Sequence record: OQ722176.1
Reading direction: 5' to 3' (one strand)
DNA length: 64,000 nt
Below, piece after piece: positions 1-64,000 of this stretch; positions within the stretch are counted from its first letter, which is position 1; the number at the start of each line of letters is the position of its first letter. Below the pieces are notes generated by a model that had not been told where the DNA came from, did no database searches, and saw nothing but the letters and a program-made list of their open reading frames with translations. The position numbers were made by a program, and so were the translations under genes.

Positions 1-179
1 AGATTCGCGAAATCAAAGCTATGTGCTCAGTTGAGGGTTGTCATAAGAAAGCAACCCATATCGGATTGTTCATTGGCGGAGCTCGTGTGCTTGACGGTGA
101 ACAGACATATATCGGTGATACTGATTACCGTAGTATGTGTCGTAAACATTTTATAGAGGGAAGTGATGGTACTAGCTAA
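1..179 (+). CDS. tk: Thymidine kinase, C-terminal fragment (gene begins before window)
   Basis: Hand translation of frame 3: IREIKAMC..C.KKAT...GEQTYIG.TDYRSMCRKHF, the zinc-binding lasso of type II TK; TAA at 177-179. Confidence 0.85.
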   Translation, partial: IREIKAMCSVEGCHKKATHIGLFIGGARVLDGEQTYIGDTDYRSMCRKHFIEGSDGTS

Positions 180-348
180 TTTACTATGTACGTTGATTGC
201 AGCATACATTGGCAATTACATCGGTCGTTATATCACAGTGAACAACGGTACATACAGAGGTCGTGATCCGTTTGCGTTTCGCAATATGAATCACTTTGTG
301 AATATCTTTATTGCGTTTTTAGTATGCGCGTTAACGGGTGGGTTATGA
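166..348 (+). CDS. Small hypothetical membrane protein
   Basis: Two hydrophobic segments; overlaps tk stop and next ATG. Confidence 0.5.
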   Translation: MVLANLLCTLIAAYIGNYIGRYITVNNGTYRGRDPFAFRNMNHFVNIFIAFLVCALTGGL

Positions 349-671
349 GTCATATACAAGATTTGGAAAATCAGATTCGCGAACTTGAGCGTGAGCTACA
401 TGAAGAGCGAAACCGTTGTCACCATACTCGTGTGACTTACAAAGAAGGCGCTGCTGATGGTGATCCGTGGTCTAGAGATCAATATTGGAAAGATATTGTA
501 TGTCTTGACTGTGGGTTTAAGTCTCATATTGACAGCGACATCAACCCAACTGACTATAACTTTCGCGGTGCATTAGGTTCTGTCTTACACGTGCCTAATG
601 AGAAATACGCGGTTTACAACGAAGTGAAAAAACTCATAGAGGAATCAGATGAAATACGCACGCTATATTGA
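345..671 (+). CDS. Hypothetical protein (coiled coil plus CxxC)
   Basis: ATGA overlap with upstream stop; CLDCG motif. Confidence 0.65.
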   Translation: MSHIQDLENQIRELERELHEERNRCHHTRVTYKEGAADGDPWSRDQYWKDIVCLDCGFKSHIDSDINPTDYNFRGALGSVLHVPNEKYAVYNEVKKLIEESDEIRTLY

Positions 672-984
672 GTTCAATGACAACGAAGGCGAAACATGGC
701 ATCGTTTTATCCCGATGACAGATCCGTGTCTAGACAAGTTTCTAGATGTAATGAAGCTCGTTGAAGATTCAGACGACACGTATTCAATCGAGATCGACCG
801 TGAAGGCAAGGTTGTTCAGTACGATGAATCATACGTTAAAGTGTTAGTTGATGAATCAGCTATGTACATGAACGGTTACATGGATGCATATGCCGTGTGC
901 AACATCAACGAAGACATTTTCAAATACGTAGGTGACTATGAAGAAGCTTACGAAACACTATACAAAATGGGGTGGGCGAAATGA
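649..984 (+). CDS. Hypothetical acidic protein
   Basis: ORF with GAGG RBS in a packed operon. Confidence 0.7.
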   Translation: MKYARYIEFNDNEGETWHRFIPMTDPCLDKFLDVMKLVEDSDDTYSIEIDREGKVVQYDESYVKVLVDESAMYMNGYMDAYAVCNINEDIFKYVGDYEEAYETLYKMGWAK

Positions 985-1571
985 CAGACTTTGAAGCGGT
1001 GAAGTTTATTTCAACCAAAATTCTTTCTGATATGAACACCACCGTGTCGAGTCGAAGCGTCGAATACACATTCGATGAATTGAACGAGTTTCTAGATTCA
1101 ATACGATTTAGCACGTGTTTCATTCGACCGCTACAAGACATATTGAGAGAAATAGATGAGACTATTGTGGTCGATTATGTACCTCAGTTTGATCGTAATA
1201 CCGCTAGTGGTCTAAATGACAAAACAACCAAATTAAGAGTGAGTAGTAATCTAATGACATTATACGACGTAGTAAAAGCATACAACGACGAGCACGGTTA
1301 TTCAAACGAGCCTGATTCGATGTATGAGACGTTCATTGAATGTATAAGCAAGCGAATTGTCCAAGAAGAAAACGAGTCTGAGCATCGTTGGTATGACATT
1401 CGTTCTGTTGTACATGCTGTTGACATCGACGGAACAGAGCGTTACTTCCAAACGTTTGACTATCACATTACTGGTGATAACTGTGCAAGTGACATGGATT
1501 TAGACATGCCAACGCTTGATGATGTGACAGAAGTACACCCACATCAAGTTACCATGACTGTTTACAAGTAA
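981..1571 (+). CDS. Hypothetical protein
   Basis: ATGA overlap; followed by terminator. Confidence 0.7.
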   Translation: MTDFEAVKFISTKILSDMNTTVSSRSVEYTFDELNEFLDSIRFSTCFIRPLQDILREIDETIVVDYVPQFDRNTASGLNDKTTKLRVSSNLMTLYDVVKAYNDEHGYSNEPDSMYETFIECISKRIVQEENESEHRWYDIRSVVHAVDIDGTERYFQTFDYHITGDNCASDMDLDMPTLDDVTEVHPHQVTMTVYK

Positions 1572-1573
1572 AC

Positions 1574-1599
1574 AAAGCCCCTTAATTGGGGCTTTTTTT
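1574..1599 (+). terminator. Intrinsic terminator
   Basis: AAAGCCCC-TTAATT-GGGGCTTT plus T run; near-identical copy at 22959. Confidence 0.85.
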
Positions 1600-1640
1600 A
1601 GGTCTGAAGAAAATTATTTTAATTTTTTTGCAAAAAGTGG

Positions 1641-1690
1641 TTGCGTGGTGAATGGTAATTTCCTATTATAGCTACATCGAAACGAGATAC
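1641..1690 (+). promoter_or_regulatory. Early sigma70-type promoter with conserved leader
   Basis: TTGCGT-17-TATTAT then AGCTACATCGAAACGAGATAC; AT-rich upstream. Confidence 0.85.
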
Positions 1691-1722
1691 ACATTCTTAA
1701 ACGACTATAGAGAGACGACATT

Positions 1723-2322
1723 ATGCCTAGCAACCTAAACAACATCAAAATCAAAGACATTCGCGAATTCGGTATCAGCACTGTTGAGTACAAAGATTTC
1801 ACAATCTTCGCTACTGAAGAGCTTGGTGAGATTATCCTACGCGCTGCTGTATGTTACGACGCAGACTCTGACGCTCACGTATCAGTAGTTGACGTATGTG
1901 GTGACACTCTGAAAGAAGCGAAAGCTTACTTGCAAGCTGAACTGAACGACATCAAGCACACTGCTGGTCAAATCGCTGAAATGGCAATTGCACTAGATGA
2001 CTTTGTTGGTCAATACGAAGTGCTAGTTGAGAAGTTCAACAAGCCAGTTGCTGTTACTCCAGTCGCAGTATCTGCACCAGTTGTTGAGACTAAACCAGAG
2101 CCGAAAGCTGAAGCGCCTAAGAAAACAAACGCTCGTGGTCAAGCTGCACGTGACTTAGTAGCAGAGAAAGCAACTGAGCTTCTTGGTCTAACTGAGATTA
2201 CATTCGAGCAGCGTGGCAAGTACAAAGACTGGTACATCATGGGTACTGACGCTGAAGGTGAAGCATTTGAGCAACGTCTAGACGTATTCAAGAAGAAACT
2301 AGTAGTAATGGGCGCACTATGA
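1723..2322 (+). CDS. Hypothetical early protein
   Basis: First ORF after promoter; Pro/Ala/Lys linker then basic C-terminal domain. Confidence 0.8.
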   Translation: MPSNLNNIKIKDIREFGISTVEYKDFTIFATEELGEIILRAAVCYDADSDAHVSVVDVCGDTLKEAKAYLQAELNDIKHTAGQIAEMAIALDDFVGQYEVLVEKFNKPVAVTPVAVSAPVVETKPEPKAEAPKKTNARGQAARDLVAEKATELLGLTEITFEQRGKYKDWYIMGTDAEGEAFEQRLDVFKKKLVVMGAL

Positions 2323-2570
2323 TTATCACTAAAAGCAGAGTCGTATACGACCGATATGAACTAACATGCGCTGATGACTTATTAGAGCATGTTAGTGAAG
2401 TCCGACGCTACGACGACGAACTTGACTTGTATTACGATAGCGGTAAGCCAGGTATTCTAACTCGACTTGCCACTATCAAACTCAAAGACGTTGGCGAGGT
2501 TCAATCTATCGACGCGCTAGAGCATTTCAAAGACAACTATGAACGGTATTGGGAGATTCTAAATGGATGA
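2319..2570 (+). CDS. Hypothetical protein
   Basis: ATGA overlap. Confidence 0.7.
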   Translation: MIITKSRVVYDRYELTCADDLLEHVSEVRRYDDELDLYYDSGKPGILTRLATIKLKDVGEVQSIDALEHFKDNYERYWEILNG

Positions 2571-2802
2571 TTTAATCGTGGGTGTTGTGTATATCGTAGT
2601 TCTAATCGGTATTGTTATTTTTGGCGTATACGATGAGATTCGCAATAACAAAGATAAGCCGATGACAGGCGATGATGCAAGTAGCATTTTTCTAATAGCA
2701 GTTGCATGGCCAGTTATAGCAATGCTTTTTCTAAGTGCGGGTATGGCTCATGGTATAGAGAAGTCGTTTACCTACGTTGTCAATAAGCTAAAGGGATTGT
2801 AA
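2563..2802 (+). CDS. Hypothetical membrane protein
   Basis: Two hydrophobic helices. Confidence 0.7.
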   Translation: MDDLIVGVVYIVVLIGIVIFGVYDEIRNNKDKPMTGDDASSIFLIAVAWPVIAMLFLSAGMAHGIEKSFTYVVNKLKGL

Positions 2803-2972
2803 TGGTTAATCAAATTAGACGCATCAACGGCGATGATTTTCTAGTCACGTCTCATCGTGATAACAAGTGTGAAGTACAAAAGCTTTCACATACTGAATTA
2901 GTTCTTGACACGTACGACGAAAAAGAGCTAGAATCATTCGAACTTATTACAACACTATCTGATACATTCTAA
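2802..2972 (+). CDS. Small hypothetical protein (56 aa, not in ORF track)
   Basis: TAATG overlap; MVNQIRRINGDDFLV...; fills the gap before 2982. Confidence 0.5.
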   Translation: MVNQIRRINGDDFLVTSHRDNKCEVQKLSHTELVLDTYDEKELESFELITTLSDTF

Positions 2973-2981
2973 GGAAATATT

Positions 2982-3542
2982 ATGCAAAAAGTAATCATGA
3001 CTTCAAAACACCACACAATGCCTGTTGCGCCTGATACAGAAGGTGTATTAGTATGTTCAGATAAGAAGCACAACTTCGTATACTGGCCAACTGAAGACAA
3101 GATCTCACGTCATCTACATGGTAAGTCTATTGAGACTCAGAAATTTGGTTTCTTAGAGCACAATGAAAAACTAGTTGCCAAGCGTGCTCTTGAACGATAC
3201 AAAGCAGAAAACGCAGAAAAGATAAAGGCGAAGAAATCAAACGGCGCGACGACTGCAAAACTCGGTACTGCTACGAACGCACTTGATATATTGAATACTG
3301 AAATGGGTGCTGTGTCTGCTGTTATGAATGGCGGTGATTACAACAAGCTTCAAAAAGCAGTCATCATTAAAAATGTAGCCAAAATCGTTGAACGCTGTCG
3401 AGTACAACTAGGGTTAACTGAACTAATGCTTCTAGGTGACGGTATTGACGAAGCTGAGAATACAATCAACTCAGCCAAAGAACTATACTCACAATTACAA
3501 GATCTAGGTGTTGAGTCACCTGACACTCTTCTAAACCTTTAA
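2982..3542 (+). CDS. Hypothetical protein
   Basis: AAGGA RBS; long ORF. Confidence 0.75.
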   Translation: MQKVIMTSKHHTMPVAPDTEGVLVCSDKKHNFVYWPTEDKISRHLHGKSIETQKFGFLEHNEKLVAKRALERYKAENAEKIKAKKSNGATTAKLGTATNALDILNTEMGAVSAVMNGGDYNKLQKAVIIKNVAKIVERCRVQLGLTELMLLGDGIDEAENTINSAKELYSQLQDLGVESPDTLLNL

Positions 3543-3572
3543 TACATTTACATTACTTGAGAGAATTACATT

Positions 3573-4136
3573 ATGAACAAATCAGTACAACTAGCAATCG
3601 CATTCGCCGGCACACACATGGTAACTGCATACGAACTTGGTCAGAACTTCTACAACGAGCGCAAAGACTCAAAAGCTGATGTTGATAGCGTGCGTCGTCA
3701 ATGTGCTAAAGAGCTTGAAGAAGGTGTGAAAGCGGGATTGCTAACTCGTGTTAACGGTAAACGTTACCCTGGCTCTACTAAGTTCGCGCATCGTTACACG
3801 TGTCGTAAGTACGCTGATAAGATTGGGTTGAAGAACGTTCCTTATAAAGACGGTCATAAAGCACCAGTTAAAACAGGTATTGTTGCACTGATTCGTAAAT
3901 GCGTAGCTGAAATGGTTGACGACAAAACGTACCGTCACAAGAAGTTCACTTCAAATGCGATTGGTATTGCTACTGTTATTCAATACATTCGCGAAGGTAA
4001 AACACCAACTGCTCGTAAGATTCTAAAGAATCACGCAAGCACATACGAGCGAAACGTACGTTATGTTGTTGTGAATCATCGTGGTGTTCTTGATGACAAT
4101 GGCGTTATTTTACGCGACTTGGTGAAAGGTGCATAA
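3573..4136 (+). CDS. Hypothetical basic protein
   Basis: GAGA RBS; Lys/Arg rich. Confidence 0.75.
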   Translation: MNKSVQLAIAFAGTHMVTAYELGQNFYNERKDSKADVDSVRRQCAKELEEGVKAGLLTRVNGKRYPGSTKFAHRYTCRKYADKIGLKNVPYKDGHKAPVKTGIVALIRKCVAEMVDDKTYRHKKFTSNAIGIATVIQYIREGKTPTARKILKNHASTYERNVRYVVVNHRGVLDDNGVILRDLVKGA

Positions 4137-4519
4137 TGCAACCGATAGACGTAAGAGATAGATTGCCGTCGAGAGACGGCACTTATCTGTGCATTCGATA
4201 CGGTATGCCGTATATGCCAGAAGCGATTGAGTTCTTTATTGACTGCGACGACATCGGAACTTGGTCAGATGAGATTCTTTGCAGACAAGGTGGCGGTGGT
4301 GTTAAGCCTTACAATCAATTGTCGAACGCTGAGAAATATTGGCGAACCAATTACGGTAAAGTGATTTACTGGTTTGAAGTCCCTGAGAATCACATGAGCA
4401 GCAACGATTTCAAAGACTACATGCTTGCTGAACTATGCAGTCGCGGTATTGATCCAGATGAAGTCACTGGTACATGGGATAGAGTAGAAGCACACGGAGA
4501 AACAACATGCACAAAATGA
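4136..4519 (+). CDS. Hypothetical protein, DUF551-like N-terminus
   Basis: VRDRLP motif resembles WISVKDRLP phage proteins; weak. Confidence 0.6.
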   Translation: MQPIDVRDRLPSRDGTYLCIRYGMPYMPEAIEFFIDCDDIGTWSDEILCRQGGGGVKPYNQLSNAEKYWRTNYGKVIYWFEVPENHMSSNDFKDYMLAELCSRGIDPDEVTGTWDRVEAHGETTCTK

Positions 4520-5100
4520 CAGTACACGTATGTGACTATTGCGACTTTCAAAGCATTCTAGAGCGTGAAGTAGCAGCACACGAGAAAATTTGCGCTGCTG
4601 TGAAAACGTTCAACGACGTTAAAGCGATTCAGCAAGCACAAGCTAGTGCTTATCTCGATACGATTCGTTTACGTGCTTGCTCATTTAAACACTTGTTTAA
4701 CATCATTCTTGATGAAGAAGATTTGATCATCGAAGCTGTTCACGTGTTGCATTACTACGGGGAAGAACGCAAAACACCGCGTATGATGAACTTCAGGTGG
4801 GAATTCTGTCATTTCTGTCACGAGTACGAACAATTTCGAGACGAGAGAAAGACACACAGCGCGCCAGTTGGTGAGAAAACTTGCCCGATGTGGTCTGAAA
4901 ACAAAGAAGACATCAAGCACGGTTTAGCTTCTTCGATTCGTTGTCATTGGGAACATCAAGGCAATCGTAAAAAGTTCGATTTATATCGCAAGTACATTGG
5001 TCACATCCCGGGCATTAACTGCGGTACGGGTGGTGGTGTTGAGAAATGCGATTCATATCTTACACTTTGGAAAGATGACTTTCCGTTGATTCGAGGTTAA
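4507..5100 (+). CDS. Hypothetical protein with N-terminal zinc-finger-like motif
   Basis: CDYC-x12-HEKIC. Confidence 0.7.
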   Translation: MHKMTVHVCDYCDFQSILEREVAAHEKICAAVKTFNDVKAIQQAQASAYLDTIRLRACSFKHLFNIILDEEDLIIEAVHVLHYYGEERKTPRMMNFRWEFCHFCHEYEQFRDERKTHSAPVGEKTCPMWSENKEDIKHGLASSIRCHWEHQGNRKKFDLYRKYIGHIPGINCGTGGGVEKCDSYLTLWKDDFPLIRG

Positions 5101-5101
5101 C

Positions 5102-5503
5102 ATGAACCCAGATTACTTCAAAAACAAAATCAAATTCATTACGAGCAACGCCGAATCGTTTGCTGAAGTCATTGAACCGTACATGTCTGATTATGAAAAC
5201 TTCAACACGAGCGATTACAATCTCGTTGATGTATCAATCGACGAAGACGCAAACGTGATTTTGAGGTTCGAAGACTATTGGGCTGGTCAATCTGAGTACA
5301 TCGTTTATACTCATCCAGTTTCAGACTTCTGGGATACCGATTCGACTGCTGCGACTATCAAGCGTTATCGTGAAGCGGCACATGCACGTGCAGCACTAGA
5401 ATCCAAAATGTCGGTTGAAGCAGAGAAAAAAAGCTCAAGCCGAAATCGAAGAAAAAGAGCGTGCCGAGTTGCAACGTCTAACCGAGAAATACGTATTCGG
5501 TAA
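5102..5503 (+). CDS. Hypothetical protein
   Basis: ORF ends before terminator/promoter module. Confidence 0.65.
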   Translation: MNPDYFKNKIKFITSNAESFAEVIEPYMSDYENFNTSDYNLVDVSIDEDANVILRFEDYWAGQSEYIVYTHPVSDFWDTDSTAATIKRYREAAHARAALESKMSVEAEKKSSSRNRRKRACRVATSNREIRIR

Positions 5504-5524
5504 AAAATAATCAATTTCACCAAA

Positions 5525-5581
5525 AAAAGGGTTGCTCTATGCAGCCCTTTTCTGTATTATAGCTTTATCGAAACGAGATAC
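5525..5581 (+). promoter_or_regulatory. Fused terminator and early promoter
   Basis: Hairpin AAAAGGGTTGC-TCTAT-GCAGCCCTTTT contains -35 TTGCTC (5532); -10 TATTAT (5555); leader AGCTTTATCGAAACGAGATAC. Confidence 0.85.
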
Positions 5582-5593
5582 AGAGAGAAAACT

Positions 5594-5836
5594 ATGACTT
5601 CAGTAATCAACGCAAAATTCCAAGCAGTTATCCACAACGCACAAGACGCAGTTGTTGAAGTCAATGCTTCTTTCGATTACGTAGCATCTAACGCTGAAAT
5701 TGCAACTGACATTTGGCACAACGAAATGACTCCGTTCGAGCGCCTAGAGTTTGTTCAAGAATTCACGCCAGAGAATCTAGTTATCGAGCGTCGTTACAAA
5801 CTTGCACTATGGTTAATTGAAAATTCTTTAAAATAA
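5594..5836 (+). CDS. Hypothetical early protein
   Basis: GAGAG RBS after promoter. Confidence 0.75.
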   Translation: MTSVINAKFQAVIHNAQDAVVEVNASFDYVASNAEIATDIWHNEMTPFERLEFVQEFTPENLVIERRYKLALWLIENSLK

Positions 5837-5839
5837 TCA

Positions 5840-5878
5840 TTGACAGCAATCACCAAAAAGCCGATAATAGCTACATCA
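5840..5878 (+). promoter_or_regulatory. Early promoter
   Basis: TTGACA-17-GATAAT then AGCTACATC. Confidence 0.8.
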
Positions 5879-5897
5879 AGACAAGAGAGAGAACATT

Positions 5898-6188
5898 ATG
5901 AACTACACTACTGAAACAATCACTGCTTGCATGAATCTAGTTGCTACTCTGAAATCAGACAAGATTACAAAAGGTAACGTGACTAAGCTACGCGCTGCAT
6001 ACCGCGCACAGCAAGATCAAGAAGTGTCGATTGCAATGTCTTCTATCTGTTCTATTGCTGAACGTCACTTAGACCGTAAAGCAGCAAATCGTCCTAGCAT
6101 GACGAAGTGTGCAGAGTCTTACTTGAACTTTGATTGGCGCACAATCCCTGGTTGTATTGGTTTCACTCGCGAAGTAGCAGAGGTTTAA
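5898..6188 (+). CDS. Hypothetical early protein
   Basis: GAGAGAACATTATG start context. Confidence 0.75.
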   Translation: MNYTTETITACMNLVATLKSDKITKGNVTKLRAAYRAQQDQEVSIAMSSICSIAERHLDRKAANRPSMTKCAESYLNFDWRTIPGCIGFTREVAEV

Positions 6189-6277
6189 ATGAGCAAAATC
6201 GACGAAGCATTATTGTGCATTTTATTTTATGTTCTTTGCGCACTGCATTTTGTAACTAAAACGACATACAAATTACG

Positions 6278-6586
6278 TTGGATTTTACTCGGAGCATTTA
6301 TCATATGGTCAGTCTTTTAAACGCAGTAAACAGTGAGTTCACAGACAAGACGGGATATATCTTGCCTACTGAAATCGCTGAGAAAGTCGCACGCGAGTGT
6401 GAGCAAGAATATTGGGCTACGATTTACACGCATGATTGCACGTCGTTAGACACTGCTGATCGTGACATTGCATTCGATTGCATTGCCACAGAACTTGGCT
6501 TCGAAGCTGGCTGGCCATTGTACATGTCAACTCAAGAATACACAGAGTCATTCTGGGCAGCTATTGAGAAATTGGAGAAAGCATGA
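6278..6586 (+). CDS. Hypothetical protein (start uncertain)
   Basis: ORF track; acidic, abuts next gene. Confidence 0.6.
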   Translation: MDFTRSIYHMVSLLNAVNSEFTDKTGYILPTEIAEKVARECEQEYWATIYTHDCTSLDTADRDIAFDCIATELGFEAGWPLYMSTQEYTESFWAAIEKLEKA

Positions 6587-6867
6587 AAATTTTATCTAAA
6601 GTAAAAGAGTTCTTCTTCCCTACGATCACGCCACCAGTGATTGGCGAACAATATCGTCAAATCGAGAGAGATTGGGTTGACGTTGAAAATCACGCGACTA
6701 TAATCGAAGTCACCAACGTATCGAAAGACGGTAAGCACATAAAATACGAATGGGTTCGTATTGAAGGCAAGCCATGCGTGCAAACATTCGCAGGCTCAAC
6801 ATCGTCTAGCAGTACATACGAAATGGCAACACACCACCTTTACAGAATGTTTGAGAAAGTAAAATGA
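6583..6867 (+). CDS. Hypothetical protein, paralogue family A
   Basis: IGEQY..IEVTNVSKDG..IKY..IEGKP shared with 7740 ORF. Confidence 0.7.
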   Translation: MKILSKVKEFFFPTITPPVIGEQYRQIERDWVDVENHATIIEVTNVSKDGKHIKYEWVRIEGKPCVQTFAGSTSSSSTYEMATHHLYRMFEKVK

Positions 6868-7280
6868 CACGAATCAATTGTATGCCGGCTGAAACGCTCT
6901 CTGACAAGCATTTACTTGCAGAGTATAAAGAGATAACTCGTCCCTTCAACAAGGTTGAGAAGCGCATACAAGAGCACACAATGGGTAATGTGACCATTCC
7001 TGAGCATTACGTGCTTGGTACTGGTCACGAAACGTTCTTTTTTGACAAGCTGCACTATCTTTATACACGTTATCAAGACTTGTGCGAAGAGTTATTGCAT
7101 CGTGGCGTGAACATCAACGTTGAGCAGTTTGAAGAAATCTGCGAATGGATTGAAAACACGTTTGTTGACACGCCATACTGGAACTATTGGTCACCGAGAC
7201 CAGAAGACATGTATTTGAACATGGCTCGACTTGTGAAGCGCAGCAATTTCGACGCTGCGAAAAATGAAGCACTGAACTGA
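6864..7280 (+). CDS. denV: Pyrimidine-dimer DNA glycosylase (endonuclease V)
   Basis: MTRIN...L.DKHLLAEYKEITR..., YVLGTGH.TFFFDKL.YL..RY..L..EL..RG match T4 endonuclease V. Confidence 0.93.
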   Translation: MTRINCMPAETLSDKHLLAEYKEITRPFNKVEKRIQEHTMGNVTIPEHYVLGTGHETFFFDKLHYLYTRYQDLCEELLHRGVNINVEQFEEICEWIENTFVDTPYWNYWSPRPEDMYLNMARLVKRSNFDAAKNEALN

Positions 7281-7290
7281 GGAAATTATT

Positions 7291-7743
7291 ATGGCACGTC
7301 CACCGAGATTTGATGATTATCACCCACATCCGCCAAGAAGACCAAACGGTACGCGACACGTTAAAGACGGTTTACCAGATGAGCCTAGTTCTCGTAAGTT
7401 GAACTGCAAAGTAACTGAGCAGAAAGACGCGAAGATTTTCAAAATCATCATGTTCTGGTTCTTCTTTGCAATAATCGGGATTGGGATTGCTTCATACGCG
7501 GGTTTCTTCAGACAGATTGAAATTGGTGATCGATACTTCATTATTGAAGATAGCGGTTGGGAACGTGGTGAGAAAATATCGTTTGGTATTACAGTCACTG
7601 ACGTGAATTACGAGCAGAAACGACTACGCTACGTGTACATCGGTACAAAATCTGCCGAGCGAGAACTGACCTTTGAAGCTCTTAAACGCTCGTATGTAGC
7701 TGAACGCGATTTGAAACACACAACATCGGAGAAAACAAAATGA
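7291..7743 (+). CDS. Membrane-anchored hypothetical protein, paralogue family A
   Basis: TM segment then IEIGDRY...ITVTDV...LRYVY. Confidence 0.7.
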   Translation: MARPPRFDDYHPHPPRRPNGTRHVKDGLPDEPSSRKLNCKVTEQKDAKIFKIIMFWFFFAIIGIGIASYAGFFRQIEIGDRYFIIEDSGWERGEKISFGITVTDVNYEQKRLRYVYIGTKSAERELTFEALKRSYVAERDLKHTTSEKTK

Positions 7744-8105
7744 AATTCAAATGGACACCGCTTACGTTTACCGGCGCGATTATTCTAGTGTGGGCTACTG
7801 TAATCTTTATGCTGTACAATACTGCAAATGGGTTCCCGAGTTTCAAGCCTGATATTAAAGTCGGTGATGTGTACCAACGTGTTAAAGTAGCCAAATACGC
7901 AAGCGACCCAGATGAAGTTACGGTTATTGAAATCACAGAGATCAGTAAAGATGGTGATGACGTGCGTTACATTTACAAAATGATCGACAATAAGCCGTTT
8001 CACAATGATGACCCACATCACTGGAATTCATCGACGACAACAATTTACAAATTGTATGAGAAACTTGATTATGAAAGCAACGCAAAAGCAGATCGAACTA
8101 TGTAA
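7740..8105 (+). CDS. Membrane-anchored hypothetical protein, paralogue family A
   Basis: TM segment then IKVGDVY...IEITEISKDG..VRY. Confidence 0.7.
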   Translation: MKFKWTPLTFTGAIILVWATVIFMLYNTANGFPSFKPDIKVGDVYQRVKVAKYASDPDEVTVIEITEISKDGDDVRYIYKMIDNKPFHNDDPHHWNSSTTTIYKLYEKLDYESNAKADRTM

Positions 8106-8295
8106 CTTGCTCATCGACAATGGCGCGCCGTTTTACTTGAAGCATCCGCATGAAGATAGCATTGAAGCTGCTGATCAGTTCATCAAAGCCAATCGTCATT
8201 ATCTACAGCGTGGTATTGTCAAACACGAGAACTATTATCACAAAGCAATCGAGAACGGTTTGATGCCTGAAGATTTAGGTGTGCCAAATATGTAA
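8071..8295 (+). CDS. Hypothetical protein
   Basis: MKATQKQI start; ORF track frame. Confidence 0.6.
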   Translation: MKATQKQIELCNLLIDNGAPFYLKHPHEDSIEAADQFIKANRHYLQRGIVKHENYYHKAIENGLMPEDLGVPNM

Positions 8296-8302
8296 AAAGT
8301 GG

Positions 8303-8330
8303 TTGCAATGCTCATTCAGATACGTATAAT
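8303..8330 (+). promoter_or_regulatory. Early promoter
   Basis: TTGCAA-16-TATAAT, then CATC core and GAGAGAAACATTATG. Confidence 0.7.
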
Positions 8331-8358
8331 GAACTCATCAACTGAAGAGAGAAACATT

Positions 8359-8493
8359 ATGACTGACAGACTAGATTGGGAAATCGTTAAGAAATCAAGC
8401 TTCATTGCAACGTACAAAGACGGTACAGTAATTGTAGCTCGTACGCGCAGTGAGTTAAACAGCAAGATCAACGAATTCGAGAAGTCGCTATGA
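8359..8493 (+). CDS. Small hypothetical early protein
   Basis: RBS GAGAG; 44 aa. Confidence 0.65.
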   Translation: MTDRLDWEIVKKSSFIATYKDGTVIVARTRSELNSKINEFEKSL

Positions 8494-8750
8494 GTTACAT
8501 CAATTGGGATATTCTCAACAAGAAAGTGTTAATCAAATCAAATCACGGTCAAGCATTGATAGTGAATGTCAAATTTGATGACACGTTCAAAGAGGCAGGT
8601 GCGACATTCGTTAATGTTCTGTACCTTGCAACTGACGAATTCACTGATCTCGACTTCACGGAAGAAGAGTCACCTAATCTACAGCATTACGTGTACACTG
8701 GTTATTGGAAACTTGATTACATCAATTCACTGTTTGGAGAGAAACAATGA
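8490..8750 (+). CDS. Hypothetical protein
   Basis: ATGA overlap. Confidence 0.65.
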   Translation: MSYINWDILNKKVLIKSNHGQALIVNVKFDDTFKEAGATFVNVLYLATDEFTDLDFTEEESPNLQHYVYTGYWKLDYINSLFGEKQ

Positions 8751-8957
8751 GCTTTAAAACCCGAGTAAAAATTTGGCACGCTGCACGAGCAGTTGATATG
8801 TTCTTGTTCAATCTAGCCGTAGCGATTTCGCGAAGCTTCTAACACAAGAGGGATGGTATGCCGTTTACGCTATCCCTTCACGATTTATCACCAATGGGAT
8901 TTGATGATTTCAGCAAAGCAGTAGATAAAATCAGGGAAGAATCTAAGGAAGAAATTT

Positions 8958-9179
8958 ATGAAAGTAGTATACGAAAATGCAACAAAGCACGAGAAAGGTC
9001 TTGTGGTTTACTTGAAGTTCAACGACGTAACGAACTACCGCGTCGGTAATGGTGCTGTGAAAAACGGTAAATCGTTTCAAGGCACAGTAAAGAAAGGTGA
9101 AAAGGTTTACGCAGATGAATTCGTAGTCGCTCACTCAAGTCAAACAGTCGAAGACGCTAACAAGCGCCAATGCAAATAG
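8958..9179 (+). CDS. Hypothetical protein
   Basis: AAGGA RBS. Confidence 0.65.
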   Translation: MKVVYENATKHEKGLVVYLKFNDVTNYRVGNGAVKNGKSFQGTVKKGEKVYADEFVVAHSSQTVEDANKRQCK

Positions 9180-9188
9180 GAGAATAAC

Positions 9189-10169
9189 ATGCACGCAGGT
9201 GTAATCGGTAAATTCAACAACTATCACCAAGGTCATTTTAAGCTGATCAAGTTCGCGCTGTCTCTAGCAGACAAAGTAACTGTTTTGCTTTGCACTGAAG
9301 ACAGCGATCCGATTCCAGTCGAAACTCGCATGAAATGGATGCATCAAGATTTCGGCAATCGCATTCGCATTAGTGTGATCTGTCCAAGCGACGAAGGTCT
9401 ATCGAACAAATCAGAATCTGATCGCGAAGTATCGAAGCAATGGGCAGCGTACATCGACGACAACTATCCAGAAATTGATGCGTTCGTTGGTTCAGAACAA
9501 TACATCAATTACTGTGCTGAGTACGGTAACTTTGATGGAATCATTTACGACGAAGCACGCGAGATCACACCTTGCTCAAGCACGTCGGTTCGCGAGAACA
9601 ATTCACACGAGTTCTACAGCCCGAGCGCACAGCAAGATCGAGTAACACGTATTGCATTCATCGGTCCCGAGTCGTGTGGTAAGTCATGGAACGCAGCATC
9701 AATCGCGGCTGCAAACGGTTATGAACTTGTGCTTGAAGCAGCACGCGACATCATGAGCGACAATCACTACACCGAGCACGACGTACTAGAGTTCGCGATT
9801 GCTCAAACTGCACGTATTGAAGCAACTGGCAAAGAAAGTGACACTGTAATCGTTGATTCTTCTGCCATTACGTCGGCTGTTTACAGTCACTTTCAGTTCA
9901 ATGAAACACCAACATTGCTGAAAGCACTAGCTGCATATGAAAGCATTGATGCGTATGTGCTGTTTCGCCCGAACTGTGAGTTTGTTCAAGACGGCACTCG
10001 TACTCAATCGCAAGGTGAACGAGAACTGTGGTTTGAAATCGCACGAGAACTCTTGATTAAAACCGGTAAGCCGTTTATGACTGTTCAGAAAGGTCAGAAT
10101 TGGGAAGAGCGTCTTCAAGAGACCGTTTGTCATATATCAATACTAAAAGAGAAAGTGAAATGTTCATAG
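9189..10169 (+). CDS. nadR: NadR-type bifunctional NMN adenylyltransferase / ribosylnicotinamide kinase (no HTH domain)
   Basis: GKFNNYHQGH (HxGH) N-domain; P-loop GPESCGKS; FVQDGTR motif. Confidence 0.9.
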   Translation: MHAGVIGKFNNYHQGHFKLIKFALSLADKVTVLLCTEDSDPIPVETRMKWMHQDFGNRIRISVICPSDEGLSNKSESDREVSKQWAAYIDDNYPEIDAFVGSEQYINYCAEYGNFDGIIYDEAREITPCSSTSVRENNSHEFYSPSAQQDRVTRIAFIGPESCGKSWNAASIAAANGYELVLEAARDIMSDNHYTEHDVLEFAIAQTARIEATGKESDTVIVDSSAITSAVYSHFQFNETPTLLKALAAYESIDAYVLFRPNCEFVQDGTRTQSQGERELWFEIARELLIKTGKPFMTVQKGQNWEERLQETVCHISILKEKVKCS

Positions 10170-10498
10170 TCTGGGGTATTAACTTAGCAATTGTTGTAAT
10201 TGCAATCGTAGTCACGCTGTTTTTAAAAGGCGCGTTCATGATGAACATCGAATGGGGTCACTATCTAGACCGTTTGCAGGGTTTCAAATACGGCGGGTTG
10301 TTTACTGAAGAGCAACGAGCGCATTTCGAAAAGAATTCGTACGATGATCTGCCATTCTGGTGTTTCACATTCATATGTTTTGATGTGGTAGTGCTCGGCG
10401 TGTTATTTCTACTCGGCAACTTTTTTCCAATCATCCCTGCTGCAATTCTATTGTTTGCAGTGATCAGAACAATAGTTATTAAGGTGAAGAAATGTTAA
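10160..10498 (+). CDS. Hypothetical membrane protein
   Basis: Three hydrophobic segments. Confidence 0.7.
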   Translation: MFIVWGINLAIVVIAIVVTLFLKGAFMMNIEWGHYLDRLQGFKYGGLFTEEQRAHFEKNSYDDLPFWCFTFICFDVVVLGVLFLLGNFFPIIPAAILLFAVIRTIVIKVKKC

Positions 10499-10851
10499 TG
10501 AAAACGATAGCATCAATTGTGATTCTGGCGTGGCTTATCAACTTGCTAATACCAGTTGTGCTATGCGCAGGTGGGTTTCTTGTGAACTTCATGTTCAGAA
10601 CTGAATTCCCGTTCGTTGAGTATGCAGACAAATACCAGTCGTTCAAGTGGAGTTGGCTGTTTGGCAATTACATGGAATCTGACGATCACGCGATAGCGTA
10701 TTTCATGCTTGACTTGATCTGCGGTACGGTTTTGATGCTAATCAGCCTATTCGTACTAGAGCAGAGCGCATTCGTATGGTTGTTAATTGCAACGCCATTC
10801 ATTGTTCGATTCCTCACGGGAGTCGGGAAGAAATACATAAAAAAAGGCTAG
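10492..10851 (+). CDS. Hypothetical membrane protein
   Basis: Three hydrophobic segments. Confidence 0.7.
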   Translation: MLMKTIASIVILAWLINLLIPVVLCAGGFLVNFMFRTEFPFVEYADKYQSFKWSWLFGNYMESDDHAIAYFMLDLICGTVLMLISLFVLEQSAFVWLLIATPFIVRFLTGVGKKYIKKG

Positions 10852-10864
10852 CGCAATGCTAGCC
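10839..10864 (-). terminator. Intrinsic terminator for the Ig-domain gene
   Basis: GGCTAGC-GCAAT-GCTAGCC preceded by A7, which is a U tail on the minus strand. Confidence 0.75.
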
Positions 10865-10871
10865 AGTTAGA

Positions 10872-11729
10872 TTAAGGTGTTGGGGTTACAGTCAATGTAG
10901 CTTCAGCACTTGTTGCGCTTCCAATCGTGTTAGTTACAACACAACGGTATACATTGCCGTCATCACCAAGCACAGTTGTTACAACTAGTGTATCTGAAGT
11001 CTCGCCACCAATATCACCAAAGCCAGAGCCAGTATCGACTTGCCATTGATAAGTTGGTGCTGGGTTTGCATCGGCTGCTACCGTGAATGTCGCGTCTTGC
11101 CCTTCTGTCACTGACTGATTCGATGGATCAGAAGTAATAGTTGGTGCAAAATGCACTGTCAACGTCGCGCTTGCACTTGTCACAGTCCCTTGGCTGTTCG
11201 TCCACACAACTTGATATGTGTTACCATCCATTTCTGGTGTAACAGATGTCAGCGTTAGAACGTCGTAAATTTCACCAGTCATGTCAAGTGTATTTTCTTG
11301 CCATTGTGCAGTAGGTTCAGGTAGACCAAATGCGTCTGAGAAGAAAATCGCGCTACTACCTGCAACGACTGTTAGATCTTCAGGGTCTAGAAGAACAACT
11401 GGTGCGGAAAGCTGTGCTACGTTAAGAGTGACAAAGAAAAAGCGACTGTTATGTGACTCGCGAACCAATAATGGCTGACCATCAATCACTAATGGATCGG
11501 CAGATGCGATCATTTCCAATACCCAATCAGGGGATTGTGGTGTGATGATTGTCTTGTCGAGATCATCAATTGCTTTTAATGCTTGTTGAACATTCACGTA
11601 TGGGTATTGAGCGTAATTGAAACGCGCAACTGACAGCGGGTATTTTGGAAAGCCGCTGTTTCGAATATCTGCTAGATCAGTGTCTAGAATGTAGAATTCG
11701 ATGTCATACGGGTAAATCGGGGTTGACAT
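10872..11729 (-). CDS. Virion decoration protein with two Ig-like (I-set) domains, Hoc-like
   Basis: Two repeats of P...TV..G..A.F...A...P.PT.QW...G....L.......DG..Y..V.TN..G..TS..ATLTV; late promoter upstream. Confidence 0.85.
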   Translation of the reverse strand: MSTPIYPYDIEFYILDTDLADIRNSGFPKYPLSVARFNYAQYPYVNVQQALKAIDDLDKTIITPQSPDWVLEMIASADPLVIDGQPLLVRESHNSRFFFVTLNVAQLSAPVVLLDPEDLTVVAGSSAIFFSDAFGLPEPTAQWQENTLDMTGEIYDVLTLTSVTPEMDGNTYQVVWTNSQGTVTSASATLTVHFAPTITSDPSNQSVTEGQDATFTVAADANPAPTYQWQVDTGSGFGDIGGETSDTLVVTTVLGDDGNVYRCVVTNTIGSATSAEATLTVTPTP

Positions 11730-11760
11730 ATCTTTCTCCTTGTTTTGATAAGATATATCG

Positions 11761-11768
11761 TATTTATA
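11761..11768 (-). promoter_or_regulatory. T4-type late promoter
   Basis: TATAAATA on minus strand, 32 nt before ATG; second copy at 11778-11785. Confidence 0.8.
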
Positions 11769-11769
11769 C

Positions 11770-11798
11770 TTGACAGCTATTTATAGCTCCTGTAGAAT
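11770..11798 (+). promoter_or_regulatory. Early promoter, back to back with the late promoter
   Basis: TTGACA-17-TAGAAT then TTTACATC. Confidence 0.8.
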
Positions 11799-11824
11799 GT
11801 TTACATCAACTAAGGAGAACTGAA

Positions 11825-12091
11825 ATGAGTTTAGAAAAATACACAGAGAACGATCTTCGCGAAGAACTAGCGCGACGTGAAGCTGAACGCGAATTACTTG
11901 GTAGTATCAAAGTCGTAATTGACAAAACACCAGTTCAAGAAATCGAATCAAAACTCGTGAAACTTGCACAATCTTATCTTGAAGACGAGCTTAACGAACG
12001 AGAACTCGATACGCAGTGGGCATACGAGCAGCTAATGCAACTCGTATATGGCAATGATGTGTTCGACAAGCTGAACAAACTACGTCGCTAA
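11825..12091 (+). CDS. Hypothetical protein
   Basis: AAGGAG RBS. Confidence 0.75.
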   Translation: MSLEKYTENDLREELARREAERELLGSIKVVIDKTPVQEIESKLVKLAQSYLEDELNERELDTQWAYEQLMQLVYGNDVFDKLNKLRR

Positions 12092-12115
12092 CAATCAATT
12101 TGAGAGAAATATATT

Positions 12116-12790
12116 ATGTTTGATCTACTGTTCAATATCAACCATACCGTGTTTTCAATCGGTACATATGCAGTCTCAGGTCTAGAACTTTGGGCTACAA
12201 TCACTGGTTTAGTTTGCGTAATCATGGCGCGAATGAACATGAAGCACAACTTCACCGTCGGCATTGTGAACTGTATCGGGTTTGCAATTCTGTTCTTCCA
12301 GATTCAGTTGTATAGCGACGTTCTCTTGCAGGGATTCTTCATTGCTATGTCGATATTCGGCTTCTATCAATGGAACAAGCAAGGTGAGAACGAAGTCAAG
12401 ATCAGATACTTGAAAATGCGAAAGTTCGTAGCTGCTCTTGTAACGACTTTGGTTGGTACTGCCGCACTCGCGTACTTCATCGACCCAATCATGCATTTCA
12501 GTGGGTCTCTGCTCGTGACAGACTATGTTCACGTGCCGGCTGAACTCGCTGTTCAGGATGCATTCACGACCGTTGCAAGCGTAATGGCATTCATGCTCAT
12601 GATTCAACGTAAAGTCGAAGCGTGGTGGTTCTGGTTAGCAGTAAACGTCGTGTGTATCGTGAATTACAGCACTCAAGGTGTGATTGTAGTCGCTGCTGAA
12701 TACTGTGTATTCTTAGCCAACGCAGCATACGCAATTTACGTATGGCACAAAGAAGGCATGAAAAACGAATACGAAGAGGTAAACTCATGA
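12116..12790 (+). CDS. pnuC: PnuC nicotinamide riboside transporter
   Basis: Multi-TM protein; LYSDVLLQGFFIAMSIFGFYQW, QDAFTTVASV.A..LM..RKVEAWWFW motifs. Confidence 0.92.
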   Translation: MFDLLFNINHTVFSIGTYAVSGLELWATITGLVCVIMARMNMKHNFTVGIVNCIGFAILFFQIQLYSDVLLQGFFIAMSIFGFYQWNKQGENEVKIRYLKMRKFVAALVTTLVGTAALAYFIDPIMHFSGSLLVTDYVHVPAELAVQDAFTTVASVMAFMLMIQRKVEAWWFWLAVNVVCIVNYSTQGVIVVAAEYCVFLANAAYAIYVWHKEGMKNEYEEVNS

Positions 12791-13035
12791 ACACATGGGA
12801 CGAAGTAAAAGACGCCGTAAATGGCGTCTTCAAAACAACCGGTGAATTTACAAAACGTTTCCCAGACACAGACGTTGTTGCAGTTGTCTTTGATAACGCA
12901 CTACCGCAAGCACTCGACAAAGCGTTACAGCTTGCATTCATTCACAATCTCGACCGTAATAGCGTTGATTGCCAAGTAATGCTTAACGGCTACGAGCAAT
13001 TGCGTACAAAAGGTTGGATTGGTGATGGCGTATAA
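12787..13035 (+). CDS. Hypothetical protein
   Basis: GAGG RBS; ATGA overlap. Confidence 0.7.
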   Translation: MNTWDEVKDAVNGVFKTTGEFTKRFPDTDVVAVVFDNALPQALDKALQLAFIHNLDRNSVDCQVMLNGYEQLRTKGWIGDGV

Positions 13036-13522
13036 GAAATTCAATTTACGTGAGAACTTCGAGCATAGTTCTCACGAAGAAATGCAATGTCTGCATTACG
13101 TATTTGATAAAGTCGAGCCGTATTGGCGTGATTGTAAAATGCTAACTGAAGAACAACGTTTCAGAATGGCTCAATGTCATGCAATGGCAGTGTCGCGCAC
13201 GTTGAAAAACGCAATTATCGACGGCAAACGTCATAAAATCATGACTCGCCTACGACAAGAAGAAGCTGATCGCATTTACAATGGCGATACATCTAGACTT
13301 TACTTGTATTACCCGCATCATCTTGTCGATGAAGAGTACCCGATTCATGCTGAATGGTGGGTTAGCTACTGCGATAAAGACATTGAGATCATCGAAATCG
13401 CTCTTCAGAAAAGCCGATACTCTGACGGTCGTTTTCTTAATCGTGACCGTTATCACCTCGAAACGATGATGAATGTCTTCGATGAAGTTCGTGAAAAACT
13501 CGAACGACGGTTTTTAATGTAA
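13025..13522 (+). CDS. Hypothetical protein
   Basis: Packed operon ORF. Confidence 0.7.
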   Translation: MAYKKFNLRENFEHSSHEEMQCLHYVFDKVEPYWRDCKMLTEEQRFRMAQCHAMAVSRTLKNAIIDGKRHKIMTRLRQEEADRIYNGDTSRLYLYYPHHLVDEEYPIHAEWWVSYCDKDIEIIEIALQKSRYSDGRFLNRDRYHLETMMNVFDEVREKLERRFLM

Positions 13523-13731
13523 TGCAAATAGACGAATCAAAGCTCGATGAGATACGAAGCAAGTTAAGGGACTTGAATAATCGCGAGAAAACATTACTCA
13601 TGGAAGAGATAATGCGCGATCTTAGCTTCTTTCACGGCAACCCTGATAAAAAGCGTGCGGCTCATTCTTATATGAAGATAGCACACGGCGGTAACTTCTA
13701 CTTTAAGGACTTGAAAAATGAGCGCACCTAG
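13522..13731 (+). CDS. Hypothetical protein
   Basis: TAATG overlap. Confidence 0.65.
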   Translation: MQIDESKLDEIRSKLRDLNNREKTLLMEEIMRDLSFFHGNPDKKRAAHSYMKIAHGGNFYFKDLKNERT

Positions 13732-13987
13732 TACTGCACATTTCTTTGCCGTTCATGAAAACGGTGAACGCGAACACTTAGGTCATATTTTCTGCAACTG
13801 CGGTTGGTTCTTTCATGAGCAACATTTCCTTGCAGATATTGCAGACGACATCGAACGCAGTGAGATTCTAAATGGCACAATGAAGAAAGGTGTCGATTGG
13901 GATTATGTAATCGCATACGGAATGGCATGGTCGAAAGATACTGTCATGAGTCATTTACCAGAACTAGCACCAAGACGAGGTGAGTAA
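13718..13987 (+). CDS. Hypothetical protein
   Basis: AAGGA RBS. Confidence 0.65.
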   Translation: MSAPSTAHFFAVHENGEREHLGHIFCNCGWFFHEQHFLADIADDIERSEILNGTMKKGVDWDYVIAYGMAWSKDTVMSHLPELAPRRGE

Positions 13988-14208
13988 TGTTTGACGCAAT
14001 TCACTTCATGATCATCAAATCACCATTAATCTTTACTCTACTGGCGATTATTAGCGGGTTCTTGGCATTCATGACCGCGGGCGCACTTGGCGACTTGCCA
14101 AGCAACGACGAAGACCGACCAACGATCATTAAAATCTGCATCGTGACATTTTTCACGTGTATCGGTATCGTGTACTTCGGTCAGTTCTATGAACCATCAT
14201 ACTTTTAA
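13987..14208 (+). CDS. Hypothetical membrane protein
   Basis: Two TM segments; TAATG overlap. Confidence 0.7.
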   Translation: MFDAIHFMIIKSPLIFTLLAIISGFLAFMTAGALGDLPSNDEDRPTIIKICIVTFFTCIGIVYFGQFYEPSYF

Positions 14209-14229
14209 GACGCTTCGGCGTCTTTTTTT
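14207..14229 (+). terminator. Intrinsic terminator with C(UUCG)G loop
   Basis: AAGACGC-TTCG-GCGTCTT plus T run. Confidence 0.9.
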
Positions 14230-14259
14230 CGGTTTATTGAAAATAATTGCAAAAAACGG

Positions 14260-14309
14260 TTGCATGAAATAGCGAATAGCCTTAATATAGCTACATCGAA
14301 ACGAGATAC
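14260..14309 (+). promoter_or_regulatory. Early promoter with conserved leader
   Basis: TTGCAT-17-TAATAT then AGCTACATCGAAACGAGATAC. Confidence 0.85.
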
Positions 14310-14322
14310 GAAAGAGAACATT

Positions 14323-14676
14323 ATGAGAACTTTTCTACGAGACAACGCAGTAACAAGCACAACTCACATCGAACTTGAAATCACAACCGAAGTACTAGGT
14401 TGGTTCAACAATGAATTCAACCAAGCTGACGGCTGGGTTATCGTTGCTCTTGATGAGTTCGAAAAAGCTTTTCTTGAGAATGCATCTATTGATCACTCAA
14501 ACGTGTACCGCGTAATGAATGATGACCGTACTAGCTTGTGCCGCATCAACGTAGAAAAAGAAACATATGCGTTTCTTGACAACGCTGAACTAATGGAAAC
14601 TGGCATGTACAAGTTTGAGCGTGCTTCAAAGTATCGCTCACTATACGCTGACTCTAAAAACGAACTATTCAAATAA
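14323..14676 (+). CDS. Hypothetical early protein
   Basis: AGAGAACATTATG start. Confidence 0.75.
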   Translation: MRTFLRDNAVTSTTHIELEITTEVLGWFNNEFNQADGWVIVALDEFEKAFLENASIDHSNVYRVMNDDRTSLCRINVEKETYAFLDNAELMETGMYKFERASKYRSLYADSKNELFK

Positions 14677-14686
14677 GGAAATTGAT

Positions 14687-14917
14687 ATGCTGAAATTAAC
14701 AGCGTTTGACATCGAACAAATTGTACAAGTCGGTATGCCGATTCGCGTACAGAACATTCGCACTGAACGAGTTTTCACAACTCACGTTGGGTTGATTCGC
14801 GGCACATGCGTTGCAGTATTCGAAGATGATGCCATTTATGTATTCTCTTCAGATAGTCGCAAAGACGATACTGAAATGTATCAACTAGCAGACAACGCAA
14901 CACTTACTTTTCACTAA
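14687..14917 (+). CDS. Hypothetical protein
   Basis: AAGGA RBS. Confidence 0.7.
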   Translation: MLKLTAFDIEQIVQVGMPIRVQNIRTERVFTTHVGLIRGTCVAVFEDDAIYVFSSDSRKDDTEMYQLADNATLTFH

Positions 14918-14928
14918 GAGGACACATC

Positions 14929-15168
14929 ATGTTTGGTATTTTTGATAGCGTAGTAGACAGCGTATCACGCACAGTAGACGACTTCATTGACGATCCAGTT
15001 GGTCAGACTGTGTATCACGCAACATCACCTATTCGCGACACAGTTGAGATCATCGACGGTCTAACTGAAGGCGAAATCAGAGGTATGGCGATTGCACGAC
15101 TAGGCGCAGATGTCGCGGCTGGCATGGCAATTTCAGAAATCATCGAAGTACTTGAGTTGGGAGAATAA
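14929..15168 (+). CDS. Hypothetical acidic protein
   Basis: GAGGA RBS. Confidence 0.7.
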   Translation: MFGIFDSVVDSVSRTVDDFIDDPVGQTVYHATSPIRDTVEIIDGLTEGEIRGMAIARLGADVAAGMAISEIIEVLELGE

Positions 15169-15170
15169 CA

Positions 15171-15443
15171 ATGACTGAAGCAAAGCAAACTATCTGGCTA
15201 CCACACGTAGTATTGACTTATCTTCATGCAAGTCTTGTTCTTCTAAACTTGTGGACTGCTTCGTCAATGTATGAGTCGTATGTACCAATGCTAATCGGTC
15301 TAATGCCGGGAATGAGTATCGGTATGAGTGTAGTGCTAGTCATGTTCATGTATGACAAGAACAAAGAAACGTTCTTTGGTGATATTAAAAAGCCATTTCA
15401 GGTTCTGATTGGTAAGCTCAAGCGTGGTAAGAAAGATGTCTAA
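15171..15443 (+). CDS. Hypothetical membrane protein
   Basis: Two TM segments. Confidence 0.7.
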   Translation: MTEAKQTIWLPHVVLTYLHASLVLLNLWTASSMYESYVPMLIGLMPGMSIGMSVVLVMFMYDKNKETFFGDIKKPFQVLIGKLKRGKKDV

Positions 15444-15606
15444 AGCAATATTCACGCTATTTCGAATAGTATCAATATATGCAGTGGGCGTAATGTCGCC
15501 TACTCTATACGCACACAACCCTATGATGCTTGTCGCACCTGCTATGGTTGTAATCGGATTCGGTGTTTCACTTATCTCAGATGTGGTATCAAATGAAAAA
15601 AATTAA
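15436..15606 (+). CDS. Small hypothetical membrane protein
   Basis: Two TM segments; overlaps neighbours. Confidence 0.55.
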   Translation: MSKAIFTLFRIVSIYAVGVMSPTLYAHNPMMLVAPAMVVIGFGVSLISDVVSNEKN

Positions 15607-16336
15607 AATAGACGCGAAAGTTGGTATGATGTCTCTGTGTGGTGTATCAGGTTCATTCCCATTCGCACACGGCAATTACTGTAGCAACACACAAGGCTAT
15701 TACTTTGTCAATCTATGGGCAGAGAATCTTCAACATCTAGTCTCTAACGGTTACTTGCCTGACGGGCAAATCGAAGTGCTATTGTTTAGAGACAATAAGC
15801 AACAAAACTATCGTTATGCCTACGTTATTGACGAGCGTGTGCCAAAAGAAGCAATTCACGCGCCATACTTCTGCGGTATTGCGACTTCCGTTGAGATCAT
15901 GCGCTATCACTATCAAACCCCAGACGATAAATGTCTATGCCATACTGAAGACCACAGAATTCTTAGTATGCGTTCGCAAGACAGTAAAGGTCGTTCAGTA
16001 CGCCATTGCCCTGAGTGTGACACTCGCTACACAATTCAGATGCCAAGGCGCGACGCTATCTTCCGTGTTCAGACGTTTACCGAGGACGGCTGGGGGCGCT
16101 GGAAGCTACTGTATCACACGGGTGGTGTTTTCTACACGATTCCCGAAAACGAGGTGTTCCCTGCCGAAGACATCATCAAGGTCGACGTAAACCCAGTGAA
16201 TGAATTCGGAACTGGTGACGACCAACAAGGCGCAATCTCGCTTGCTGACTTTAATTTCAACGGGGTTGTTGAGAAAGCCGTGCCACGTACCATCGAAGGC
16301 GCTCACGGCTCGGCAACTGAATACGTACCTGTATAG
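15593..16336 (+). CDS. Hypothetical protein with Cys motifs
   Basis: CLCH and CPEC zinc-ribbon-like pairs. Confidence 0.75.
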   Translation: MKKIKIDAKVGMMSLCGVSGSFPFAHGNYCSNTQGYYFVNLWAENLQHLVSNGYLPDGQIEVLLFRDNKQQNYRYAYVIDERVPKEAIHAPYFCGIATSVEIMRYHYQTPDDKCLCHTEDHRILSMRSQDSKGRSVRHCPECDTRYTIQMPRRDAIFRVQTFTEDGWGRWKLLYHTGGVFYTIPENEVFPAEDIIKVDVNPVNEFGTGDDQQGAISLADFNFNGVVEKAVPRTIEGAHGSATEYVPV

Positions 16337-16363
16337 AAATAGTACAAAAAAATCGGCGTTCCT

Positions 16364-16399
16364 GCGGAGCTGAGTGTCTGGCGACACTGTGCGCTCCGC
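16364..16399. other. GC-rich intergenic two-stem hairpin
   Basis: GCGGAGC/GCTCCGC outer stem and AGTGTC/GACACT inner stem, loop TGGC. Confidence 0.65.
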
Positions 16400-16417
16400 G
16401 TCTTGTAGGTAAAATAT

Positions 16418-16543
16418 ATGTTCACTCGACTTATTTCAAAATTTATTGTATGCAAGCATCTTGATAGAATAGAACATTCAGTTCACGGTATTGTGTTTTG
16501 GCAATGCCCTCATTGTGGCGAAGATAACTATCGAGATCGTTAA
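16418..16543 (+). CDS. Small zinc-binding hypothetical protein (41 aa)
   Basis: AGGT RBS; CKH...WQCPHCG. Confidence 0.5.
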   Translation: MFTRLISKFIVCKHLDRIEHSVHGIVFWQCPHCGEDNYRDR

Positions 16544-16553
16544 AGGTAAAATT

Positions 16554-16847
16554 ATGTTCACAACAAAGCAATTTGTTCAAATCGAGCACAACTATTCTCA
16601 TATTGATACTGTCAATCTTGAAGATCGCAAGGGCGTACCTCAGGCGAAATTCGTGATTGAAATCAACGCAGGAACATATTACAATCACAAAACAGACTCG
16701 ATGAAAGAGATAGATCCAGACCTAGTAGGCTATTGGATTCTATCAGACGCAATCGACCCATATTGGTACTCAGTTGACGAATGTTTAAAAGAGTACGAAT
16801 GGGAACGAGCACGAGAAATAACAATCACATCATGGGAAGCAATTTAA
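16554..16847 (+). CDS. Hypothetical protein
   Basis: AAAGG RBS. Confidence 0.7.
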   Translation: MFTTKQFVQIEHNYSHIDTVNLEDRKGVPQAKFVIEINAGTYYNHKTDSMKEIDPDLVGYWILSDAIDPYWYSVDECLKEYEWERAREITITSWEAI

Positions 16848-17218
16848 TGAGCACAAATTCAAGCATTAGCATTACAAACACCGACGGTACAATTCGTTCA
16901 ATCTACTGCCATTGGGATGGCGGTATGTGGGATGGTGGCGTAGCACAAACTCTAATCGAGTTCTATCGTACTGAGAACGAAGTCAACGCACTAATCGATC
17001 AAGGTAACTGTAGCTCACTTAGCGGTACGATTGAAGACAGTGTTTTCTATCACCGTGACCGTGGCGAAGAACTTGAGATCTACGCTGACGTGCAAGAACA
17101 AGAATACGACTACATGTTCCGCGACGGTAAGTGGTTTGTTACTTGCAATGAAACAACAAACACCGAAGTTGAACTTACCGAAGATCTTCGCGTTGAACTA
17201 GAAAACTACGAGTACTAA
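16847..17218 (+). CDS. Conserved phage hypothetical protein (SIYCHWDG family)
   Basis: MST.S.I...SIYCHWDG...E/QEYDYMF.DGKW pattern widespread in phages. Confidence 0.8.
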   Translation: MSTNSSISITNTDGTIRSIYCHWDGGMWDGGVAQTLIEFYRTENEVNALIDQGNCSSLSGTIEDSVFYHRDRGEELEIYADVQEQEYDYMFRDGKWFVTCNETTNTEVELTEDLRVELENYEY

Positions 17219-17219
17219 A

Positions 17220-17498
17220 ATGAAAACTACGTTCTTCAATGCGTCTGCTACTGAAATGCAATACAACTGGTTTCATGTGCCATTCGCGTACATCAATGTT
17301 AATCTAGGCAATAAGCAACTCGTCATTGCTGAAATTTCTCGCAATGCAAAACGAATCGCGTATGCACTGAGAAACAACATTACAGGTCGAGTTGGTATTG
17401 TTCGTTTCACTGCTGTTCTCGATGATCGCAAACGTGGGAAATATTTTGAATACAAAGGTAACAAAGTGTTCTTGAAAGATGTAGGTGTGGTTCTATGA
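17220..17498 (+). CDS. Hypothetical protein
   Basis: Packed ORF. Confidence 0.65.
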   Translation: MKTTFFNASATEMQYNWFHVPFAYINVNLGNKQLVIAEISRNAKRIAYALRNNITGRVGIVRFTAVLDDRKRGKYFEYKGNKVFLKDVGVVL

Positions 17499-17650
17499 AA
17501 ACACTGTTAATCGTGTTGGCATTCATTCTGATCGGCATTTGCGTAGGTCGAAAGCCAATCAAATGCGAAGTATGTGGGGCTGACGATGCATCAAGTGATG
17601 GTGTCGGTCTAATGCTTTGTGATAAGTGTCACGATAAAGGCAAAAAATAA
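17495..17650 (+). CDS. Small membrane-anchored zinc-finger protein (51 aa)
   Basis: TM then CEVC...LCDKC; ATGA overlap. Confidence 0.55.
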   Translation: MKTLLIVLAFILIGICVGRKPIKCEVCGADDASSDGVGLMLCDKCHDKGKK

Positions 17651-17654
17651 TCAA

Positions 17655-17711
17655 AAAAGGGTTGCATTGTGCAGCCCTTTTTCGTATCATAGCTACATCG
17701 AAACGAGATAC
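17655..17711 (+). promoter_or_regulatory. Fused terminator and early promoter
   Basis: AAAAGGGTTGC-ATTGT-GCAGCCCTTTT; -35 TTGCAT (17662), -10 TATCAT (17685); full leader motif. Confidence 0.85.
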
Positions 17712-17724
17712 GAAAGAGAACATT

Positions 17725-18015
17725 ATGATTACACTATCTACTAACCAAGAACAACTAGCTATCTTTGCGACTCTTGATTCAGCATTAAGCTCGCCAATCA
17801 TGAACTTCGTTCAAAAGAAGCATGTTTCTAGTTACACGTTGTACCATCTAGTAATGTCTCGTGAAGATGTTCTTGCTCTTGCAAATGCAGTAAAAGAAAG
17901 CGACTTTGACTTTGAAGATGAATGCGGTCTAATCTTCAACGAATCTATGTCAGAACTGCTTCTTGAAATCTACGAAGAAAACGACACTGACTGCGTTTAC
18001 GGTATTTCACTTTAA
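17725..18015 (+). CDS. Hypothetical early protein
   Basis: AGAGAACATTATG start. Confidence 0.75.
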   Translation: MITLSTNQEQLAIFATLDSALSSPIMNFVQKKHVSSYTLYHLVMSREDVLALANAVKESDFDFEDECGLIFNESMSELLLEIYEENDTDCVYGISL

Positions 18016-18480
18016 TTGGAGAAACTTATGATTAACCCACTATCACCTGTACTTTGGTCTTACACCGATGTTGAACGCGAAACTGGTCTTCGCATTTGGG
18101 AAGAAATGATTCACAATGTCGAAGGTACTGGCATTCGCTTGTACGCTGCAAAGTACAATCAATTTGTATTCGAAGCGATCCACCCTCGCGTGTCTCTTTA
18201 TGAACACTTCAATGTGCTTGATCCAGTTGACGCGACAATCAACTTTCATAGCAATAGCTACACGATTGTTATCATCACTGAAGATTCATTCGACGTGTTG
18301 TTCTCAGAGCGTGCAAGCGAACGTACAATCGCTGACGTTGAGAATCTAATCAATGAATGCTCAGTGACGTGGAACGAAGATCGTATATGCACACACGAAC
18401 AGCGTTACACAATCGAGTGGTGTAGTGATATTCAAGATTACATCATCAACACTGTTTCTTTCGACCGTAAGTGGAGCTAA
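18016..18480 (+). CDS. Hypothetical protein (likely start 18028)
   Basis: GGAG RBS before ATG 18028. Confidence 0.7.
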   Translation: MEKLMINPLSPVLWSYTDVERETGLRIWEEMIHNVEGTGIRLYAAKYNQFVFEAIHPRVSLYEHFNVLDPVDATINFHSNSYTIVIITEDSFDVLFSERASERTIADVENLINECSVTWNEDRICTHEQRYTIEWCSDIQDYIINTVSFDRKWS

Positions 18481-18743
18481 TCATGGAATGGGGTATATTT
18501 TCATTAGTGTGTGCTTGCATTGCTGTGTTTCTTATCACCAAAAAAGACAAGTGCAAGCATGATTGGGTCAAAGTCATCGACGAGACATCACAATCAATGG
18601 GTGAGAAGTACGGTGAAATGACTGGTAAAGTTCCGTCGGCTCGTAATTCATACGCTCTTGAAGAACTGACCAAGCGCAAACGTATCATCATCCTTAAATG
18701 TGCCAAATGTGGTAAGCTAGACAAAACTGTGGAGACTGTCTAA
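18471..18743 (+). CDS. Membrane-anchored protein with CKH/CxxC motif
   Basis: TM, CKHDW, KCAKCGK. Confidence 0.7.
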   Translation: MELIMEWGIFSLVCACIAVFLITKKDKCKHDWVKVIDETSQSMGEKYGEMTGKVPSARNSYALEELTKRKRIIILKCAKCGKLDKTVETV

Positions 18744-19030
18744 TGCAATATACACTTGACTTACTCAACGAGAAGCTTGAATCTCTGAAGAAAGAACAAT
18801 TCGGCTGGGTTGTCGCGTTACCTCACAAACAAGGTAGTGACATTGCAACGGTTCAAGCAATCATCACTGATATTGCAGTGCAGATTACATCAATCGAGCA
18901 CGATATTAAACTCATTCAAGCAGCACGCGGGTTAAATGCAACGACTGTTAAGCAACTAGTCGATGCGCATTACAAAGAATACCACGGACTTGATGAGAAC
19001 GACAACTTTATTACACGAGCGGCAGAATAA
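18743..19030 (+). CDS. Hypothetical protein
   Basis: TAATG overlap. Confidence 0.7.
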   Translation: MQYTLDLLNEKLESLKKEQFGWVVALPHKQGSDIATVQAIITDIAVQITSIEHDIKLIQAARGLNATTVKQLVDAHYKEYHGLDENDNFITRAAE

Positions 19031-19854
19031 TGGAAATTGAAATCGAACGTAAATGGCTAGTAACTTCTGATCAATACCGAGAGTTTGTAAATTGGTTGCA
19101 CTATCGTGATAATGGTGCAATGAAGCTTAATATCTTTCAGCGTTACTTTAAGAAAGACGAAGTTAGCTACATCGACGGCGCGTTTCACATTAACAGCAAA
19201 GTCAAGAAAGGTCGCGAGTACGTCATAGACGCACCGAAAGACTGTCCTGATCTAACTGGCGTTAATCTACGCAAGCTAGGTGCTCGTATGCGCTTGACGA
19301 CTTCGGAACTGTTCTTTGACAAGCTAGAATTCACAATCAAGCTACCTCATGGCGATGGTATCTCGAAGCGAGAAATCAATATCCCGTTGGTATGGGGTTA
19401 CGCTGACCTGATCACCGACGCGATTAACAAAGACGATGAGCTAAATCGAAATACAACCGAAGTTCAACCAACCGGCTTGATTAAGAAAGTTCGTTGGACA
19501 GGCGAAGTTGACGAAGTGCATTATGACGCTGACCGTCTAACCAATCGTCCGTTTTACATCATCGAAGCTGAATTCAAAGACGAAGAAGAAGCAGATTCAT
19601 TCGTCGCTCCGTTTGAGTTCATTCGCGAAGTGACTGAAGATAAGCGTTTCAGCAACAAACGCATGGCATGGAATCATGATGTTGCGGACGGTCTTTCATC
19701 TAATCTTCGTATGTACATCGAGAAGCTTGAGAAAGAAGCTGACGCATTGCGCGGTGACACTCTTGTTTCCATGCGCGAAAGCGTGACAAACGAAATCATG
19801 GCAGAACGTTACGAGAAAATTGCTCGTGACTTGAAACAAATTATAGGTGCGTAA
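19030..19854 (+). CDS. CYTH / triphosphate tunnel metalloenzyme family protein
   Basis: N-terminal EIEIERKWLV (ExExK); IKKVR, IIEAEF, EVTED.RFSN. Confidence 0.85.
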   Translation: MEIEIERKWLVTSDQYREFVNWLHYRDNGAMKLNIFQRYFKKDEVSYIDGAFHINSKVKKGREYVIDAPKDCPDLTGVNLRKLGARMRLTTSELFFDKLEFTIKLPHGDGISKREINIPLVWGYADLITDAINKDDELNRNTTEVQPTGLIKKVRWTGEVDEVHYDADRLTNRPFYIIEAEFKDEEEADSFVAPFEFIREVTEDKRFSNKRMAWNHDVADGLSSNLRMYIEKLEKEADALRGDTLVSMRESVTNEIMAERYEKIARDLKQIIGA

Positions 19855-20336
19855 TGAAAGTCTATGCAATTCATATTAACAACTTATCCACAGGGATGAT
19901 GTGTGGTGAACCTATCGCGCAAGGCTGCTTTAATCTAATCGTAGACCGTTTACCAAGTGAAGCTATTTACGAACGTCATGGACGCTTTCTAATTAGTAAT
20001 ACAGACGGCGTTTGGCGTCACTTCACAATCGGTGAGAAAGGCGGATTTGGCGGTCGTACGTTTAAGCTACGTATGAAAGGTGGTATTGTATTCAAGAATA
20101 AAGGTTATCACTATGAAGAATTTCACGGTAATCTTTGGGATACTGCTGCGGCAATTGATAAGTGTGAAGAGCTTGCAGGTAGTCGCTTGATGAGTGTTTC
20201 ATTACGACCACACCATGATAATGGTTGTTTCATCGGCGGTTACTACTTCAGCCAAGATGAAGTTATTTTGAAGTTCAGTCATTTAATCCGTTTTGCTAAC
20301 CCAACACAGAACAGAGCAATAACATTCGGGGAATAA
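19854..20336 (+). CDS. Hypothetical protein
   Basis: GGFGGR.F.L...G....HGNLWD pattern; TAATG overlap. Confidence 0.7.
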   Translation: MKVYAIHINNLSTGMMCGEPIAQGCFNLIVDRLPSEAIYERHGRFLISNTDGVWRHFTIGEKGGFGGRTFKLRMKGGIVFKNKGYHYEEFHGNLWDTAAAIDKCEELAGSRLMSVSLRPHHDNGCFIGGYYFSQDEVILKFSHLIRFANPTQNRAITFGE

Positions 20337-20969
20337 ATGAAAATCAATAAATTTCAAGTTGACGGTAAGCCATTCATTCGAATTGACGACTTTCTAGAAC
20401 CAGAAGTCGTCGATCTGATTGAACACACGCTTAAAAACATCCCGTCGTGGGATCATGCTGATAATATCTTCGAGTTCAATACGATTGTCAAAGACAAAAC
20501 GGCAGTATTGCAAGGTGACCAATACCCATTGCGAACTGGCGTATTTGCTGAACTTGCTGAATCCATTCTTGACCGAATTCTAGAGATCATTGAATCTGAA
20601 TTTGACTGCAAGTATGATAAAGACGAACTGCGTAAGATCAACGTTTGGGAATATGCATTTCGCTTCAATACGTCATACTATGAACATGCAAACGATGAAA
20701 TGTTGTTTCACTATGACAGCAAAGGTGTGACATTCATGTATATGCCTTGCGACCAGAACGATGAAGGTACGTATTTCTATGCAGACGGCGATAGAAACAA
20801 GCACATTCACACGCTTGAACACAAGCGCGGATCGGTTGCTATCTTCAATGCAAGTGATATTATGCATTGTAGCGCGAGACCATCACCGTTAGATGAGTAT
20901 CGCTACAAGATGGTTTGGCAGTTTGTATTCCCGCCCCACTTGAAGCCAATTAGAGAAGTAATCGCATGA
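20337..20969 (+). CDS. 2OG-Fe(II) oxygenase family protein 1
   Basis: FHYD (HxD)...GTYF...IFNASDIMHC...R facial triad. Confidence 0.8.
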   Translation: MKINKFQVDGKPFIRIDDFLEPEVVDLIEHTLKNIPSWDHADNIFEFNTIVKDKTAVLQGDQYPLRTGVFAELAESILDRILEIIESEFDCKYDKDELRKINVWEYAFRFNTSYYEHANDEMLFHYDSKGVTFMYMPCDQNDEGTYFYADGDRNKHIHTLEHKRGSVAIFNASDIMHCSARPSPLDEYRYKMVWQFVFPPHLKPIREVIA

Positions 20970-21580
20970 AATACGAAAAATTTAAAGTTGATGGTTGTTC
21001 ATTCGTGTTGATTGAAGATCTATTGCCACCTGAGTTAGTCGATGCGTTGGAAATCGCACTCAATAAAGAACTTGATTGGCAACATGGTGATAATATCTTT
21101 GAGTTTTGCCATCATGTTAAAGATCGCGACGCGATATTGCAAGGTGATATGTTCGAGCTTGCAGACGATGAAGAGCTAACCGAGTTATCAACGCAGCTTC
21201 TTCAGCACGTTCTCGATTTCATCAAAGGTGAGTTCAATCACGAATTCACAATCGAAGAACTAAAACCATTATTTTCTCGCGAGAGAATACACCGATACAA
21301 GCCACATTACTATGATAATGCTCGTGGAAATCTTCTGTATCACCGTGATGCTAAAATGACGATTCTGTACATGCCATGTGGGTATTCAGACGAAGGCACG
21401 CATTTCTACGCTAATGATGATGTGAATCAGCTTGTATATACGATGAAACACAAGCGTGGTTTGATTGCACTATTCAACGGCGATATATTACATGCGCCTG
21501 CTAAGATGTCTGAGAAAGACACGACGCGAATAGTATTGACAATGCAATATATGACTCGCATCCAAGACATCATAGCATAG
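20966..21580 (+). CDS. 2OG-Fe(II) oxygenase family protein 2
   Basis: YHRD...GTHF...LFNGDILHA...R; paralogue of upstream gene. Confidence 0.8.
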   Translation: MKYEKFKVDGCSFVLIEDLLPPELVDALEIALNKELDWQHGDNIFEFCHHVKDRDAILQGDMFELADDEELTELSTQLLQHVLDFIKGEFNHEFTIEELKPLFSRERIHRYKPHYYDNARGNLLYHRDAKMTILYMPCGYSDEGTHFYANDDVNQLVYTMKHKRGLIALFNGDILHAPAKMSEKDTTRIVLTMQYMTRIQDIIA

Positions 21581-21587
21581 GTTAATC

Positions 21588-22115
21588 ATGAATAGTTACC
21601 GAGCAGAAATCCTAGCGTTAAAGAAGCGAGTTCACCAGCTTGAACAATTGGTTGGTGAACTAACAAAACGAGACGTTACACCCCGTAACGTTTTAGAAGA
21701 TGAAGACGAGCACATTTCATTGCACCCCGTAGATGATATGTTCGACATGTTCCGAATCAAACGCGAGTTGCTACAAGCAATGTCACAACAATCAGTACGG
21801 TATCTCGATATTACATTCGAGAACTACCCTGACGTTGCTAGACACAAGGTATATCAGAACCATCTAATGCAAGATGTTGGTATGTCAGATGCAGCACGCA
21901 AGAAGCTTGCAAAGACTCGCTATATGATTGCCGATGAAATGAATATCGGTGATGAATTCGAATGTCCCGGTTGTGGTGAAAAAGTCATCAAGAAGTCTTA
22001 TCAGCATCGTTTCTGTGGTGTGAAGAAACAAGGTCAGAGCAATTGCAAAGACTTCATCAACAACTGGTTTAACCCGAAGCGTTTAGAACGCACGTTGAAA
22101 TGGTTGGAATCGTAA
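21588..22115 (+). CDS. Hypothetical protein with C-terminal zinc finger
   Basis: CPGCG...FCG...C. Confidence 0.75.
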   Translation: MNSYRAEILALKKRVHQLEQLVGELTKRDVTPRNVLEDEDEHISLHPVDDMFDMFRIKRELLQAMSQQSVRYLDITFENYPDVARHKVYQNHLMQDVGMSDAARKKLAKTRYMIADEMNIGDEFECPGCGEKVIKKSYQHRFCGVKKQGQSNCKDFINNWFNPKRLERTLKWLES

Positions 22116-22408
22116 TGCCTAGTACTACGTTAGTCTGCTTTGATTGCAGAACGACAAAACGAGAGATCTCGATTGCTTGTACGACATGGGAGAGAGATCG
22201 ACCAAGTTGTACTTGCCAACACTGCGGTCAAGATATGCATCGAGTCACATCGAGCATTCCTGTACCTAAAAAGAGTGATGACCGCGGATGGAAAGAAATG
22301 CTGAAGCATGTCAGCAAATGGAACATCGTTCGAGAAGAGAAAGATCGATGGTGGAATACTCAAAGATGCATGAGGTTGCGTGATGAAGCAAAGAATAGTA
22401 AAGTGTGA
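22115..22408 (+). CDS. Zinc-finger hypothetical protein
   Basis: CFDCR...CQHCGQDM. Confidence 0.7.
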   Translation: MPSTTLVCFDCRTTKREISIACTTWERDRPSCTCQHCGQDMHRVTSSIPVPKKSDDRGWKEMLKHVSKWNIVREEKDRWWNTQRCMRLRDEAKNSKV

Positions 22409-22637
22409 AGACGGATATGGTAGAATTTATTACCGTATGCAGTTTAAAACATGGTACTTTCCATTCTGGCGATACATCAAGCGCGATAACGGTTACGGCG
22501 GTGACTACATCGTTGAGCGCGACACGCCAGAAGAGCTAGTGCAATTTCTACAAATCAAGCACATAAAAGAGCTTCATAAAAAGCGTGTGTTCAAAGAGGT
22601 GTATAATGATCAAGATTCTAAAAAGTATGGTGTCTAA
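22383..22637 (+). CDS. Hypothetical protein
   Basis: GAGG RBS. Confidence 0.65.
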   Translation: MKQRIVKCEDGYGRIYYRMQFKTWYFPFWRYIKRDNGYGGDYIVERDTPEELVQFLQIKHIKELHKKRVFKEVYNDQDSKKYGV

Positions 22638-22956
22638 GCGCAAGTGGGTTGTTGTCGGTCGTTCAGAGACGGTAGATTTATGGACAGTGACTACTAGACG
22701 ACCACAAGTGAAATGTCGCTTGCTATTGAAAGAAGACCAATTCGGCAATCGAGATTACGAACTTGATATGCTTGACGACTCGCCAGTGAACTACAATTCA
22801 AGCATCCGATACTGCATGATAGATCAGATTATCCCACGCGAGTACATTCACAAGTTTCTCAAAGGTTGGTCTGTAGATAAAGTAAATCGAATCTACGGTC
22901 AGAATGTTTTTAACATCGAGAAAACGCCATACGAATCTTTCAAAGATTGGCGATAA
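22606..22956 (+). CDS. Hypothetical protein
   Basis: GAGGTG RBS. Confidence 0.7.
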   Translation: MIKILKSMVSKRKWVVVGRSETVDLWTVTTRRPQVKCRLLLKEDQFGNRDYELDMLDDSPVNYNSSIRYCMIDQIIPREYIHKFLKGWSVDKVNRIYGQNVFNIEKTPYESFKDWR

Positions 22957-22958
22957 TG

Positions 22959-22983
22959 AAAGCCCCTTGATTGGGGCTTTTTT
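22959..22983 (+). terminator. Intrinsic terminator (copy of 1574 element)
   Basis: AAAGCCCC-TTGATT-GGGGCTTT plus T run, then AGGTCTGAAGAAAAT. Confidence 0.85.
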
Positions 22984-23013
22984 AGGTCTGAAGAAAATAA
23001 TTGAAAAAAGTTA

Positions 23014-23058
23014 TTGACGAGTGTTTAGAATTTGCCTAATATGTGTCTATCGAAACGA
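23014..23058 (+). promoter_or_regulatory. Early promoter
   Basis: TTGACG-17-TAATAT then ATCGAAACGA variant leader. Confidence 0.8.
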
Positions 23059-23079
23059 AACACAGAAAGAGAGAAAATT

Positions 23080-23409
23080 ATGACTACAATCACTGTAATG
23101 AGCGACACGCACTTCGGTCACGCTTCTGTATCATCAAATGACCTTGTTACAAAGCTCTTCAAAGAAGTGCTTCGAACTAACAATATTGCTTATCATAAAC
23201 TGTACCGCGAGAAACGCACGTCAAAGCATCGTAGCAACGTTGACGGCAAGAGCGTACGCTTTGTTGGGATTAGTCGTAAAACGTCTCAGAAAGCGATTGA
23301 GAGCGTTCTACGCGAGTTTAACGACATGCTTCCAGATGATTACGTTGCTGAGTTCAAGCCGTCGTGGTCTCCATATGCATGTGCATCATTTCAAATTTTC
23401 AGGAAGTAA
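23080..23409 (+). CDS. Hypothetical early protein
   Basis: GAGAG RBS. Confidence 0.75.
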   Translation: MTTITVMSDTHFGHASVSSNDLVTKLFKEVLRTNNIAYHKLYREKRTSKHRSNVDGKSVRFVGISRKTSQKAIESVLREFNDMLPDDYVAEFKPSWSPYACASFQIFRK

Positions 23410-23411
23410 TT

Positions 23412-23756
23412 ATGAAGAAAGACGTTAGTCGCCTTACTGTAGGCGACATCACATACGATACATTCTGGAATAGCACTGAATGTCTTAAAGAAGGCAAGTA
23501 CTTGCTGACTGGTGTTCAGAAAGACGGTGAGAAATTGCCTGAATATGAACATGATGATCTTGAGCACATCGTTGCCGTGATTGAGCAATCAATCACAGAT
23601 CGAACTAGCGGTTCATTCGCGAGACAGTTCAATCGTCATATTGTAATTGAATCAACCGAAGATGTTCTACACGTGCGACTAGGTTATGGTTCACATGATC
23701 ACAAATCGCCTGGTGGTTATCTTCACGAAATTAAAATCGAGGTAAAAAATGACTAA
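23412..23756 (+). CDS. Hypothetical protein
   Basis: AGGA RBS. Confidence 0.7.
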   Translation: MKKDVSRLTVGDITYDTFWNSTECLKEGKYLLTGVQKDGEKLPEYEHDDLEHIVAVIEQSITDRTSGSFARQFNRHIVIESTEDVLHVRLGYGSHDHKSPGGYLHEIKIEVKND

Positions 23757-24159
23757 AGGTTGGTCAGATTATGAGCTTGAAGGTCGCTCGAAACCAAAAG
23801 AACCTGAGCGTCACAAAATGCAAGACTCAGTTGATGAAATGTGTCGTGTAATGAAAGACGAACATGAACGTTTTTCAGTTTCAACACACACAGTCGATTT
23901 CGATAACGGTATTGAATTGTGGCGCGGTGATATGACACGTATCTGGGCAGGTCGTTCTACGCAGATTGTATTTACTGAATCACAAGCACGACAATTACGT
24001 GATGCGTATGAAATCGGCATGAAAACGAAAAAAACAAAAGCGCAAGAAGAGATTGAACGTCTATTCTTGCCTCGCGAACCTGAAGAAGTCGAAGCGCCTG
24101 CACTAGTGCTTAGTACACCTGAATCATCTGACAAACGTTGGTGGGAGTTTTGGAAATGA
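23749..24159 (+). CDS. Hypothetical protein
   Basis: GAGG RBS; ends KRWWEFWK, a membrane-associating tail. Confidence 0.7.
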   Translation: MTKGWSDYELEGRSKPKEPERHKMQDSVDEMCRVMKDEHERFSVSTHTVDFDNGIELWRGDMTRIWAGRSTQIVFTESQARQLRDAYEIGMKTKKTKAQEEIERLFLPREPEEVEAPALVLSTPESSDKRWWEFWK

Positions 24160-24620
24160 AATCACAAGAAGAAATGACACGTCAAATGCTGAGAACACGA
24201 GCAGCCGTTGGTTTGTTTGACACTGACATCACGTTCCAAGAAGCGTTAAACGATGATTTATCACATCGTGGTCAGCGTGTAATGTCAGCGTTGCCAGACA
24301 ACATTCAATACATGTGGCAGAAGCGCGACGAAATGAACGACAAAATCTTAGCTGAGATCAGTCGTGTTGAAAAACGAATCGACAAAACGCTTTGCGAAAT
24401 CAACGACCCGTTGCACGCAATCGGCAAGCAAGTTGTCAAGAAATCTGGCAAGCCATTCAAAGGCGGCGAAGAGATTGTACGAGTGACTGGTATTACTAAG
24501 CACCCACACACTGAGGGTTACGCATTCACGTACAACTATTCAGAAGACAACGGTCAGCTTGCACAGTCGTACATTCACACGTCGATGGTAATCATCAATT
24601 ACTCAGATTTGAAATTATGA
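24156..24620 (+). CDS. Hypothetical protein
   Basis: ATGA overlap; C-terminal V.KKSGKPFK.G...V.G...HPHT phage motif. Confidence 0.7.
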   Translation: MKSQEEMTRQMLRTRAAVGLFDTDITFQEALNDDLSHRGQRVMSALPDNIQYMWQKRDEMNDKILAEISRVEKRIDKTLCEINDPLHAIGKQVVKKSGKPFKGGEEIVRVTGITKHPHTEGYAFTYNYSEDNGQLAQSYIHTSMVIINYSDLKL

Positions 24621-25087
24621 TCATCTACGAAAACGGTATACCAGTCAATCAACCAGATCCACAACAAGAGAGTAAAACAATGTTAGAAAAATTGAATGAA
24701 TTCGTAAAAGCAAAGCCACTTGTATCACTTGCAATCGCAGTTGCGCTAGGCGTAATCGGCACTAAAGTGATTCAGTCTGACCCATTAGCTGAAAAGCCAT
24801 TGTTGAAATATCGTGTAGTCTATGAATACAACAAAGACTACGGACGTGACTGTGGTGATTTAGGTAACGGTTACTACTGGTACACGCAAGAACTCAACGA
24901 AGGTATTATCTTCGATAACTGGAAACCAAGCGGCTGGTGTGCTAAAACAGAAAGCGAAGCACGTTCGTTAGCCGAATCCGCAATTAAGAAACGCATCGAA
25001 ACTGAAAACTCGAAAGCGCGTGTTTACCAAGCATGGGCTACCAAAGAAGATTCTGTTCGATTCGAACCACTAAAGGTGATTGAATGA
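24617..25087 (+). CDS. Membrane-anchored hypothetical protein
   Basis: Single TM segment. Confidence 0.7.
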   Translation: MIIYENGIPVNQPDPQQESKTMLEKLNEFVKAKPLVSLAIAVALGVIGTKVIQSDPLAEKPLLKYRVVYEYNKDYGRDCGDLGNGYYWYTQELNEGIIFDNWKPSGWCAKTESEARSLAESAIKKRIETENSKARVYQAWATKEDSVRFEPLKVIE

Positions 25088-25413
25088 TCAGTTTAACGAC
25101 TTTACTTGCACTGTTCGCAGTGCATTTTATCGCTGATTTCTTCGTACAGACTGAACACCAAGCGTTAAACAAGAGCAAAAACATTTGGCCATTAGCAAGA
25201 CACTGCATCACGTATGCAATCTGTTTCTTGCCATTTGGTATCGTGTTTGCAATCTTAACTGGCATGATGCACATGGTCGTTGACTATGCGACTTCAAAAA
25301 TGACAAGCTCACTTTGGGCGAAAGGTGAAACTCGTAAGTTCTTCCAAGTCATTGGCTTAGACCAGTTCTTACATGCAGCTAGTTTGGTAACAATGTACGT
25401 TATTTTAAACTAA
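25084..25413 (+). CDS. DUF3307-family membrane protein
   Basis: HFIADFFVQT...K...H...H..VD...GLDQFLH. Confidence 0.8.
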   Translation: MISLTTLLALFAVHFIADFFVQTEHQALNKSKNIWPLARHCITYAICFLPFGIVFAILTGMMHMVVDYATSKMTSSLWAKGETRKFFQVIGLDQFLHAASLVTMYVILN

Positions 25414-25420
25414 TTGAAGA

Positions 25421-25465
25421 AAAGTGGTTGCTCTATGCAGCCACTTTCTGTATTATAGCTACATC
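25421..25465 (+). promoter_or_regulatory. Fused terminator and early promoter
   Basis: AAAGTGGTTGC-TCTAT-GCAGCCACTTT; -35 TTGCTC (25428), -10 TATTAT (25451), AGCTACATC. Confidence 0.85.
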
Positions 25466-25496
25466 AAATGACGAGTTAAACAAAAAAGAGAACATT

Positions 25497-25745
25497 ATGA
25501 AAATCAATCTACGCAAACTTCTAATGTGGTGGGACGAACAAGAGCAACTAGCTGACGTATTCACGAACTTTGTTCTTGAGTACGCAATGATAGCTGGCTC
25601 AGATAACTTCGTATCAGACTACGCACGTGTTCTACGCGAATCTGGTAAGTTCACTGTACCAAATCTAGCTGACTTAGAATCTCTTCTTCGTCATGCAGGT
25701 CTTAAAACTGAGTTTGACGGTCGTCATACTCGCATCACACTTTAA
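25497..25745 (+). CDS. Hypothetical early protein
   Basis: AGAGAACATTATG start. Confidence 0.75.
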   Translation: MKINLRKLLMWWDEQEQLADVFTNFVLEYAMIAGSDNFVSDYARVLRESGKFTVPNLADLESLLRHAGLKTEFDGRHTRITL

Positions 25746-25754
25746 GAGGTCAAT

Positions 25755-26171
25755 ATGTTAAAGAAAATCTGGTATTCTATATTCGGTGACCCTGAATGGC
25801 GTGTTGCAGGGTACACCAAGCAGCAATCATTTTCAGTGACTGATAGCAAATGGCATAGTGATGGTGACATCAAGTGTCGTGCAGTTGTTCTAGTTAACAA
25901 ACATGATCGTCGCAATATCAAAATCGTATACGACGAGTACAATTATTCTGGAACTTGCAGTGACATGTCTTTGATCAACAAGATATTGTCGCTGAAGAAA
26001 CAAAACTTGATTTACAGTAGCATTTCAACGAAGAAGCTCAACACGTACGATGGTTTTGATTTGTGTGAACACCATGAAGCATTCTACGATTGGGAAGCAT
26101 TCAACAACGATTTCGTTTACGGTGTAACAGACTTGAGTGGTCGTTTAATCGAGAAAAGCGAAGCGAAATAA
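25755..26171 (+). CDS. Hypothetical protein
   Basis: GAGG RBS. Confidence 0.7.
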   Translation: MLKKIWYSIFGDPEWRVAGYTKQQSFSVTDSKWHSDGDIKCRAVVLVNKHDRRNIKIVYDEYNYSGTCSDMSLINKILSLKKQNLIYSSISTKKLNTYDGFDLCEHHEAFYDWEAFNNDFVYGVTDLSGRLIEKSEAK

Positions 26172-26201
26172 ACCAAAGAGGCGGAAAAATTCCGTCTCAT
26201 C

Positions 26202-26250
26202 TTAGTAGAATTAGTGGTTTTAGTGAAGTTAGTAATATTAGGAGTATTAG
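26202..26250 (+). repeat. Six TTAG tetramers at exact 9-bp spacing
   Basis: TTAG at 26202, 26211, 26220, 26229, 26238, 26247, ending at the lipoprotein ATG. Confidence 0.75.
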
Positions 26251-26955
26251 ATGAAAAGAGCAATTCTAGTCGCGTTAGCAGTTGCAACACTTGCTGGTTG
26301 TAGTAAGCCTGCACCAACGCTTAAAGACAAAACTGACCCGACATTCAAAGTCGTTGAGAAAGTAGTCAATGCGAAAGAGCGAGAAATGATCAACTACTGG
26401 TTAGCAGACGCTGACGGTAGCAACTACTTGTACAAAGAAACATGGCGTGCTCTTGCAACTCGAAACAAATACGGTGAAAGTGCTGTACGTCGCGACGACA
26501 GTAAAATCCCGTTCTGTGACGTGATTGCAGCGATTGGTAAATCTGAAGAAGGCATTCGTAACACATACGAACGTACGTTCAACAATCAGTGGCGTTCTCA
26601 GTACGGGATTAGCTTGAATGAGCAATGTGGTTATGTTAAGCCAGAATCGCTCGACGAAGCAGCCGCGAGAATTGAAGAGCTTGAAATGAAAGCTGATCTG
26701 GTTCGTCGTGAAGCTGAAGCACAATCGACGCAAATCAAAACGCTCAATGATGTCAACGACGCGACGGTTGAATTACTTGACCCACACGAGTATGATTACT
26801 TAATCGAGTCTGCACGCGACTGTAACCGTGCTAAAACGAAATTGTTGACGCTTACCCAAGCTGGCAAGCCATTGACGCAAGCCGACGGCTCAGACGCACG
26901 TAAGCTAATCATTGAATGTAAAATGCATCAACTTGAAGTTGAACTTAATAAGTGA
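26251..26955 (+). CDS. Lipoprotein, paralogue 1
   Basis: Signal peptide with lipobox LAGC; four further Cys shared with 39593 gene. Confidence 0.8.
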   Translation: MKRAILVALAVATLAGCSKPAPTLKDKTDPTFKVVEKVVNAKEREMINYWLADADGSNYLYKETWRALATRNKYGESAVRRDDSKIPFCDVIAAIGKSEEGIRNTYERTFNNQWRSQYGISLNEQCGYVKPESLDEAAARIEELEMKADLVRREAEAQSTQIKTLNDVNDATVELLDPHEYDYLIESARDCNRAKTKLLTLTQAGKPLTQADGSDARKLIIECKMHQLEVELNK

Positions 26956-26962
26956 GAATCAT

Positions 26963-27760
26963 ATGCTACACACACATCAAGCAATTGAAGACCTAAGAAT
27001 CAAAATGCATCCGTTTGACATTATCGCTAATGCAAACAACGACGAAAGCTCAGTGCGGGAATGGCGCAACTGTCCTGAAGTTAATACGGGTAATGTTTAT
27101 AACAAGTCAGTGCTACCATCGTGGGTTATTCGTGAGTTTCACTGGCGTGACATCGGGTTCAATGAACCAGTACTAGGCGACTTGGCAGTTGAATACAAGA
27201 CATCGAAAAATGAGATTGGCAAATGTCAGTCGCATTATCTCGGTAATCTTGATGATGTGAAATTCTGGCGCCCTGACCTTGTGTCATTAAATGCTCAGTA
27301 CATTGATTCAACTGACGTGCAACTAGCACTTGCTGAACTTCAAGCCGTTGAATTGTTCGACGACTCACAAGGCTTTGCTGAAGGTCGACCTGATCCAGTT
27401 AATCATAACGAACATGGTGTGACTGACGACGAACTTGAGGCAGCAATTGCTGAAGCTGAAGAAGCCGCGGCACTTGCAGATCTTGATTTTGTTGAAGCGC
27501 ATAAGATTCAGCTTTTTGATCCAGAACATGTTTATCATGCGAACGAAAAGCATTATATTATCGGTGACGACCCGTTCGATGATGATTACTGTTATGCATT
27601 GAATGCTTCAAAGTATCCACAGCGAATTGCGAAATCTCAAGTTGTGAGCGCAGAAGAATACCAACAAGCCGAAGTATTGAAATCTCAGTTCCCACAAATG
27701 TGGACAACGCAAGACTATGCACGACTAGCTAAACACATTCAAGCTAAATCTAAGCAGTAA
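26963..27760 (+). CDS. Hypothetical acidic protein
   Basis: Long ORF; GAGA RBS before ATG 26963. Confidence 0.75.
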   Translation: MLHTHQAIEDLRIKMHPFDIIANANNDESSVREWRNCPEVNTGNVYNKSVLPSWVIREFHWRDIGFNEPVLGDLAVEYKTSKNEIGKCQSHYLGNLDDVKFWRPDLVSLNAQYIDSTDVQLALAELQAVELFDDSQGFAEGRPDPVNHNEHGVTDDELEAAIAEAEEAAALADLDFVEAHKIQLFDPEHVYHANEKHYIIGDDPFDDDYCYALNASKYPQRIAKSQVVSAEEYQQAEVLKSQFPQMWTTQDYARLAKHIQAKSKQ

Positions 27761-27767
27761 TTTCTAG

Positions 27768-27797
27768 TGCGGGTTGAACAGTCAGCCCGCATAAATA
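27768..27797 (+). promoter_or_regulatory. Hairpin overlapping a T4-type late promoter
   Basis: TGCGGGTTGA-ACAG-TCAGCCCGCA followed by CATAAATA (27790-27797), 31 nt before ATG. Confidence 0.7.
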
Positions 27798-27828
27798 GTT
27801 CTATATGGACTAATAAGGAATTACTAAA

Positions 27829-28335
27829 ATGCCAACACCTACAACTGGTGCTATTTCAATTGGTACCGTGCGTGATTATTTCAGCAAAACCGGCGCTGCT
27901 TCGCTGTCTCAGTATTATCGAGGTGGTGGCATCGTTCCGAACATTACTGAAAATAACCACGTCCCTACATCAGGCGCGATAAGTTTAGCTAACTTGCGTG
28001 GCGTATATCGTCTTTCATCACGCAGTACAACGTATTCAACAACACGTTCTACAACGTATTCAACGTCGAATTCAACGTCGAGAACAACGTCGAGAACAAC
28101 CACGTATCAATCAACACGTTCTACGACTTACACCACGACGTACTTGACATCACATACGACATCGGTTACAAAAGGTAGTTACACGACGACATACAATACG
28201 TCTAGAAGTACAACTAGAAACACATCGTATGACACAACGAGACCTACGAGTTATACTACAACGTGGACAACGACGTATAATACCAGTCGTTCAACTGCAT
28301 ATAATACAACACGTACAACACAAGTTCCCGTTTAG
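27829..28335 (+). CDS. Probable virion protein with Thr/Ser-rich tetrapeptide-repeat tail
   Basis: N-terminal PTTGAISI...LSQYYRGG...VPTSGAISLANLRG motif of phage virion/fibre proteins; C-terminal ~105 aa of xTT(Y/R)-type repeats; late promoter. Confidence 0.8.
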   Translation: MPTPTTGAISIGTVRDYFSKTGAASLSQYYRGGGIVPNITENNHVPTSGAISLANLRGVYRLSSRSTTYSTTRSTTYSTSNSTSRTTSRTTTYQSTRSTTYTTTYLTSHTTSVTKGSYTTTYNTSRSTTRNTSYDTTRPTSYTTTWTTTYNTSRSTAYNTTRTTQVPV

Positions 28336-28347
28336 TGAGAAACAAAC

Positions 28348-28569
28348 ATGAGTTATAATGAAGAGCTAGAGGCGCGTGTTTCGAAACTCGAAGACGCGAA
28401 TAAACGCCTAGAAAAGATTATTGAAAATTTAGTTGAGTCTATGACTGCTAATAGTGAAGCTATCATCGATCACATTGCCTCACTTGAGAGTGAGCGTGAT
28501 ATGATTTTGCAGTCATATGATGATAGCCTTAGTGAGATAGTGGAAAAGTATGAACCCAAACAACAATGA
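28348..28569 (+). CDS. Small acidic coiled-coil protein
   Basis: Heptad pattern; overlaps next gene. Confidence 0.7.
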   Translation: MSYNEELEARVSKLEDANKRLEKIIENLVESMTANSEAIIDHIASLESERDMILQSYDDSLSEIVEKYEPKQQ

Positions 28570-29407
28570 AATGACGGGTTTCAATAATATGAGTCGCATA
28601 GGGACGCTTAAACTGCGTCACTGTGCAGACAATGTTCGTGCCATGTGTATGGACATTGTCAGTTTATTGAACTCTAACAACATCCCTTGCAATTTCGACA
28701 TCAATCACAATGACGGCGGCAACATCGGTGTTCATGAATGGGTGTCTCAAATCAGTTTCATTCACCTGAAATACATGAACGATGATTTCCAGCGGAAAAT
28801 ATTCGAACATGCCTACCAAAATCCGTCTGACTACATTCACGACTACTTTCGAGAGTTCGACCACGCTGACAAATATAAACTATCATCAAAGCCTAGATTT
28901 CTGAAATATGATAACGTTGTGTTTCTGTGTGGGACAAATGTATTAGAAATTGCAGTTGATTTTGACAAGCTAGATTTGGTATTTGAACAATACCCCGACG
29001 CTGTTATTAAGCCGCACCCGATTACGTCTGTGTATTACATGAATATGCTCAAGACTCGATACGGTTCGAAGAAAGTGCTATCCAATAAAATCTCAGGTAT
29101 AGATGTATTGAAATCAGCAAAGCGAGTTTGGTTACCAACTACGTCTGAATTCTGGTTTAGTGCCTTAATGTATGACAAAGAAATCGACTTCATTGATTCC
29201 GAAAAGTTTGTTGGTACATACACAGCGTTTGTGAAAACAGTGTGGGACATTGCAGAACGTACCGGCGAAGACCACAAGACGATTGTAAATCGAATCATAT
29301 CGTCACCGGTGTCAGGTCTGTACGGCAGCGTTGAAGATGTTGAATTCAACTATGAGCTTTATCGCGATACGATACTAAAACTCGGGGGTAATTTCGATAA
29401 TGTATGA
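28550..29407 (+). CDS. KpsS/KpsC-like (capsule polysaccharide biosynthesis) GT-B transferase
   Basis: DKYK then VIKPHP motif, then ..S....ALMYDK.I; layout of CMP-Kdo-type transferases. Confidence 0.6.
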   Translation: MNPNNNEMTGFNNMSRIGTLKLRHCADNVRAMCMDIVSLLNSNNIPCNFDINHNDGGNIGVHEWVSQISFIHLKYMNDDFQRKIFEHAYQNPSDYIHDYFREFDHADKYKLSSKPRFLKYDNVVFLCGTNVLEIAVDFDKLDLVFEQYPDAVIKPHPITSVYYMNMLKTRYGSKKVLSNKISGIDVLKSAKRVWLPTTSEFWFSALMYDKEIDFIDSEKFVGTYTAFVKTVWDIAERTGEDHKTIVNRIISSPVSGLYGSVEDVEFNYELYRDTILKLGGNFDNV

Positions 29408-30032
29408 TTACGTAATTTACACATCGATCAGTGACAAGAGTCAGTTGAATCAACTGGCTTTATTCGTAGGGTCCTTCATAGAAACGCACAAAAAAGGTCG
29501 AGTTGTTTGCATTACCGATCTTGAACTCGACTTTGATATGCCACGTCTGACGTTCGAGAGAGAACTACCTGACGAGTATGTGTATATCTCTGTGGATAAC
29601 TTTTTCATGGACAAGACATACGGCGTCGCTAGTTTCATTGATGATGGTCGTTGGTATTGTGCATGGCAGCCCGGTGACATTGATGATTTTGTCGTGAAAC
29701 GAAATGGCGAGCGAGAAGGTTTAATCAATCCTAATGTCTGCATAGGCAACTACAATATTTCAAAGTACGGCGACCTAGAAGCGTATTATCGATCTATTGA
29801 TTTGGTTAAAGAATGTGTGAGCATCAATACCAAAGACTTCAAGCCCGACGAAGAGAACAAGCGAAACAGCATGTACACGTTAGTATTCCCGTGGGAAATT
29901 TACTTTCATGTCATGATGATGTATAGTCAGTTCATCGACGAAGATTACATCGAGCGAGTTATGGCAAATTGCAATAAGTTTGTGCATTCAATCTACTATC
30001 GACAATCCGGGGTACTTCGTGACAAACTATGA
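29400..30032 (+). CDS. Hypothetical protein, possible GT-A-fold sugar transferase
   Basis: YVIYT...L..GSF...VVCITD...YISVDNFF resembles a GT8-like N-terminus and DxD region; weak. Confidence 0.4.
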   Translation: MYDYVIYTSISDKSQLNQLALFVGSFIETHKKGRVVCITDLELDFDMPRLTFERELPDEYVYISVDNFFMDKTYGVASFIDDGRWYCAWQPGDIDDFVVKRNGEREGLINPNVCIGNYNISKYGDLEAYYRSIDLVKECVSINTKDFKPDEENKRNSMYTLVFPWEIYFHVMMMYSQFIDEDYIERVMANCNKFVHSIYYRQSGVLRDKL

Positions 30033-30708
30033 TGAAATCATACTTGTTTCGGGGTTAGATAGCTTAGTTCTATATGAATTTCTTGATAGAAAACCCCATC
30101 CTGTTTATTTCAAATGGGGATTTTCTATTGATGAACTCGAAATAGCAAAACTACCACCCGAAACAACGATCATTGAAATGCCTGAACTTCTGCACATTCA
30201 GCATGATCCGTACGAGTTCAAGACTCCGAGAAATCCAGATTTGATTGGTCGCAACACAATGATGTTCAACGCAGTCTTTCATGCGTTTAGACCGTCTGTG
30301 ATTTATCGTGGTACACTGAAAGGCGATGACTTTTACTATGATGCGACAATTGAACACTCAGACGAAATCGCTGGTATGTGGTCTAAGTTGCTTGGTCGAG
30401 AGTGCAGAATAGAACAGCCGTTTATAACCAAGACGAAACGTGAGATCATGCAACTCGCATGTGAATATGAGATTGATGCAAACACGTTGCAACATTGCTA
30501 TAATAGAGACAATAATTGTGGTCGCTGTAGTAAATGTGTTGATGCACATGTTAGTTCAATGTTCACCGATAACCCAGCCATCGACCGACTTACTGAAATT
30601 GTGAATGATTGTGGCATGTCGTCGATGGCTAATCATATGTTTGGTGATAGTACGGTTGACAATATCAAGGAATTTTTGAATGAATATAATCGAACGAACA
30701 GCCGATAA
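30019..30708 (+). CDS. QueC-like PP-loop ATP pyrophosphatase
   Basis: ILVSGLDS PP-loop; TKREIM; C-terminal C-x5-CGRCSKC zinc site; probable GTG start 30019. Confidence 0.7.
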   Translation: MTNYDEIILVSGLDSLVLYEFLDRKPHPVYFKWGFSIDELEIAKLPPETTIIEMPELLHIQHDPYEFKTPRNPDLIGRNTMMFNAVFHAFRPSVIYRGTLKGDDFYYDATIEHSDEIAGMWSKLLGRECRIEQPFITKTKREIMQLACEYEIDANTLQHCYNRDNNCGRCSKCVDAHVSSMFTDNPAIDRLTEIVNDCGMSSMANHMFGDSTVDNIKEFLNEYNRTNSR

Positions 30709-31573
30709 GTTTAAGCATAGTTATCGTGAAGATGTTCAAGGTGCTCAATGGTACTTTGGAAGTAGAACACATGGGTTTTATCTTTATGGGATTGACTCGT
30801 TGGTTGAGAAAGTTAGCGAGTATGATTTCATTGAAATTAAGCATGTACCTGAAGGCACATTTGTCAAACAGGGTGAATCTGCGGTAACTGTGACCATTCA
30901 AGACAGAAGCAAGTTACAATACGGCAATATGATCGAAACATTGTTGTACAATGAATTGTGGTATTCAAGTACAGTCGGGACTATATTGCATCATTGTCGT
31001 GATGTTCTAGAGAATAACGATTTTGGTATTGGATCAGCTTATGCTCAAATCGGTCGTGCTAGTTCGACTCAAGAACAAAGTGATAAAGCTCGTGACATGT
31101 TCTCGCAAATATTCTATGCTTCGTCTGGTGATAAATCACCGGTAGCCATGCATAGTGACATATTAATAAATGGCGAAGAATATTGCATAGATAACTATCG
31201 AGGAATTATGATTGACACGTTTGATAAACAAGCGTGTATCGAATTGATCAAAAAGAAGAACTTTCGCGGTACTGTAATGGTTGATTCTCAGCCAATTATC
31301 GAGACCATTGATCAGGTTCTAGCAGAAACCGAATGCTTTGTCGCTCAAGCTGAAAGCGTGTCACTAGATGAGTGGATTTCGATTGTCGAACATTATCGCG
31401 GCTGCAAACGAGTTTTCTTCGGGATTGGTAGTTTTGCATTTAGCAACATTTCACGAGACACATACGGTTTGATTTACAAAGTTTGTGCTGTGAAGCGCGA
31501 CGATCAATGGCATGCGGTGTCAAAACAAACTCCTGGTAAACAGACATCATCGGGATTTAAAAATATAGCCTAA
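30680..31573 (+). CDS. Divergent miniature NAMPT/NAPRT-family (type II) phosphoribosyltransferase
   Basis: Colinear motifs with NadV at 35911: TADKFKHS, PEG, IETLLYNELWYSSTVGT, AMHS, IDTFD, VDS, FGIG...RDT...K...SK. Confidence 0.75.
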   Translation: MNIIERTADKFKHSYREDVQGAQWYFGSRTHGFYLYGIDSLVEKVSEYDFIEIKHVPEGTFVKQGESAVTVTIQDRSKLQYGNMIETLLYNELWYSSTVGTILHHCRDVLENNDFGIGSAYAQIGRASSTQEQSDKARDMFSQIFYASSGDKSPVAMHSDILINGEEYCIDNYRGIMIDTFDKQACIELIKKKNFRGTVMVDSQPIIETIDQVLAETECFVAQAESVSLDEWISIVEHYRGCKRVFFGIGSFAFSNISRDTYGLIYKVCAVKRDDQWHAVSKQTPGKQTSSGFKNIA

Positions 31574-31575
31574 TT

Positions 31576-32565
31576 ATGAAATATTGCATATCACCATTTA
31601 TATCGCCGTCTATTACACCAGACGGTTTCAAAATATGTTCAATGCCCGGTCAGAAAGTGTACCCTGATATTTCATTCTGGAATAGTGATGAAGTCATTAA
31701 AATACGTGAGCAGATAATTGCAGGTGAAATACCAGAGTCATGTCGTACATGTAGAAGTATGAGGGACGGTCTTGTTACATCATCCGTGAAGCCGACCGAG
31801 ACTATCATTGATTTGAATTTCGAAGCGTTGTACATTGCTCGTTCTAACAAGTGTGAATATGCTTGTGAAATGTGCAGTTCTTCTATTTCTCATAGCTATG
31901 ATAAGAAGTACAATGATGGTAAATTGGGTATGATTGAAAATGACTTTGATGTTATCCCATATCTCGGCAAAACGAAAATGGTTGCCATATCTGGGGGAAA
32001 CCCTGTCATTGACAAAAAGATTGCAGAGATACTTGAGAATCTTGACCCTGAAATGGTTCAGCATTTCATTATCACTTCTAATGGTACGGTATTCCCGGAT
32101 AGATTTCTTAACGCGATCAAGCGTTTGAAATGTGATGTGACGTTGATTTTCTCAATGGATGGCCCGAAAGAGTTCAACGAGGAAGTTAGATTTGGTGCAA
32201 AGCAAGAACGAATTTACCGAACAATCAATAAGGTTCTAGATTCAATTGAAGACATCCCGAATCTACACTTGGCAGTTGAGTATACCATGACTAATAAATC
32301 CATTCACCATTTTGTTGATTTATACGATGAAATGTTGTTTGAGATAAATCCAACTCATTTGAAAAATGGGAAAGTCAATATCATTGCTAATATGTGTACG
32401 TTCCCACATCATCTGAGCGTGACTACTGTTCCTAAGAGCGTAATTGAGGACATACTTCATGTTCAATTGCCATATCTTAGAAAACAGCCGTCGATTCTTT
32501 CAGATCAGTTTATTCATGGTTACGAAAAATTCTTGAGTGAATTGAGTCGAAGCGTGATTATATAA
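31576..32565 (+). CDS. Radical SAM protein with N-terminal twitch/SPASM-like Cys domain, 1
   Basis: C.SPF...IC...WNS...IR...CRTC then SNKCEYACEMC; GGNP, TSNGT, SMDG. Confidence 0.85.
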   Translation: MKYCISPFISPSITPDGFKICSMPGQKVYPDISFWNSDEVIKIREQIIAGEIPESCRTCRSMRDGLVTSSVKPTETIIDLNFEALYIARSNKCEYACEMCSSSISHSYDKKYNDGKLGMIENDFDVIPYLGKTKMVAISGGNPVIDKKIAEILENLDPEMVQHFIITSNGTVFPDRFLNAIKRLKCDVTLIFSMDGPKEFNEEVRFGAKQERIYRTINKVLDSIEDIPNLHLAVEYTMTNKSIHHFVDLYDEMLFEINPTHLKNGKVNIIANMCTFPHHLSVTTVPKSVIEDILHVQLPYLRKQPSILSDQFIHGYEKFLSELSRSVII

Positions 32566-33682
32566 TCAAGTCATACGACTTCACTTGTTCGTAAAATTCA
32601 GGTGAAGTCGTCTTCAAATCAGTTTTTGACTTTCGGTCAATTCGATTGTTCAGAACAAAGAATTCTGAGTTGAACTTACATTCACTATGTTCTAGATTCA
32701 GGCATTCATTGACAAATTTGAATGGTCTAGACAAGTCCTCTCTATCCAGCCCGATATACTTCTCTTGCAATTTCTTGAATCTTTTCACTAGAATATTTTT
32801 GTATGAATCAGGTATATTGTAGATTGAGTATGGGTTTTCTGGCTCACCGACAACGTTCACCGACAAACGAACGCGATCCCCATCATACGTCTCGTAGAAA
32901 TCCGAAACGAATGTTTCTAGATGTTCGAGTAATACATTCGATACCGTAGCTGTAATGACTACATCAAAGTGCTTGCTCATGATCTCGATGTTAGCTTTAG
33001 CTTGTTCTATGTCGGAAAAAATGCGTATGTAGTCTTGGCTTTTTCTCAATCCGTCAATTGAAACGAATATAGTCGATGCATTTGCATCTTTGAGCGAATC
33101 AATCAAACTCGAACCATCAGCAAGAGTAAGACTTGAACCATTTGTGAATATATGAACCGGTGCGCTAATCTCACCGACATTTCTAAGAACTTCGGGTCCA
33201 TTAGACGCTCTAGTAATTTCACCACCTAGAATTGTCAATGAAGACAACCCTTTGCTTACTGTGTTAATCGTTGTACTCAGGTCGTTGAATCGAGTACTAG
33301 AGTCTTCTTCGTTAAAGAATCTCGCCTTCAAGTCGGATAATTTGCTGTAGCAGTATCGACATGCTTGATTGCATTCATTGCTAGGGAATACCAATAGCCA
33401 TTTAACTGAATCTTCGGGCATGATTGCCGATACTGGAACATCATATTCGGTAAGTCGTGCAGGGTCGTTGTCGGTTATGCATTTCTGGCAAGCTGCCGAT
33501 AGCTTGCTCATATCGTGATTTAGCATAGCTTCACGATATGCCACCATCTTCTCATCGTTCCATGCGTCTGCTAGTGTCGTCTCATCAGTGAACCATTCAT
33601 AATCAGCCGAGCAGCAGAATGAAATCTGGTTGTTGGCGCGTGTTAATAGTTGCTTGAACGGCATATAACATAGTGGTTTCAT
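32558..33682 (-). CDS. Radical SAM protein with N-terminal twitch/SPASM-like Cys domain, 2
   Basis: C.MPF...FCC...WND...YR...CQKC then SNECNQACRYC; GGE, TNGS, SIDG...YIR. Confidence 0.85.
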   Translation of the reverse strand: MKPLCYMPFKQLLTRANNQISFCCSADYEWFTDETTLADAWNDEKMVAYREAMLNHDMSKLSAACQKCITDNDPARLTEYDVPVSAIMPEDSVKWLLVFPSNECNQACRYCYSKLSDLKARFFNEEDSSTRFNDLSTTINTVSKGLSSLTILGGEITRASNGPEVLRNVGEISAPVHIFTNGSSLTLADGSSLIDSLKDANASTIFVSIDGLRKSQDYIRIFSDIEQAKANIEIMSKHFDVVITATVSNVLLEHLETFVSDFYETYDGDRVRLSVNVVGEPENPYSIYNIPDSYKNILVKRFKKLQEKYIGLDREDLSRPFKFVNECLNLEHSECKFNSEFFVLNNRIDRKSKTDLKTTSPEFYEQVKSYDLII

Positions 33683-33692
33683 GTGTTAATCC

Positions 33693-34268
33693 TTAGTTAA
33701 AAATGCTACTTGTATATATAGCGTACTTCAATGCATTCACGTGATCTGATTCGCGGTCTACGTGAACACATTGAATATCCTTGAATGCATCTTTGATTTC
33801 TTGGATATTGTCTAGTGAATCGTCGATGAAGTATTTCACATCATGTAATTCCCGCAATTTCTCGACGTATTTTGCCTTTGAGTCGAAATATTCAATCGAA
33901 ATGACTTCGCTGATCATGCGCGGGAACAGTGCGTTTAGATTGTGAACTCGATTCGTCCACGCTGTTCGACTCATGCTGAACTTGGTTAGGGCAATGACGT
34001 TATACCTATCCGAAAGCGCACGTAACGACTCGTAAGCGTCTTCGTATGCTGGTATGTACTTTGCACACTCATGTTCGTTATATGCCCCTATGAGCTTGCC
34101 AAGCTGCATTTCGCTGACGTTCATAAATAAAGAGCGTGCGTCGCTATCTGTTTTCGAGCCATTCATATTCAGATTATCGATCATGCCTAGTTGCATCATG
34201 AAGAACGGCAAGTTGGCTTTCCAATTAAGCAGAACACCGTCTACATCTATGATGATTGTCTTTTTCAT
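33693..34268 (-). CDS. 30.2: HAD-family phosphatase, T4 gp30.2 homologue
   Basis: IIIDVDGVLLNW, NR..NLNALFP...SEV, YFIDD match T4 gp30.2. Confidence 0.85.
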   Translation of the reverse strand: MKKTIIIDVDGVLLNWKANLPFFMMQLGMIDNLNMNGSKTDSDARSLFMNVSEMQLGKLIGAYNEHECAKYIPAYEDAYESLRALSDRYNVIALTKFSMSRTAWTNRVHNLNALFPRMISEVISIEYFDSKAKYVEKLRELHDVKYFIDDSLDNIQEIKDAFKDIQCVHVDRESDHVNALKYAIYTSSIFN

Positions 34269-34307
34269 TACAACCTCGAAAATTTTTAAATTTTTTGAAA
34301 AAAAGTA

Positions 34308-34335
34308 TTGACAGTTCGTTTTGTTCATGTAATAC
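34308..34335 (+). promoter_or_regulatory. Sigma70-type promoter in divergent intergenic region
   Basis: TTGACA-16-TAATAC with A/T-tract upstream. Confidence 0.6.
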
Positions 34336-34408
34336 TTATCACAACTTCAAGAAAGAAGTTAAACAAAACGAAAAGATAACATTTAAACAATATATAAAGG
34401 AAATACAC

Positions 34409-34651
34409 ATGAAAAACTTCAAAGCAATCGCAACTGCACTTTTACTGACAGCTACTTTCTCAACTGGTGTTATGGCACACGGTTCAGGTGGTACTCTAGG
34501 TGGCAACCTTGGTCTTGAAATGTGCAACATCGGCGCAATCAACTGCGGCTTCCCTAAACAAGAAGTGAAAGTCGAAAAGCCAGAAGTGAAAGTTGAAGCT
34601 GAAAAGGCTGAAGCGAAAGAAGTTAAGCTGCCTACTGATATGACAGCTTAA
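34409..34651 (+). CDS. Small secreted protein (80 aa)
   Basis: AAAGGA RBS; Sec signal MKNFKAIATALLLTATFSTGVMA; Gly-rich two-Cys core; EVKVE repeats. Confidence 0.75.
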   Translation: MKNFKAIATALLLTATFSTGVMAHGSGGTLGGNLGLEMCNIGAINCGFPKQEVKVEKPEVKVEAEKAEAKEVKLPTDMTA

Positions 34652-34667
34652 TTGAAAGGGGTGTTTG

Positions 34668-35843
34668 ATGGTTCGTATAATCGCTGACATCCCGGGTACG
34701 AACGTCGGTGATGCTATCATCGCGTTCGCACCGTTGATGAAATTTGCACATACTCTGCGAAATAACAACAAAGAGTTTGAAATCTTAATACCGATTAACT
34801 CGTATACTTTTCGAGGCGAATTACTCCCTCTTATAGACTATATGGTAAGTCTTCATGAGTTGGGTGAATCTGTCAAGGTAGTTGATATTTGGAAGATTGA
34901 CGAAATCGGTGACGTTGACTTGTATGTGCAGTATAATATTGCAAACGGGTGCATGGCTTACAAAAGCAGTCGAGAAAATATTAAAGCGAAGACGAAGATC
35001 ACAAGCTTCTTGAGCGACGAACTGCCGATAAATTATGAATATTTTGATCGAGTTATTAACACGTCGCATTATAACAGACTTCAATTCCCGATATGGTTCA
35101 ATTTCAATGAGATTAATCGCATTATTCTATCTGATTATTTTGGTATAGAATGTGATGAAAAATCATATCTTCTTGATTTGAATTGGGGGTTTGATGGTCG
35201 CCCGAATTACCGAGAAATCGAAAAGCGATTTATCTTTCACGTGTGTGATGATCCAACGTCGGCGTTGAGGTGGACTAACGATGAGTATATCGAATTCATT
35301 CGAGAAGTTAACTCTCATATGCACAATTTGCCTAAATTGACATTCATCATTCACAATAATGAAGAATCGGTCAAGCAAATTGTCGATTCGATTGACAACG
35401 ATGTTGAATACATTGAAGGATCGTTGAAAGAGATCGCCGAATACATCAATCAGAAGGCATCTATCGTGATAACTCACTCGACGGGTATCATGCACATTGC
35501 AGCAGCATTGATGTGTTCAACCACTGAGTTGTCGAAATCACAGAGCTATTGGCACGGTATGCATTGGTGTCCACCGTGTGGTGTGAAAAAGCACTTTATA
35601 ATCGAGCCTCATTGTTACATATTCAGCAGCGTTGTTGATATTGACATAAAAAAAGCGGCTGGTGTTTTTCATAACTGGTTGATTAAACGGGGTCACTGTC
35701 CCGTCGAAACTGCTATGTCAGCGCATAAAGAGTTGCATAGCAATTTTAAAGCATTGAAAGAACGTCTCACTCCTGAAGAAATATCATCTATGATATGGAG
35801 CGCGGCTCATAAGTCAATGACAGTGAATGAGTTTAAATTTTAA
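34668..35843 (+). CDS. GT9 (heptosyltransferase-like) glycosyltransferase
   Basis: NVGDAII..PL, RW..E, SLKEIA..I..ASIVITHSTGIMHIAAAL. Confidence 0.75.
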   Translation: MVRIIADIPGTNVGDAIIAFAPLMKFAHTLRNNNKEFEILIPINSYTFRGELLPLIDYMVSLHELGESVKVVDIWKIDEIGDVDLYVQYNIANGCMAYKSSRENIKAKTKITSFLSDELPINYEYFDRVINTSHYNRLQFPIWFNFNEINRIILSDYFGIECDEKSYLLDLNWGFDGRPNYREIEKRFIFHVCDDPTSALRWTNDEYIEFIREVNSHMHNLPKLTFIIHNNEESVKQIVDSIDNDVEYIEGSLKEIAEYINQKASIVITHSTGIMHIAAALMCSTTELSKSQSYWHGMHWCPPCGVKKHFIIEPHCYIFSSVVDIDIKKAAGVFHNWLIKRGHCPVETAMSAHKELHSNFKALKERLTPEEISSMIWSAAHKSMTVNEFKF

Positions 35844-35910
35844 GTTTAACAACAGTGAAAAATGATTCATAATTGAATCTCAACAAAATGCATAAAATGG
35901 GAGCCATAAC

Positions 35911-37404
35911 ATGCTAAATCTTACTCAAAATATCGCAATCGCAACTGACAGCTACAAAGTTTCACACTGGTCTCAATTCCCTCGTGGTCTAGAGTACAGC
36001 CAATATTATGTTGAAAGCCGGGGTGGCAAGTTCGACAAAATTATGGTCGATGGTATGGCATACATGTGTCGTATTCTCGAAAAAGGTGTTTCAATGAACG
36101 ATGTCAAGCGTGCGAAACGTCTGTTCAAAAAGCACTTCGGTTCAGAAGTCTTCAACGATAAGGGTTGGGACATCATCGTTAACGAACTAAAAGGCAAGCT
36201 GCCAATTAAGATTCGTGCGGTAAAAGAAGGTACTGTAGTACCAGTTAAACACCCTATCTTGACGATTGAAAACACAGATCCACGATTCGGCTGGCTACCT
36301 GGCTATCTTGAAACGTTTATCTTGCGTGCTATTTGGTACCCAACAACTGTAGCAACAATCTCGTTTGAAGTTAAGAAAATCATTCGCCAGTTCATGAACA
36401 TTACGGTTGATGATGAGCTTATCCCTCAAATTGAGCCATTCAAACTTCACGACTTCGGTTCACGTGGTGTATCAAGTGGCGAATCAGCAGCTATTGGCGG
36501 CTCTGCTCACTTGAAAAACTTCTTGGGAACTGACACTGTAGAAGCGTTGATTGCAGTTGAAGAACTATACGCTGAAGACGTTGAAGATTTCATTGCGGGA
36601 TTCTCTATCCCTGCACGTGAACACTCAACAACTACAATCTACAAAGAAGCAGGTGAAGACCTTGCGTTCTTGAACTCTATCGAGCAATGGGGTGCCGGTC
36701 TATACGCTTGCGTAATGGACAGCTATGACTACGAAGCAGCAATGAATCGTGTGTCAACTGGTCGCTTTAAAGAGTTAATCATCAGCAAAGGCGGTACTTT
36801 CGTTGCTCGTCCTGACTCTGGTGTGCCTGTAGATGTCGTAATGAAAGGTCTTGAGATTCTTGGTAAGAACGTTGGCTACACAGTCAACAGCAAAGGTTAC
36901 AAAGTTCTACACCCAAGTTTCCGCATCATTCAAGGCGACGGCGTGAACATCGAAGAAATTCGTCGAATCTTGTCTTACATGGAAAGTAAAGGCTGGTCAG
37001 CAGAAAACATTGCATTCGGTATGGGTGGTGGTTTGCTTCAACAACTAGACCGTGATACTCAACGTTTCGCAATGAAAATGAGTGCTGCGATCATCAATGG
37101 TGAATACGTTAGCGTGTTCAAAATGCCAAAGACTGATCCGACTAAAGCATCAAAAGCGGGATTCTTGGACTTGATTGCAGTTGATGCAGAAAATCCAAAC
37201 CCAGCAGCGCGTGGTTACGTGACGTTCTCTTCTGAAGATTACGAAAATCGCGTACATCCGCAAAGCGTGATGCAAACAATCTTCGAAAATGGTGTAACAG
37301 TTGCTGACTTCTCACTTGAAGAAGCGCGTAAACTGTCTGACGTACAAGCAAATTTCCTCAACGAAGGTGAATGGAAAATTGCTAAAAAGATTGTAACTGC
37401 GTAA
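35911..37404 (+). CDS. nadV: Nicotinamide phosphoribosyltransferase
   Basis: TDSYKVSH, HDFGSRG, IPAREHS, ARPDSG, IIQGDG, FGMGGGLLQ..DRDT. Confidence 0.95.
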   Translation: MLNLTQNIAIATDSYKVSHWSQFPRGLEYSQYYVESRGGKFDKIMVDGMAYMCRILEKGVSMNDVKRAKRLFKKHFGSEVFNDKGWDIIVNELKGKLPIKIRAVKEGTVVPVKHPILTIENTDPRFGWLPGYLETFILRAIWYPTTVATISFEVKKIIRQFMNITVDDELIPQIEPFKLHDFGSRGVSSGESAAIGGSAHLKNFLGTDTVEALIAVEELYAEDVEDFIAGFSIPAREHSTTTIYKEAGEDLAFLNSIEQWGAGLYACVMDSYDYEAAMNRVSTGRFKELIISKGGTFVARPDSGVPVDVVMKGLEILGKNVGYTVNSKGYKVLHPSFRIIQGDGVNIEEIRRILSYMESKGWSAENIAFGMGGGLLQQLDRDTQRFAMKMSAAIINGEYVSVFKMPKTDPTKASKAGFLDLIAVDAENPNPAARGYVTFSSEDYENRVHPQSVMQTIFENGVTVADFSLEEARKLSDVQANFLNEGEWKIAKKIVTA

Positions 37405-37437
37405 AACGTGACATAGATCACTAAAAATCGTAAATTT

Positions 37438-37495
37438 AGGGTTGCTTCGGCAGCCCTTTTTTTGTATTATAGCTACATCGAAACGACATCGACTA
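37438..37495 (+). promoter_or_regulatory. Fused terminator and early promoter
   Basis: AGGGTTGC-TTCG-GCAGCCCT plus T run; -35 TTGCTT (37442), -10 TATTAT (37465); 56/58 identical to 40334. Confidence 0.9.
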
Positions 37496-37511
37496 ACAAA
37501 GAGAGAACATT

Positions 37512-37760
37512 ATGAAAGCAACTATCACTCAAATCAAAAAGAAACTAAACGCTATCGCAGACCGCAGCGGTTACGCTTTTGATAAAAATGCTCCGTTCTA
37601 CTGCAATAAAGGTCGAGTTGACGCTCTACGCGAAGCTATCGAGATTGTTAAAGAAGACGGTGAAGCTAACCCAACTCGTCGCTACGAAATCAGCGATAAG
37701 CAGCTTGTTTCTCTTAACAAATGGGTTAAAGACCTAGAGCACAAATATTGCTGGGGCTAA
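37512..37760 (+). CDS. Hypothetical early protein
   Basis: GAGAGAACATTATG start. Confidence 0.75.
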   Translation: MKATITQIKKKLNAIADRSGYAFDKNAPFYCNKGRVDALREAIEIVKEDGEANPTRRYEISDKQLVSLNKWVKDLEHKYCWG

Positions 37761-37761
37761 T

Positions 37762-38001
37762 ATGTACGCAATTCAAGCAACAAGTCATTTCGTTCAATTC
37801 GTTCTAAAGAGCGTGAGCGTAAATGGCTTTCCAAAATACACGCCAATGTATACGTTCAACTTGGCAATCATAACAACGTTCGCGACTCTTGAAGAATGTG
37901 AAAAGTTCATCGACGAGTACGACCCTGACCCTGAAGCATGTCTGCCATGGCGTGCTTACAAACTAAACGATCTTGAAATCGCTCAATTGGAGACAAAATA
38001 A
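37762..38001 (+). CDS. Hypothetical protein
   Basis: Packed ORF. Confidence 0.65.
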   Translation: MYAIQATSHFVQFVLKSVSVNGFPKYTPMYTFNLAIITTFATLEECEKFIDEYDPDPEACLPWRAYKLNDLEIAQLETK

Positions 38002-39260
38002 TGGGTTCATTTAACACAACTTGCGCAATCACTCGTACACCAATTCAAGAAGGCAGTCTTGCGCGTGTCTTTTTCTTAGAAATGGACGCATTCGCTACGA
38101 ACTATTACGGTCGTCAAGGTCTGTTCAAAAACATCATGATGGGATGTGGTTGCTACCCATGGGATAATTTCTCGATTATCGGCTACCCTTTGCTCGGCAA
38201 ATACGCGGATTATAACAACTATGAGTTCGAAGACTCTGAAATGGCTGAACTGACTCTTGCAGAAATCAACAGCCGTTATGTGCCAAATCGCGTCGCCGAA
38301 GGCAAGACACTCGAAGATTACAACGAATATCATGATTACATGGAAATCGACGAGATCTCAGACATGGCTCAATTGCAAGACATGGAACACAGTGGTTCTC
38401 TTCGTGTGAAGGGTGGTCATGGTAATGAAACTGCGGTCGTGAAAATGGCAATGCACGAAGAAGTGTATCAAATGATGCTTGCTGGTACTAAATCTGAGGG
38501 GTGGGGTGAAGACGCGAAGAAGTACACGTTTGCTGACGACATGAAACGCCTCACAGACAAGTACAATGGCTCTGTATCGGGTTTTGACGCTCTATCTGAG
38601 CAACAACAGAAACGAATGATTGACATGCGTGACGAGCTTTATGCTAAGGCTGACGCAGGTGAGATCAATGAGCGAACAAATGAGCCATATACACGTGAGC
38701 AAGCAGACAAGAGCTTCAATCAAATGGTTGAATGGCTAGCTGAAGACCGTCTCGAACTCGGCGATGAGCGTTCAGATTGGTTTGCGCACAAATCATTCAA
38801 GCGTGATTTGAGAGAAAAGCCTGAAATGGTCGAGAAGATTGCTGAAGCAGTGATTGGTGCTAAGTGGTGCGCACTTTGGATGCAAAACAACAACTACGAA
38901 TTTGCGCCTGTTATGACGTGTGGTCAAGACTACGACACCGCAGAACATGCTAAACGTCTTCGTAAGCTTGCTGACATCATCGAAGCGAAGAAGAACCCAT
39001 ATCACTACGAAGAGCACGTTGAACTTGATGTCGTGCGTACTGAGCGCACAGAACTGTCTCTAAGTAGTCTAAAAGACCGTTTCGCAGATTGGTATGATTC
39101 AGATGACCAAGAATATCAAGATCTCCTGAACGCGATTGAAAGTATCAAAGAGCAATCAAGCTTTACTTTCGGTGACGGTTCTGTGTTTGATAAATTTGTT
39201 AAAGACTACGACGTTCTCCGTGACGTTGAAGAAAATATGCAAATTCATTTCAAAAAATAG
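38001..39260 (+). CDS. Large acidic hypothetical protein
   Basis: MGSFNTTCAITRTPI N-terminus seen in phage hypotheticals; 419 aa. Confidence 0.8.
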   Translation: MGSFNTTCAITRTPIQEGSLARVFFLEMDAFATNYYGRQGLFKNIMMGCGCYPWDNFSIIGYPLLGKYADYNNYEFEDSEMAELTLAEINSRYVPNRVAEGKTLEDYNEYHDYMEIDEISDMAQLQDMEHSGSLRVKGGHGNETAVVKMAMHEEVYQMMLAGTKSEGWGEDAKKYTFADDMKRLTDKYNGSVSGFDALSEQQQKRMIDMRDELYAKADAGEINERTNEPYTREQADKSFNQMVEWLAEDRLELGDERSDWFAHKSFKRDLREKPEMVEKIAEAVIGAKWCALWMQNNNYEFAPVMTCGQDYDTAEHAKRLRKLADIIEAKKNPYHYEEHVELDVVRTERTELSLSSLKDRFADWYDSDDQEYQDLLNAIESIKEQSSFTFGDGSVFDKFVKDYDVLRDVEENMQIHFKK

Positions 39261-39299
39261 TTGACAAGGTAGTTGAGTGGCTGTAATATGTCACTCAAC
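39261..39299 (+). promoter_or_regulatory. Early promoter with inverted repeat around -10
   Basis: TTGACA-17-TAATAT; GTTGAGTG (39272) / CACTCAAC (39292). Confidence 0.8.
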
Positions 39300-39320
39300 G
39301 CCTAACGAGAGAACAATATC

Positions 39321-39581
39321 ATGAAAGACGAAGTAACGCTTCATATTCAGAATCATTGGCTACACCGACGTGCATACTTTGTACTGTTTCATAAACCAAT
39401 GAAATTCAGAAAGAAAGCACTTGAACAGTGGGAAGAAAAGCGCAGCGAATTTTGGTACGTTGTTCAGCGCCTAAATCCTGAGTTTTTTGCTCAATGTCCT
39501 GAAGGCATGCAACCTTACTTGACTTGTGTACCTGCGCCTCGAAATGGTCGCCAATACTTCTACATCAAATTTGAAAAATAA
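39321..39581 (+). CDS. Hypothetical protein
   Basis: GAGAG RBS. Confidence 0.7.
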   Translation: MKDEVTLHIQNHWLHRRAYFVLFHKPMKFRKKALEQWEEKRSEFWYVVQRLNPEFFAQCPEGMQPYLTCVPAPRNGRQYFYIKFEK

Positions 39582-39592
39582 GAGAGAACATC

Positions 39593-40312
39593 ATGAAAAA
39601 ATTAATCGCAATCGCAGCCCTAGCAGCATCAGTAGTTCTAACTGGTTGTACTGACACTATCGACAATGCAGCAACTGATCAGCTTAAAGCTGCTCTACCA
39701 GTGATGTCTCAAACTGAAAAAGACATGCTAAACGTGTTCGCAGCACCAAGCTTCTTGAGTCGCTACGACGATATGTACGCTAACGTAGTCAAACAGCGCG
39801 TACACTTCGGTCAGAAGCCCGTTCCGCGTGCAAATGAAGAAGTGCCTTTCTGTGATGTAATCGACTCTGTAATCGCAGCAGAGCGCGAACATCGTATGGC
39901 AGAGAAAGACTACAGTCTATCAGGTCAGTGGAAAATGAAGTACGGCATCACGCTTCTTGAACAGTGTAATCAAACTGACCGCGCACGAATCAACGCTCAG
40001 ATTGCAAAGGCACAAGCTGAAGCTGAAGCAGCGAAAGACCGTGTAGTCATCGAAGAACAAGAATTCAGCAAGAAAGAAATCAAAGCTGAAAAGATTCTTG
40101 AAGACACAGTTGTAATCAACGAAGACGTTCTTCTATCACCTGAGCTAGTTCGCGAACTGCGTGGTTCAGTATCAGACTGTAATCGTGCTAAAGTTCGATT
40201 GATGAGCGTAGTCGATGCTGGCGAGCAACTAACAACTAAGCACTATGACGAAGTTAAAGGTCTAGTTCTTCAGTGTGAAATGCTAAAGCTAGAAGTTGAA
40301 TTAAACAAATAA
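39593..40312 (+). CDS. Lipoprotein, paralogue 2
   Basis: Lipobox LTGC; PFCDVI, QW..YGI.L.EQC, DCNRAK, C....LEVELNK shared with 26251 gene. Confidence 0.8.
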   Translation: MKKLIAIAALAASVVLTGCTDTIDNAATDQLKAALPVMSQTEKDMLNVFAAPSFLSRYDDMYANVVKQRVHFGQKPVPRANEEVPFCDVIDSVIAAEREHRMAEKDYSLSGQWKMKYGITLLEQCNQTDRARINAQIAKAQAEAEAAKDRVVIEEQEFSKKEIKAEKILEDTVVINEDVLLSPELVRELRGSVSDCNRAKVRLMSVVDAGEQLTTKHYDEVKGLVLQCEMLKLEVELNK

Positions 40313-40333
40313 TGTGATGCGAATCACAATAAA

Positions 40334-40391
40334 AGGGTTGCTTCGGCAGCCCTTTTTGCGTATTATAGCTACATCGAAACGACATCGACTA
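40334..40391 (+). promoter_or_regulatory. Fused terminator and early promoter
   Basis: AAAAGGGTTGC-TTCG-GCAGCCCTTTT; -35 TTGCTT (40338), -10 TATTAT (40361). Confidence 0.9.
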
Positions 40392-40405
40392 CAAGAGAGA
40401 ACATT

Positions 40406-40714
40406 ATGATTATCACAGACTTCCACGCTTTTGAACGCAGCGACATTGACTACAACGAGAACGAGTACTTTTACATTGTAGCTGAACTCCCATGCGGTTT
40501 TCGATTTGCACTTCAAGGCACAAATTTCGGTGATGATGGTGAACGTGCAGCGCGTTTTGCTGATAAAATCAACAAAGCAGGTCGTATTGATACTGATCAT
40601 TGGTCAGAAATCGACCCTTGCTATGGCTCTGAAGCGCATCAACGAATCGGTGATTTTCATCTAATGAGCAAAGACGAACTCGAACACGGTAGAAAGATGG
40701 GTTACTGGTTATAA
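40406..40714 (+). CDS. Hypothetical early protein
   Basis: GAGAGAACATTATG start. Confidence 0.75.
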   Translation: MIITDFHAFERSDIDYNENEYFYIVAELPCGFRFALQGTNFGDDGERAARFADKINKAGRIDTDHWSEIDPCYGSEAHQRIGDFHLMSKDELEHGRKMGYWL

Positions 40715-40739
40715 AAAAAGGGAGCATTTAGCTCCCTTT
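40713..40739. terminator. Terminator between convergent genes
   Basis: AAAGGGAGC-ATTTA-GCTCCCTTT with A7 upstream. Confidence 0.8.
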
Positions 40740-40740
40740 C

Positions 40741-41793
40741 TTATTTCACCATTTTGATTTGAATCTGATTGTCCATGTATTTCATTTTCTTTTCAAATTC
40801 AACGTCGTATTCAGGTCTGTGTTCGTATTCAACTGATAGCATTTGCTTCAAGCATCTAAACAATTCAGCTTTGTAATACCCCTCTTCCATGCCCTTCATT
40901 TGCTCATACTGCGTTTTCATTGCAGCTTTGATGATCTTAGGATCCATGAACTTGATTGACATTTCACGAGGTGCTTTTACTGTACCGAAGTCAACAAACA
41001 CTTGAGCTTTTTCAGCAACTTGAATGAAGTCGTAAATCGTGTCATAACTCATTCGACTTAGAGTGTGGTGCATACAAACGTGCTTGCTGTGTTCTTTCAA
41101 TAGCGGCACATTAGCAAGCATCAAGTCGTGGTCGATATTCTGACGAATGTATTCGTTTCTTTCTTTGCCACCATCACATGAGATTGTGAATACCAAACGG
41201 TCTTTGTACTTTTTGCAGATTGCTAGAATTTTCTTAGCTAATGGCGTGTGAAGTACAGTCCCGTTGGTCAGAATGTAAACTTCAGCTTTTGTTTCTTCCA
41301 TGACTTCAGTTAGAACTTCGACTGTTCGCTTGTCCATGAATGGTTCGCCGCCATACAGAACAACAGTTTCAACACCTTTCGGTATACTGAAATCAAGCTG
41401 TTTGTAATCGTATGTGTCTTCGATGTCGTACAAATCCATGTATGATTTGCTGTTCTTGCCGTAGCACATTCGACACGCTAGGTTACACTTATTCGACATC
41501 AAGATTTGAATCGTTCTTGGGTGTTCTTCGAGTGCTTCATATTCGAAATACTTCTGGTCAGACAGTTCACCGTAGCTCATGCATTCTTTGCAGTACTCTG
41601 GCAGCGTGTCGTAATCAAACATCTTAGCGCGGTGCTCGTTGATGATGTCACTATGCCACCAATCTTCAACGTTTGGAAATGGCTCACTTAATTGTGAGCA
41701 GCAGATATGATAGCCGTCTGGCTTCGCGTCGCGTGTGTTAAAGGGAGAGCCACATAGTGGCTTTTTCCCGTCTTTGAATCCAAATTTGTCCAT
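40741..41793 (-). CDS. Radical SAM protein with N-terminal twitch/SPASM-like Cys domain, 3
   Basis: CGSPF...ICC...WWHS...HR...CKEC then SNKCNLACRMC; GGEP, TNGT, SCDG...YIR. Confidence 0.85.
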   Translation of the reverse strand: MDKFGFKDGKKPLCGSPFNTRDAKPDGYHICCSQLSEPFPNVEDWWHSDIINEHRAKMFDYDTLPEYCKECMSYGELSDQKYFEYEALEEHPRTIQILMSNKCNLACRMCYGKNSKSYMDLYDIEDTYDYKQLDFSIPKGVETVVLYGGEPFMDKRTVEVLTEVMEETKAEVYILTNGTVLHTPLAKKILAICKKYKDRLVFTISCDGGKERNEYIRQNIDHDLMLANVPLLKEHSKHVCMHHTLSRMSYDTIYDFIQVAEKAQVFVDFGTVKAPREMSIKFMDPKIIKAAMKTQYEQMKGMEEGYYKAELFRCLKQMLSVEYEHRPEYDVEFEKKMKYMDNQIQIKMVK

Positions 41794-42065
41794 TAATCCA
41801 AGTCGTCCAGTAGTGATTGAAATTCTTCGTCGCGTTCAGCGTCGATTGTACCAGTCATCAACTCGGTTAGAGTCTTCAATGACTGAATCTCTGGTGGTCG
41901 AGGGCGAAGATCTTCGAGAATGAATATGATTGATTCAAGTGGTAAATCGTTATCGACGATTTCAGGTGGTAGCTTGTGTTTGTAAACGCAATTGTCGCCC
42001 CAATCAATTACTACCGCGTGTTCCCATTTGTCGATTTCTAGTATTTTAAAATTTGGTTTCATCAT
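41793..42065 (-). CDS. Small acidic hypothetical protein
   Basis: ATGA overlap with GT4 stop and TAATG overlap with radical SAM start. Confidence 0.65.
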   Translation of the reverse strand: MMKPNFKILEIDKWEHAVVIDWGDNCVYKHKLPPEIVDNDLPLESIIFILEDLRPRPPEIQSLKTLTELMTGTIDAERDEEFQSLLDDLD

Positions 42066-43063
42066 AAGCCCCAGAGTTCTTTCCAATGTGTTTTAGCATC
42101 TACTCGATACTTCTCAATGTCAAATTGTTGATGTTTTGTTGAGATTGCATTATGAATAATGTCAATCAATGTATCACTGTTTATATCGCCTCGTATTACC
42201 GGGAAAATGAAATCTCGTGTATACGGTGCGTCATGTTGAACAATGCATGGTATGTACTGACACGCTTCAAGTACTGCATATGGCATAATCTCAATGTGAG
42301 ACATGTGCAATAGAACTTTGCTTTTCATCATATGCGCGATTACTCGTTCGCGTCTCTGACAAGTCTCTACAACGCAATCTAAACCCGATGGGACTTTAAT
42401 AGGCTCAGTTGTAAACACTCGAACTTTAAGCCCGCTGTGTGCAAGCACACGCAGCATTTCAGGTATTTGCTTACGCTTGTATGCGCCAGATACGATAATC
42501 ACATCAGATTCTTCAGCAGCGTCTATATCAGCTTGTGTAACTTCGGGTAATTCGAATGGTTCAAACGCTGTTACGTGATTGCCACCGATTACTTCTATTC
42601 CCCATTGAGCAATGCCATTTGATTGAGCTACATTCGTAACCAATGATGTTGACATCATGTGTCGCCATTGAGGTAAGTTGTAAATCTGATTGATGTCCAT
42701 GTATTGTCGATATGAGTCGGGAACAATCAAGTCGCCAAAGTGATGTTGATTATAGCAATGACGTTTTGCTTCTATGCAAGCACGAAGTGCCTCATATGAA
42801 TGCGTGTAAATGATTGCTTCAGAGTCAAGTGCCTTAATGACCATTGCATTTGCTTTATAGTCTTTATACGAGCGTCGAGTCAGTACGAAGTCACATCCAA
42901 AATCCCAGTGTTTCACGTGTGGGCATGATTCATCACCGAGTACGATGACCTTTACATCACAGTTGAGTGATTTCATTAATCGAACGTGGTCTTGAATGAA
43001 TGTATAAATCCCACCGCCAATGCCTAACATAAAGTCCGTCACGACGTAGCGAACTTTTTTCAT
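42062..43063 (-). CDS. GT4-like (GT-B) glycosyltransferase
   Basis: N-terminal GGG..TF...H; C-terminal SKVLLHMS..EIMPYAVLEA (E-x7-E). Confidence 0.75.
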   Translation of the reverse strand: MKKVRYVVTDFMLGIGGGIYTFIQDHVRLMKSLNCDVKVIVLGDESCPHVKHWDFGCDFVLTRRSYKDYKANAMVIKALDSEAIIYTHSYEALRACIEAKRHCYNQHHFGDLIVPDSYRQYMDINQIYNLPQWRHMMSTSLVTNVAQSNGIAQWGIEVIGGNHVTAFEPFELPEVTQADIDAAEESDVIIVSGAYKRKQIPEMLRVLAHSGLKVRVFTTEPIKVPSGLDCVVETCQRRERVIAHMMKSKVLLHMSHIEIMPYAVLEACQYIPCIVQHDAPYTRDFIFPVIRGDINSDTLIDIIHNAISTKHQQFDIEKYRVDAKTHWKELWGL

Positions 43064-43070
43064 AAAAGTG

Positions 43071-43099
43071 TTGACTCCTAGTGTGTTTTTCTGTAGACT
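43071..43099 (+). promoter_or_regulatory. Sigma70-type promoter
   Basis: TTGACT-17-TAGACT. Confidence 0.65.
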
Positions 43100-43131
43100 A
43101 ATTGTATCTCAAGCAGACTGGGAATTAAACA

Positions 43132-43338
43132 ATGCGACTATTATCTCAAGACCTAGTTCGCTTGCGTGTAGAAGAACTACCGTTCGTGAAATTAAGTGTT
43201 GAAACGCAGATAAAAATATGCGATTATCTCAACACGCTCGACGACGAGACAATATACTCGTTTGAGAAACATTCTGAGACGCCGGAAGGCACGCGAAAAA
43301 TATTAAACTTTCTATTGAAGAAAATTGGAGACAAATGA
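43132..43338 (+). CDS. Hypothetical protein
   Basis: GGGA RBS. Confidence 0.65.
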   Translation: MRLLSQDLVRLRVEELPFVKLSVETQIKICDYLNTLDDETIYSFEKHSETPEGTRKILNFLLKKIGDK

Positions 43339-43339
43339 T

Positions 43340-43816
43340 ATGGCATATGAATCAGTATTCAACGGTACTAACCGTTACAAAGTCCTTCGTGAAGGTCGTG
43401 AATACATCAATAAAGTTGCACATCGACATGGTGCTGTAGACAAAGGTATTTACGTCACGATGGACTATCACGTGATTGATCGCATTATGGATCACTCGTT
43501 CCCTGCTCGTGTTTTTGAAATCATCGTTGGTCGTTTGATTAAAAATCACCAAGACGAAATTTTAGAGCTTGCAAATATGCCAGCAGACGAGCGACCGAAG
43601 CACATCAATGTGTACGGCAATAAGCCAGATTCGCCATACATGGTCGGCATTACAATCAACAAAGCACAAACGGGTAAAGTTTATGTGAACTTGAGAACGT
43701 GTTATAAAGAACGCAACAGCAAATACCGTCAACGCATCATCGAAGCCCACAAGATTCGTGTGAAATCTTCTTCAGAAATTGAAGGCAACGAGAGTGAGGT
43801 TGATTTCGATCAATAA
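43340..43816 (+). CDS. Hypothetical protein
   Basis: GGAG RBS; upstream of nrdA. Confidence 0.7.
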   Translation: MAYESVFNGTNRYKVLREGREYINKVAHRHGAVDKGIYVTMDYHVIDRIMDHSFPARVFEIIVGRLIKNHQDEILELANMPADERPKHINVYGNKPDSPYMVGITINKAQTGKVYVNLRTCYKERNSKYRQRIIEAHKIRVKSSSEIEGNESEVDFDQ

Positions 43817-43845
43817 ATAGAAAACAATTAACAAACGAGGGAATT

Positions 43846-46074
43846 TTGATGCTTGTAGTGAAGTCTTCTGGCATTACAGAAGAATTTGAAGAAAGTAAAT
43901 TGATGCGCGTTTTAGCAGACGCTTGTAAAAACACCACAGTCGATCCGCATCAACTACTTGACCGCGTTAAAGCTCAACTTAGCGACGGTATGACGAGCAA
44001 AGACATTCAAAAGGCAGCGATCAAAATCGCTGCCGATAGCATTTCAGTAGACGAGCCAGACTATCAATATGTTTCGGCTCGTCTTGCTATGTATGGTCTT
44101 CGCAAAGATGTATATGGTCAGTTCGACCCTATTCCATTCAAACAACTTATCGAGAAAAACACAGCTATCGGCGTGTATGACCCTGAAATTCTTCAGAAAT
44201 GGTCTGACGACGAGCTAGAATATATCGAATCTCTTATTCAACACGAGCGAGATTTTGAATTCGCATACGCTGGCGTAATGCAGTTCAAAGAAAAGTACTT
44301 GTGTAAAAACCGCGGGACTGGTGCAATCTACGAAACACCGCAATACGCTTATATGCTAATTGCTATGTGTCTACACCAAGAAGAGAAATTCGACAGAATC
44401 AAACACGTTGTTGATTTCTACAACGCTGTTTCAACTCAGAAACTTTCACTACCAACACCGATCATGGCAGGCGTTCGTACCCCGACACGTCAATTTAGCT
44501 CGTGTGTTAAAATCGAATCGGGTGACTCTCTGCGTTCGATTAACAAAGTATCTGAAGCAATCGTTGATTACATCAGCAAACGCGCAGGTATTGGTGTGAA
44601 TGGTGGTGCTATTCGTGCTGAGGGTTCAGTCGTTCGAGCAGGTGAAATTCGTCACACTGGCGTAATTCCATTCTGGAAACACTTTCAGACTGCGGTTAAA
44701 TCGTGTTCTCAAGGTGGCGTACGTGGCGGTGCTGCGACGTTGACTTACCCGATTTGGCACTTAGAAGTTGAAAAACTGCTTGTACTGAAGAACAACAAAG
44801 GTGTTGAAGAAAACCGTATTCGTCATCTAGACTACAGCGTTTCAATCAGTCGATTGATGATGCAACGTCTTGTTGATAACGACTACATCACACTGTTCAG
44901 CCCTGACGAACGTCACGGTGCTCTATATGGTGAATATCACACAAACCCAGAACAGTTCGAAAAGCTGTATCTTGAGCTTGAAGCTGACCCGAAAGTTCGC
45001 AAGAAACGCATCAAAGCAACTGAGCTATTCAGTATGTTTGGTCAAGAGCGTGCAGGTACTGGTCGTATCTACCCGATCTTTGTTGACAACTTGAATGCAC
45101 AGTCGCCATACATCGAAGCGATCAAGCAATCGAACTTGTGCATGGAAATCGCGCTTCCGACGTACCCGCTTGGTACAGCAGACGAAGAGATCGCGCTTTG
45201 TACACTTGCAGCATACAACTTAGGTGCAATCGAATCACCAAGTGAATTCGCGAAGCTTGCTCCAATCGTTATGCGTGCGCTTGACAATCTACTTGATTAC
45301 CAAGATTATCCAGTAGAAGCCGCTGAGAAAGCAAAATTCAGACGTGCATTGGGTGTTGGTATCACTAACTTTGCGTATTTCTTAGCTAAGAACTTTGTTG
45401 GGTATGATGCTTCAGCTAAATATCTTGTGCATGAATGGATGGAAGCAATGTCTTACTACAACATTCAAGCATCAATGCATCTAGCTAAAGAACGTGGCGC
45501 GAATAAGTGGCATCGTAAGACACGATGGGCGAAAGGTCAATTGCCAATTGACTGGTACAACAAAAATGTTGATAAGCTTGTCAAACCGAATTATAATCTA
45601 GACTGGGAAGCACTTCGCGCTGACGTTATTCGTTACGGTATGCGAAATGATACAACTTCCGCTTTCATGCCATGTGAAAGTAGTTCTCAGATTAGTAACA
45701 GCACGAACGGCATTGAGCCGCCACGTGGTCTAGTGTCAACTAAGCAGTCAAAAGACGGGGTGTTCAACCAAGTTGTGCCTGAAGTTGATTTGCTGAAAGA
45801 CGAATACGGTCTTGCGTGGAAAGTGTGTGAACGAGATAACTTCGGTTATCTAACGCTAGTTGCAATCATGCAGAAGTTTGTTGATCAAAGCATTTCAGCA
45901 AACCAATACTATGATCCATCAAAGTTCCCTAATGGTAAGATCCCGATGGAACGTATTTTCGAAGAACTGGCGTTCTGTAGCCATTACGGTATCAAAACTC
46001 TTTACTATTCTAACACTCGTGACGGTGCTGACGGCACTGAAGACGGGGAAGACTGTGACGGTTGCAAGGTTTAA
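43846..46074 (+). CDS. nrdA: Class Ia ribonucleotide reductase alpha subunit
   Basis: ATP cone; PTPIMAG, QFSSCV, QGGVRGG, SNLCMEI, KTLYY, C-terminal CDGC; late-like AATAAATA at 43812. Confidence 0.97.
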   Translation: MMLVVKSSGITEEFEESKLMRVLADACKNTTVDPHQLLDRVKAQLSDGMTSKDIQKAAIKIAADSISVDEPDYQYVSARLAMYGLRKDVYGQFDPIPFKQLIEKNTAIGVYDPEILQKWSDDELEYIESLIQHERDFEFAYAGVMQFKEKYLCKNRGTGAIYETPQYAYMLIAMCLHQEEKFDRIKHVVDFYNAVSTQKLSLPTPIMAGVRTPTRQFSSCVKIESGDSLRSINKVSEAIVDYISKRAGIGVNGGAIRAEGSVVRAGEIRHTGVIPFWKHFQTAVKSCSQGGVRGGAATLTYPIWHLEVEKLLVLKNNKGVEENRIRHLDYSVSISRLMMQRLVDNDYITLFSPDERHGALYGEYHTNPEQFEKLYLELEADPKVRKKRIKATELFSMFGQERAGTGRIYPIFVDNLNAQSPYIEAIKQSNLCMEIALPTYPLGTADEEIALCTLAAYNLGAIESPSEFAKLAPIVMRALDNLLDYQDYPVEAAEKAKFRRALGVGITNFAYFLAKNFVGYDASAKYLVHEWMEAMSYYNIQASMHLAKERGANKWHRKTRWAKGQLPIDWYNKNVDKLVKPNYNLDWEALRADVIRYGMRNDTTSAFMPCESSSQISNSTNGIEPPRGLVSTKQSKDGVFNQVVPEVDLLKDEYGLAWKVCERDNFGYLTLVAIMQKFVDQSISANQYYDPSKFPNGKIPMERIFEELAFCSHYGIKTLYYSNTRDGADGTEDGEDCDGCKV

Positions 46075-46083
46075 GGTAGATAG

Positions 46084-47208
46084 ATGTCTAAAACGATTTT
46101 CAATAAAAATAAGGTTGACCATCTTGGTCAACCTCTTTTCTTGGGCGAAGACCCAAACATTTCTCGATTCGAAACTGTTAAGCACGGTGTATTCGAACAG
46201 CTTACTGAAAAACAACTTTCTTTCTTCTGGCGACCAGAAGAAGTCGATTTGACTCTTGACTCTCAAGAATTTGATCGAATGCCTGAGCACTGGAAACACG
46301 TGTTCACGCAAAACCTAAAGTATCAATCACTGCTAGACTCTGTGCAAGGTCGTGCGCCTAATATCGCGTTCTTGCCTATCTGTAGTGACAACTCGCTTGA
46401 AAACTGGATCACGACGTGGGACTTCAGTGAAACCATTCACAGTCGTTCTTACACGCACATCATGCGTAACTTGTATTCAAACCCAAGTGCGGTGTTTGAC
46501 GAAATCGTACTCGACAAGTCAATCATGGCGCGTGCTGAAGCAGTTACTGAGCATTATGACAAACTGATTTCTGAAACGCAAAAGCTTAACCAGCTTAAAA
46601 CGATGAATCTTGACGAAGCTCACGTTCTTATGCAAGAAAGTGCAGTTAAAGAAGCACTTTACTTGTGTATGCACGCAGTAAACGCACTTGAAGCAATTCG
46701 TTTCTATGTTTCATTCGCATGTACTTTCAACTTTGCAGAGCAAGGTATTATGGAAGGCAACGCGAAAGTAATGAAACTGATTGCTCGTGATGAACAGCTT
46801 CACCTAAAAGGTACTCAAGCACTTATCACCATCTGGCAAAACTACAAAGATGACCCAGAAATGGCAGAAATTTCTCTTCGACTTCAATCAGAAGCTGAAA
46901 AGATTTTCATGCAAGTTGTTGAGCAAGAGAAAGAGTGGGCACACTCACTGTTTGCTCAAGGCACAGTCCCGGGTCTTAATGCTCAGATTCTAAGTGAATA
47001 CGTTGAATACCTAGCTGATAGTCGTATGCGCTCGGTTGGTTTGAATAGCCCATACCCTCGTCGTAAGCACCCATTGCCATGGATTCGCAAGTGGCTAAAT
47101 AGTGATTCAGTACAAGTGGCAGCGCAAGAAGCTGAACTTAGTTCGTACCTAGTTGGTCAAATTGATTCAACTGTACGCCCTGAATTCCTAAAAACGTTAG
47201 AGGTGTAA
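46084..47208 (+). CDS. nrdB: Class Ia ribonucleotide reductase beta subunit
   Basis: FFWRPEEVD, DSVQGR, ETIHSRSY, EAIRFY.SF, IARDE.LH. Confidence 0.97.
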   Translation: MSKTIFNKNKVDHLGQPLFLGEDPNISRFETVKHGVFEQLTEKQLSFFWRPEEVDLTLDSQEFDRMPEHWKHVFTQNLKYQSLLDSVQGRAPNIAFLPICSDNSLENWITTWDFSETIHSRSYTHIMRNLYSNPSAVFDEIVLDKSIMARAEAVTEHYDKLISETQKLNQLKTMNLDEAHVLMQESAVKEALYLCMHAVNALEAIRFYVSFACTFNFAEQGIMEGNAKVMKLIARDEQLHLKGTQALITIWQNYKDDPEMAEISLRLQSEAEKIFMQVVEQEKEWAHSLFAQGTVPGLNAQILSEYVEYLADSRMRSVGLNSPYPRRKHPLPWIRKWLNSDSVQVAAQEAELSSYLVGQIDSTVRPEFLKTLEV

Positions 47209-47209
47209 T

Positions 47210-47509
47210 TTGGTAGAAATATTTGGTTGGGACGAAAGCGATTTTCGCTGCGTTCCTTGCTTAAAAGCAAAACGACTAGCTGAGACTCGCGGCATGATCT
47301 TTGACTTCATCCCGCTTGCAAAAGAAAAAATCACAGAATCACATGCACACAATCGCGAAGAACTTGAACGTCGTATGCATGAACTAGGTAAAGAGCTAAA
47401 AACTTTACCGCAAGTATTCTTTGACGGTGTTCACATCGGCGGATTTGACGACTTCAAAGCAAAGATTCATTCTATTGAAGAGTCCCGATGGGATGCTAGA
47501 ATAAAATAA
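47210..47509 (+). CDS. Glutaredoxin (T4 NrdC-like)
   Basis: CVPC active site; TLPQVF.DG.HIGGFDD; TTG start after AGGTG. Confidence 0.88.
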   Translation: MVEIFGWDESDFRCVPCLKAKRLAETRGMIFDFIPLAKEKITESHAHNREELERRMHELGKELKTLPQVFFDGVHIGGFDDFKAKIHSIEESRWDARIK

Positions 47510-47516
47510 TTAAAGA

Positions 47517-47552
47517 AAAGGGTTGACAGTAGTCAGCCCTTTTTTGTATTCT
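47517..47552 (+). promoter_or_regulatory. Fused terminator and promoter
   Basis: AAAAGGGTTGAC-AGTA-GTCAGCCCTTTT; -35 TTGACA (47523), -10 TATTCT (47547). Confidence 0.75.
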
Positions 47553-47582
47553 GTGATTGCTAAATCGACATGAGTGAGAAAA

Positions 47583-48152
47583 ATGAAAAAGCTAATTACG
47601 CTGCTTCTAGCAGTTTGCGCGTTCAATGCATCTGCTAGTACACAATGCAACGTTAAATTCAACGGTCAAGAACTGTCCGAGAAACAATGGCACAATGTGC
47701 GTGCAGTCTTTTTAAACGGGTGGTACAATGACTTGAGTTGGTCATTAGCGTCGATTACAATTGTTGAATCAAGTGCTGGGTTGCAAATGATCAACAATCG
47801 AACCAAAGACTACGGTTTAATGCAAAACAACATCAAGACTGCTACAACACGTCTGAAGCGTTGGCAAGAAGCTGGTAGAGATTTCGGTGCGTACGATCTT
47901 GATAACCCTGAAGATGTCAAGACTATACTTCTAACCGACCGCACAGTTTCAGTACAATTAGCTGTAGAAGAGCTACAATACTGGAAAAAGATTCGCGGCA
48001 ACAACAACTGGCGTGAAATCTATGCAAGCTATAATGGCGGGTTTTACAAAGGTAAAGAATGGGAGCCACGTGCTGAAAATTACGCAAATAAAATCATCAC
48101 GACTATGCGCAAGCTGAAAACTTGCAAATCACAACTAATGAGAGGTTTATAA
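47583..48152 (+). CDS. Secreted lytic transglycosylase (SLT-like)
   Basis: Signal peptide; I.IVESS catalytic Glu; DYGLMQ; SYNGG. Confidence 0.8.
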   Translation: MKKLITLLLAVCAFNASASTQCNVKFNGQELSEKQWHNVRAVFLNGWYNDLSWSLASITIVESSAGLQMINNRTKDYGLMQNNIKTATTRLKRWQEAGRDFGAYDLDNPEDVKTILLTDRTVSVQLAVEELQYWKKIRGNNNWREIYASYNGGFYKGKEWEPRAENYANKIITTMRKLKTCKSQLMRGL

Positions 48153-48337
48153 TGGGAAGTATACTACTTGGGGCAACTGCATGGGCGATTGTAGCTAACA
48201 ATCAATGGCTTTTGAAAATCTTCTGTGTGTTCGGTTGGCACTCATGGGAATATACAAAAGGCGGTAAGCGTGAATGCAAGCACTGTAAGAAGCGTCAAAG
48301 TCTGATTCGTGTCGGCAATGACACTGATTGGAAATAA
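48152..48337 (+). CDS. Small hypothetical protein
   Basis: FCVFGWHSW...C..C.K motif; TAATG overlap. Confidence 0.65.
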   Translation: MGSILLGATAWAIVANNQWLLKIFCVFGWHSWEYTKGGKRECKHCKKRQSLIRVGNDTDWK

Positions 48338-48354
48338 ATTTAAAAAAAAAATGA

Positions 48355-48413
48355 AAAAAGTGGTTGCGTGGTGATTAGTAATTGCCTATTATAGCTACAT
48401 CGAAACGAGATAC
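48355..48413 (+). promoter_or_regulatory. Early promoter (56/59 identical to 1632-1690)
   Basis: TTGCGT-17-TATTAT plus full leader. Confidence 0.88.
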
Positions 48414-48450
48414 AGAATCTCAAACGACTTAACTTAAAAGAGAGAAAAAT

Positions 48451-49455
48451 ATGCAAGCTATCATCACTAACGCACTTTACCGCAACACTGAAATCAACGG
48501 CACTTTCACGCTAATCGAGAAAGTTTGGAATAGCTCAGACGCAGCACCAAAAAATGGTCGTATGAAAATCATGCTTGACGGTGCAGTTCGTACGATTCGT
48601 GTTAACAAAGAAGACGTACAATACGTAGATGAAGCTGACGCATCACAAACAGCAGTACCTGCACTAGCGCCTGTAATTGAAGCTGAATCAGAAGAGCAAA
48701 TTCAAGCTCGTATCACTGAAGCGTTCGAAGCAATGGACATCTTCACTGTAGGTGCAATCGCGGGTCATGTTAAGTCTCTTATCATTTCAGGTGCAGCAGG
48801 TGTTGGTAAAACATTCACACTTGAACGTGAACTGAACAACGCACAAGAGCGCGGCGACATCGAATTCAAGAAAGTTGCTGGTACATGTTCTGGTATTGGT
48901 CTGTTCACTAAACTGTGGGAATGTCGTCACGAAGGTTCAGTTCTTCTTCTAGATGACGTAGACGTTTTCAAAGATGAAGATCAACTAAACATCTTGAAAG
49001 CTGCTCTAGACACTGGTGAAGAGCGTTGGGTTTCTTGGAACAAAGCAAGCACTTACCTAGAAGAGCAAGGTATTGAACAAGAATTCTTGTTTGAAGGCAC
49101 TGTAATCTTTATCTCTAACAAAGATTTCGACCGTGAACTTGATGCAAACACTAAGCTATCACCGCACTTCAGCGCACTGATTTCACGTAGCATCTACCTT
49201 GACCTTGGTGTTCACACGAAAGAAGAAATCATGGTTCGCATCAAGCAAGTTGTTACTGCAACTACTATGCTAGAAGACCTTGGTCTAAACGGCTCTCAAA
49301 TCACTGAAATGCTAGTTTGGATCGAAAATCACATGCTTGAACTGCGTACTCTATCTCTTCGTACATGTTTACACATTGCTGATATGATGCTAACATCACC
49401 GACTAAATGGGAAATGCTTGCTAAGATGACAATGCTATCTAAGAAGCGTAAATAA
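48451..49455 (+). CDS. AAA+ family ATPase
   Basis: Walker A SGAAGVGKT, Walker B LLLDDVD, F.G.VIFISN, ALISR. Confidence 0.85.
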   Translation: MQAIITNALYRNTEINGTFTLIEKVWNSSDAAPKNGRMKIMLDGAVRTIRVNKEDVQYVDEADASQTAVPALAPVIEAESEEQIQARITEAFEAMDIFTVGAIAGHVKSLIISGAAGVGKTFTLERELNNAQERGDIEFKKVAGTCSGIGLFTKLWECRHEGSVLLLDDVDVFKDEDQLNILKAALDTGEERWVSWNKASTYLEEQGIEQEFLFEGTVIFISNKDFDRELDANTKLSPHFSALISRSIYLDLGVHTKEEIMVRIKQVVTATTMLEDLGLNGSQITEMLVWIENHMLELRTLSLRTCLHIADMMLTSPTKWEMLAKMTMLSKKRK

Positions 49456-49464
49456 ACTCTTTGA

Positions 49465-49480
49465 GGGGCTGCAAAGCCCC
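49465..49480 (+). other. GNRA hairpin between ATPase and topoisomerase genes
   Basis: GGGGCT-GCAA-AGCCCC; weak U tail. Confidence 0.55.
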
Positions 49481-49500
49481 GATTTTCATTTGAGGGTAAT

Positions 49501-50787
49501 ATGCAACGTACACTATCAAGTATCGTTAATGATGAAGCGTTAGAATACGCTATGTACACAATCGAGAATCGAGCAATGGCAAACGGGATTGATGGACTCA
49601 AGCCCGTTCAGCGTTTCGTTCTCTACAACGTCTTAAAAGACGCTGCGACGAGTTTTGACAAGGTGGCTGCATTAGGTAGCTCAGTGTCAAAGATTGGTTA
49701 CAACCACGGCGAGACTTCGGCACAAGACGCTCTAGCACTAATGGCAGCAGAATGGACAAACAACGTACCGATTGTTCAAGGTCGCGGTAACTTCGGTTCG
49801 CGAATGGTTAAAGAATCTGCATCTGCTCGTTACGTCTATGCGAAGCTACACGATAACTTCAATCTGTACTTCAAAGACATTCACTTGTCACCAGAGCACA
49901 AAGACGTTGAACACGTACCGCCGCAGTTTTACGTACCTGTTTTGCCGATGGTTCTAATGAACGGTATTCAAGGTATTGCAACGGGTTTCGCTTGTAATAT
50001 TCTACCGCATGACCCTGCATGGGTTAAGAAAGCTGTTCTTGAACATCTAGCAGGCAAAGAACTGAGCGAACCAGTTGTCAAGTTCCCTGAGTTCTACGGT
50101 AAAATCGAAAAGATTGAACACAACAAGTATGCTCAAATTGGTACAGTTGAAATCAGTGGTCTTACTGCGGTTGTTACTGAAATCCCAACGGGATTTGATC
50201 ACGCGAAATACATTTTAGAGCTTGACAAACTCGTAGAAAAGGGTAAAATCAGTAGCTATGTTGATGAGACGAGCGAGACGTTTCAGTTTCGTGTTCGCTT
50301 TAAGCGTGGCGCTAAGATGTCTGAAGAGTCAGTCATCAAGACGCTCAAGCTGCAAACGACATTTACTCAGAACATTAACGTAATCGACGAGAACTATCAG
50401 ATTCGTCATTTTGACGACGTGAGAGAACTTGTGAAGTGGTTTGTTGACTTTCGCATGTCTTTCTTACCTAAACGTATTCAAGACTCTACAGAGCGCACAC
50501 AGAATCGGGCTTCACTTGCAATTGCAAAAGTTGAGTTTATCAAGCGCGTTGTTTCTGGTACAATAGTCTTGTTCGGTAAGAAGCGTGCTGAAGTTGCAGC
50601 AGAGCTTAAAGCCGATGAAGCATTCAGCGAACACGTGACAGAGCTTCTAAATATGTCGGTCGACAAAATGACAGACGATGAGATTGCTCGTCTTGAGAAA
50701 GACGCTGAAGCAGCAACGAAAGAACTATCTTACTGGCAGAAAACAACTGCACAGAAAGAGTTTATAAAAGACATTAAGGCAATATAA
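49501..50787 (+). CDS. 52: DNA topoisomerase II medium subunit (T4 gp52-like)
   Basis: DGLKPVQR, YNHGETS, GRGNFGS, SARY catalytic Tyr, PMVLMNG..GIATG. Confidence 0.95.
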   Translation: MQRTLSSIVNDEALEYAMYTIENRAMANGIDGLKPVQRFVLYNVLKDAATSFDKVAALGSSVSKIGYNHGETSAQDALALMAAEWTNNVPIVQGRGNFGSRMVKESASARYVYAKLHDNFNLYFKDIHLSPEHKDVEHVPPQFYVPVLPMVLMNGIQGIATGFACNILPHDPAWVKKAVLEHLAGKELSEPVVKFPEFYGKIEKIEHNKYAQIGTVEISGLTAVVTEIPTGFDHAKYILELDKLVEKGKISSYVDETSETFQFRVRFKRGAKMSEESVIKTLKLQTTFTQNINVIDENYQIRHFDDVRELVKWFVDFRMSFLPKRIQDSTERTQNRASLAIAKVEFIKRVVSGTIVLFGKKRAEVAAELKADEAFSEHVTELLNMSVDKMTDDEIARLEKDAEAATKELSYWQKTTAQKEFIKDIKAI

Positions 50788-51029
50788 TGAACATCATCGT
50801 TGAGAACGGCAATATTTTGCCGACTGATCAAGAGACGTTATTTGCCGACGAGGAAGTATTGAGAGTGCCTAGCACTTTCAATCTTACTGACTTGGTATGT
50901 CATCTTGATCTATACAAATCAAAATCACAAGCCAGACAAGCTAATCGAGTCGGTGAAATACCGACTGGTTACAGTGAATTCAAAGGTAATAAGAAAACGC
51001 CTTTGTACGTCTGGAACCCAACAGAGTAA
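50787..51029 (+). CDS. Small protein, possible S4-like RNA-binding fold
   Basis: L.DL...L..SKSQAR resembles the TyrRS C-terminal S4 motif; weak. Confidence 0.55.
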   Translation: MNIIVENGNILPTDQETLFADEEVLRVPSTFNLTDLVCHLDLYKSKSQARQANRVGEIPTGYSEFKGNKKTPLYVWNPTE

Positions 51030-51038
51030 GGTGCAAAT

Positions 51039-51920
51039 ATGCAGGTAAAATGGACAGAAATGTTCTACAGCATTCAAGGCGAAGGCAAATACACTGGTCA
51101 CGCTAGTTTATTCTTTCGCTTCTGGGGCTGTAATCTTGAATGTCACGGCTTCGGTCAAGAAGATCCAACGAACAAAGATACATGGGTATTAGACTTCAAA
51201 GACTATGATCCGAAAGCTAACAACGTGAATTCAGTTGAAGAACTACCTGTATGGACTCGTGGTTGTGACTCTTCATACACGTGGGCTAAAAAGTATGCTC
51301 ATCTTGCTTCAAAGTCTGAAGTTTCAGACGTATGCGAAGCAATGCTTGACAAACTGCCTAATCGAGTATGGGGAGATATTCACTGGGTGATTACTGGCGG
51401 TGAGCCGTTGATGAATCAAGCACAGATCATCGAAATGATGAAGTACTTTGTTTCAATCGACAATTTCCCAAAGAACATCACAATTGAAACGAACGGCACG
51501 CAAAAGTTCAAGCCAAACTTCAGAGAACAGTGGGCGTTAATTAACTGGAATACGCTGCAATCAGTTACATTAAACTTCAGCGTATCAGCGAAGCTATTCA
51601 ATGTAACAGGCGAAGTTCCTGAAAAAGCAATAAAGCCTGAAGTTGTTAACGAGTATGCTCAAATCGGCAACGTCTGGCTAAAACCAGTTGTCGTAGATAC
51701 CGAAGCTTGTTGGGAAGAGCTTGACGCTGTGGTAGCACAGTTCAAAGCAAAACGCCGATTACATGACGTACCGGTTTATATTATGCCATGCGGCGCTACT
51801 CAAGAAGAGCAAGAGCAGCAAGGTTACATGGCTTCAATCGCAGGGAAAGCATTGGAGCGTGGTTACAACGTTTCTGTACGTGTTCACGTGTGGATTTGGG
51901 GTAACGCAGTGGGCACGTAA
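51039..51920 (+). CDS. queE: 7-carboxy-7-deazaguanine synthase (radical SAM QueE)
   Basis: EMFYSIQGEG..TG....F.R..GCNL.C-x40-CD..Y; ITGGEP; IETNGT; R.HV.IWG. Confidence 0.9.
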   Translation: MQVKWTEMFYSIQGEGKYTGHASLFFRFWGCNLECHGFGQEDPTNKDTWVLDFKDYDPKANNVNSVEELPVWTRGCDSSYTWAKKYAHLASKSEVSDVCEAMLDKLPNRVWGDIHWVITGGEPLMNQAQIIEMMKYFVSIDNFPKNITIETNGTQKFKPNFREQWALINWNTLQSVTLNFSVSAKLFNVTGEVPEKAIKPEVVNEYAQIGNVWLKPVVVDTEACWEELDAVVAQFKAKRRLHDVPVYIMPCGATQEEQEQQGYMASIAGKALERGYNVSVRVHVWIWGNAVGT

Positions 51921-51943
51921 GTGCCCTTTTAATTCCTTTTGAA

Positions 51944-52210
51944 GTGAGAAATATTATGATTCTTTTTGGTCACGTTGTTGGTACTATCGGTATGATTCTA
52001 ATCTGTCTAGCATTCTGGATGGTGACGAGCGAAAAATTCAAGCCTACCGATGATAAGTACTTGTGGACTAATATGTCGGGTGCTATACTACTGACGATTA
52101 GCTTGCTAATCAACTTTAACCTAGGTAGCTTCATGATCGAGCTATTCTGGATTTACATCAGCGGCACCGCACTGTACAAAAACTACAAATTGCGAAAAAA
52201 CGCTAAATAG
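51944..52210 (+). CDS. CBU_0592-like small membrane protein
   Basis: G..G..L...AF...Y...N..GA.LL..SL...N......E.FW..IS pattern. Confidence 0.7.
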   Translation: MRNIMILFGHVVGTIGMILICLAFWMVTSEKFKPTDDKYLWTNMSGAILLTISLLINFNLGSFMIELFWIYISGTALYKNYKLRKNAK

Positions 52211-52213
52211 TAG

Positions 52214-52258
52214 TTGATAAGATTGTCGATTCGTGTATAATCAACTGCGAATCGACAA
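52214..52258 (+). promoter_or_regulatory. Promoter with perfect 11-bp inverted repeat around -10
   Basis: TTGATA-16-TATAAT; TTGTCGATTCG (52223) / CGAATCGACAA (52248). Confidence 0.7.
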
Positions 52259-52277
52259 ACAAACTGGAGAATCTAAA

Positions 52278-52433
52278 ATGTCTAAGAATAAGCAAAGCAG
52301 CAAGCCTCAGAACTTCGTTGCGAAGCATATGAACACTTTCAATCATGCTTCAGTTGAAGAAGATAGAAAGAAGAAGTCGAAGCGTTTGACTAAACGCAAA
52401 ATGAAACACAAAGGGAAAGCCTATGACGATTGA
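52278..52433 (+). CDS. Small basic protein
   Basis: GGAG RBS; NFVAKHM..FN...V..DRKK. Confidence 0.7.
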   Translation: MSKNKQSSKPQNFVAKHMNTFNHASVEEDRKKKSKRLTKRKMKHKGKAYDD

Positions 52434-52722
52434 GGTATCACCAAGTTTACCTTTTCCGCCATCTAAGCCTAAGTTCATCCCTGAATCTGACGATCATCAA
52501 TTCTTTCACGACTGTGCTGGATTTGATTGGTTTTATGAATTCAGTGATGATCACAAAGTTTGGGTTCGTGGAAATCGCGAGTTGTCGCAACTGAAGTCTA
52601 GAATTACTAGTGAGCGAAGAAGTCTGATTTACGAAGCGTGGTGTCGCCATATGTTTAGCGGTCCCAACTTCGGTAAAGATGTTGTCCCTCGCCCACAATG
52701 GGAAGACTTCAAAGATGCATAA
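52423..52722 (+). CDS. Hypothetical protein
   Basis: DWFYEFSDDH.VW..G motif. Confidence 0.7.
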   Translation: MTIEVSPSLPFPPSKPKFIPESDDHQFFHDCAGFDWFYEFSDDHKVWVRGNRELSQLKSRITSERRSLIYEAWCRHMFSGPNFGKDVVPRPQWEDFKDA

Positions 52723-52984
52723 AGACGTACTCGGCAATGTAATCGAAATGAAAGATATTGTGTTTCGTCTTTCTAAAGAAAGATTATGCGTCGAACCGTG
52801 CATCGTAACAGGGTTTACACAGTACAAAGTGCTGTTAAATGATGGTCTACAATGCGATCCAAATCGGGTTGTCGTTGTGACTGAACAAATTCAAAATAAC
52901 GGTATCGACTTGTGGTCAAACACACTCGAATTCAAATATCGTGAGTATATCATCAAAGGCTTTAAACGCCTCAACAATAAGTGA
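52715..52984 (+). CDS. Hypothetical protein
   Basis: Packed ORF. Confidence 0.65.
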   Translation: MHKDVLGNVIEMKDIVFRLSKERLCVEPCIVTGFTQYKVLLNDGLQCDPNRVVVVTEQIQNNGIDLWSNTLEFKYREYIIKGFKRLNNK

Positions 52985-52991
52985 GAAAAAC

Positions 52992-53264
52992 ATGACATTC
53001 TTTCAAAAAATCGTAGCAATCTTCACCAACACTCCACGTCCAACTGAAGACATTCTTGAAGACATGAACAAAAAAGCGAATGAACTTCGCGCACGTGCTC
53101 AGTTCGACCAAGAACAAATCTCAGCAAATGAAGCTGAAACAGTTCGAGTTCGTGAAGAAGCCGAACGTCGTGCGCAAGAACTCGCAGCACAGAACGACGT
53201 TCACGCGAAATCAAAAGATCGTGCAGAACGTGTTGCGAAGCGAGTTGAAGAATTCACTGCGTAA
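52992..53264 (+). CDS. Coiled-coil hypothetical protein
   Basis: GAGA RBS; heptads. Confidence 0.7.
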   Translation: MTFFQKIVAIFTNTPRPTEDILEDMNKKANELRARAQFDQEQISANEAETVRVREEAERRAQELAAQNDVHAKSKDRAERVAKRVEEFTA

Positions 53265-53290
53265 TGTTCTAGATAAGTAACATAATCACC

Positions 53291-53341
53291 AAAAAGCCCC
53301 GTTAATGTTCGCAAATAGTAACATTATTACGGGGCTTTTTT
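53291..53341. terminator. Long bidirectional-type hairpin terminator
   Basis: AAAAAGCCCCGT/ACGGGGCTTTTT outer stem and TAATGTT/AACATTA inner stem. Confidence 0.8.
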
Positions 53342-53349
53342 AGGTTTGT

Positions 53350-53357
53350 AATAAATA
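53350..53357 (+). promoter_or_regulatory. Late-type promoter
   Basis: AATAAATA, one mismatch to TATAAATA, 21 nt before ATG, directly after terminator. Confidence 0.6.
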
Positions 53358-53378
53358 CAAGTAAACTGAGGGAAGGCA

Positions 53379-54494
53379 ATGAAAAATCTAAAATCTTTTA
53401 TGGAAGAGCTTCAGCTAGTTACTGAAGTCTTCATTCGTGGCGGTCGACCACGAAACGGTTCAAAGGTGCTTGCTAACGGCAAGAACATTTGGGTGTGGAA
53501 CAACGATAGAGAGTTCGAACGACTTGCGCCATTCATCAATCGTGAGCTAGGTACAGACTTCGACGAAGAATACGACGTTGATCAGTGGTACGAAGAAGGG
53601 GCACAAGCGGTATACGCGACGATTGAGAACGGCAGACTAGACATGATAGGCAACTCGTCTTACCGCCCGGCTGTAACGTCTGACACGCTTCGTAAGACGA
53701 TTAAAGCTCTTAATCTGAACGGCGTTACACGTCGCACGCAATCATTCAACCCAGATTACGATGAAGTTGAACACGATTTCGAGACCAGTCGTTATGAATT
53801 TAACAAGAAGCTGGCACAGAAAACGTTCTATCACGGCACATCGACTACATTCATCGAGTCTATGCTAAAGTTCGGCTTGAAACCAAACCCAGGCGAAACT
53901 CAATTTGATAACATTGAGCATCAAGACAAAGTTTTCATCACAACTGAACTTGATAAAGCAATGTTCCACGCGACTCACTCAGCGAACAAAAACAACTCGT
54001 TCCCGGTGATTATTGAGCTACGCATCCCAGATGAAAGTAAGCTCGTGTCAGACTATGACGTTGTAATTGATACAATGGGTGCTGATTCAGATCAAGCAAT
54101 GGAACTTGGCTACTCAGACATTTTCTATCAGTTACCGAATTATCGCGGTGATGGTAGTAAATACGATGATATGCATCAACGATTTGGCAAGAGACTAGAC
54201 AAGTTGAGTACTCGCGTCGGTATCTTCGGATACAAAGGTCGTATTCCTGCCAGTCATTTCAATTTCATATTCGCTGACGGTGACGTTATCGAAGAGTCTA
54301 TGCCAGAAATGTATTGGGAAATGGACGGCGAATTTGATATGTCAGAAATGCGCACAGAATCGGTAAACCATCGTTCATTCGATTACTGGGATCAATACAA
54401 ACCAGAGAAATTCATTGCACACTTCGAAGGGCTTTGGGATGACCTCAAAGACGAATATGAAGAAGATGAAGACGAAGACGAAGATTGGGACTAA
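53379..54494 (+). CDS. Probable capsid-packaged protein with ADP-ribosyltransferase (Tpt1/KptA- or PARP-like) fold
   Basis: N-terminus MKNLKSFMEE resembles the T4 capsid-targeting sequence; FYHGTS...I..M...GL.P...VFIT...A..HA...PVIIEL; acidic tail. Confidence 0.6.
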   Translation: MKNLKSFMEELQLVTEVFIRGGRPRNGSKVLANGKNIWVWNNDREFERLAPFINRELGTDFDEEYDVDQWYEEGAQAVYATIENGRLDMIGNSSYRPAVTSDTLRKTIKALNLNGVTRRTQSFNPDYDEVEHDFETSRYEFNKKLAQKTFYHGTSTTFIESMLKFGLKPNPGETQFDNIEHQDKVFITTELDKAMFHATHSANKNNSFPVIIELRIPDESKLVSDYDVVIDTMGADSDQAMELGYSDIFYQLPNYRGDGSKYDDMHQRFGKRLDKLSTRVGIFGYKGRIPASHFNFIFADGDVIEESMPEMYWEMDGEFDMSEMRTESVNHRSFDYWDQYKPEKFIAHFEGLWDDLKDEYEEDEDEDEDWD

Positions 54495-54499
54495 ATACT

Positions 54500-54524
54500 A
54501 GGGAGCAATAACGCTCCCTTTTTT
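54500..54524 (+). terminator. Intrinsic terminator
   Basis: AGGGAGC-AATAAC-GCTCCCT plus T run. Confidence 0.8.
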
Positions 54525-54535
54525 AGGACTGAATC

Positions 54536-55021
54536 ATGTATAAATGCAAACATTTCTCAATTAAAGAGCTAGTTACGCCACAAATGCACGCTGCATACGG
54601 CGAACAGTGTTGGGCTCTTTTCGATGACCGTCTATTACGCACGCTAGACGCTCTCAGAGCACGCTTTGGTCCCTGCACCATAAACGATTGGAGTTGGGGC
54701 GGATCGTTCAAATACAGCGGTTTCAGAGACGAAAACTTCTATGGATCGACGGCAAAGTATCTTTCAAGTCGTTCTCAGCACAAATACGGTCGAGCAGCCG
54801 ATTGCAAATTCAGAAATCATAGTGCAGCAGATGTACGTAAATACATCTTAGAGAACCCAGACGAATTCCCTTATGTGAAATTCATTGAATGCGGGCCACT
54901 TGCAGACGGATCGGCAATGTCGTGGGTTCACATAGACGTACGTAACAGCGAAGAAGTTCAATGCTGGTCGCCGAAAGAAGGCTTCATTGACTCAAAAGAC
55001 GTAATTCGCAGAAAACTTTAG
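54536..55021 (+). CDS. Peptidase M15 family endolysin
   Basis: LD.LR..FG...IND...SGFR, SQHKYGRAAD, WVHIDVR zinc ligands. Confidence 0.88.
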   Translation: MYKCKHFSIKELVTPQMHAAYGEQCWALFDDRLLRTLDALRARFGPCTINDWSWGGSFKYSGFRDENFYGSTAKYLSSRSQHKYGRAADCKFRNHSAADVRKYILENPDEFPYVKFIECGPLADGSAMSWVHIDVRNSEEVQCWSPKEGFIDSKDVIRRKL

Positions 55022-55085
55022 TTTATCTGCCGTCATATTGCAGTTACTATAAATTTGTCAAACAACACAACAAAAGGTCTACTAC

Positions 55086-55790
55086 ATGGGCAAAAAGAAG
55101 AAAGAAGAACGCACAATTGAACGTGTCGAGTTACTGACTTTCAACCAAGAGCAATACGCTGAAGCATTGTGGGAAGAAGTAGCAGAAGACGGTTCAGGCG
55201 CATTCGTGTTTGCGATTGGTTCAGCGGGTACCGGTAAGACGTGGCTTGCAACTACTCTAGGCGCAGACATGTATTCTGCATTCGAATACACTCAATTCAT
55301 TATCTTGAAGCCAACACTTTCATGTGGCGAAGAACTTGGTTACTTGCCGGGTACGCTTGAAGAGAAAATGGAACCGTGGATTCAAACTGTGACTCAGCCA
55401 TTGAAAGACCGACTAGGCGCAGACAAATTCAAATGCGACTGGAACAAGCGCATTCACGCTGAACCTATTCAGTTCGTTCGCGGTAAGACTTTCGACAACT
55501 GCTTTATTGTCGTTGACGAAGCTCAGAACTTAACCAAGACTGAAATTCAGACTATCATGACTCGTATCGGTGAGAATACGAAAATGGTCTTCTGTGGCGA
55601 CTTGAAACAAGACGACCATAAGATGATCTATCGTACTGGTCAGAAAGAAGTTAGTGGTCTAGCGTGGATGGTTAACGAAATTCGTACGCAACAGCGTGCA
55701 GGTATCGAGATCATTGAATTCACGAACAAAGACGTTGTACGTTCTGGTGCGTGTAAGCTTGCTCTTGACATCATCGACAAGGCAGATTAA
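55086..55790 (+). CDS. phoH: PhoH-family ATPase
   Basis: GSAGTGKT, LGYLPG...EK..PW, RG.TF...VDEAQN, TRIG..K...GD..Q. Confidence 0.92.
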   Translation: MGKKKKEERTIERVELLTFNQEQYAEALWEEVAEDGSGAFVFAIGSAGTGKTWLATTLGADMYSAFEYTQFIILKPTLSCGEELGYLPGTLEEKMEPWIQTVTQPLKDRLGADKFKCDWNKRIHAEPIQFVRGKTFDNCFIVVDEAQNLTKTEIQTIMTRIGENTKMVFCGDLKQDDHKMIYRTGQKEVSGLAWMVNEIRTQQRAGIEIIEFTNKDVVRSGACKLALDIIDKAD

Positions 55791-56095
55791 TGAAACTTAT
55801 TGACAACAAGACAGTTAAAATAATCGACATCGGCAATTTCAACAAGCTAGTCAAGCACTGGTATTCGACTGAAGATAAGCAAACTCCCGTTGAGCTTCTT
55901 CTAGAAGAAGGTGAAATTGTTAACATCAAAGTATACAATGACCCAACTGTACCGGGCGGCGTGTACTCAAGCATTACAAAAACTTCGAAGCATTACACGA
56001 CCGTTCTAGGTTCATTGCTTCAAGACCGTAAAGCTCCCGATTACGATATGAAAAATGATCGTCATCGAATTCAGGTAACGACAAAACTTAACTAA
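55790..56095 (+). CDS. Hypothetical protein
   Basis: TAATG overlap. Confidence 0.7.
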   Translation: MKLIDNKTVKIIDIGNFNKLVKHWYSTEDKQTPVELLLEEGEIVNIKVYNDPTVPGGVYSSITKTSKHYTTVLGSLLQDRKAPDYDMKNDRHRIQVTTKLN

Positions 56096-56097
56096 TC

Positions 56098-56121
56098 AAA
56101 GCGCCTTCGGGCGCTTTTTTT
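56098..56121 (+). terminator. Intrinsic terminator with C(UUCG)G loop
   Basis: AAAGCGCC-TTCG-GGCGCTTT plus T run. Confidence 0.9.
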
Positions 56122-56164
56122 GTTTAGAATGACTCTTATTTGAAGTAAAATATCAAGACGGGAG

Positions 56165-56386
56165 GTGTCGATGAAAGAAACACAACAATTGAAAGTTCGC
56201 TGTTCTATTCAAATCGCAGAACAACTAAAGCAGTTACCCGAATTTCGTGATATGTCTGTCACGAAAATCTTCCACACAATATCTACAGATTATCTCAACA
56301 AGAGTGCGATTCAGCACGTCGGGGCGATTAATGGACAGAGCAGAAATCATCATTCCAACGAAAAGCGTTCGGAATGCGGGGTATGA
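56165..56386 (+). CDS. Possible ribbon-helix-helix DNA-binding protein
   Basis: GGAGG RBS; QQLKVRC...AEQLK...S..KIF...I..YL pattern; weak. Confidence 0.5.
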   Translation: MSMKETQQLKVRCSIQIAEQLKQLPEFRDMSVTKIFHTISTDYLNKSAIQHVGAINGQSRNHHSNEKRSECGV

Positions 56387-57062
56387 ATTTGAAGTGATCG
56401 ATACTAGCAAACTTGATCACTATCACGTGCGCTGTGTAACAAACACGCTGTACGACAATAGAATCAAAGGTTCAAAACTAGACGGCTTTAGAGCAGAAAT
56501 CACGTTGATGGATGCAGAGTCGTTGATATTTCTGAACTCGATGAATCTATATGCTAACTTCACTGAATCTAACAGAGCCAACAACGGCATGAAACGTATC
56601 AAATCGGCACGATACGACTATCATCATTATTATCAAGAGCAAGAAGACTGGTTTAAATCAATTCTCAGACAGAATAAAGTCAAAGTGAAATACACAGACG
56701 GCGAGACGCGAGAAAAATTACCGACGTTTTACACGTGCGGTTTACGGCTATCTAACGTAAGACGTTCAGCCGATAAAGCATGTGCAATGCTTGTTCTAGA
56801 TGAGAACCAGAAACCCAAGCTGTATGCGTTCGCAATCGGTAAATTGCGATACGTTGTAGACGCATACGATAAGACCGCGAACCTTAACTGTCCGGCGCAG
56901 ATCGGGAAGAAGACGGTTGACGTTATTGAGTGTTTAGACTATAATGATGAAGACGATTGGAATGACGAAAATGAACTCGAAGAAGTTCACAAAAAGATTG
57001 TTATTCCAGATGTATCCGATTTAGATAAAGTATTAATGTCATTAGACGAAGAAGAGTTTTAA
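56331..57062 (+). CDS. Hypothetical protein
   Basis: GGGG RBS before ATG 56331; acidic C-terminus. Confidence 0.75.
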   Translation: MDRAEIIIPTKSVRNAGYEFEVIDTSKLDHYHVRCVTNTLYDNRIKGSKLDGFRAEITLMDAESLIFLNSMNLYANFTESNRANNGMKRIKSARYDYHHYYQEQEDWFKSILRQNKVKVKYTDGETREKLPTFYTCGLRLSNVRRSADKACAMLVLDENQKPKLYAFAIGKLRYVVDAYDKTANLNCPAQIGKKTVDVIECLDYNDEDDWNDENELEEVHKKIVIPDVSDLDKVLMSLDEEEF

Positions 57063-57064
57063 TT

Positions 57065-57364
57065 ATGAAAGAAGTATCAGTTACCAACTACAACACAACA
57101 TCAGACCTGGCCCTTGATATTGCAGCATATGCATCACTATTAGTCAAGCTTGGATATGATGATTGTGTCACAAATCAGAAACTCTTTGTAGAAATGTGCA
57201 ACGAAGCAGGATTTAGAACAACTACTGGCAAAGAATTCACACAGATGTCATTTCGACAGATGTTTGCCAGACTTCCACGTGGTGTTAAACGTGAAGTTCG
57301 TGAAACGTTCTCGTGGGGAAATATTCCGACGAGTGAATCAATCTTAGAAAGCATTTATGTATAG
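57065..57364 (+). CDS. asiA: Anti-sigma70 factor AsiA
   Basis: I...ASLLVKL..DD.V.N...F....NE.G...G....Q.SFR.....L aligns by eye to T4 AsiA; same position next to distal fibre/lysis genes. Confidence 0.8.
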   Translation: MKEVSVTNYNTTSDLALDIAAYASLLVKLGYDDCVTNQKLFVEMCNEAGFRTTTGKEFTQMSFRQMFARLPRGVKREVRETFSWGNIPTSESILESIYV

Positions 57365-57371
57365 GTAAATT

Positions 57372-57668
57372 ATGGAATTTGGAAATGCGTTAGCATCGTT
57401 AAAAGCAGGTCGAAAACTCTCACGTGAGGGTTGGAATGGTAAGGGTATGTTCATTGTGTTAATGCCCGCACTTTACTTGCCGCCTTTTAATACACAAGAC
57501 ACAATGCGTAAAGTGAATGACCGTACTGCAAAACATATCGGCGAAGACACGCCTTTAGATAGCCAACCGTATATCGCTATGTTTACGGCTGAACAAAAAT
57601 GGCAACCGGGCTGGGTTGCGTCTCAAGCAGACATTCTAGCCGACGATTGGATTGTACACGAAGAATAA
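57372..57668 (+). CDS. tad2: DUF2829 / Tad2-like anti-Thoeris signal sponge
   Basis: FG.AL..LK.G.K..R.GWNGKGMF...PW/GW.ASQ.DILA.DW signature. Confidence 0.8.
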   Translation: MEFGNALASLKAGRKLSREGWNGKGMFIVLMPALYLPPFNTQDTMRKVNDRTAKHIGEDTPLDSQPYIAMFTAEQKWQPGWVASQADILADDWIVHEE

Positions 57669-57670
57669 AG

Positions 57671-57699
57671 AAAAGGAGAGCAATTGCTCTCCTTTTTTT
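57671..57699. terminator. Bidirectional terminator between convergent units
   Basis: AAAAGGAGAGC-AATT-GCTCTCCTTTT plus further Ts. Confidence 0.85.
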
Positions 57700-57702
57700 C
57701 GG

Positions 57703-58278
57703 TCACTGTACGTTCTTAGTTCGTGTGTCAATCTCGTTAACTTTCGTCTCAAGATTATCAATACGAGTATTAAGTAATTTCCCATCTTTCCCCGTAAATC
57801 GGTCAGATGAGTCAACGTTAATTAATGTCTCGACTCTGGCTAAATCAGTCTCAATTTTAGAGTATCTTGTATGGGTACCGTCTATCTTAGTCATGATCGC
57901 GCTTTGGGTTGTTTTAAGACCTTCAACTGAATTTACTAGATTTTTGTCGCCCAATTCCGAAGAACTCCTCAATGCTTTTACTTCGCTTTCAATACTACCA
58001 TATTTCACTAGCATTTCATCTTGCTTCTTAACTATAATGGCTTGCGCCCCTTCTAGTCCGATCAATTGTTGTGCTTGTGTCGCGTTTGTTAGTTTGATGT
58101 CAGTCATTTCTTGCATTATTTTAGCGTTTTGCTCAACTGCGGTCTTGCCTTGTTCTTGTACAACTTGTAATGCTTCCTGCATACTACCGTAGTTAGTCGC
58201 CACGCTCATTGAGGTGATAGCCAGAGGGATAAGAATCGTACCGATCACAGCTAATAACAATTGTGCTGCTTTGCTCAT
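57703..58278 (-). CDS. Late membrane-anchored coiled-coil protein (holin T position)
   Basis: Single N-terminal TM then long heptads; own TATAAATA promoter. Confidence 0.7.
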   Translation of the reverse strand: MSKAAQLLLAVIGTILIPLAITSMSVATNYGSMQEALQVVQEQGKTAVEQNAKIMQEMTDIKLTNATQAQQLIGLEGAQAIIVKKQDEMLVKYGSIESEVKALRSSSELGDKNLVNSVEGLKTTQSAIMTKIDGTHTRYSKIETDLARVETLINVDSSDRFTGKDGKLLNTRIDNLETKVNEIDTRTKNVQ

Positions 58279-58323
58279 AGTATTGGTTCCTATGTTCGTT
58301 TCTTATTCTCTGACTGTCAACTG

Positions 58324-58331
58324 TATTTATA
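58324..58331 (-). promoter_or_regulatory. T4-type late promoter
   Basis: Perfect TATAAATA on minus strand. Confidence 0.8.
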
Positions 58332-58337
58332 CTTCTA

Positions 58338-59356
58338 TCAGCGAAGTAAGCGTTTCCACCACGGACGTTTAAGTTCTTTCACTTCAGATTGAAGTTCTTC
58401 AACTTTTCCATTAAGCTCGTTGATTGCGTTAATCAATAGAGCAGTCATGTTACCGTAGTCTACACTCAACATCCCTTCAGAATCTTCGCGTACGACTTCA
58501 GGAAGCACTTTCTGAACGTCTTGAGCAATCACACCCGCGTAGCGTGTATCAGGGTTTACATCGTCGATACGACTGTATGTGTAACCTTTAAGCTGACTGA
58601 CTTTGCCGATAGCGTTGTCAATCTCTTCCAAGTTATCTTTCAATCGTTTATCTGAGTAAGCCGTGATGTTAGCTAGAGCAGTGAATGAACCATCAACGTC
58701 AAATGTGAAGTACTTGCTGTTTTTACCAACCCATAGACGAGTCTGACCAGTTTGGTCGAGTACATCCATTGCGTTTAGTCGAGCACCAGCCGTATCTTTG
58801 TAACGCCACAAGTATGATGCAGTTGAACCAGTAGTCGGTCCGCCGCCCATTTCAATGTATGCGTTTTTATCAATACCCCATGTGGTGTGCGCACCTTTAC
58901 GAATACCAATCGAATCGTTGTTTCCAAGAGACCCAACTGAGATCAGCGTATCGTGTCTCAACACACCAGCACTACCGCAGTAGATACCCGTTGAAAACTG
59001 ACTATGTGGGTTCAATCTCAACCAAGAGTCATTGCTACCACCAATCGCTGTCTTGCCGTTGTAAGTCACACCTAGACCAGAAGTAGTTCCCGTCGCGTTA
59101 AACGTAGTACTAGTCAATGTACCACCAACCACAGACAAGTTGCCAGCCGATGAACAATCTAGACGAATATCATAATCGGCTGTGCTGTTAGTTGTGTGGA
59201 AGTCGATGTATCGAGCAACTTCTAGAACACCAGATGATGTTACTTTTGCAAGGTACTTGTTGATGATACCCGCGAATGTTTGAGTAGTCGAGAACTCAGT
59301 ATTCTGTGCGAATCTAGAGTTTGATTCAGACTCAGTATAGTAACGACCATCATGCG
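58338..59356 (-). pseudogene. C-terminal half of long tail fibre A with peptidase S74 chaperone, out of frame as sequenced
   Basis: YIDFH...DY..RL, AYSD.RLK.N...GYTY...AGVIAQ....VDYG; no independent start; in frame with 61686 once 52 bp are removed. Confidence 0.75.
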
Positions 59357-59418
59357 TGTGCGAATCTAGAGTTTGATTCAGACTCAGTATAGTAACGACC
59401 ATCATGCGTGTGCGAATC
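59305..59418. repeat. Exact 52-bp tandem duplication (2 units plus 10-bp microhomology)
   Basis: Units start at 59305 and 59357; TGTGCGAATC recurs at 59409. Confidence 0.95.
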
Positions 59419-61686
59419 GTTAGCAACTGTAACTGCCAATGTAACGTTTGAGCTACCATTGATAGACACCGAACCAGTTGCATCACCTGATAGAGACAAC
59501 GTTCTAGCAGTTGTCCATGTATCTGCATTCGGGTGGTAGTTGTCCATGAACACTCGCTGACCAACTGCATTTGATGTAGTATCAGACGTGTTGTTCTTGT
59601 AACCATACCACAATTGAGTCATTGCAGACCCATCAGCGAATGAATACAATGAGTGTCTATATTTCGAGCCGCCGTTATGACCCCACTGAATCCAGTTGAT
59701 GAATGATGTCGTCGGAGCACCGGCAACTGAGCTAGATGAACCAGTTACAAAATCATCAGTCTGAGTATTCCAGTTCTGGCTTTTCGGTCTCAAATTGTTG
59801 TGGTTATGACTGTTATCAGCAACAGCAACTGACAACGTAGCATTAGCTGAACCGTCCCATGAAACTGAACCACTCGCATCACCAGATAGTGTTAGAGTTC
59901 TTGCAGTACCCCACTTCGCAGTTGTAATATCCGCAGTACCATTGAATGAAGTACCATTGATCAAACGTCCAGTCGTTAGACGGTCTGCATTTGGGTGATA
60001 TGCGTCGTGGAATACAGTGTTACTACCGTATTTCAACGTGCCGTTAACAGCAGACAATACCCCATCAATACCCCAGAAATTCGGATGATAGTTTCCACCC
60101 GTATCAACGAATTCATGATATACCTCAACAACGTAGTTCGATGTATGCCACGTTGAAACAGCAGGATCCCCATCAGCATCAATGAAGAAACGAATACGGT
60201 TACTGCTTGAACCACTCTGAGTAGTATTAATAACCGACCATGCACCATTTATATTCGTGAACGTTGCACTAGATGCAGTATCCGTGGTACCTGTACCCGT
60301 TACAACACCTCGAACTCTAATAGACCCACGAGTGATTGCTGAACCATCTTGATCTAGCAATTTAGCAGGCGCGTTTATGTTTACACTATGATCGCGTCTG
60401 TACTTGTACATTGCACCGTAGATGTCGCCCGTAATCTCTTTGGCAGTCCATGTAACATTACCAGTCCCGTCTACTGTCTTACCAGTTGCACCGATTGTTA
60501 GAGTACGAGCAGTCGTCCACTTAGCCGCAGATGATGCAGTAGATGCGTTACCTACAAGATCGCCGACAAAGTTCTGTGCGGTCACATCAGCAGCAAAATA
60601 AGCACCGCCACCAAAGTTAACCCAGAATGGGTATGTGATACCACCATCAGGCGAGTATGCAAGAGAGCCGCCAGTTCCTGAGTGCAATATCAAAGGCGTA
60701 CCGGCTGGTTCAGTTATACCATTACCGCCAATAGGGAAAGCTGACATACCATGAAGCGAATCATTCACAGCTACAGTTGGGCTACTATCAGACTCAGTGA
60801 AGAAGTATTTCCCAGTAATTGTGTCGCCGGTTACGTTTGCAAAACGAGCATCAGATTCTGTCTCAGTGTAGTATCGACCGTCATGCGTATGTGAATCGTT
60901 CGCTACAGTCGCTGTAACGGTCACAGTCGCGTTAGCCGACCCATCTATAGACATAGACGCAGAACCCGTCACATCGCCCGTTAGAGTCGTTGTGAGCGTG
61001 CGTGCAGTAGTCCACTTATCTGCATTTGGGTGATACCCGTCATGAAACACATTGTTGTTTTTGTATTTCAGAACAGCAGTTGTTGCCAATAGACCATCAG
61101 TCGTAGTTGTACCCACTTGTAACTGACCATCAGTTCTGATATTCGACGCACCAAAGTAAACGCCTTGCGTGAATGTAAGCTGATCGTTGATACGTAGCCA
61201 AGAATCGAATCCACGAAATGCTGTTTTCGAGTTGATGTCGATATTTTCAATCATGAAGTTCGCGGCAGTCGCATCAATACGGAAACGAGTTGTTGCAGTG
61301 TCGTTCTCACGAACGCTGAAATTGCCACCATCGTTGATTAGATACCAACGCTTCGTACCGTCATTATCTTGAAGCAATAGACGCGGAGAACTACCACGGA
61401 TTTCAATTTCATTTGCCGTGTTAGTCAGTTTACCGGTCATTGTATCACCGATCTTCTGAACGTAACCACCTCCCGCTATAGGGGCGAATCGTGCATCAGC
61501 TTCAGTCTTTGTAAACGCCGAAGTCGTACCACCGTTACCTAGTTCGCCTGGCAGTGGTGTGTCGTGTTCTGTGTAAATTTTGTAGCCTTGGTACAGAATC
61601 GTATCGCCTTGCGGATCAAAGCGAAGATTGCCTCCGTGCCAGACTATGTTACCACCAATTGCGGTAGTTGATCTTAGTTCTGCCAT
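59350..61686 (-). CDS. Long tail fibre A, N-terminal 778 aa (gp36-like start); 1098 aa if the duplication is removed
   Basis: MAELRSTTAIGGNIVWHGGNL...P.GD..LY..YKIY.E resembles T4 gp36; repeated KWTTARTL.L.GD..GS.S.DGS.N.TL.V.VA.DSH.H modules. Confidence 0.85.
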   Translation of the reverse strand: MAELRSTTAIGGNIVWHGGNLRFDPQGDTILYQGYKIYTEHDTPLPGELGNGGTTSAFTKTEADARFAPIAGGGYVQKIGDTMTGKLTNTANEIEIRGSSPRLLLQDNDGTKRWYLINDGGNFSVRENDTATTRFRIDATAANFMIENIDINSKTAFRGFDSWLRINDQLTFTQGVYFGASNIRTDGQLQVGTTTTDGLLATTAVLKYKNNNVFHDGYHPNADKWTTARTLTTTLTGDVTGSASMSIDGSANATVTVTATVANDSHTHDGRYYTETESDARFANVTGDTITGKYFFTESDSSPTVAVNDSLHGMSAFPIGGNGITEPAGTPLILHSGTGGSLAYSPDGGITYPFWVNFGGGAYFAADVTAQNFVGDLVGNASTASSAAKWTTARTLTIGATGKTVDGTGNVTWTAKEITGDIYGAMYKYRRDHSVNINAPAKLLDQDGSAITRGSIRVRGVVTGTGTTDTASSATFTNINGAWSVINTTQSGSSSNRIRFFIDADGDPAVSTWHTSNYVVEVYHEFVDTGGNYHPNFWGIDGVLSAVNGTLKYGSNTVFHDAYHPNADRLTTGRLINGTSFNGTADITTAKWGTARTLTLSGDASGSVSWDGSANATLSVAVADNSHNHNNLRPKSQNWNTQTDDFVTGSSSSVAGAPTTSFINWIQWGHNGGSKYRHSLYSFADGSAMTQLWYGYKNNTSDTTSNAVGQRVFMDNYHPNADTWTTARTLSLSGDATGSVSINGSSNVTLAVTVANDSHTHDGRYYTESESNSRFAHA

Positions 61687-61716
61687 GTTATTTTCTCATT
61701 GAGTACATTTATCATG

Positions 61717-61724
61717 TATTTATG
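61717..61724 (-). promoter_or_regulatory. T4-type late promoter
   Basis: CATAAATA on minus strand, 30 nt before ATG. Confidence 0.7.
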
Positions 61725-61731
61725 CAGATAC

Positions 61732-61755
61732 AAAAAAAGCTCCCGAAGGAGCTTT
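61732..61755 (-). terminator. Intrinsic terminator with C(UUCG)G loop
   Basis: Minus strand AAAGCTCC-TTCG-GGAGCTTTTTTT. Confidence 0.88.
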
Positions 61756-61757
61756 AA

Positions 61758-63096
61758 TTAACTTAGTAGTGCCTCAAGTCTAGCAAGACGTTCTTCAAGA
61801 GCTTCGCGCTTGCGTTTCTCTTCTTTGATACCCTCGATTAATAGACCAACCATGTTTCCGTATGCAACTGCATAGTGCCCATCAGCGTCACCACCCGCTT
61901 CAACAACAGCTTCTGGCAGAACTTCAAGAACTTCTTGAGCAATTACACCAGTCTGTCTCGGACATTCAATGTCAGTGCGGTCGTACGTGTAACCGTTCAG
62001 CCTATCAATTTTATCAAGCGGGTTTTCGATTCGCTCAATGTTAGTTTTAACTCGCGCATCAGAATATGCAGTAATGTTACTAGCAGACTGAATTGGCTGA
62101 TAGTAATAGAACCCACTCGTTGCATCGGTTGAGTTATGAACCCATGACGTGTTTCTAGCACCGAAATGCCATGTGATCCCGTTATCAGAACGGAAAAGCC
62201 AACTACCCTCGTTTGACGAGTTCTGCATATATCGAGAAGTATCACCACCAAGACCAATAGCGTTCTTGACCATCAAGTTACCATTAGTCGTCAATGACAT
62301 TGCACCATCAGTAACAGCGTCTGACTCATCACGCCATAAGAAACCGCGTGTTGTTGAGTTGTTCATAGTGAACGTCATTGCATAATCAGTGCCCAGCCAC
62401 CCAAACGATAGGTTGTTCGTCATACCGATTGAGTATGAACCACTAGACCAAACTCTGATTTTATCAAATGACGCAGTTCCAGTATGAATCAATGTTCCGC
62501 CAAGAGTAAAACTACCAGTCGTGCTTGAGTGGTTGTGACTGTTATCAGCAACAGTAACTGCCAACGTAGCGTTAGCTGAACCGTCAATTGATACTGAACC
62601 ACTTGCATCACCAGACAAGCTCAATGTACGAGCAGTCGTCCACTTATCAGCCAGTGGGTGGTAATGTGACCCATAAGGTGCACGCCAACCCGGTGAGTAT
62701 GATGTACCGTTACTCACATAGATAAACTCTTGTCTCTGAGTTGCACCAGATGCTGTAGTCGGTGTAGTTACTCGAATCGTACAGCCTGTGGTTGAGTTAC
62801 CAATTACTTCAATAACCGAACCAGCCGTTCCGAATACGCCATATCCCGTATCTACTGTAACCTGTGCAGCGTATGACCAACTACCACGACAAACCCAGTA
62901 GAACGTAGAAAACGCACCCCTCGAACTCAACAATGAAACGAATTCATCAGTTGTTACACGGTTGTTTGTACCAAATGATTGCTGATCGGCACTATATGTA
63001 CCTGTGATCTCTTGAGCAGACCACGCTACGTTACCCGTTCCATTCACTGACTTGCCGGTTTTACCAACTGTCAACGTACGAGCAGTTGTCCACTTA
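61758..63096 (-). CDS. Tail fibre B with peptidase S74 chaperone, 5-prime truncated
   Basis: KWTTARTL modules; AYSDARVK.NI.RI...GYTY...TGVIAQEV...VAYGNMVGLLIE; frame stays open up to the poly-T run. Confidence 0.85.
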
Positions 63097-63116
63097 TTTT
63101 TTTTTTTTTTTTTTTT
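63097..63116. other. Run of exactly 20 T; probable contig junction or gap filler
   Basis: Cuts fibre B mid-motif; a second 20-T run lies at 63834-63853. Confidence 0.7.
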
Positions 63117-63121
63117 GTTTT

Positions 63122-63262
63122 ATGATGCGCGCAGATGGCGCGCCTAAAATGTACGGTAAAACCGAAGCCAATGACCGCCAGCGACCAATAAGCGATCAAA
63201 AGCGGGCAAAGGCACGTAAAAAGCGCAAAAAGGCTCAGAGAGCCGCACGAGGGCGTAAATAA
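63122..63262 (+). CDS. Small basic ORF in foreign fragment
   Basis: ...KRAKARKKRKKAQRAARGRK; TAATG overlap with next gene. Confidence 0.5.
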   Translation: MMRADGAPKMYGKTEANDRQRPISDQKRAKARKKRKKAQRAARGRK

Positions 63263-63777
63263 TGAGTATATGTCAAAAGAAAGACGGGTCTTTGTGTACC
63301 TCATGCTGCGACGTTGTGGTTTTGTCGTCACCGTTTAGTCAACAGGAATTAAAAAAGGTTAGGCGGGCATTCAACAAACGCGCGAACAAATACGAACCGC
63401 GCGGGATGTTACGCCGGATCTCAAAACGTCGTGCCAAAAAGAAAAACCCTTATATCGTGGCATTTCGTGAACGAGCGGATCGGCAGGACAAAAACAATAA
63501 GCCGACGTATTACAGTTGTATTCACATGAAGCGCGGTAAGTGCCAGATCTACGAAAGCCGCCCTTATATGTGCCACGGCTACCCGCTTTACAGCCAACCC
63601 GCCGACGATTGGATCAGAGGTCGATACTCGAACATCCCTGAATATGATCACGAGTGCGGTTTTTATAATGACCAAGCCCTGATCGCTACCTTCCCCTTAG
63701 TGGACATTAAGCAAGCCTTGGAGGATGAGCAGCGAACTAAACCCGATAACCTAACGCGAGGCACTTTACATGCCTGA
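63262..63777 (+). CDS. YkgJ/FliB-like CxxCC cysteine-cluster protein
   Basis: CTSCC...C.H....CQIYESRPYMCHGYP. Confidence 0.75.
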   Translation: MSICQKKDGSLCTSCCDVVVLSSPFSQQELKKVRRAFNKRANKYEPRGMLRRISKRRAKKKNPYIVAFRERADRQDKNNKPTYYSCIHMKRGKCQIYESRPYMCHGYPLYSQPADDWIRGRYSNIPEYDHECGFYNDQALIATFPLVDIKQALEDEQRTKPDNLTRGTLHA

Positions 63778-63833
63778 CAACGTACAACGAGCTTTAACCA
63801 GTTACATAGTTTGCACGGCGTTAGAGTTCACCC

Positions 63834-63853
63834 TTTTTTTTTTTTTTTTTTTT
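63834..63853. other. Second run of exactly 20 T
   Basis: Interrupts an ORF starting at 63770 and is followed by a startless open frame. Confidence 0.7.
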
Positions 63854-63854
63854 G

Positions 63855-64000
63855 CTAAACGAAAACCGCTCAAACTCCCTTAATACACACGCTAAGTTAG
63901 TCACTAACCTAGGCGGTTATGATGACGACCTCAATAGCCAGTGGGACAAAGGGCGCATGGACTTGATCCCCGATGACGCGTTATTACCCTACGCCGGAGG
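63855..64000 (+). CDS. Fragment of an unidentified ORF (no start or stop in window)
   Basis: Open frame LNENRSNSL...WDKGRMDLIPDDALLPYAG. Confidence 0.4.

Follow-up and report, generated by a model that had tools for sequence, protein, structure and literature searches.

Analysis of a 64,000-nt stretch of DNA (OQ722176.1; hereafter the window) from vB_VspM_VS2, a KVP40-like jumbo phage of Vibrio, points to a compact, recurrent and so far undescribed two-enzyme phage module, which combines a QueC-like enzyme with a miniature NAMPT-like protein (mini-NAMPT). No publication describing a phage module of a Cap9/QueC-like and a NAMPT-like enzyme, with or without a radical SAM enzyme, was found in the literature that was searched. 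Judged from its sequence, mini-NAMPT very probably does something other than NAD salvage. It is tentatively proposed, at somewhat less than an even chance, to be an active PRPP-dependent phosphoribosyltransferase (PRTase) whose substrate is a base of the 7-deazaguanine type that the QueC-like partner also handles.

Fold and active site of mini-NAMPT

The gene for mini-NAMPT (30680..31573, plus strand) is real and intact. It starts with ATG, encodes 297 aa, carries a Shine-Dalgarno sequence (AAGGA) 8 nt 5' of its start, has an ortholog in KVP40 (KVP40.0259), and was assigned as a mini NAMPT-like type II PRTase on the basis of Pfam, PHROG, hhalign, AF2/Foldseek, a residue table, and dN/dS. The dN/dS of 0.13 indicates purifying selection, and the protein was matched as one unbroken stretch in 34 of 35 vibriophage records, phi-pp2 alone having it in two pieces; the decay of homologs that an earlier note on this DNA had considered was not observed. 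The same note had placed a 497-aa NadV downstream of the 297-aa ORF, and both are present, the former being a canonical full-length NAMPT and NARP2 component (35911..37404, plus strand) in which both NAMPT_N and NAPRTase were found (E 1e-40 to 1e-47). A promoter and terminator scan performed no better than on shuffled sequence, except for a terminator-like hairpin (37438-37457) after NadV.

Profile comparisons place the homology of mini-NAMPT to NAMPT far above chance. Pfam NAPRTase was detected at 30.8 bits (cutoff 20.8) over residues 175-290 only, and phrog_448 (NAMPT) matched with an E value of 9e-31. NAMPT_N was undetected by the Pfam search, yet hhalign does align the N-terminus: profile-profile comparison with full-length NAMPTs gave a probability of 100% (E 4e-42), with residues 1-296 collinear with NadV 5-421. 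All six motif pairs that had been aligned by eye between the two proteins (e.g., PVAMHS/IPAREHS, IDTFD/MDSYD, and MVDSQ/RPDSG) fell into register. The AF2 model reached a pLDDT of 93.5 and shows a type II two-domain fold; every top Foldseek match was a NAMPT (E about 1e-16, TMq 0.82-0.84). The best PDB sequence match, which was also a good structural match, was the nicotinamide ADP-ribose transferase Namat (9w5x/9w5w, E 3e-6). Mini-NAMPT is about 200 residues shorter than NAMPT, the C-terminal segment and a portion of domain A being absent; according to the model, it is a structurally complete but minimized NAMPT-fold (type II) PRTase. It stays below the NCBIfam equivalog threshold (best NF006629, 66.5 bits vs a cutoff of 405) and is not placed among the NaPRT (PncB) proteins, since TIGR01513, NF009131, and NF006696 scored only ~15 bits (E 0.004-0.008) vs cutoffs of ~300-500. 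No PADLOC model matched it.

The residues of mini-NAMPT were compared with their human NAMPT equivalents (in brackets) and across the members of its clade. R29 (R40), R126 (R196), H158 (H247), D182 (D279), D202 (D313), and R259-D260 (R392-D393) are kept, together with K267, K282, and K287; H158, D202, D182, R126, and R259 vary little or not at all across the clade, R126 being K in one member. The machinery for PRPP/ribose-5-phosphate and the phospho-histidine is retained. Conservation is less strict for the ribose-binding pair G353-D354 (A-E in mini-NAMPT, S or Q in some members). The nicotinamide contacts of NAMPT and Namat are F193, D219, R311, and Y18' (PMC12774641, PMC3665594), of which F193 and Y18' sandwich the pyridine ring (PMC12774641, PMC3665594, and PMC12143786 for residue roles) and D219 specifies the amide (PMC12143786). 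In mini-NAMPT, F193 is replaced by Q123 (Q/K/C/H across the clade), the segment carrying D219 is deleted, R311 is replaced by M200 (M/I/L/V, hydrophobic throughout the clade), and Y18' corresponds to F (V/M in relatives). The residues for nicotinamide recognition are thus lost by alignment, and nicotinamide PRTase activity is unlikely because the pocket residues are replaced, deleted, or variable. The earlier note had suggested that the Arg residues of both FGSRG and RPDSG were changed; this is correct for the latter (M200), whereas the former is kept within IGRASS as R126. Its suggestion of a base other than nicotinamide gains from the loss of the pocket residues alongside retained PRPP and phospho-histidine residues.

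The truncation also bears on the question of whether mini-NAMPT is an enzyme at all. It might be a base- or nucleotide-binding subunit, a sponge, or a heterodimer partner altering NadV, or else simply a second ordinary NAMPT, which together are considered very improbable. A non-catalytic role would fit a truncation of this extent, as well as the construction of NAMPT active sites across the dimer interface (PMC12774641). However, the highly divergent clade shows no variation in the catalytic His/Asp and phosphate-binding Arg/Lys residues, the dN/dS is low, and most modules (L007, L008, L011, and L012 loci) have no NadV nearby; an ordinary NAMPT activity is opposed by the lost nicotinamide pocket.

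Phylogeny and gene neighborhood

In a tree built with IQ-TREE (quick search), the NAMPT-like proteins form one deep, rare, and phage-borne clade (SH-aLRT 99) that is far from the NadV of the window, by which a recent duplication of the phage NadV is rejected as the origin of mini-NAMPT. The term paralog, applied to it previously, therefore holds in the broad sense only. A profile of the mini family retrieved KVP40 itself only, or nothing, from IMG/VR, JGI metagenome contigs, and GTDB genomes, and a mid-length profile gave at most one unrelated weak match in the latter two collections; a profile built from nine sequences proved too divergent for scanning. Matches in the jumbo phages Lacusarx and XacN1 were rejected as clade members, being ordinary NadV-NatV pairs. 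A bacterial homolog (L006) was found as a solo gene without a QueC-like neighbor.

Directly upstream of mini-NAMPT, and overlapping its start by 29 nt, lies a gene for a Cap9/QueC-like PP-loop ATPase with a Zn Cys4 motif (30019..30708, plus strand; Pfam QueC, PADLOC QueC E 6e-12), an overlap that is consistent with translational coupling. This adjacency had been pointed out before, and it is not a local accident: a QueC-like gene stands beside the mini-NAMPT-like gene in six of seven clade lineages (vibriophages, L007, L008-10, L011, L012, and the sister lineage L016), the two being adjacent with overlaps of 1-35 nt or separated by one gene, and all relatives found of this QueC-like subfamily adjoin a NAMPT-like gene. 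Canonical NAMPT controls, in contrast, had no QueC neighbor and were partnered by NatV instead. In many cases the pair is joined by a radical SAM gene, which is RlmN/Cfr-like outside vibriophages, and the usual location is within or next to a tail-fiber module. The neighborhood is conserved; a lack of conserved neighborhood, which would have spoken against the note's interpretation, was not what was found.

The best PDB match of the QueC-like family profile was Cap9 (9nto_B, E 3e-11), followed by QueC (2pg3/3bl5), and the partner scores nearly as high against canonical QueC as against Cap9. Its conserved motifs are xSGxDS, E41, GR[ND], [YF]x[DE], PFx4K, and Cx6CxxCxxC, and the deazaguanine-contacting residues of Cap9 (R86, Y115, and D117; Cap9 paper) have counterparts in the family. 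Of the motifs of the Cap9-type family (PP-loop, Zn Cys4, RN, YxDC, and PF(x)4K), the partner has Zn Cys4, the R of RN, [YF]x[DE], and PFx4K. Its substrate may differ from 7-carboxy-7-deazaguanine (CDG), because SGGxDS has no first Ser in its PP-loop and a hydrophobic residue mostly replaces the Q of Y/FxQ(x)5E. A type IV CBASS context was not found, as neither a CD-NTase nor an effector occurred at any of the loci.

These features are pertinent to a bypass in NAD synthesis, a further NAD+ reconstitution route next to that of NadV/NatV, in which mini-NAMPT would phosphoribosylate nicotinate or another pyridine, the QueC-like enzyme would amidate NaMN to NMN, and NatV would adenylate NMN. Such a route is improbable. 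It would agree with the NAMPT/NAPRT family membership of the protein, with the loss of D219, which would be compatible with nicotinate, with PP-loop relatives that amidate or thiolate pyridine carboxylates (NadE; LarE in the PF06508 network), and with the presence of NadV and NatV nearby in vibriophages. However, the pyridine sandwich of F193 and Y18' is also lost or variable, the partner keeps base contacts of QueC/Cap9 type and the Zn Cys4 motif that LarE does not have, no NatV was found near the modules in the retrieved parts of L007, L008, L011, and L012, and both the radical SAM partners and the tail-fiber context would be left unexplained.

Several additional genes surround the pair in vibriophages. 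Only 3 nt 3' of mini-NAMPT, a twitch-domain radical SAM enzyme is encoded (31576..32565, plus strand; Pfam Radical_SAM, NCBIfam N_Twi_rSAM E 8e-33, phrog_14086) that is conserved in L003/L004; a second twitch-domain paralog, identified by the same profile searches and L003/L004 comparison, is convergent with it (32558..33682, minus strand). These vibriophage enzymes are twitch/SPASM-like and closest to peptide maturases. An HAD-like, T4 30.2-related protein and possible phosphatase (33693..34328, minus strand; weak Pfam Hydrolase, phrog_420, KVP40 annotation) adjoins the module in L003/L004, and a GT9 (heptosyltransferase)-like gene (34665..35843, plus strand; Pfam Glyco_transf_9, 22.4 bits) is present in VS2/QD01, with KVP40 lacking it at the same position. 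On the upstream side, a 210-aa protein (29400..30032, plus strand; phrog_30897), which has orthologs in L003/L004, overlaps both of its neighbors, and a 285-aa protein (28550..29407, plus strand) has a weak GT-B glycosyltransferase-like fold (AF2 pLDDT 78; conserved KPHP...STSE), with WbbB (8csd, E 1e-4, TMq 0.43) as the best Foldseek match followed by other GT-B enzymes. Both are confined to the vibriophage operon: PDB sequence searches gave nothing for either, a homolog search with the 285-aa protein found vibriophage orthologs only, and a 291-aa protein of L007 was rejected as a homolog of either one, so that the two proteins are regarded as lineage-specific rather than core partners.

This array might suggest that mini-NAMPT transfers (phospho)ribose from PRPP onto a sugar, lipid, or glycan, or makes a donor for a GT-B, GT9, or nucleotidyltransferase enzyme, with the HAD-like protein removing the 5-phosphate. 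PRPP-dependent ribofuranosylation followed by HAD dephosphorylation is known for bacterial glycans, and the weakly GT-B-like, GT9-like, and HAD-like proteins, the NTP_transf_3 protein at the L004 locus, and the Ser/Thr-rich protein upstream would be in keeping with it. Nevertheless, a glycan or sugar target is quite doubtful: the additional genes occur in the vibriophage lineage only, the QueC-like enzyme, which is the universal partner, would have no explained role, and HAD-like 30.2 also occurs in T4, which has no such module.

Proposed function and its acceptor

In the 7-deazaguanine reading, mini-NAMPT and its partner would act on one common molecule. The QueC-like enzyme may activate the carboxylate of CDG and then convert it to an amide or join it to an amine, while mini-NAMPT, before or after this step, would move ribose-5-phosphate from PRPP to N9 of the base to give a 7-deazaguanine ribonucleotide. 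CDG could come from the host Q pathway and the phage FolE/QueD/QueE, with a radical SAM enzyme of the canonical QueE type, a CDG synthase encoded in the window (51039..51920, plus strand; phrog_2076 E 1e-73), as a possible supplier; KVP40.0284 has been listed as QueE (PMC8056088). The base may be either free, as in a tubercidin/toyocamycin-like nucleotide pathway, or already on a protein, e.g., one resembling a tail fiber, and in vibriophages the product would probably be elaborated by the radical SAM, HAD-like, and glycosyltransferase-like proteins. This reading is supported by the retained PRPP and lost nicotinamide residues of mini-NAMPT, by the recurrent pairing of the two genes, by the Cap9 deazaguanine contacts kept in the partner, by the remark of the Cap9 authors that N9 is left free for ribose (Cap9 paper), by the experimental precedent of TubE, which phosphoribosylates CDG with PRPP (PMC6112128), and by the QueE and core preQ0 cluster of the phage. 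Several observations speak against it, including the G353-D354 pair that is not strictly kept, the deviating PP-loop and Y/FxQ motif of the partner, and the solo bacterial homolog. In addition, the phage already possesses a canonical QueC and DpdA route, which leaves a second route unexplained, and a plain nucleotide pathway does not account for a location adjacent to tail-fiber genes.

In an alternative reading, considered unlikely, the QueC-like enzyme would ligate CDG or a similar carboxylated base to an amine of a structural protein, and mini-NAMPT would bind the base-tagged tail and phosphoribosylate N9 on that protein. The chemistry of this alternative overlaps with that of the 7-deazaguanine reading, and the acceptor differs. 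Cap9, the closest solved relative of the partner, and QatC ligate the base to partner proteins, and the Cap9 authors noted that N9 of the attached deazaguanine is left free and predicted ribose addition there (Cap9 paper). Modules lie inside or beside genes for tail-fiber, tail-tip, or internal virion proteins in L007, L008, L011, L012, and L016, L008 and L016 have multiple copies of the QueC-like and NAMPT-like genes, and the vibriophage radical SAM enzymes best resemble peptide maturases. Moreover, fiber-like proteins directly upstream of the L007 and L012 modules have an N-terminal SGxISM...LRG domain, and a related motif occurs in a 168-aa Ser/Thr-rich fiber-like protein of the window (27829..28335, plus strand), which bears tandem SGxIS[LM]xxLRG motifs in its sequence and is a candidate structural protein or substrate. 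SGxISLxxLRG is unique to this protein in the six-frame translation of the window; as these proteins were themselves the source of the motif, this evidence is in part circular and serves only as a lead. On the other hand, the candidate substrates have no conserved N-terminal Gly motif, accessory genes are often near tail-fiber genes for other reasons, the partner matches canonical QueC almost as well as Cap9, and the solo L006 homolog favors a free metabolite. The full scheme of protein conjugation by a virus, in which a Cap9-like enzyme would amide-link CDG to a virion or tail-fiber-like protein, mini-NAMPT would ribosylate N9, and radical SAM enzymes would carry out tailoring, is on the whole unlikely.

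Known systems and biological meaning

Compared with NAMPT/NadV of NARP2, mini-NAMPT shares the type II PRTase fold, collinear sequence, catalytic His/Asp, and phosphate-binding Arg/Lys; it differs in being about 200 residues shorter, in an undetected NAMPT_N, in the loss of F193/D219/R311, in its deep separate clade, and in a genomic partner that is QueC-like rather than NatV. Namat of NARP1 is likewise a phage enzyme in which the use of substrates by the NAMPT fold has changed; however, its nicotinamide pocket is preserved and a selectivity clamp switches the donor, whereas the base pocket of mini-NAMPT is altered, and it works with the PRPS-like Adps, while the mini-NAMPT operon has no PRPS-like gene. 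NARP3, which consists of PnuC and NadR, was rejected as a related system. The Cap9-Cap10 (type IV CBASS) and QatC-QatB pairs similarly combine a compact QueC-family enzyme with a fold that acts with a base at ribose C1'. Cap10 is TGT-like and the vibriophage counterpart is a NAMPT-like PRTase, with deazaguanine contacts kept on the QueC-like side; the present module is phage-encoded, has no CD-NTase, effector, QatA, or QatD nearby, and protein modification is only hypothesized for it. TubE and ToyH resemble mini-NAMPT in the proposed PRPP-dependent phosphoribosylation of CDG/preQ0 and in a pathway with a QueE radical SAM enzyme and QueC, but these type I PRTases (PF00156) belong to gene clusters of actinomycetes and are unrelated in fold and in biological setting, and the type II fold of mini-NAMPT makes this a functional analogy only.

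For KVP40-type phages, these findings separate two look-alike genes, NadV for NAD+ reconstitution and the distinct mini-NAMPT, and the frequent automatic annotation of the latter as nicotinamide phosphoribosyl transferase should not be counted as NAD-salvage capacity. The attachment of 7-deazaguanine to proteins by QueC-family enzymes in bacterial immunity is a recent discovery (Cap9 paper), and the step that would use the free N9 is still missing; a PRTase tied genomically to a Cap9-like enzyme is a testable candidate for this step or, alternatively, for a new phage route to 7-deazapurine nucleotides. The protein-linked version, if true, would correspond to the 'subsequent addition of ribose' proposed by the discoverers of deazaguanylation and would yield a protein-linked 7-deazaguanosine monophosphate. 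Either outcome would widen the substrate range of the NAMPT fold, with a bearing on the modification of phage DNA or virions and on phage-host conflict.

Gene, fold and active-site residues of mini-NAMPT

Mini-NAMPT is encoded by a 297-aa ORF with an ATG start (30680-31573, + strand) and an AAGGA ribosome-binding site 8 nt 5' of the ATG, and the 9 kb around it match Vibrio phage vB_VspM_VS2 (VS2) at 100% identity and share 80-93% identity with KVP40-type (Schizotequatrovirus-like) jumbo myoviruses. The KVP40 orthologue, KVP40.0259, is annotated as a "hypothetical protein", with a Pfam PF04095 match as its only flag, and other records auto-annotate the protein as nicotinate/nicotinamide phosphoribosyltransferase. 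Copies were found in 35/35 Schizotequatrovirus-like records, 34 of them as one unbroken matching stretch. The sole broken copy, in phi-pp2 (JN849462, 133480-134371; the BFVD entry is a 210-aa fragment), matched in two pieces, which could be a frameshift or sequencing error. The dN/dS against phage QD01 was 0.13, and 59 invariant columns are common to six mini-family sequences.

Residues 175-290 match Pfam NAPRTase (30.8 bits against a gathering threshold of 20.8), and the phage NAMPT family phrog_448 matches the protein at E 9e-31. The canonical NadV that the earlier note had placed downstream was confirmed as a 497-aa ORF with a domain match (35911-37404). The two proteins match only weakly in direct BLASTP (E 1e-6, first 110 residues); hhalign of the mini-clade profile with 39 full-length NAMPTs places residues 1-296 collinear with NadV 5-421 (probability 100%, E 4e-42), and all six motif pairs proposed by eye were recovered by both MAFFT and hhalign. 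Relative to NadV, mini-NAMPT lacks a ~40-residue internal stretch of domain A, the loop bearing the GTDT motif, several barrel insertions and the final ~75 residues. Its AlphaFold2 model is confident (pLDDT 93.5, pTM 0.89), and the structural comparison with NAMPT that had been suggested returned only NAMPT structures as best PDB matches (E ~1e-16, query TM 0.82-0.84), with the phage enzyme Namat among the structural matches.

By motif identity, we take the kept residues R29, R126, H158, D179/D182, D202 and R259-D260 to correspond to human NAMPT R40, R196, H247 (the phospho-histidine), the D279 motif, D313 and R392-D393, respectively; the conserved Lys residues K267, K282 and K287 are also kept. 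These residues persist among clade proteins of only 26-50% identity. Among the positions lost, likewise in presumed human numbering, F193 is Q in mini-NAMPT (K/C/H in relatives), the segment with D219 is deleted, R311 is M (hydrophobic in every clade member), Y18' is F (V/M in close relatives), and the ribose-binding G353-D354 pair is A-E and varies in other members. The residues listed in PMC12774641, PMC3665594 and PMC12143786 agree with this numbering. The earlier note had regarded the Arg residues of both FGSRG and RPDSG as changed, which is right for RPDSG, since R311 is replaced by M, and wrong for FGSRG, whose Arg survives in "IGRASS" as R126. This set of residues fits an enzyme that would still bind PRPP and use a His-dependent mechanism, with nicotinamide recognition predicted to be gone; a non-catalytic role is less likely.

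Mini-NAMPT has the NAMPT fold yet lacks features that define NAMPT function: the nicotinamide-pocket residues are replaced or deleted, and the curated NAMPT equivalog score is 66.5 bits against a cutoff of 405. The NAMPT_N model finds no match, although hhalign aligns the N-terminus. Namat differs in that its nicotinamide pocket is kept and the donor changed (PMC12774641), whereas mini-NAMPT has lost the pocket residues; NARP3 is unrelated.

Distribution and origin

Members of the family are very rare. Across 1.84 billion cluster representatives, a full HMMER scan gave only three clusters with E < 1e-30 and six with E < 1e-10. Mini forms (294-303 aa) come from vibriophages and from two contigs, one of an unrelated phage (L007) and one bacterial (L006); mid-length forms (386-404 aa) come from the uncultured phages L008-L012. 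Independent lineages are few, seven with the sister lineage L016 included. In a quick maximum-likelihood tree, the nine mini and mid-length members formed one clade with a long stem (SH-aLRT 99), in which mini forms were nested within mid-length forms, and the NadV of the window lay far away among canonical NAMPTs. On this quick tree, a recent duplication of NadV as the origin of mini-NAMPT is therefore rejected.

The L006 member (303 aa, 10001-10912) is the only non-phage one. It stands alone on a high-GC bacterial contig, near a transposase, a group II intron reverse transcriptase, a Y_phosphatase3 gene and a pterin-binding gene.

Gene neighbourhood

The NAMPT-like gene has a QueC-like gene either immediately upstream or one gene away in the three vibriophage sublineages, L007, L011 and L012, in L008-L010 (two QueC-like copies) and in L016 (two QueC-like and three NAMPT-like copies). 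All-against-all BLAST showed these two to be the only genes common to all contexts, and stop and start codons of successive module genes overlap by 1-35 nt. Every member returned by the QueC-like profile from 5.8 billion proteins adjoins a NAMPT-like gene. The earlier note had asked whether homologues always neighbour QueC-like and radical SAM genes: the QueC-like association holds except for the solitary L006 copy, which has no QueC-like gene nearby, and a radical SAM gene often, but not always, forms the third partner. Among the canonical NAMPT controls examined, no QueC neighbour was seen; those of Lacusarx and XacN1 are paired with NatV.

Three twitch-domain radical SAM paralogues of phrog_14086 lie within 10 kb in the window (31576-32565, +; 32558-33682, -; 40741-41793, -), the first two, which are the third partners of the module here, convergent with an 8 nt overlap; the best curated matches of the three are N_Twi_rSAM, peptide-maturase or viperin/MoaA-like models. 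In L008 and L012, the gene for a CxxxCxxC RlmN/Cfr-like enzyme separates the QueC-like from the NAMPT-like gene; such an enzyme is also present in L016. On this uncultured jumbo-phage contig, an RlmN-like radical SAM gene, two QueC-like and three NAMPT-like copies are consecutive (2784-9218), one NAMPT-like copy is broken into ORFs of 123 and 307 aa, and the array is flanked by a 3406-aa RCC1/WD40 repeat protein and an M15 endolysin.

Outside vibriophages, the modules lie within tail modules, with Peptidase_S74 fibres, a tail-collar fibre, a tail-tip protein, an internal virion protein or the 3406-aa repeat protein as neighbours. Directly upstream in L007 and L012 is a fibre-like protein with a common N-terminal domain (E 2e-5). 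A similar tandem SGxIS[LM]xxLRG motif is present in a 168-aa Ser/Thr-rich protein of the window (27829-28335, +); this likeness is a lead only. The 168-aa protein, annotated "cell wall mannoprotein" in QD01, begins with two SGxIS[LI]...(R/Y)G motifs in its N-terminal part, continues with RSTTYSTT-type Ser/Thr/Tyr-rich repeats, and is reminiscent of a mucin-like fibre protein that may be modified.

Elsewhere in the window, two paralogous predicted lipoproteins (26251-26955 and 39593-40312, both +; 30% identity, E 2e-25), with signal peptides and Cys lipobox-like N-termini, bracket the entire QueC-like/mini-NAMPT/radical SAM/NadV region. A GT9 (heptosyltransferase)-like gene (34665-35843, +) lies between a 30.2-like gene and nadV in VS2 and QD01 and is missing at this position in KVP40; it is therefore an insertion specific to that lineage. 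The remaining genes (43846-47208, 49501-50787, 51039-51920, 58338-63074) include NrdA/NrdB, a topoisomerase II subunit and a canonical QueE-like gene, which belongs to the 7-deazaguanine pathway of the phage. Long-tail-fibre distal subunit genes are on the minus strand, and the GC skew changes sign near 58 kb, where the strand switches to them.

The QueC-like partner and predicted activity

The best PDB match of the QueC-like family profile was Cap9 of type IV CBASS (9nto_B, E 3e-11), followed by canonical QueC (2pg3, 4e-10; 3bl5, 2e-8), and the PADLOC QueC model also matches these proteins. Retained are the Zn Cys4 motif, the Glu of Y/FxQ(x)5E, which is invariant, PF(x)4K, the RN-motif Arg that corresponds to Cap9 R86, and an aromatic-x-acid triplet equivalent to Y115-x-D117, with which Cap9 holds the deazaguanine; the PP-loop reads xSGxDS instead of SGGxDS. 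Cap9 joins 7-carboxy-7-deazaguanine to a protein N-terminus and leaves N9 free, for which its discoverers mention "subsequent addition of ribose". KVP40-type phages have FolE/QueD/QueE/QueC/DpdA genes of their own elsewhere in the genome (QueE at 51039-51920 of the window), and infected cells should therefore have CDG available.

Sequence, synteny and predicted structure are the basis of all functional statements on mini-NAMPT and its module. The best-supported proposal is that mini-NAMPT would be a PRPP-dependent phosphoribosyltransferase acting on a base other than nicotinamide, more likely a 7-deazaguanine-type compound handled by the coupled QueC-like enzyme. The base may be free, with mini-NAMPT in a nucleotide pathway, as the precedent of TubE/ToyH, the RlmN-like partner and the lone bacterial homologue suggest; TubE joins CDG and PRPP (PMC6112128) and has a type I PRTase fold, unlike mini-NAMPT. 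Alternatively, the base may already be attached to a protein when phosphoribosylated, as argued by the affinity of the partner to Cap9, the setting among tail-fibre genes, the likeness of the radical SAM enzymes to peptide maturases and the multiple copies. Two other roles are less likely than action on a deazaguanine-type base, namely a nicotinate route related to NAD, in which the PP-loop enzyme would act as NMN synthetase, and supply of a ribosyl donor for the glycosyltransferase-like proteins (285-aa GT-B-like and GT9-like). In full-text searches, no publication linking QueC with a (nicotinamide) phosphoribosyltransferase and phage turned up, and mini-NAMPT is rated as a putative, functionally new subfamily of NAMPT-fold enzymes, within what would be an undescribed phage module.

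What the first reader, a model, noticed from the sequence alone, without database searches (positions are those of the whole stretch)
58338..61686. Exact 52-bp tandem duplication frameshifts the long tail fibre and detaches its tip and S74 chaperone
Units 59305-59356 and 59357-59408 are identical and are bounded by a 10-bp microhomology (TGTGCGAATC), encoded in different frames by DSHT and SRFAQ. Removing one unit gives 3297 bp, one uninterrupted 1098-aa ORF from 61686 to 58338. As sequenced, the protein stops at 778 aa with no receptor-binding tip or chaperone. This is either an assembly artefact or a real, reversible slippage switch that turns fibre A off while fibre B remains, which would be a simple host-range phase variation.
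Basis: partly seen in the sequence, partly recalled or inferred. Interest (0 to 1): 0.66.

Follow-up and report, generated by a model that had tools for sequence, protein, structure and literature searches.

The report
Duplication-broken spare tail fibre gene
One of two neighbouring long-tail-fibre genes of the published Vibrio phage vB_VspM_VS2 is split by an exact 52-base tandem duplication that no related phage carries; it is most likely a recent one-off knockout of a dispensable fibre, not a programmed host-range switch, and an assembly error cannot be excluded without reads.

Summary
Units 59305-59356 and 59357-59408 are identical and are followed by a third copy of their first 10 bases. 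The gene stops at 778 aa. With one unit removed it reads as a 1098-aa ORF. The window is GenBank OQ722176.1, Vibrio phage vB_VspM_VS2, a KVP40-like Schizotequatrovirus sequenced on Illumina and assembled with SPAdes.

Sister phage VS1 has one unit and an intact 1098-aa gene. All 48 other phage records with this stretch also have one unit. The part downstream of the frameshift evolved under the same purifying selection as the upstream part (dN/dS 0.042 against 0.031), so the break is very recent. The perfect 10-bp microhomology is private to VS2. This is the only exact tandem duplication in the 250-kb record.

The layout, repeat-42 bp-repeat-42 bp-repeat, is the classic product of microhomology-mediated duplication in T4-type phages. 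A de Bruijn assembler cannot invent it from a 10-bp repeat. However, the record is uncurated (127-bp end overlap, 1.4-kb foreign tail) and no source reads were reachable.

My odds: real one-off loss-of-function mutation about 0.6, artefact or minority allele about 0.27, evolved phase switch about 0.06. This is an ordinary kind of event. The same duplication was also flagged from an overlapping window of this scan.

The parts
59350..61686 (-). Fibre A as sequenced: 778-aa N-terminal adaptor plus shaft, ending 2 residues after the duplication junction (stop at 59350-59352)
   Evidence: ORF list and translation. phrog_11011 'long tail fiber protein distal subunit' E 3.8e-242; PF03903 E 2.2e-14.
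61555..61686 (-). N-terminal 44 residues shared with fibre B (38 of 44 identical); inferred attachment module
   Evidence: Translations. The rest of A and B is only 30-35% identical. Several tail-fibre PHROGs match only residues 1-48.
59357..59408 (.). 52-bp unit, the copy read first by the gene; read in the correct fibre frame (DSHTHDGRYYTESESNSRFA)
59305..59356 (.). 52-bp unit, the copy read second by the gene; read one base out of frame, with the stop after 2 codons
59409..59418 (.). 10-bp microhomology TGTGCGAATC, third copy. The other two are the first 10 bases of each unit, at 59305-59314 and 59357-59366
   Evidence: VS1 has TGTGTGAATC at the homologous site.
58338..59304 (-). Detached C-terminal part of fibre A: receptor-binding tip plus chaperone, out of frame with the N part
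   Evidence: Colinear with VS1 residues 777-1098 at 97.7-99.4% identity. phrog_11011 positions 1037-1290 of 1291, E 5.5e-66.
58488..58655 (-). Peptidase_S74 intramolecular chaperone / autocleavage domain with an SDKRLK Ser-Lys motif
   Evidence: PF13884 E 5e-16, profile positions 1-58 of 58. Aligns with the C-terminus of the long-tail-fibre distal subunit in PDB 6f45.
61717..61724 (-). CATAAATA, a 7 of 8 match to the T4 late-promoter consensus, upstream of fibre A (inferred promoter)
   Evidence: Read from the sequence; no experimental support.
61736..61755 (-). Terminator-like hairpin plus T-run between fibre B and fibre A
61758..63096 (-). C-terminal part of fibre B (gp36+37-fusion type) with its own S74 chaperone; the gene continues at the start of the GenBank record
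   Evidence: PF13884 E 1e-16 and phrog_11011 E 2.7e-130. Window 62970-63096 equals record bases 1-127. The frame is 1094 codons stop-to-stop when the ends are joined.

Best explanation
This is a real, very recent, spontaneous tandem duplication in the sequenced vB_VspM_VS2 stock. During replication or recombination the nascent strand re-paired between two 10-bp direct repeats lying 52 bp apart. In the gene these repeats encode D-S-H-T and R-F-A-Q of one HxH shaft motif. The re-pairing copied the 52 bp a second time. Because 52 = 17x3+1, the frame shifts and translation stops two codons later, at the boundary between shaft and tip. The 778-aa product keeps the N-terminal adaptor and shaft but loses the receptor-binding tip and the C-terminal S74 intramolecular chaperone that such trimeric fibres need to fold, so fibre A is most likely absent or non-functional. 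The phage still grows because it has fibre B, with the same N-terminal adaptor, and several other fibre-like receptor binders. Loss of an accessory fibre may be neutral or even favoured during plaque propagation on one host. The two units with the flanking repeat form a 62-bp direct repeat, so loss of one unit should restore the gene at an elevated rate. That reversibility is a by-product of the structure, not an evolved switch. Shown: the anatomy, the uniqueness to VS2 and the recency. Inferred: the mechanism, the loss of function, the tolerance and the reversibility.
For: - **Parent allele.** Sister phage VS1 (OK905446.1) has one unit and an intact 1098-aa ORF that differs from the one-unit VS2 reading by 79 nt and 8 aa.
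- **Recency.** dN/dS between VS1 and VS2 is 0.031 upstream of the junction and 0.042 downstream. The two units are identical, while VS1 differs at 4 positions inside the unit.
- **Mechanism.** The layout repeat-42-repeat-42-repeat, with a single microhomology copy between units, is what experimentally evolved T4 shows at 6-10 bp microhomologies (PMC9391042).
- **Not a graph artefact.** The genome was sequenced on Illumina HiSeq and assembled with SPAdes (PMC11484964). The record start repeats 127 bases, which fits k=127. No word of 14 bases or more from the unit occurs elsewhere in the window or in the first 6 kb of the record, so a de Bruijn graph has no loop here unless reads carry the unit-unit junction.
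- **Otherwise clean consensus.** This is the only exact tandem duplication in 250 kb. Of 177 large ORFs shared with VS1, only fibre A, fibre B (cut by the record ends) and one gene with a 1-nt indel are interrupted.
- **Loss of function.** The S74 domain lies downstream of the break. In phages such domains fold the upstream trimer (PMC8326128).
- **Tolerance.** Schizotequatroviruses carry at least seven fibre-like receptor-binder candidates (PMC12028318). Capsular polysaccharide is reported as a VS2 receptor. Lambda side-tail-fibre frameshifts are selected on plates: 15 of the 19 isolates with a mutated stf gene, out of 21 sequenced (PMC2762979).
Against: - No read-level evidence exists. The only public run that holds part of the stretch is a distant relative in a 2014 wastewater metagenome, and it does not bridge the units. 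The truncated proteins occur only in the GenBank record itself.
- The record is flagged UNVERIFIED, carries no annotation, and still has an untrimmed 127-bp overlap and a 1,418-bp chimeric tail from another phage. Nobody curated it.
- From my memory of the software, not tested here: SPAdes' gap closer and GapFiller both accept a minimum overlap of 10 bases, the same length as the microhomology. That leaves a narrow route to a false join.
- Loss of function, tolerance and reversibility are inferred, not measured.
Confidence: 0.6

Rival explanations
1. Assembly or pipeline artefact, or a minority allele promoted to the consensus: the phage population mostly has one unit and an intact 1098-aa fibre A.
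For: - The record is an uncurated SPAdes output flagged UNVERIFIED, with a 127-bp terminal overlap and a 1,418-bp tail. The first 712 bp of that tail are 99.9% identical to an unrelated 80-kb Vibrio siphophage, and the pieces are joined through poly-T runs.
- The duplication is exact and unique among 49 records.
- The downstream part shows no decay.
- A join of two sequence ends on a 10-base overlap would give exactly this structure. That this is a default minimum in SPAdes' gap closer and in GapFiller is my recollection, not tested.
Against: - A 10-bp repeat cannot make a loop at k of 21 or more, and the unit shares no word of 14 bases or more with other sequence in the window or the first 6 kb of the record. 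The junction words must therefore come from reads.
- A false 10-base join needs both sequence ends to fall exactly on the repeats, inside a normally deeply covered phage genome.
- No other such duplication exists in 250 kb, and only one other frameshift against VS1 in 177 ORFs.
- The poly-T chimeras sit at the contig end and are explained by low-complexity words, a different failure mode.
Confidence: 0.27
2. Evolved, reversible phase variation: gain and loss of the 52-bp unit is a selected ON/OFF switch for fibre A that lets the population alternate between two distal fibres using the same attachment module.
For: - Fibres A and B share 38 of 44 N-terminal residues and so probably the same docking site.
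- The break sits exactly at the shaft/tip boundary.
- A 62-bp direct repeat should lose a unit at an elevated rate (inference from T4 recombination).
- The downstream part is fully intact.
Against: - Only VS2 among 49 records has two units, and the junction is absent from IMG/VR and metagenome contigs.
- The microhomology is not conserved. VS1 has 9 of 10, and the roughly 19 other copies of the same protein motif in six phages (VS2, VS1, QD01, KVP40, phi-pp2, VH7D) share only 3-5 bp.
- There are just two copies of a long unit, unlike contingency loci.
- The DNA has no special structure (fold z = 0.95).
- No within-population data exist.
Confidence: 0.06
3. Functional split gene: the shaft (778 aa) and a separately translated tip-plus-chaperone protein (355 aa, from the ATG-ATG at 59405-59400) are both made and still give a working fibre.
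For: A gene caller on the public record calls a 355-aa product that starts at the ATG inside the first-read unit and runs in the correct downstream frame.
Against: - No purine-rich ribosome-binding site precedes that ATG (sequence).
- There is no promoter-like site between the parts. The only exact TATAAATA nearby lies downstream of the gene.
- S74 chaperones act in cis on the chain they end (PMC8326128).
- The 355-aa piece lacks the N-terminal adaptor.
- No relative is split here.
Confidence: 0.03

Closest known systems
Microhomology-mediated tandem duplications and amplifications in phage T4 (rII duplications, Hp17, dmd-tifA amplification; PMC9391042 and the papers it cites)
   Same: A T4-type phage. 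The unit is bounded by a short direct repeat (6-10 bp in T4, 10 bp here), and only one copy of the repeat lies between neighbouring units. The events are spontaneous and recent.
   Different: The T4 cases are kilobase-sized gene amplifications selected for dosage. Here the unit is 52 bp, lies inside a gene, and destroys the reading frame. Its formation in vivo is inferred, not observed.
Lambda PaPa stf frameshift (side tail fibre gene split into orf401 and orf314), and stf loss selected on plates (PMC2762979)
   Same: An accessory tail-fibre gene of a laboratory phage stock is split into two ORFs by a frameshift while the phage stays viable. Loss of an extra fibre can be favoured in structured culture.
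   Different: In lambda the lesions are indels (a single-base deletion in lambda PaPa, from my own knowledge) in a siphophage side fibre. Here the lesion is a 52-bp duplication in a myophage long-tail-fibre distal subunit. No fitness data exist for VS2.
Fibres with a C-terminal Peptidase_S74 intramolecular chaperone (endosialidase endoNF, T5 L-shaped fibre; the long-tail-fibre distal subunit in PDB 6f45)
   Same: PF13884 matches over the full profile, with an SDKRLK Ser-Lys motif at the C-terminus of a trimeric fibre.
   Different: Autocleavage and chaperone dependence are not tested for this protein. In VS2 the domain is out of frame with the shaft.
Programmed phage host-range switches (Mu Gin and P1 Cin fibre inversion, diversity-generating retroelements, repeat-tract contingency loci)
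   Same: The outcome would be alternative receptor-binding states within one phage population.
   Different: There is no invertase, no reverse transcriptase, no conserved repeat tract, and no recurrence in relatives. The resemblance is at most functional.

Membership tests
Schizotequatrovirus / T4-type long tail fibre distal subunit | Sequence membership in the annotated family | tested here: met
   phrog_11011 E 3.8e-242 (N part) and 5.5e-66 (C part); PF03903 E 2.2e-14.
Schizotequatrovirus / T4-type long tail fibre distal subunit | Conserved position next to a second distal-fibre gene, downstream of the asiA block | tested here: met
   Same order in QD01, KVP40 and phi-pp2. The KVP40 homologue is an intact, unannotated 1085-aa ORF.
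Schizotequatrovirus / T4-type long tail fibre distal subunit | One uninterrupted reading frame from adaptor to chaperone | tested here: not met
   Split into 778-aa and 422-aa ORFs in VS2. Intact in VS1, KVP40, phi-pp2 and QD01.
Peptidase_S74 intramolecular chaperone autocleavage domain | Full-length match to PF13884 at the C-terminus | tested here: met
   E 5e-16, profile positions 1-58 of 58, residues 318-373 of the 422-aa ORF.
Peptidase_S74 intramolecular chaperone autocleavage domain | Ser-Lys pair at the cleavage site | tested here: met
   SDKRLK aligns with SDRRIK of PDB 6f45 chain A. That these are the catalytic residues comes from my knowledge of the family.
Peptidase_S74 intramolecular chaperone autocleavage domain | Autocleavage, and need of the domain for trimer folding | not testable with these tools
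   Needs expression and SDS-PAGE or mass spectrometry.
Microhomology-mediated tandem duplication (T4 type) | Unit flanked by a short direct repeat, with one repeat copy between units | tested here: met
   A 10-bp repeat at 59305, 59357 and 59409; compare PMC9391042.
Microhomology-mediated tandem duplication (T4 type) | A single-copy parent allele exists | tested here: met
   VS1 and 47 further records have one unit.
Microhomology-mediated tandem duplication (T4 type) | The junction is present in real DNA molecules of the phage | not testable with these tools
   No source reads were reachable.
Phase-variable (contingency) locus | Both alleles coexist and interconvert in one population | not testable with these tools
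   No reads of the stock.
Phase-variable (contingency) locus | Recurrence of the switch in related genomes | tested here: not met
   1 of 49 records; none in IMG/VR or metagenome contigs.
Phase-variable (contingency) locus | Conserved repeat element that drives switching | tested here: not met
   The perfect 10-bp repeat is found only in VS2; elsewhere the match is 3-5 bp, and 9 of 10 in VS1.

The most novel reading that the evidence does not exclude
The 52-bp unit is gained and lost often enough in VS2-like populations to act as a simple ON/OFF toggle for one of two distal fibres that dock through the same N-terminal module. A lysate would then always hold both host-range types.
Probability: 0.06. 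Interest if true: 0.6.

Novelty: new member of a known kind. Interest (0 to 1): 0.2.

Why it matters
For the record itself: OQ722176.1 should not be read as 'VS2 lacks a fibre tip', or as '250,514 bp', without checking reads. One fibre gene is frameshifted, the other is cut by the record ends, and the last 1.4 kb belongs to another phage.

For biology: if the duplication is real, VS2 and VS1 form a natural near-isogenic pair (98.7% protein identity in this gene) that differs in whether fibre A is present. That would let one test cheaply which receptor fibre A reads in KVP40-like phages, whose OmpK-binding protein is still unidentified (PMC12028318). It would also allow a direct measurement of how fast a 52-bp duplication reverts in a T4-type phage. 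As a phenomenon it is ordinary.

Tried and rejected
- **Reads.** Its contigs are diverged relatives that do not bridge the units, so they say nothing.
- **Exact-protein look-ups.** The 778-aa and 355-aa products were found only in the GenBank record.
- **Junction and unit-end patterns.** No hits in IMG/VR or in metagenome contigs.
- **Related loci in IMG/VR.** Only KVP40 and VH7D came back, both with one unit.
- **Whole genome file.** None is held for this window. I fetched both records in pieces instead.
- **Recurrent breakage of fibre A in the genus.** KVP40's RefSeq record has no CDS there, but the ORF is intact (1085 aa), so this is only an annotation gap.
- **Hairpin-assisted slippage.** Rejected: the DNA fold is no better than shuffles (z = 0.95).
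- **Downstream 191-aa ORF as a gp38-like adhesin for fibre A.** Rejected: it is a membrane-anchored coiled-coil protein with its own late promoter.
- **Not attempted.** Structure prediction and the large protein searches were not run, because the family assignment was already clear.
Full report
**Identity of the window.** The stretch 58338-61686 is 100% identical to GenBank OQ722176.1, Vibrio phage vB_VspM_VS2. This is a 250,514-bp record flagged UNVERIFIED, without annotation, in genus Schizotequatrovirus (KVP40-like, Straboviridae). Window base 1 is record base 186,001. The phage was isolated on Vibrio splendidus, sequenced on Illumina HiSeq and assembled with SPAdes (PMC11484964).

**The observation.** Bases 59305-59356 and 59357-59408 are identical. 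Bases 59409-59418 repeat the first ten bases of the unit, TGTGCGAATC.
- On the minus strand, an ORF runs from 61686 to a stop at 59350-59352 and gives 778 aa.
- A second ORF, 59606-58338 (422 aa), is nonsense for about 80 residues and then carries the true downstream frame.
- Removing one unit gives 3297 bp and a single 1098-aa ORF.
- The repeat is far beyond chance. The next longest direct repeat at spacings of 20-150 bp in the window is 15 bp. No other exact tandem duplication with a unit of 10-400 bp exists in the whole record, and none exists in the sister genome.

**What the gene is.**
- The N part matches phrog_11011 'long tail fiber protein distal subunit' (E 3.8e-242) and Pfam Phage_T4_gp36 repeats.
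- The C part matches the end of the same PHROG (E 5.5e-66) and, over the full profile, Peptidase_S74, the intramolecular chaperone of endosialidases and fibres (E 5e-16).
- The S74 segment, with an SDKRLK motif, aligns with the C-terminus of the long-tail-fibre distal subunit in PDB 6f45.
- The gene sits where QD01, phi-pp2 and KVP40 have an intact distal-fibre gene of 1046-1109 aa.
- Directly upstream lies a second distal fibre, B, of the gp36+37-fusion type. It is about 1088 aa in VS1 and has its own S74 domain.
- A and B are only 30-35% identical overall but share 38 of their first 44 residues. I read this as a common docking module; that is an inference.
- A terminator-like hairpin (61736-61755) and a 7 of 8 late-promoter match (61717-61724) separate B from A.

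**Comparison with relatives.**
- Sister phage VS1 (OK905446.1) is colinear and has one unit. Its 1098-aa ORF differs from the one-unit reading of VS2 by 79 nucleotides and 8 residues.
- A sensitive search with 251 bp around the site found 49 phage records. In the listed records other than VS2 whose match spans both units, the matched span is 52 bp shorter than the query, so each holds one unit.
- The unit-unit junction is absent from IMG/VR, and a 22-nt word from the end of the unit is absent from metagenome contigs.

**Age of the break.** Between VS1 and VS2, dN/dS is 0.031 for codons upstream of the junction and 0.042 for the 322 codons downstream (14 synonymous and 2 non-synonymous changes). 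The detached part was therefore under full selection for essentially the whole divergence. The two units are identical, although VS1 differs from them at 4 positions inside the unit. The break is very young, or not real.

**Mechanism.** In the one-unit allele, the 10-bp repeat occurs twice, 52 bp apart, inside one shaft motif (DSHTHDGRYYTESESNSRFAQ). The two-unit allele has repeat-42-repeat-42-repeat. This is the signature of microhomology-mediated duplication. In experimentally evolved T4, amplifications start and end at 6-10 bp microhomologies, and one copy remains between the units (PMC9391042). The perfect repeat is private to VS2. VS1 has 9 of 10, through a synonymous TCA/TCG serine codon. 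The roughly 19 other copies of the same protein motif in fibres A and B of VS2, VS1, QD01, KVP40, phi-pp2 and VH7D share only 3-5 bp. The single-stranded DNA has no unusual fold (z = 0.95).

**Artefact or real.** I could not reach reads of the stock. The one run found is a distant wastewater relative, and the truncated proteins exist only in the GenBank record.

Indirect evidence favours a real allele:
- The record start repeats window 62970-63096 exactly (127 bases), which fits a SPAdes contig at k=127.
- A 10-bp repeat cannot form a loop at any k SPAdes uses.
- No word of 14 bases or more from the unit occurs elsewhere in the window or in the first 6 kb of the record, so the junction words must have been in reads.
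- The rest of the consensus is clean. Of 177 ORFs of 150 aa or more shared with VS1 at 90% identity or more, only fibre A, fibre B (cut by the record ends) and one gene with a 1-nt indel are interrupted.

Evidence against:
- The record is plainly uncurated. After base 63096, homology to VS1 stops at a run of about 25 T. Then come 712 bp that are 99.9% identical to the unrelated siphophage vB_VpaS_VP-RY-9, a run of 20 T, and about 660 bp more of foreign sequence.
- From memory, SPAdes' gap closer and GapFiller both accept 10-base overlaps, the same length as the microhomology. This leaves a narrow route to a false join.

I put a real majority allele at about 0.7 in total and an artefact or minority allele at about 0.27.

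**Consequence, if real.** The 778-aa product keeps the adaptor and shaft but loses the tip and the chaperone. In phages this domain folds the upstream trimer and then cleaves itself off (PMC8326128), so fibre A is probably not assembled. The phage can tolerate this for three reasons:
- Fibre B is intact once the record is circularised (1094 codons stop-to-stop).
- Schizotequatroviruses carry at least seven fibre-like receptor-binder candidates (PMC12028318).
- VS2 is reported to adsorb through capsular polysaccharide.

Loss of an accessory fibre can even be selected during growth in soft agar: 15 of the 19 lambda isolates with a mutated side-tail-fibre gene carried frameshifts (PMC2762979). 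A separately translated 355-aa tip protein is called by a gene finder. It has no ribosome-binding site, promoter or adaptor, so I do not expect it to function.

**Phase variation.** Any tandem duplication can lose a unit, so revertants should exist in a lysate and would be selected on a host that needs fibre A. That is reversibility as a by-product. Every feature I could test for an evolved switch failed: recurrence, a conserved repeat element, and multiple units. The one feature I could not test is the coexistence of both alleles. I give an evolved switch about 0.06.

**Verdict.** The anatomical reading is correct. The most likely explanation is a one-off, recent, microhomology-mediated knockout of a dispensable fibre paralogue in one laboratory stock. 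An assembly artefact is the main rival. This is an ordinary kind of event, and interest is low. Mapping the authors' own RNA-seq or genomic reads would settle it. An overlapping window of this scan flagged the same duplication, which is not independent evidence.

Noticed in passing
window 63097-64000 (continues to the record end, 514 bases beyond the window): Chimeric tail of the GenBank record. After about 25 T come 712 bp that are 99.9% identical to the unrelated ~80-kb Vibrio siphophage vB_VpaS_VP-RY-9, then 20 T, then about 660 bp more of foreign phage sequence that looks like part of a DNA polymerase gene. This is not part of VS2; it is probably cross-sample reads glued in through low-complexity words.
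   Followed up: yes
window 62970-63096 and record bases 1-127: The record start repeats these 127 bases exactly, so the deposited 'linear' genome is a circular SPAdes contig opened inside the fibre B gene. Fibre B looks truncated (438 aa) in the record but is intact (1094 codons stop-to-stop) when the ends are joined. The true genome length is about 1.5 kb less than the published 250,514 bp.
   Followed up: yes
L008 3621-6878 (KVP40 NC_005083.2 161039-164296): The reference genome of KVP40 has no annotated CDS over an intact 1085-aa ORF that is the homologue of fibre A. The locus tags jump from KVP40.0297 to KVP40.0298.1.
   Followed up: partly
window 57703-58278 (-), promoter at 58324-58331 (-): A conserved 191-aa protein of unknown function (phrog_15749) lies directly after fibre A. 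It has one N-terminal membrane helix and a long coiled coil, an exact T4-type late promoter TATAAATA in front, and a strong terminator behind (57671-57696). It is not gp38-like.
   Followed up: partly
window 57372-57668 (+): A 98-aa protein next to asiA carries PF11195 (Tad2-like, DUF2829) in the precomputed Pfam hits. It is a possible anti-Thoeris sponge.
   Followed up: no
VS2 record 165,495-166,158 (outside the window; locus L027): The only other frameshift of VS2 against VS1 among 177 large ORFs is one extra C (CCC against CC) at record base 165,666. It splits a 221-aa membrane protein with a TIGFGD potassium-channel selectivity-filter motif.
   Followed up: partly
window 59118-59351 against QD01 (L003 4001-4234): Homology of the fibre A tip region to phage QD01 is patchy: 88% identity over 234 bp, ending at the shaft/tip motif. 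This fits the HxH motif acting as a recombination joint between fibre modules.
   Followed up: no
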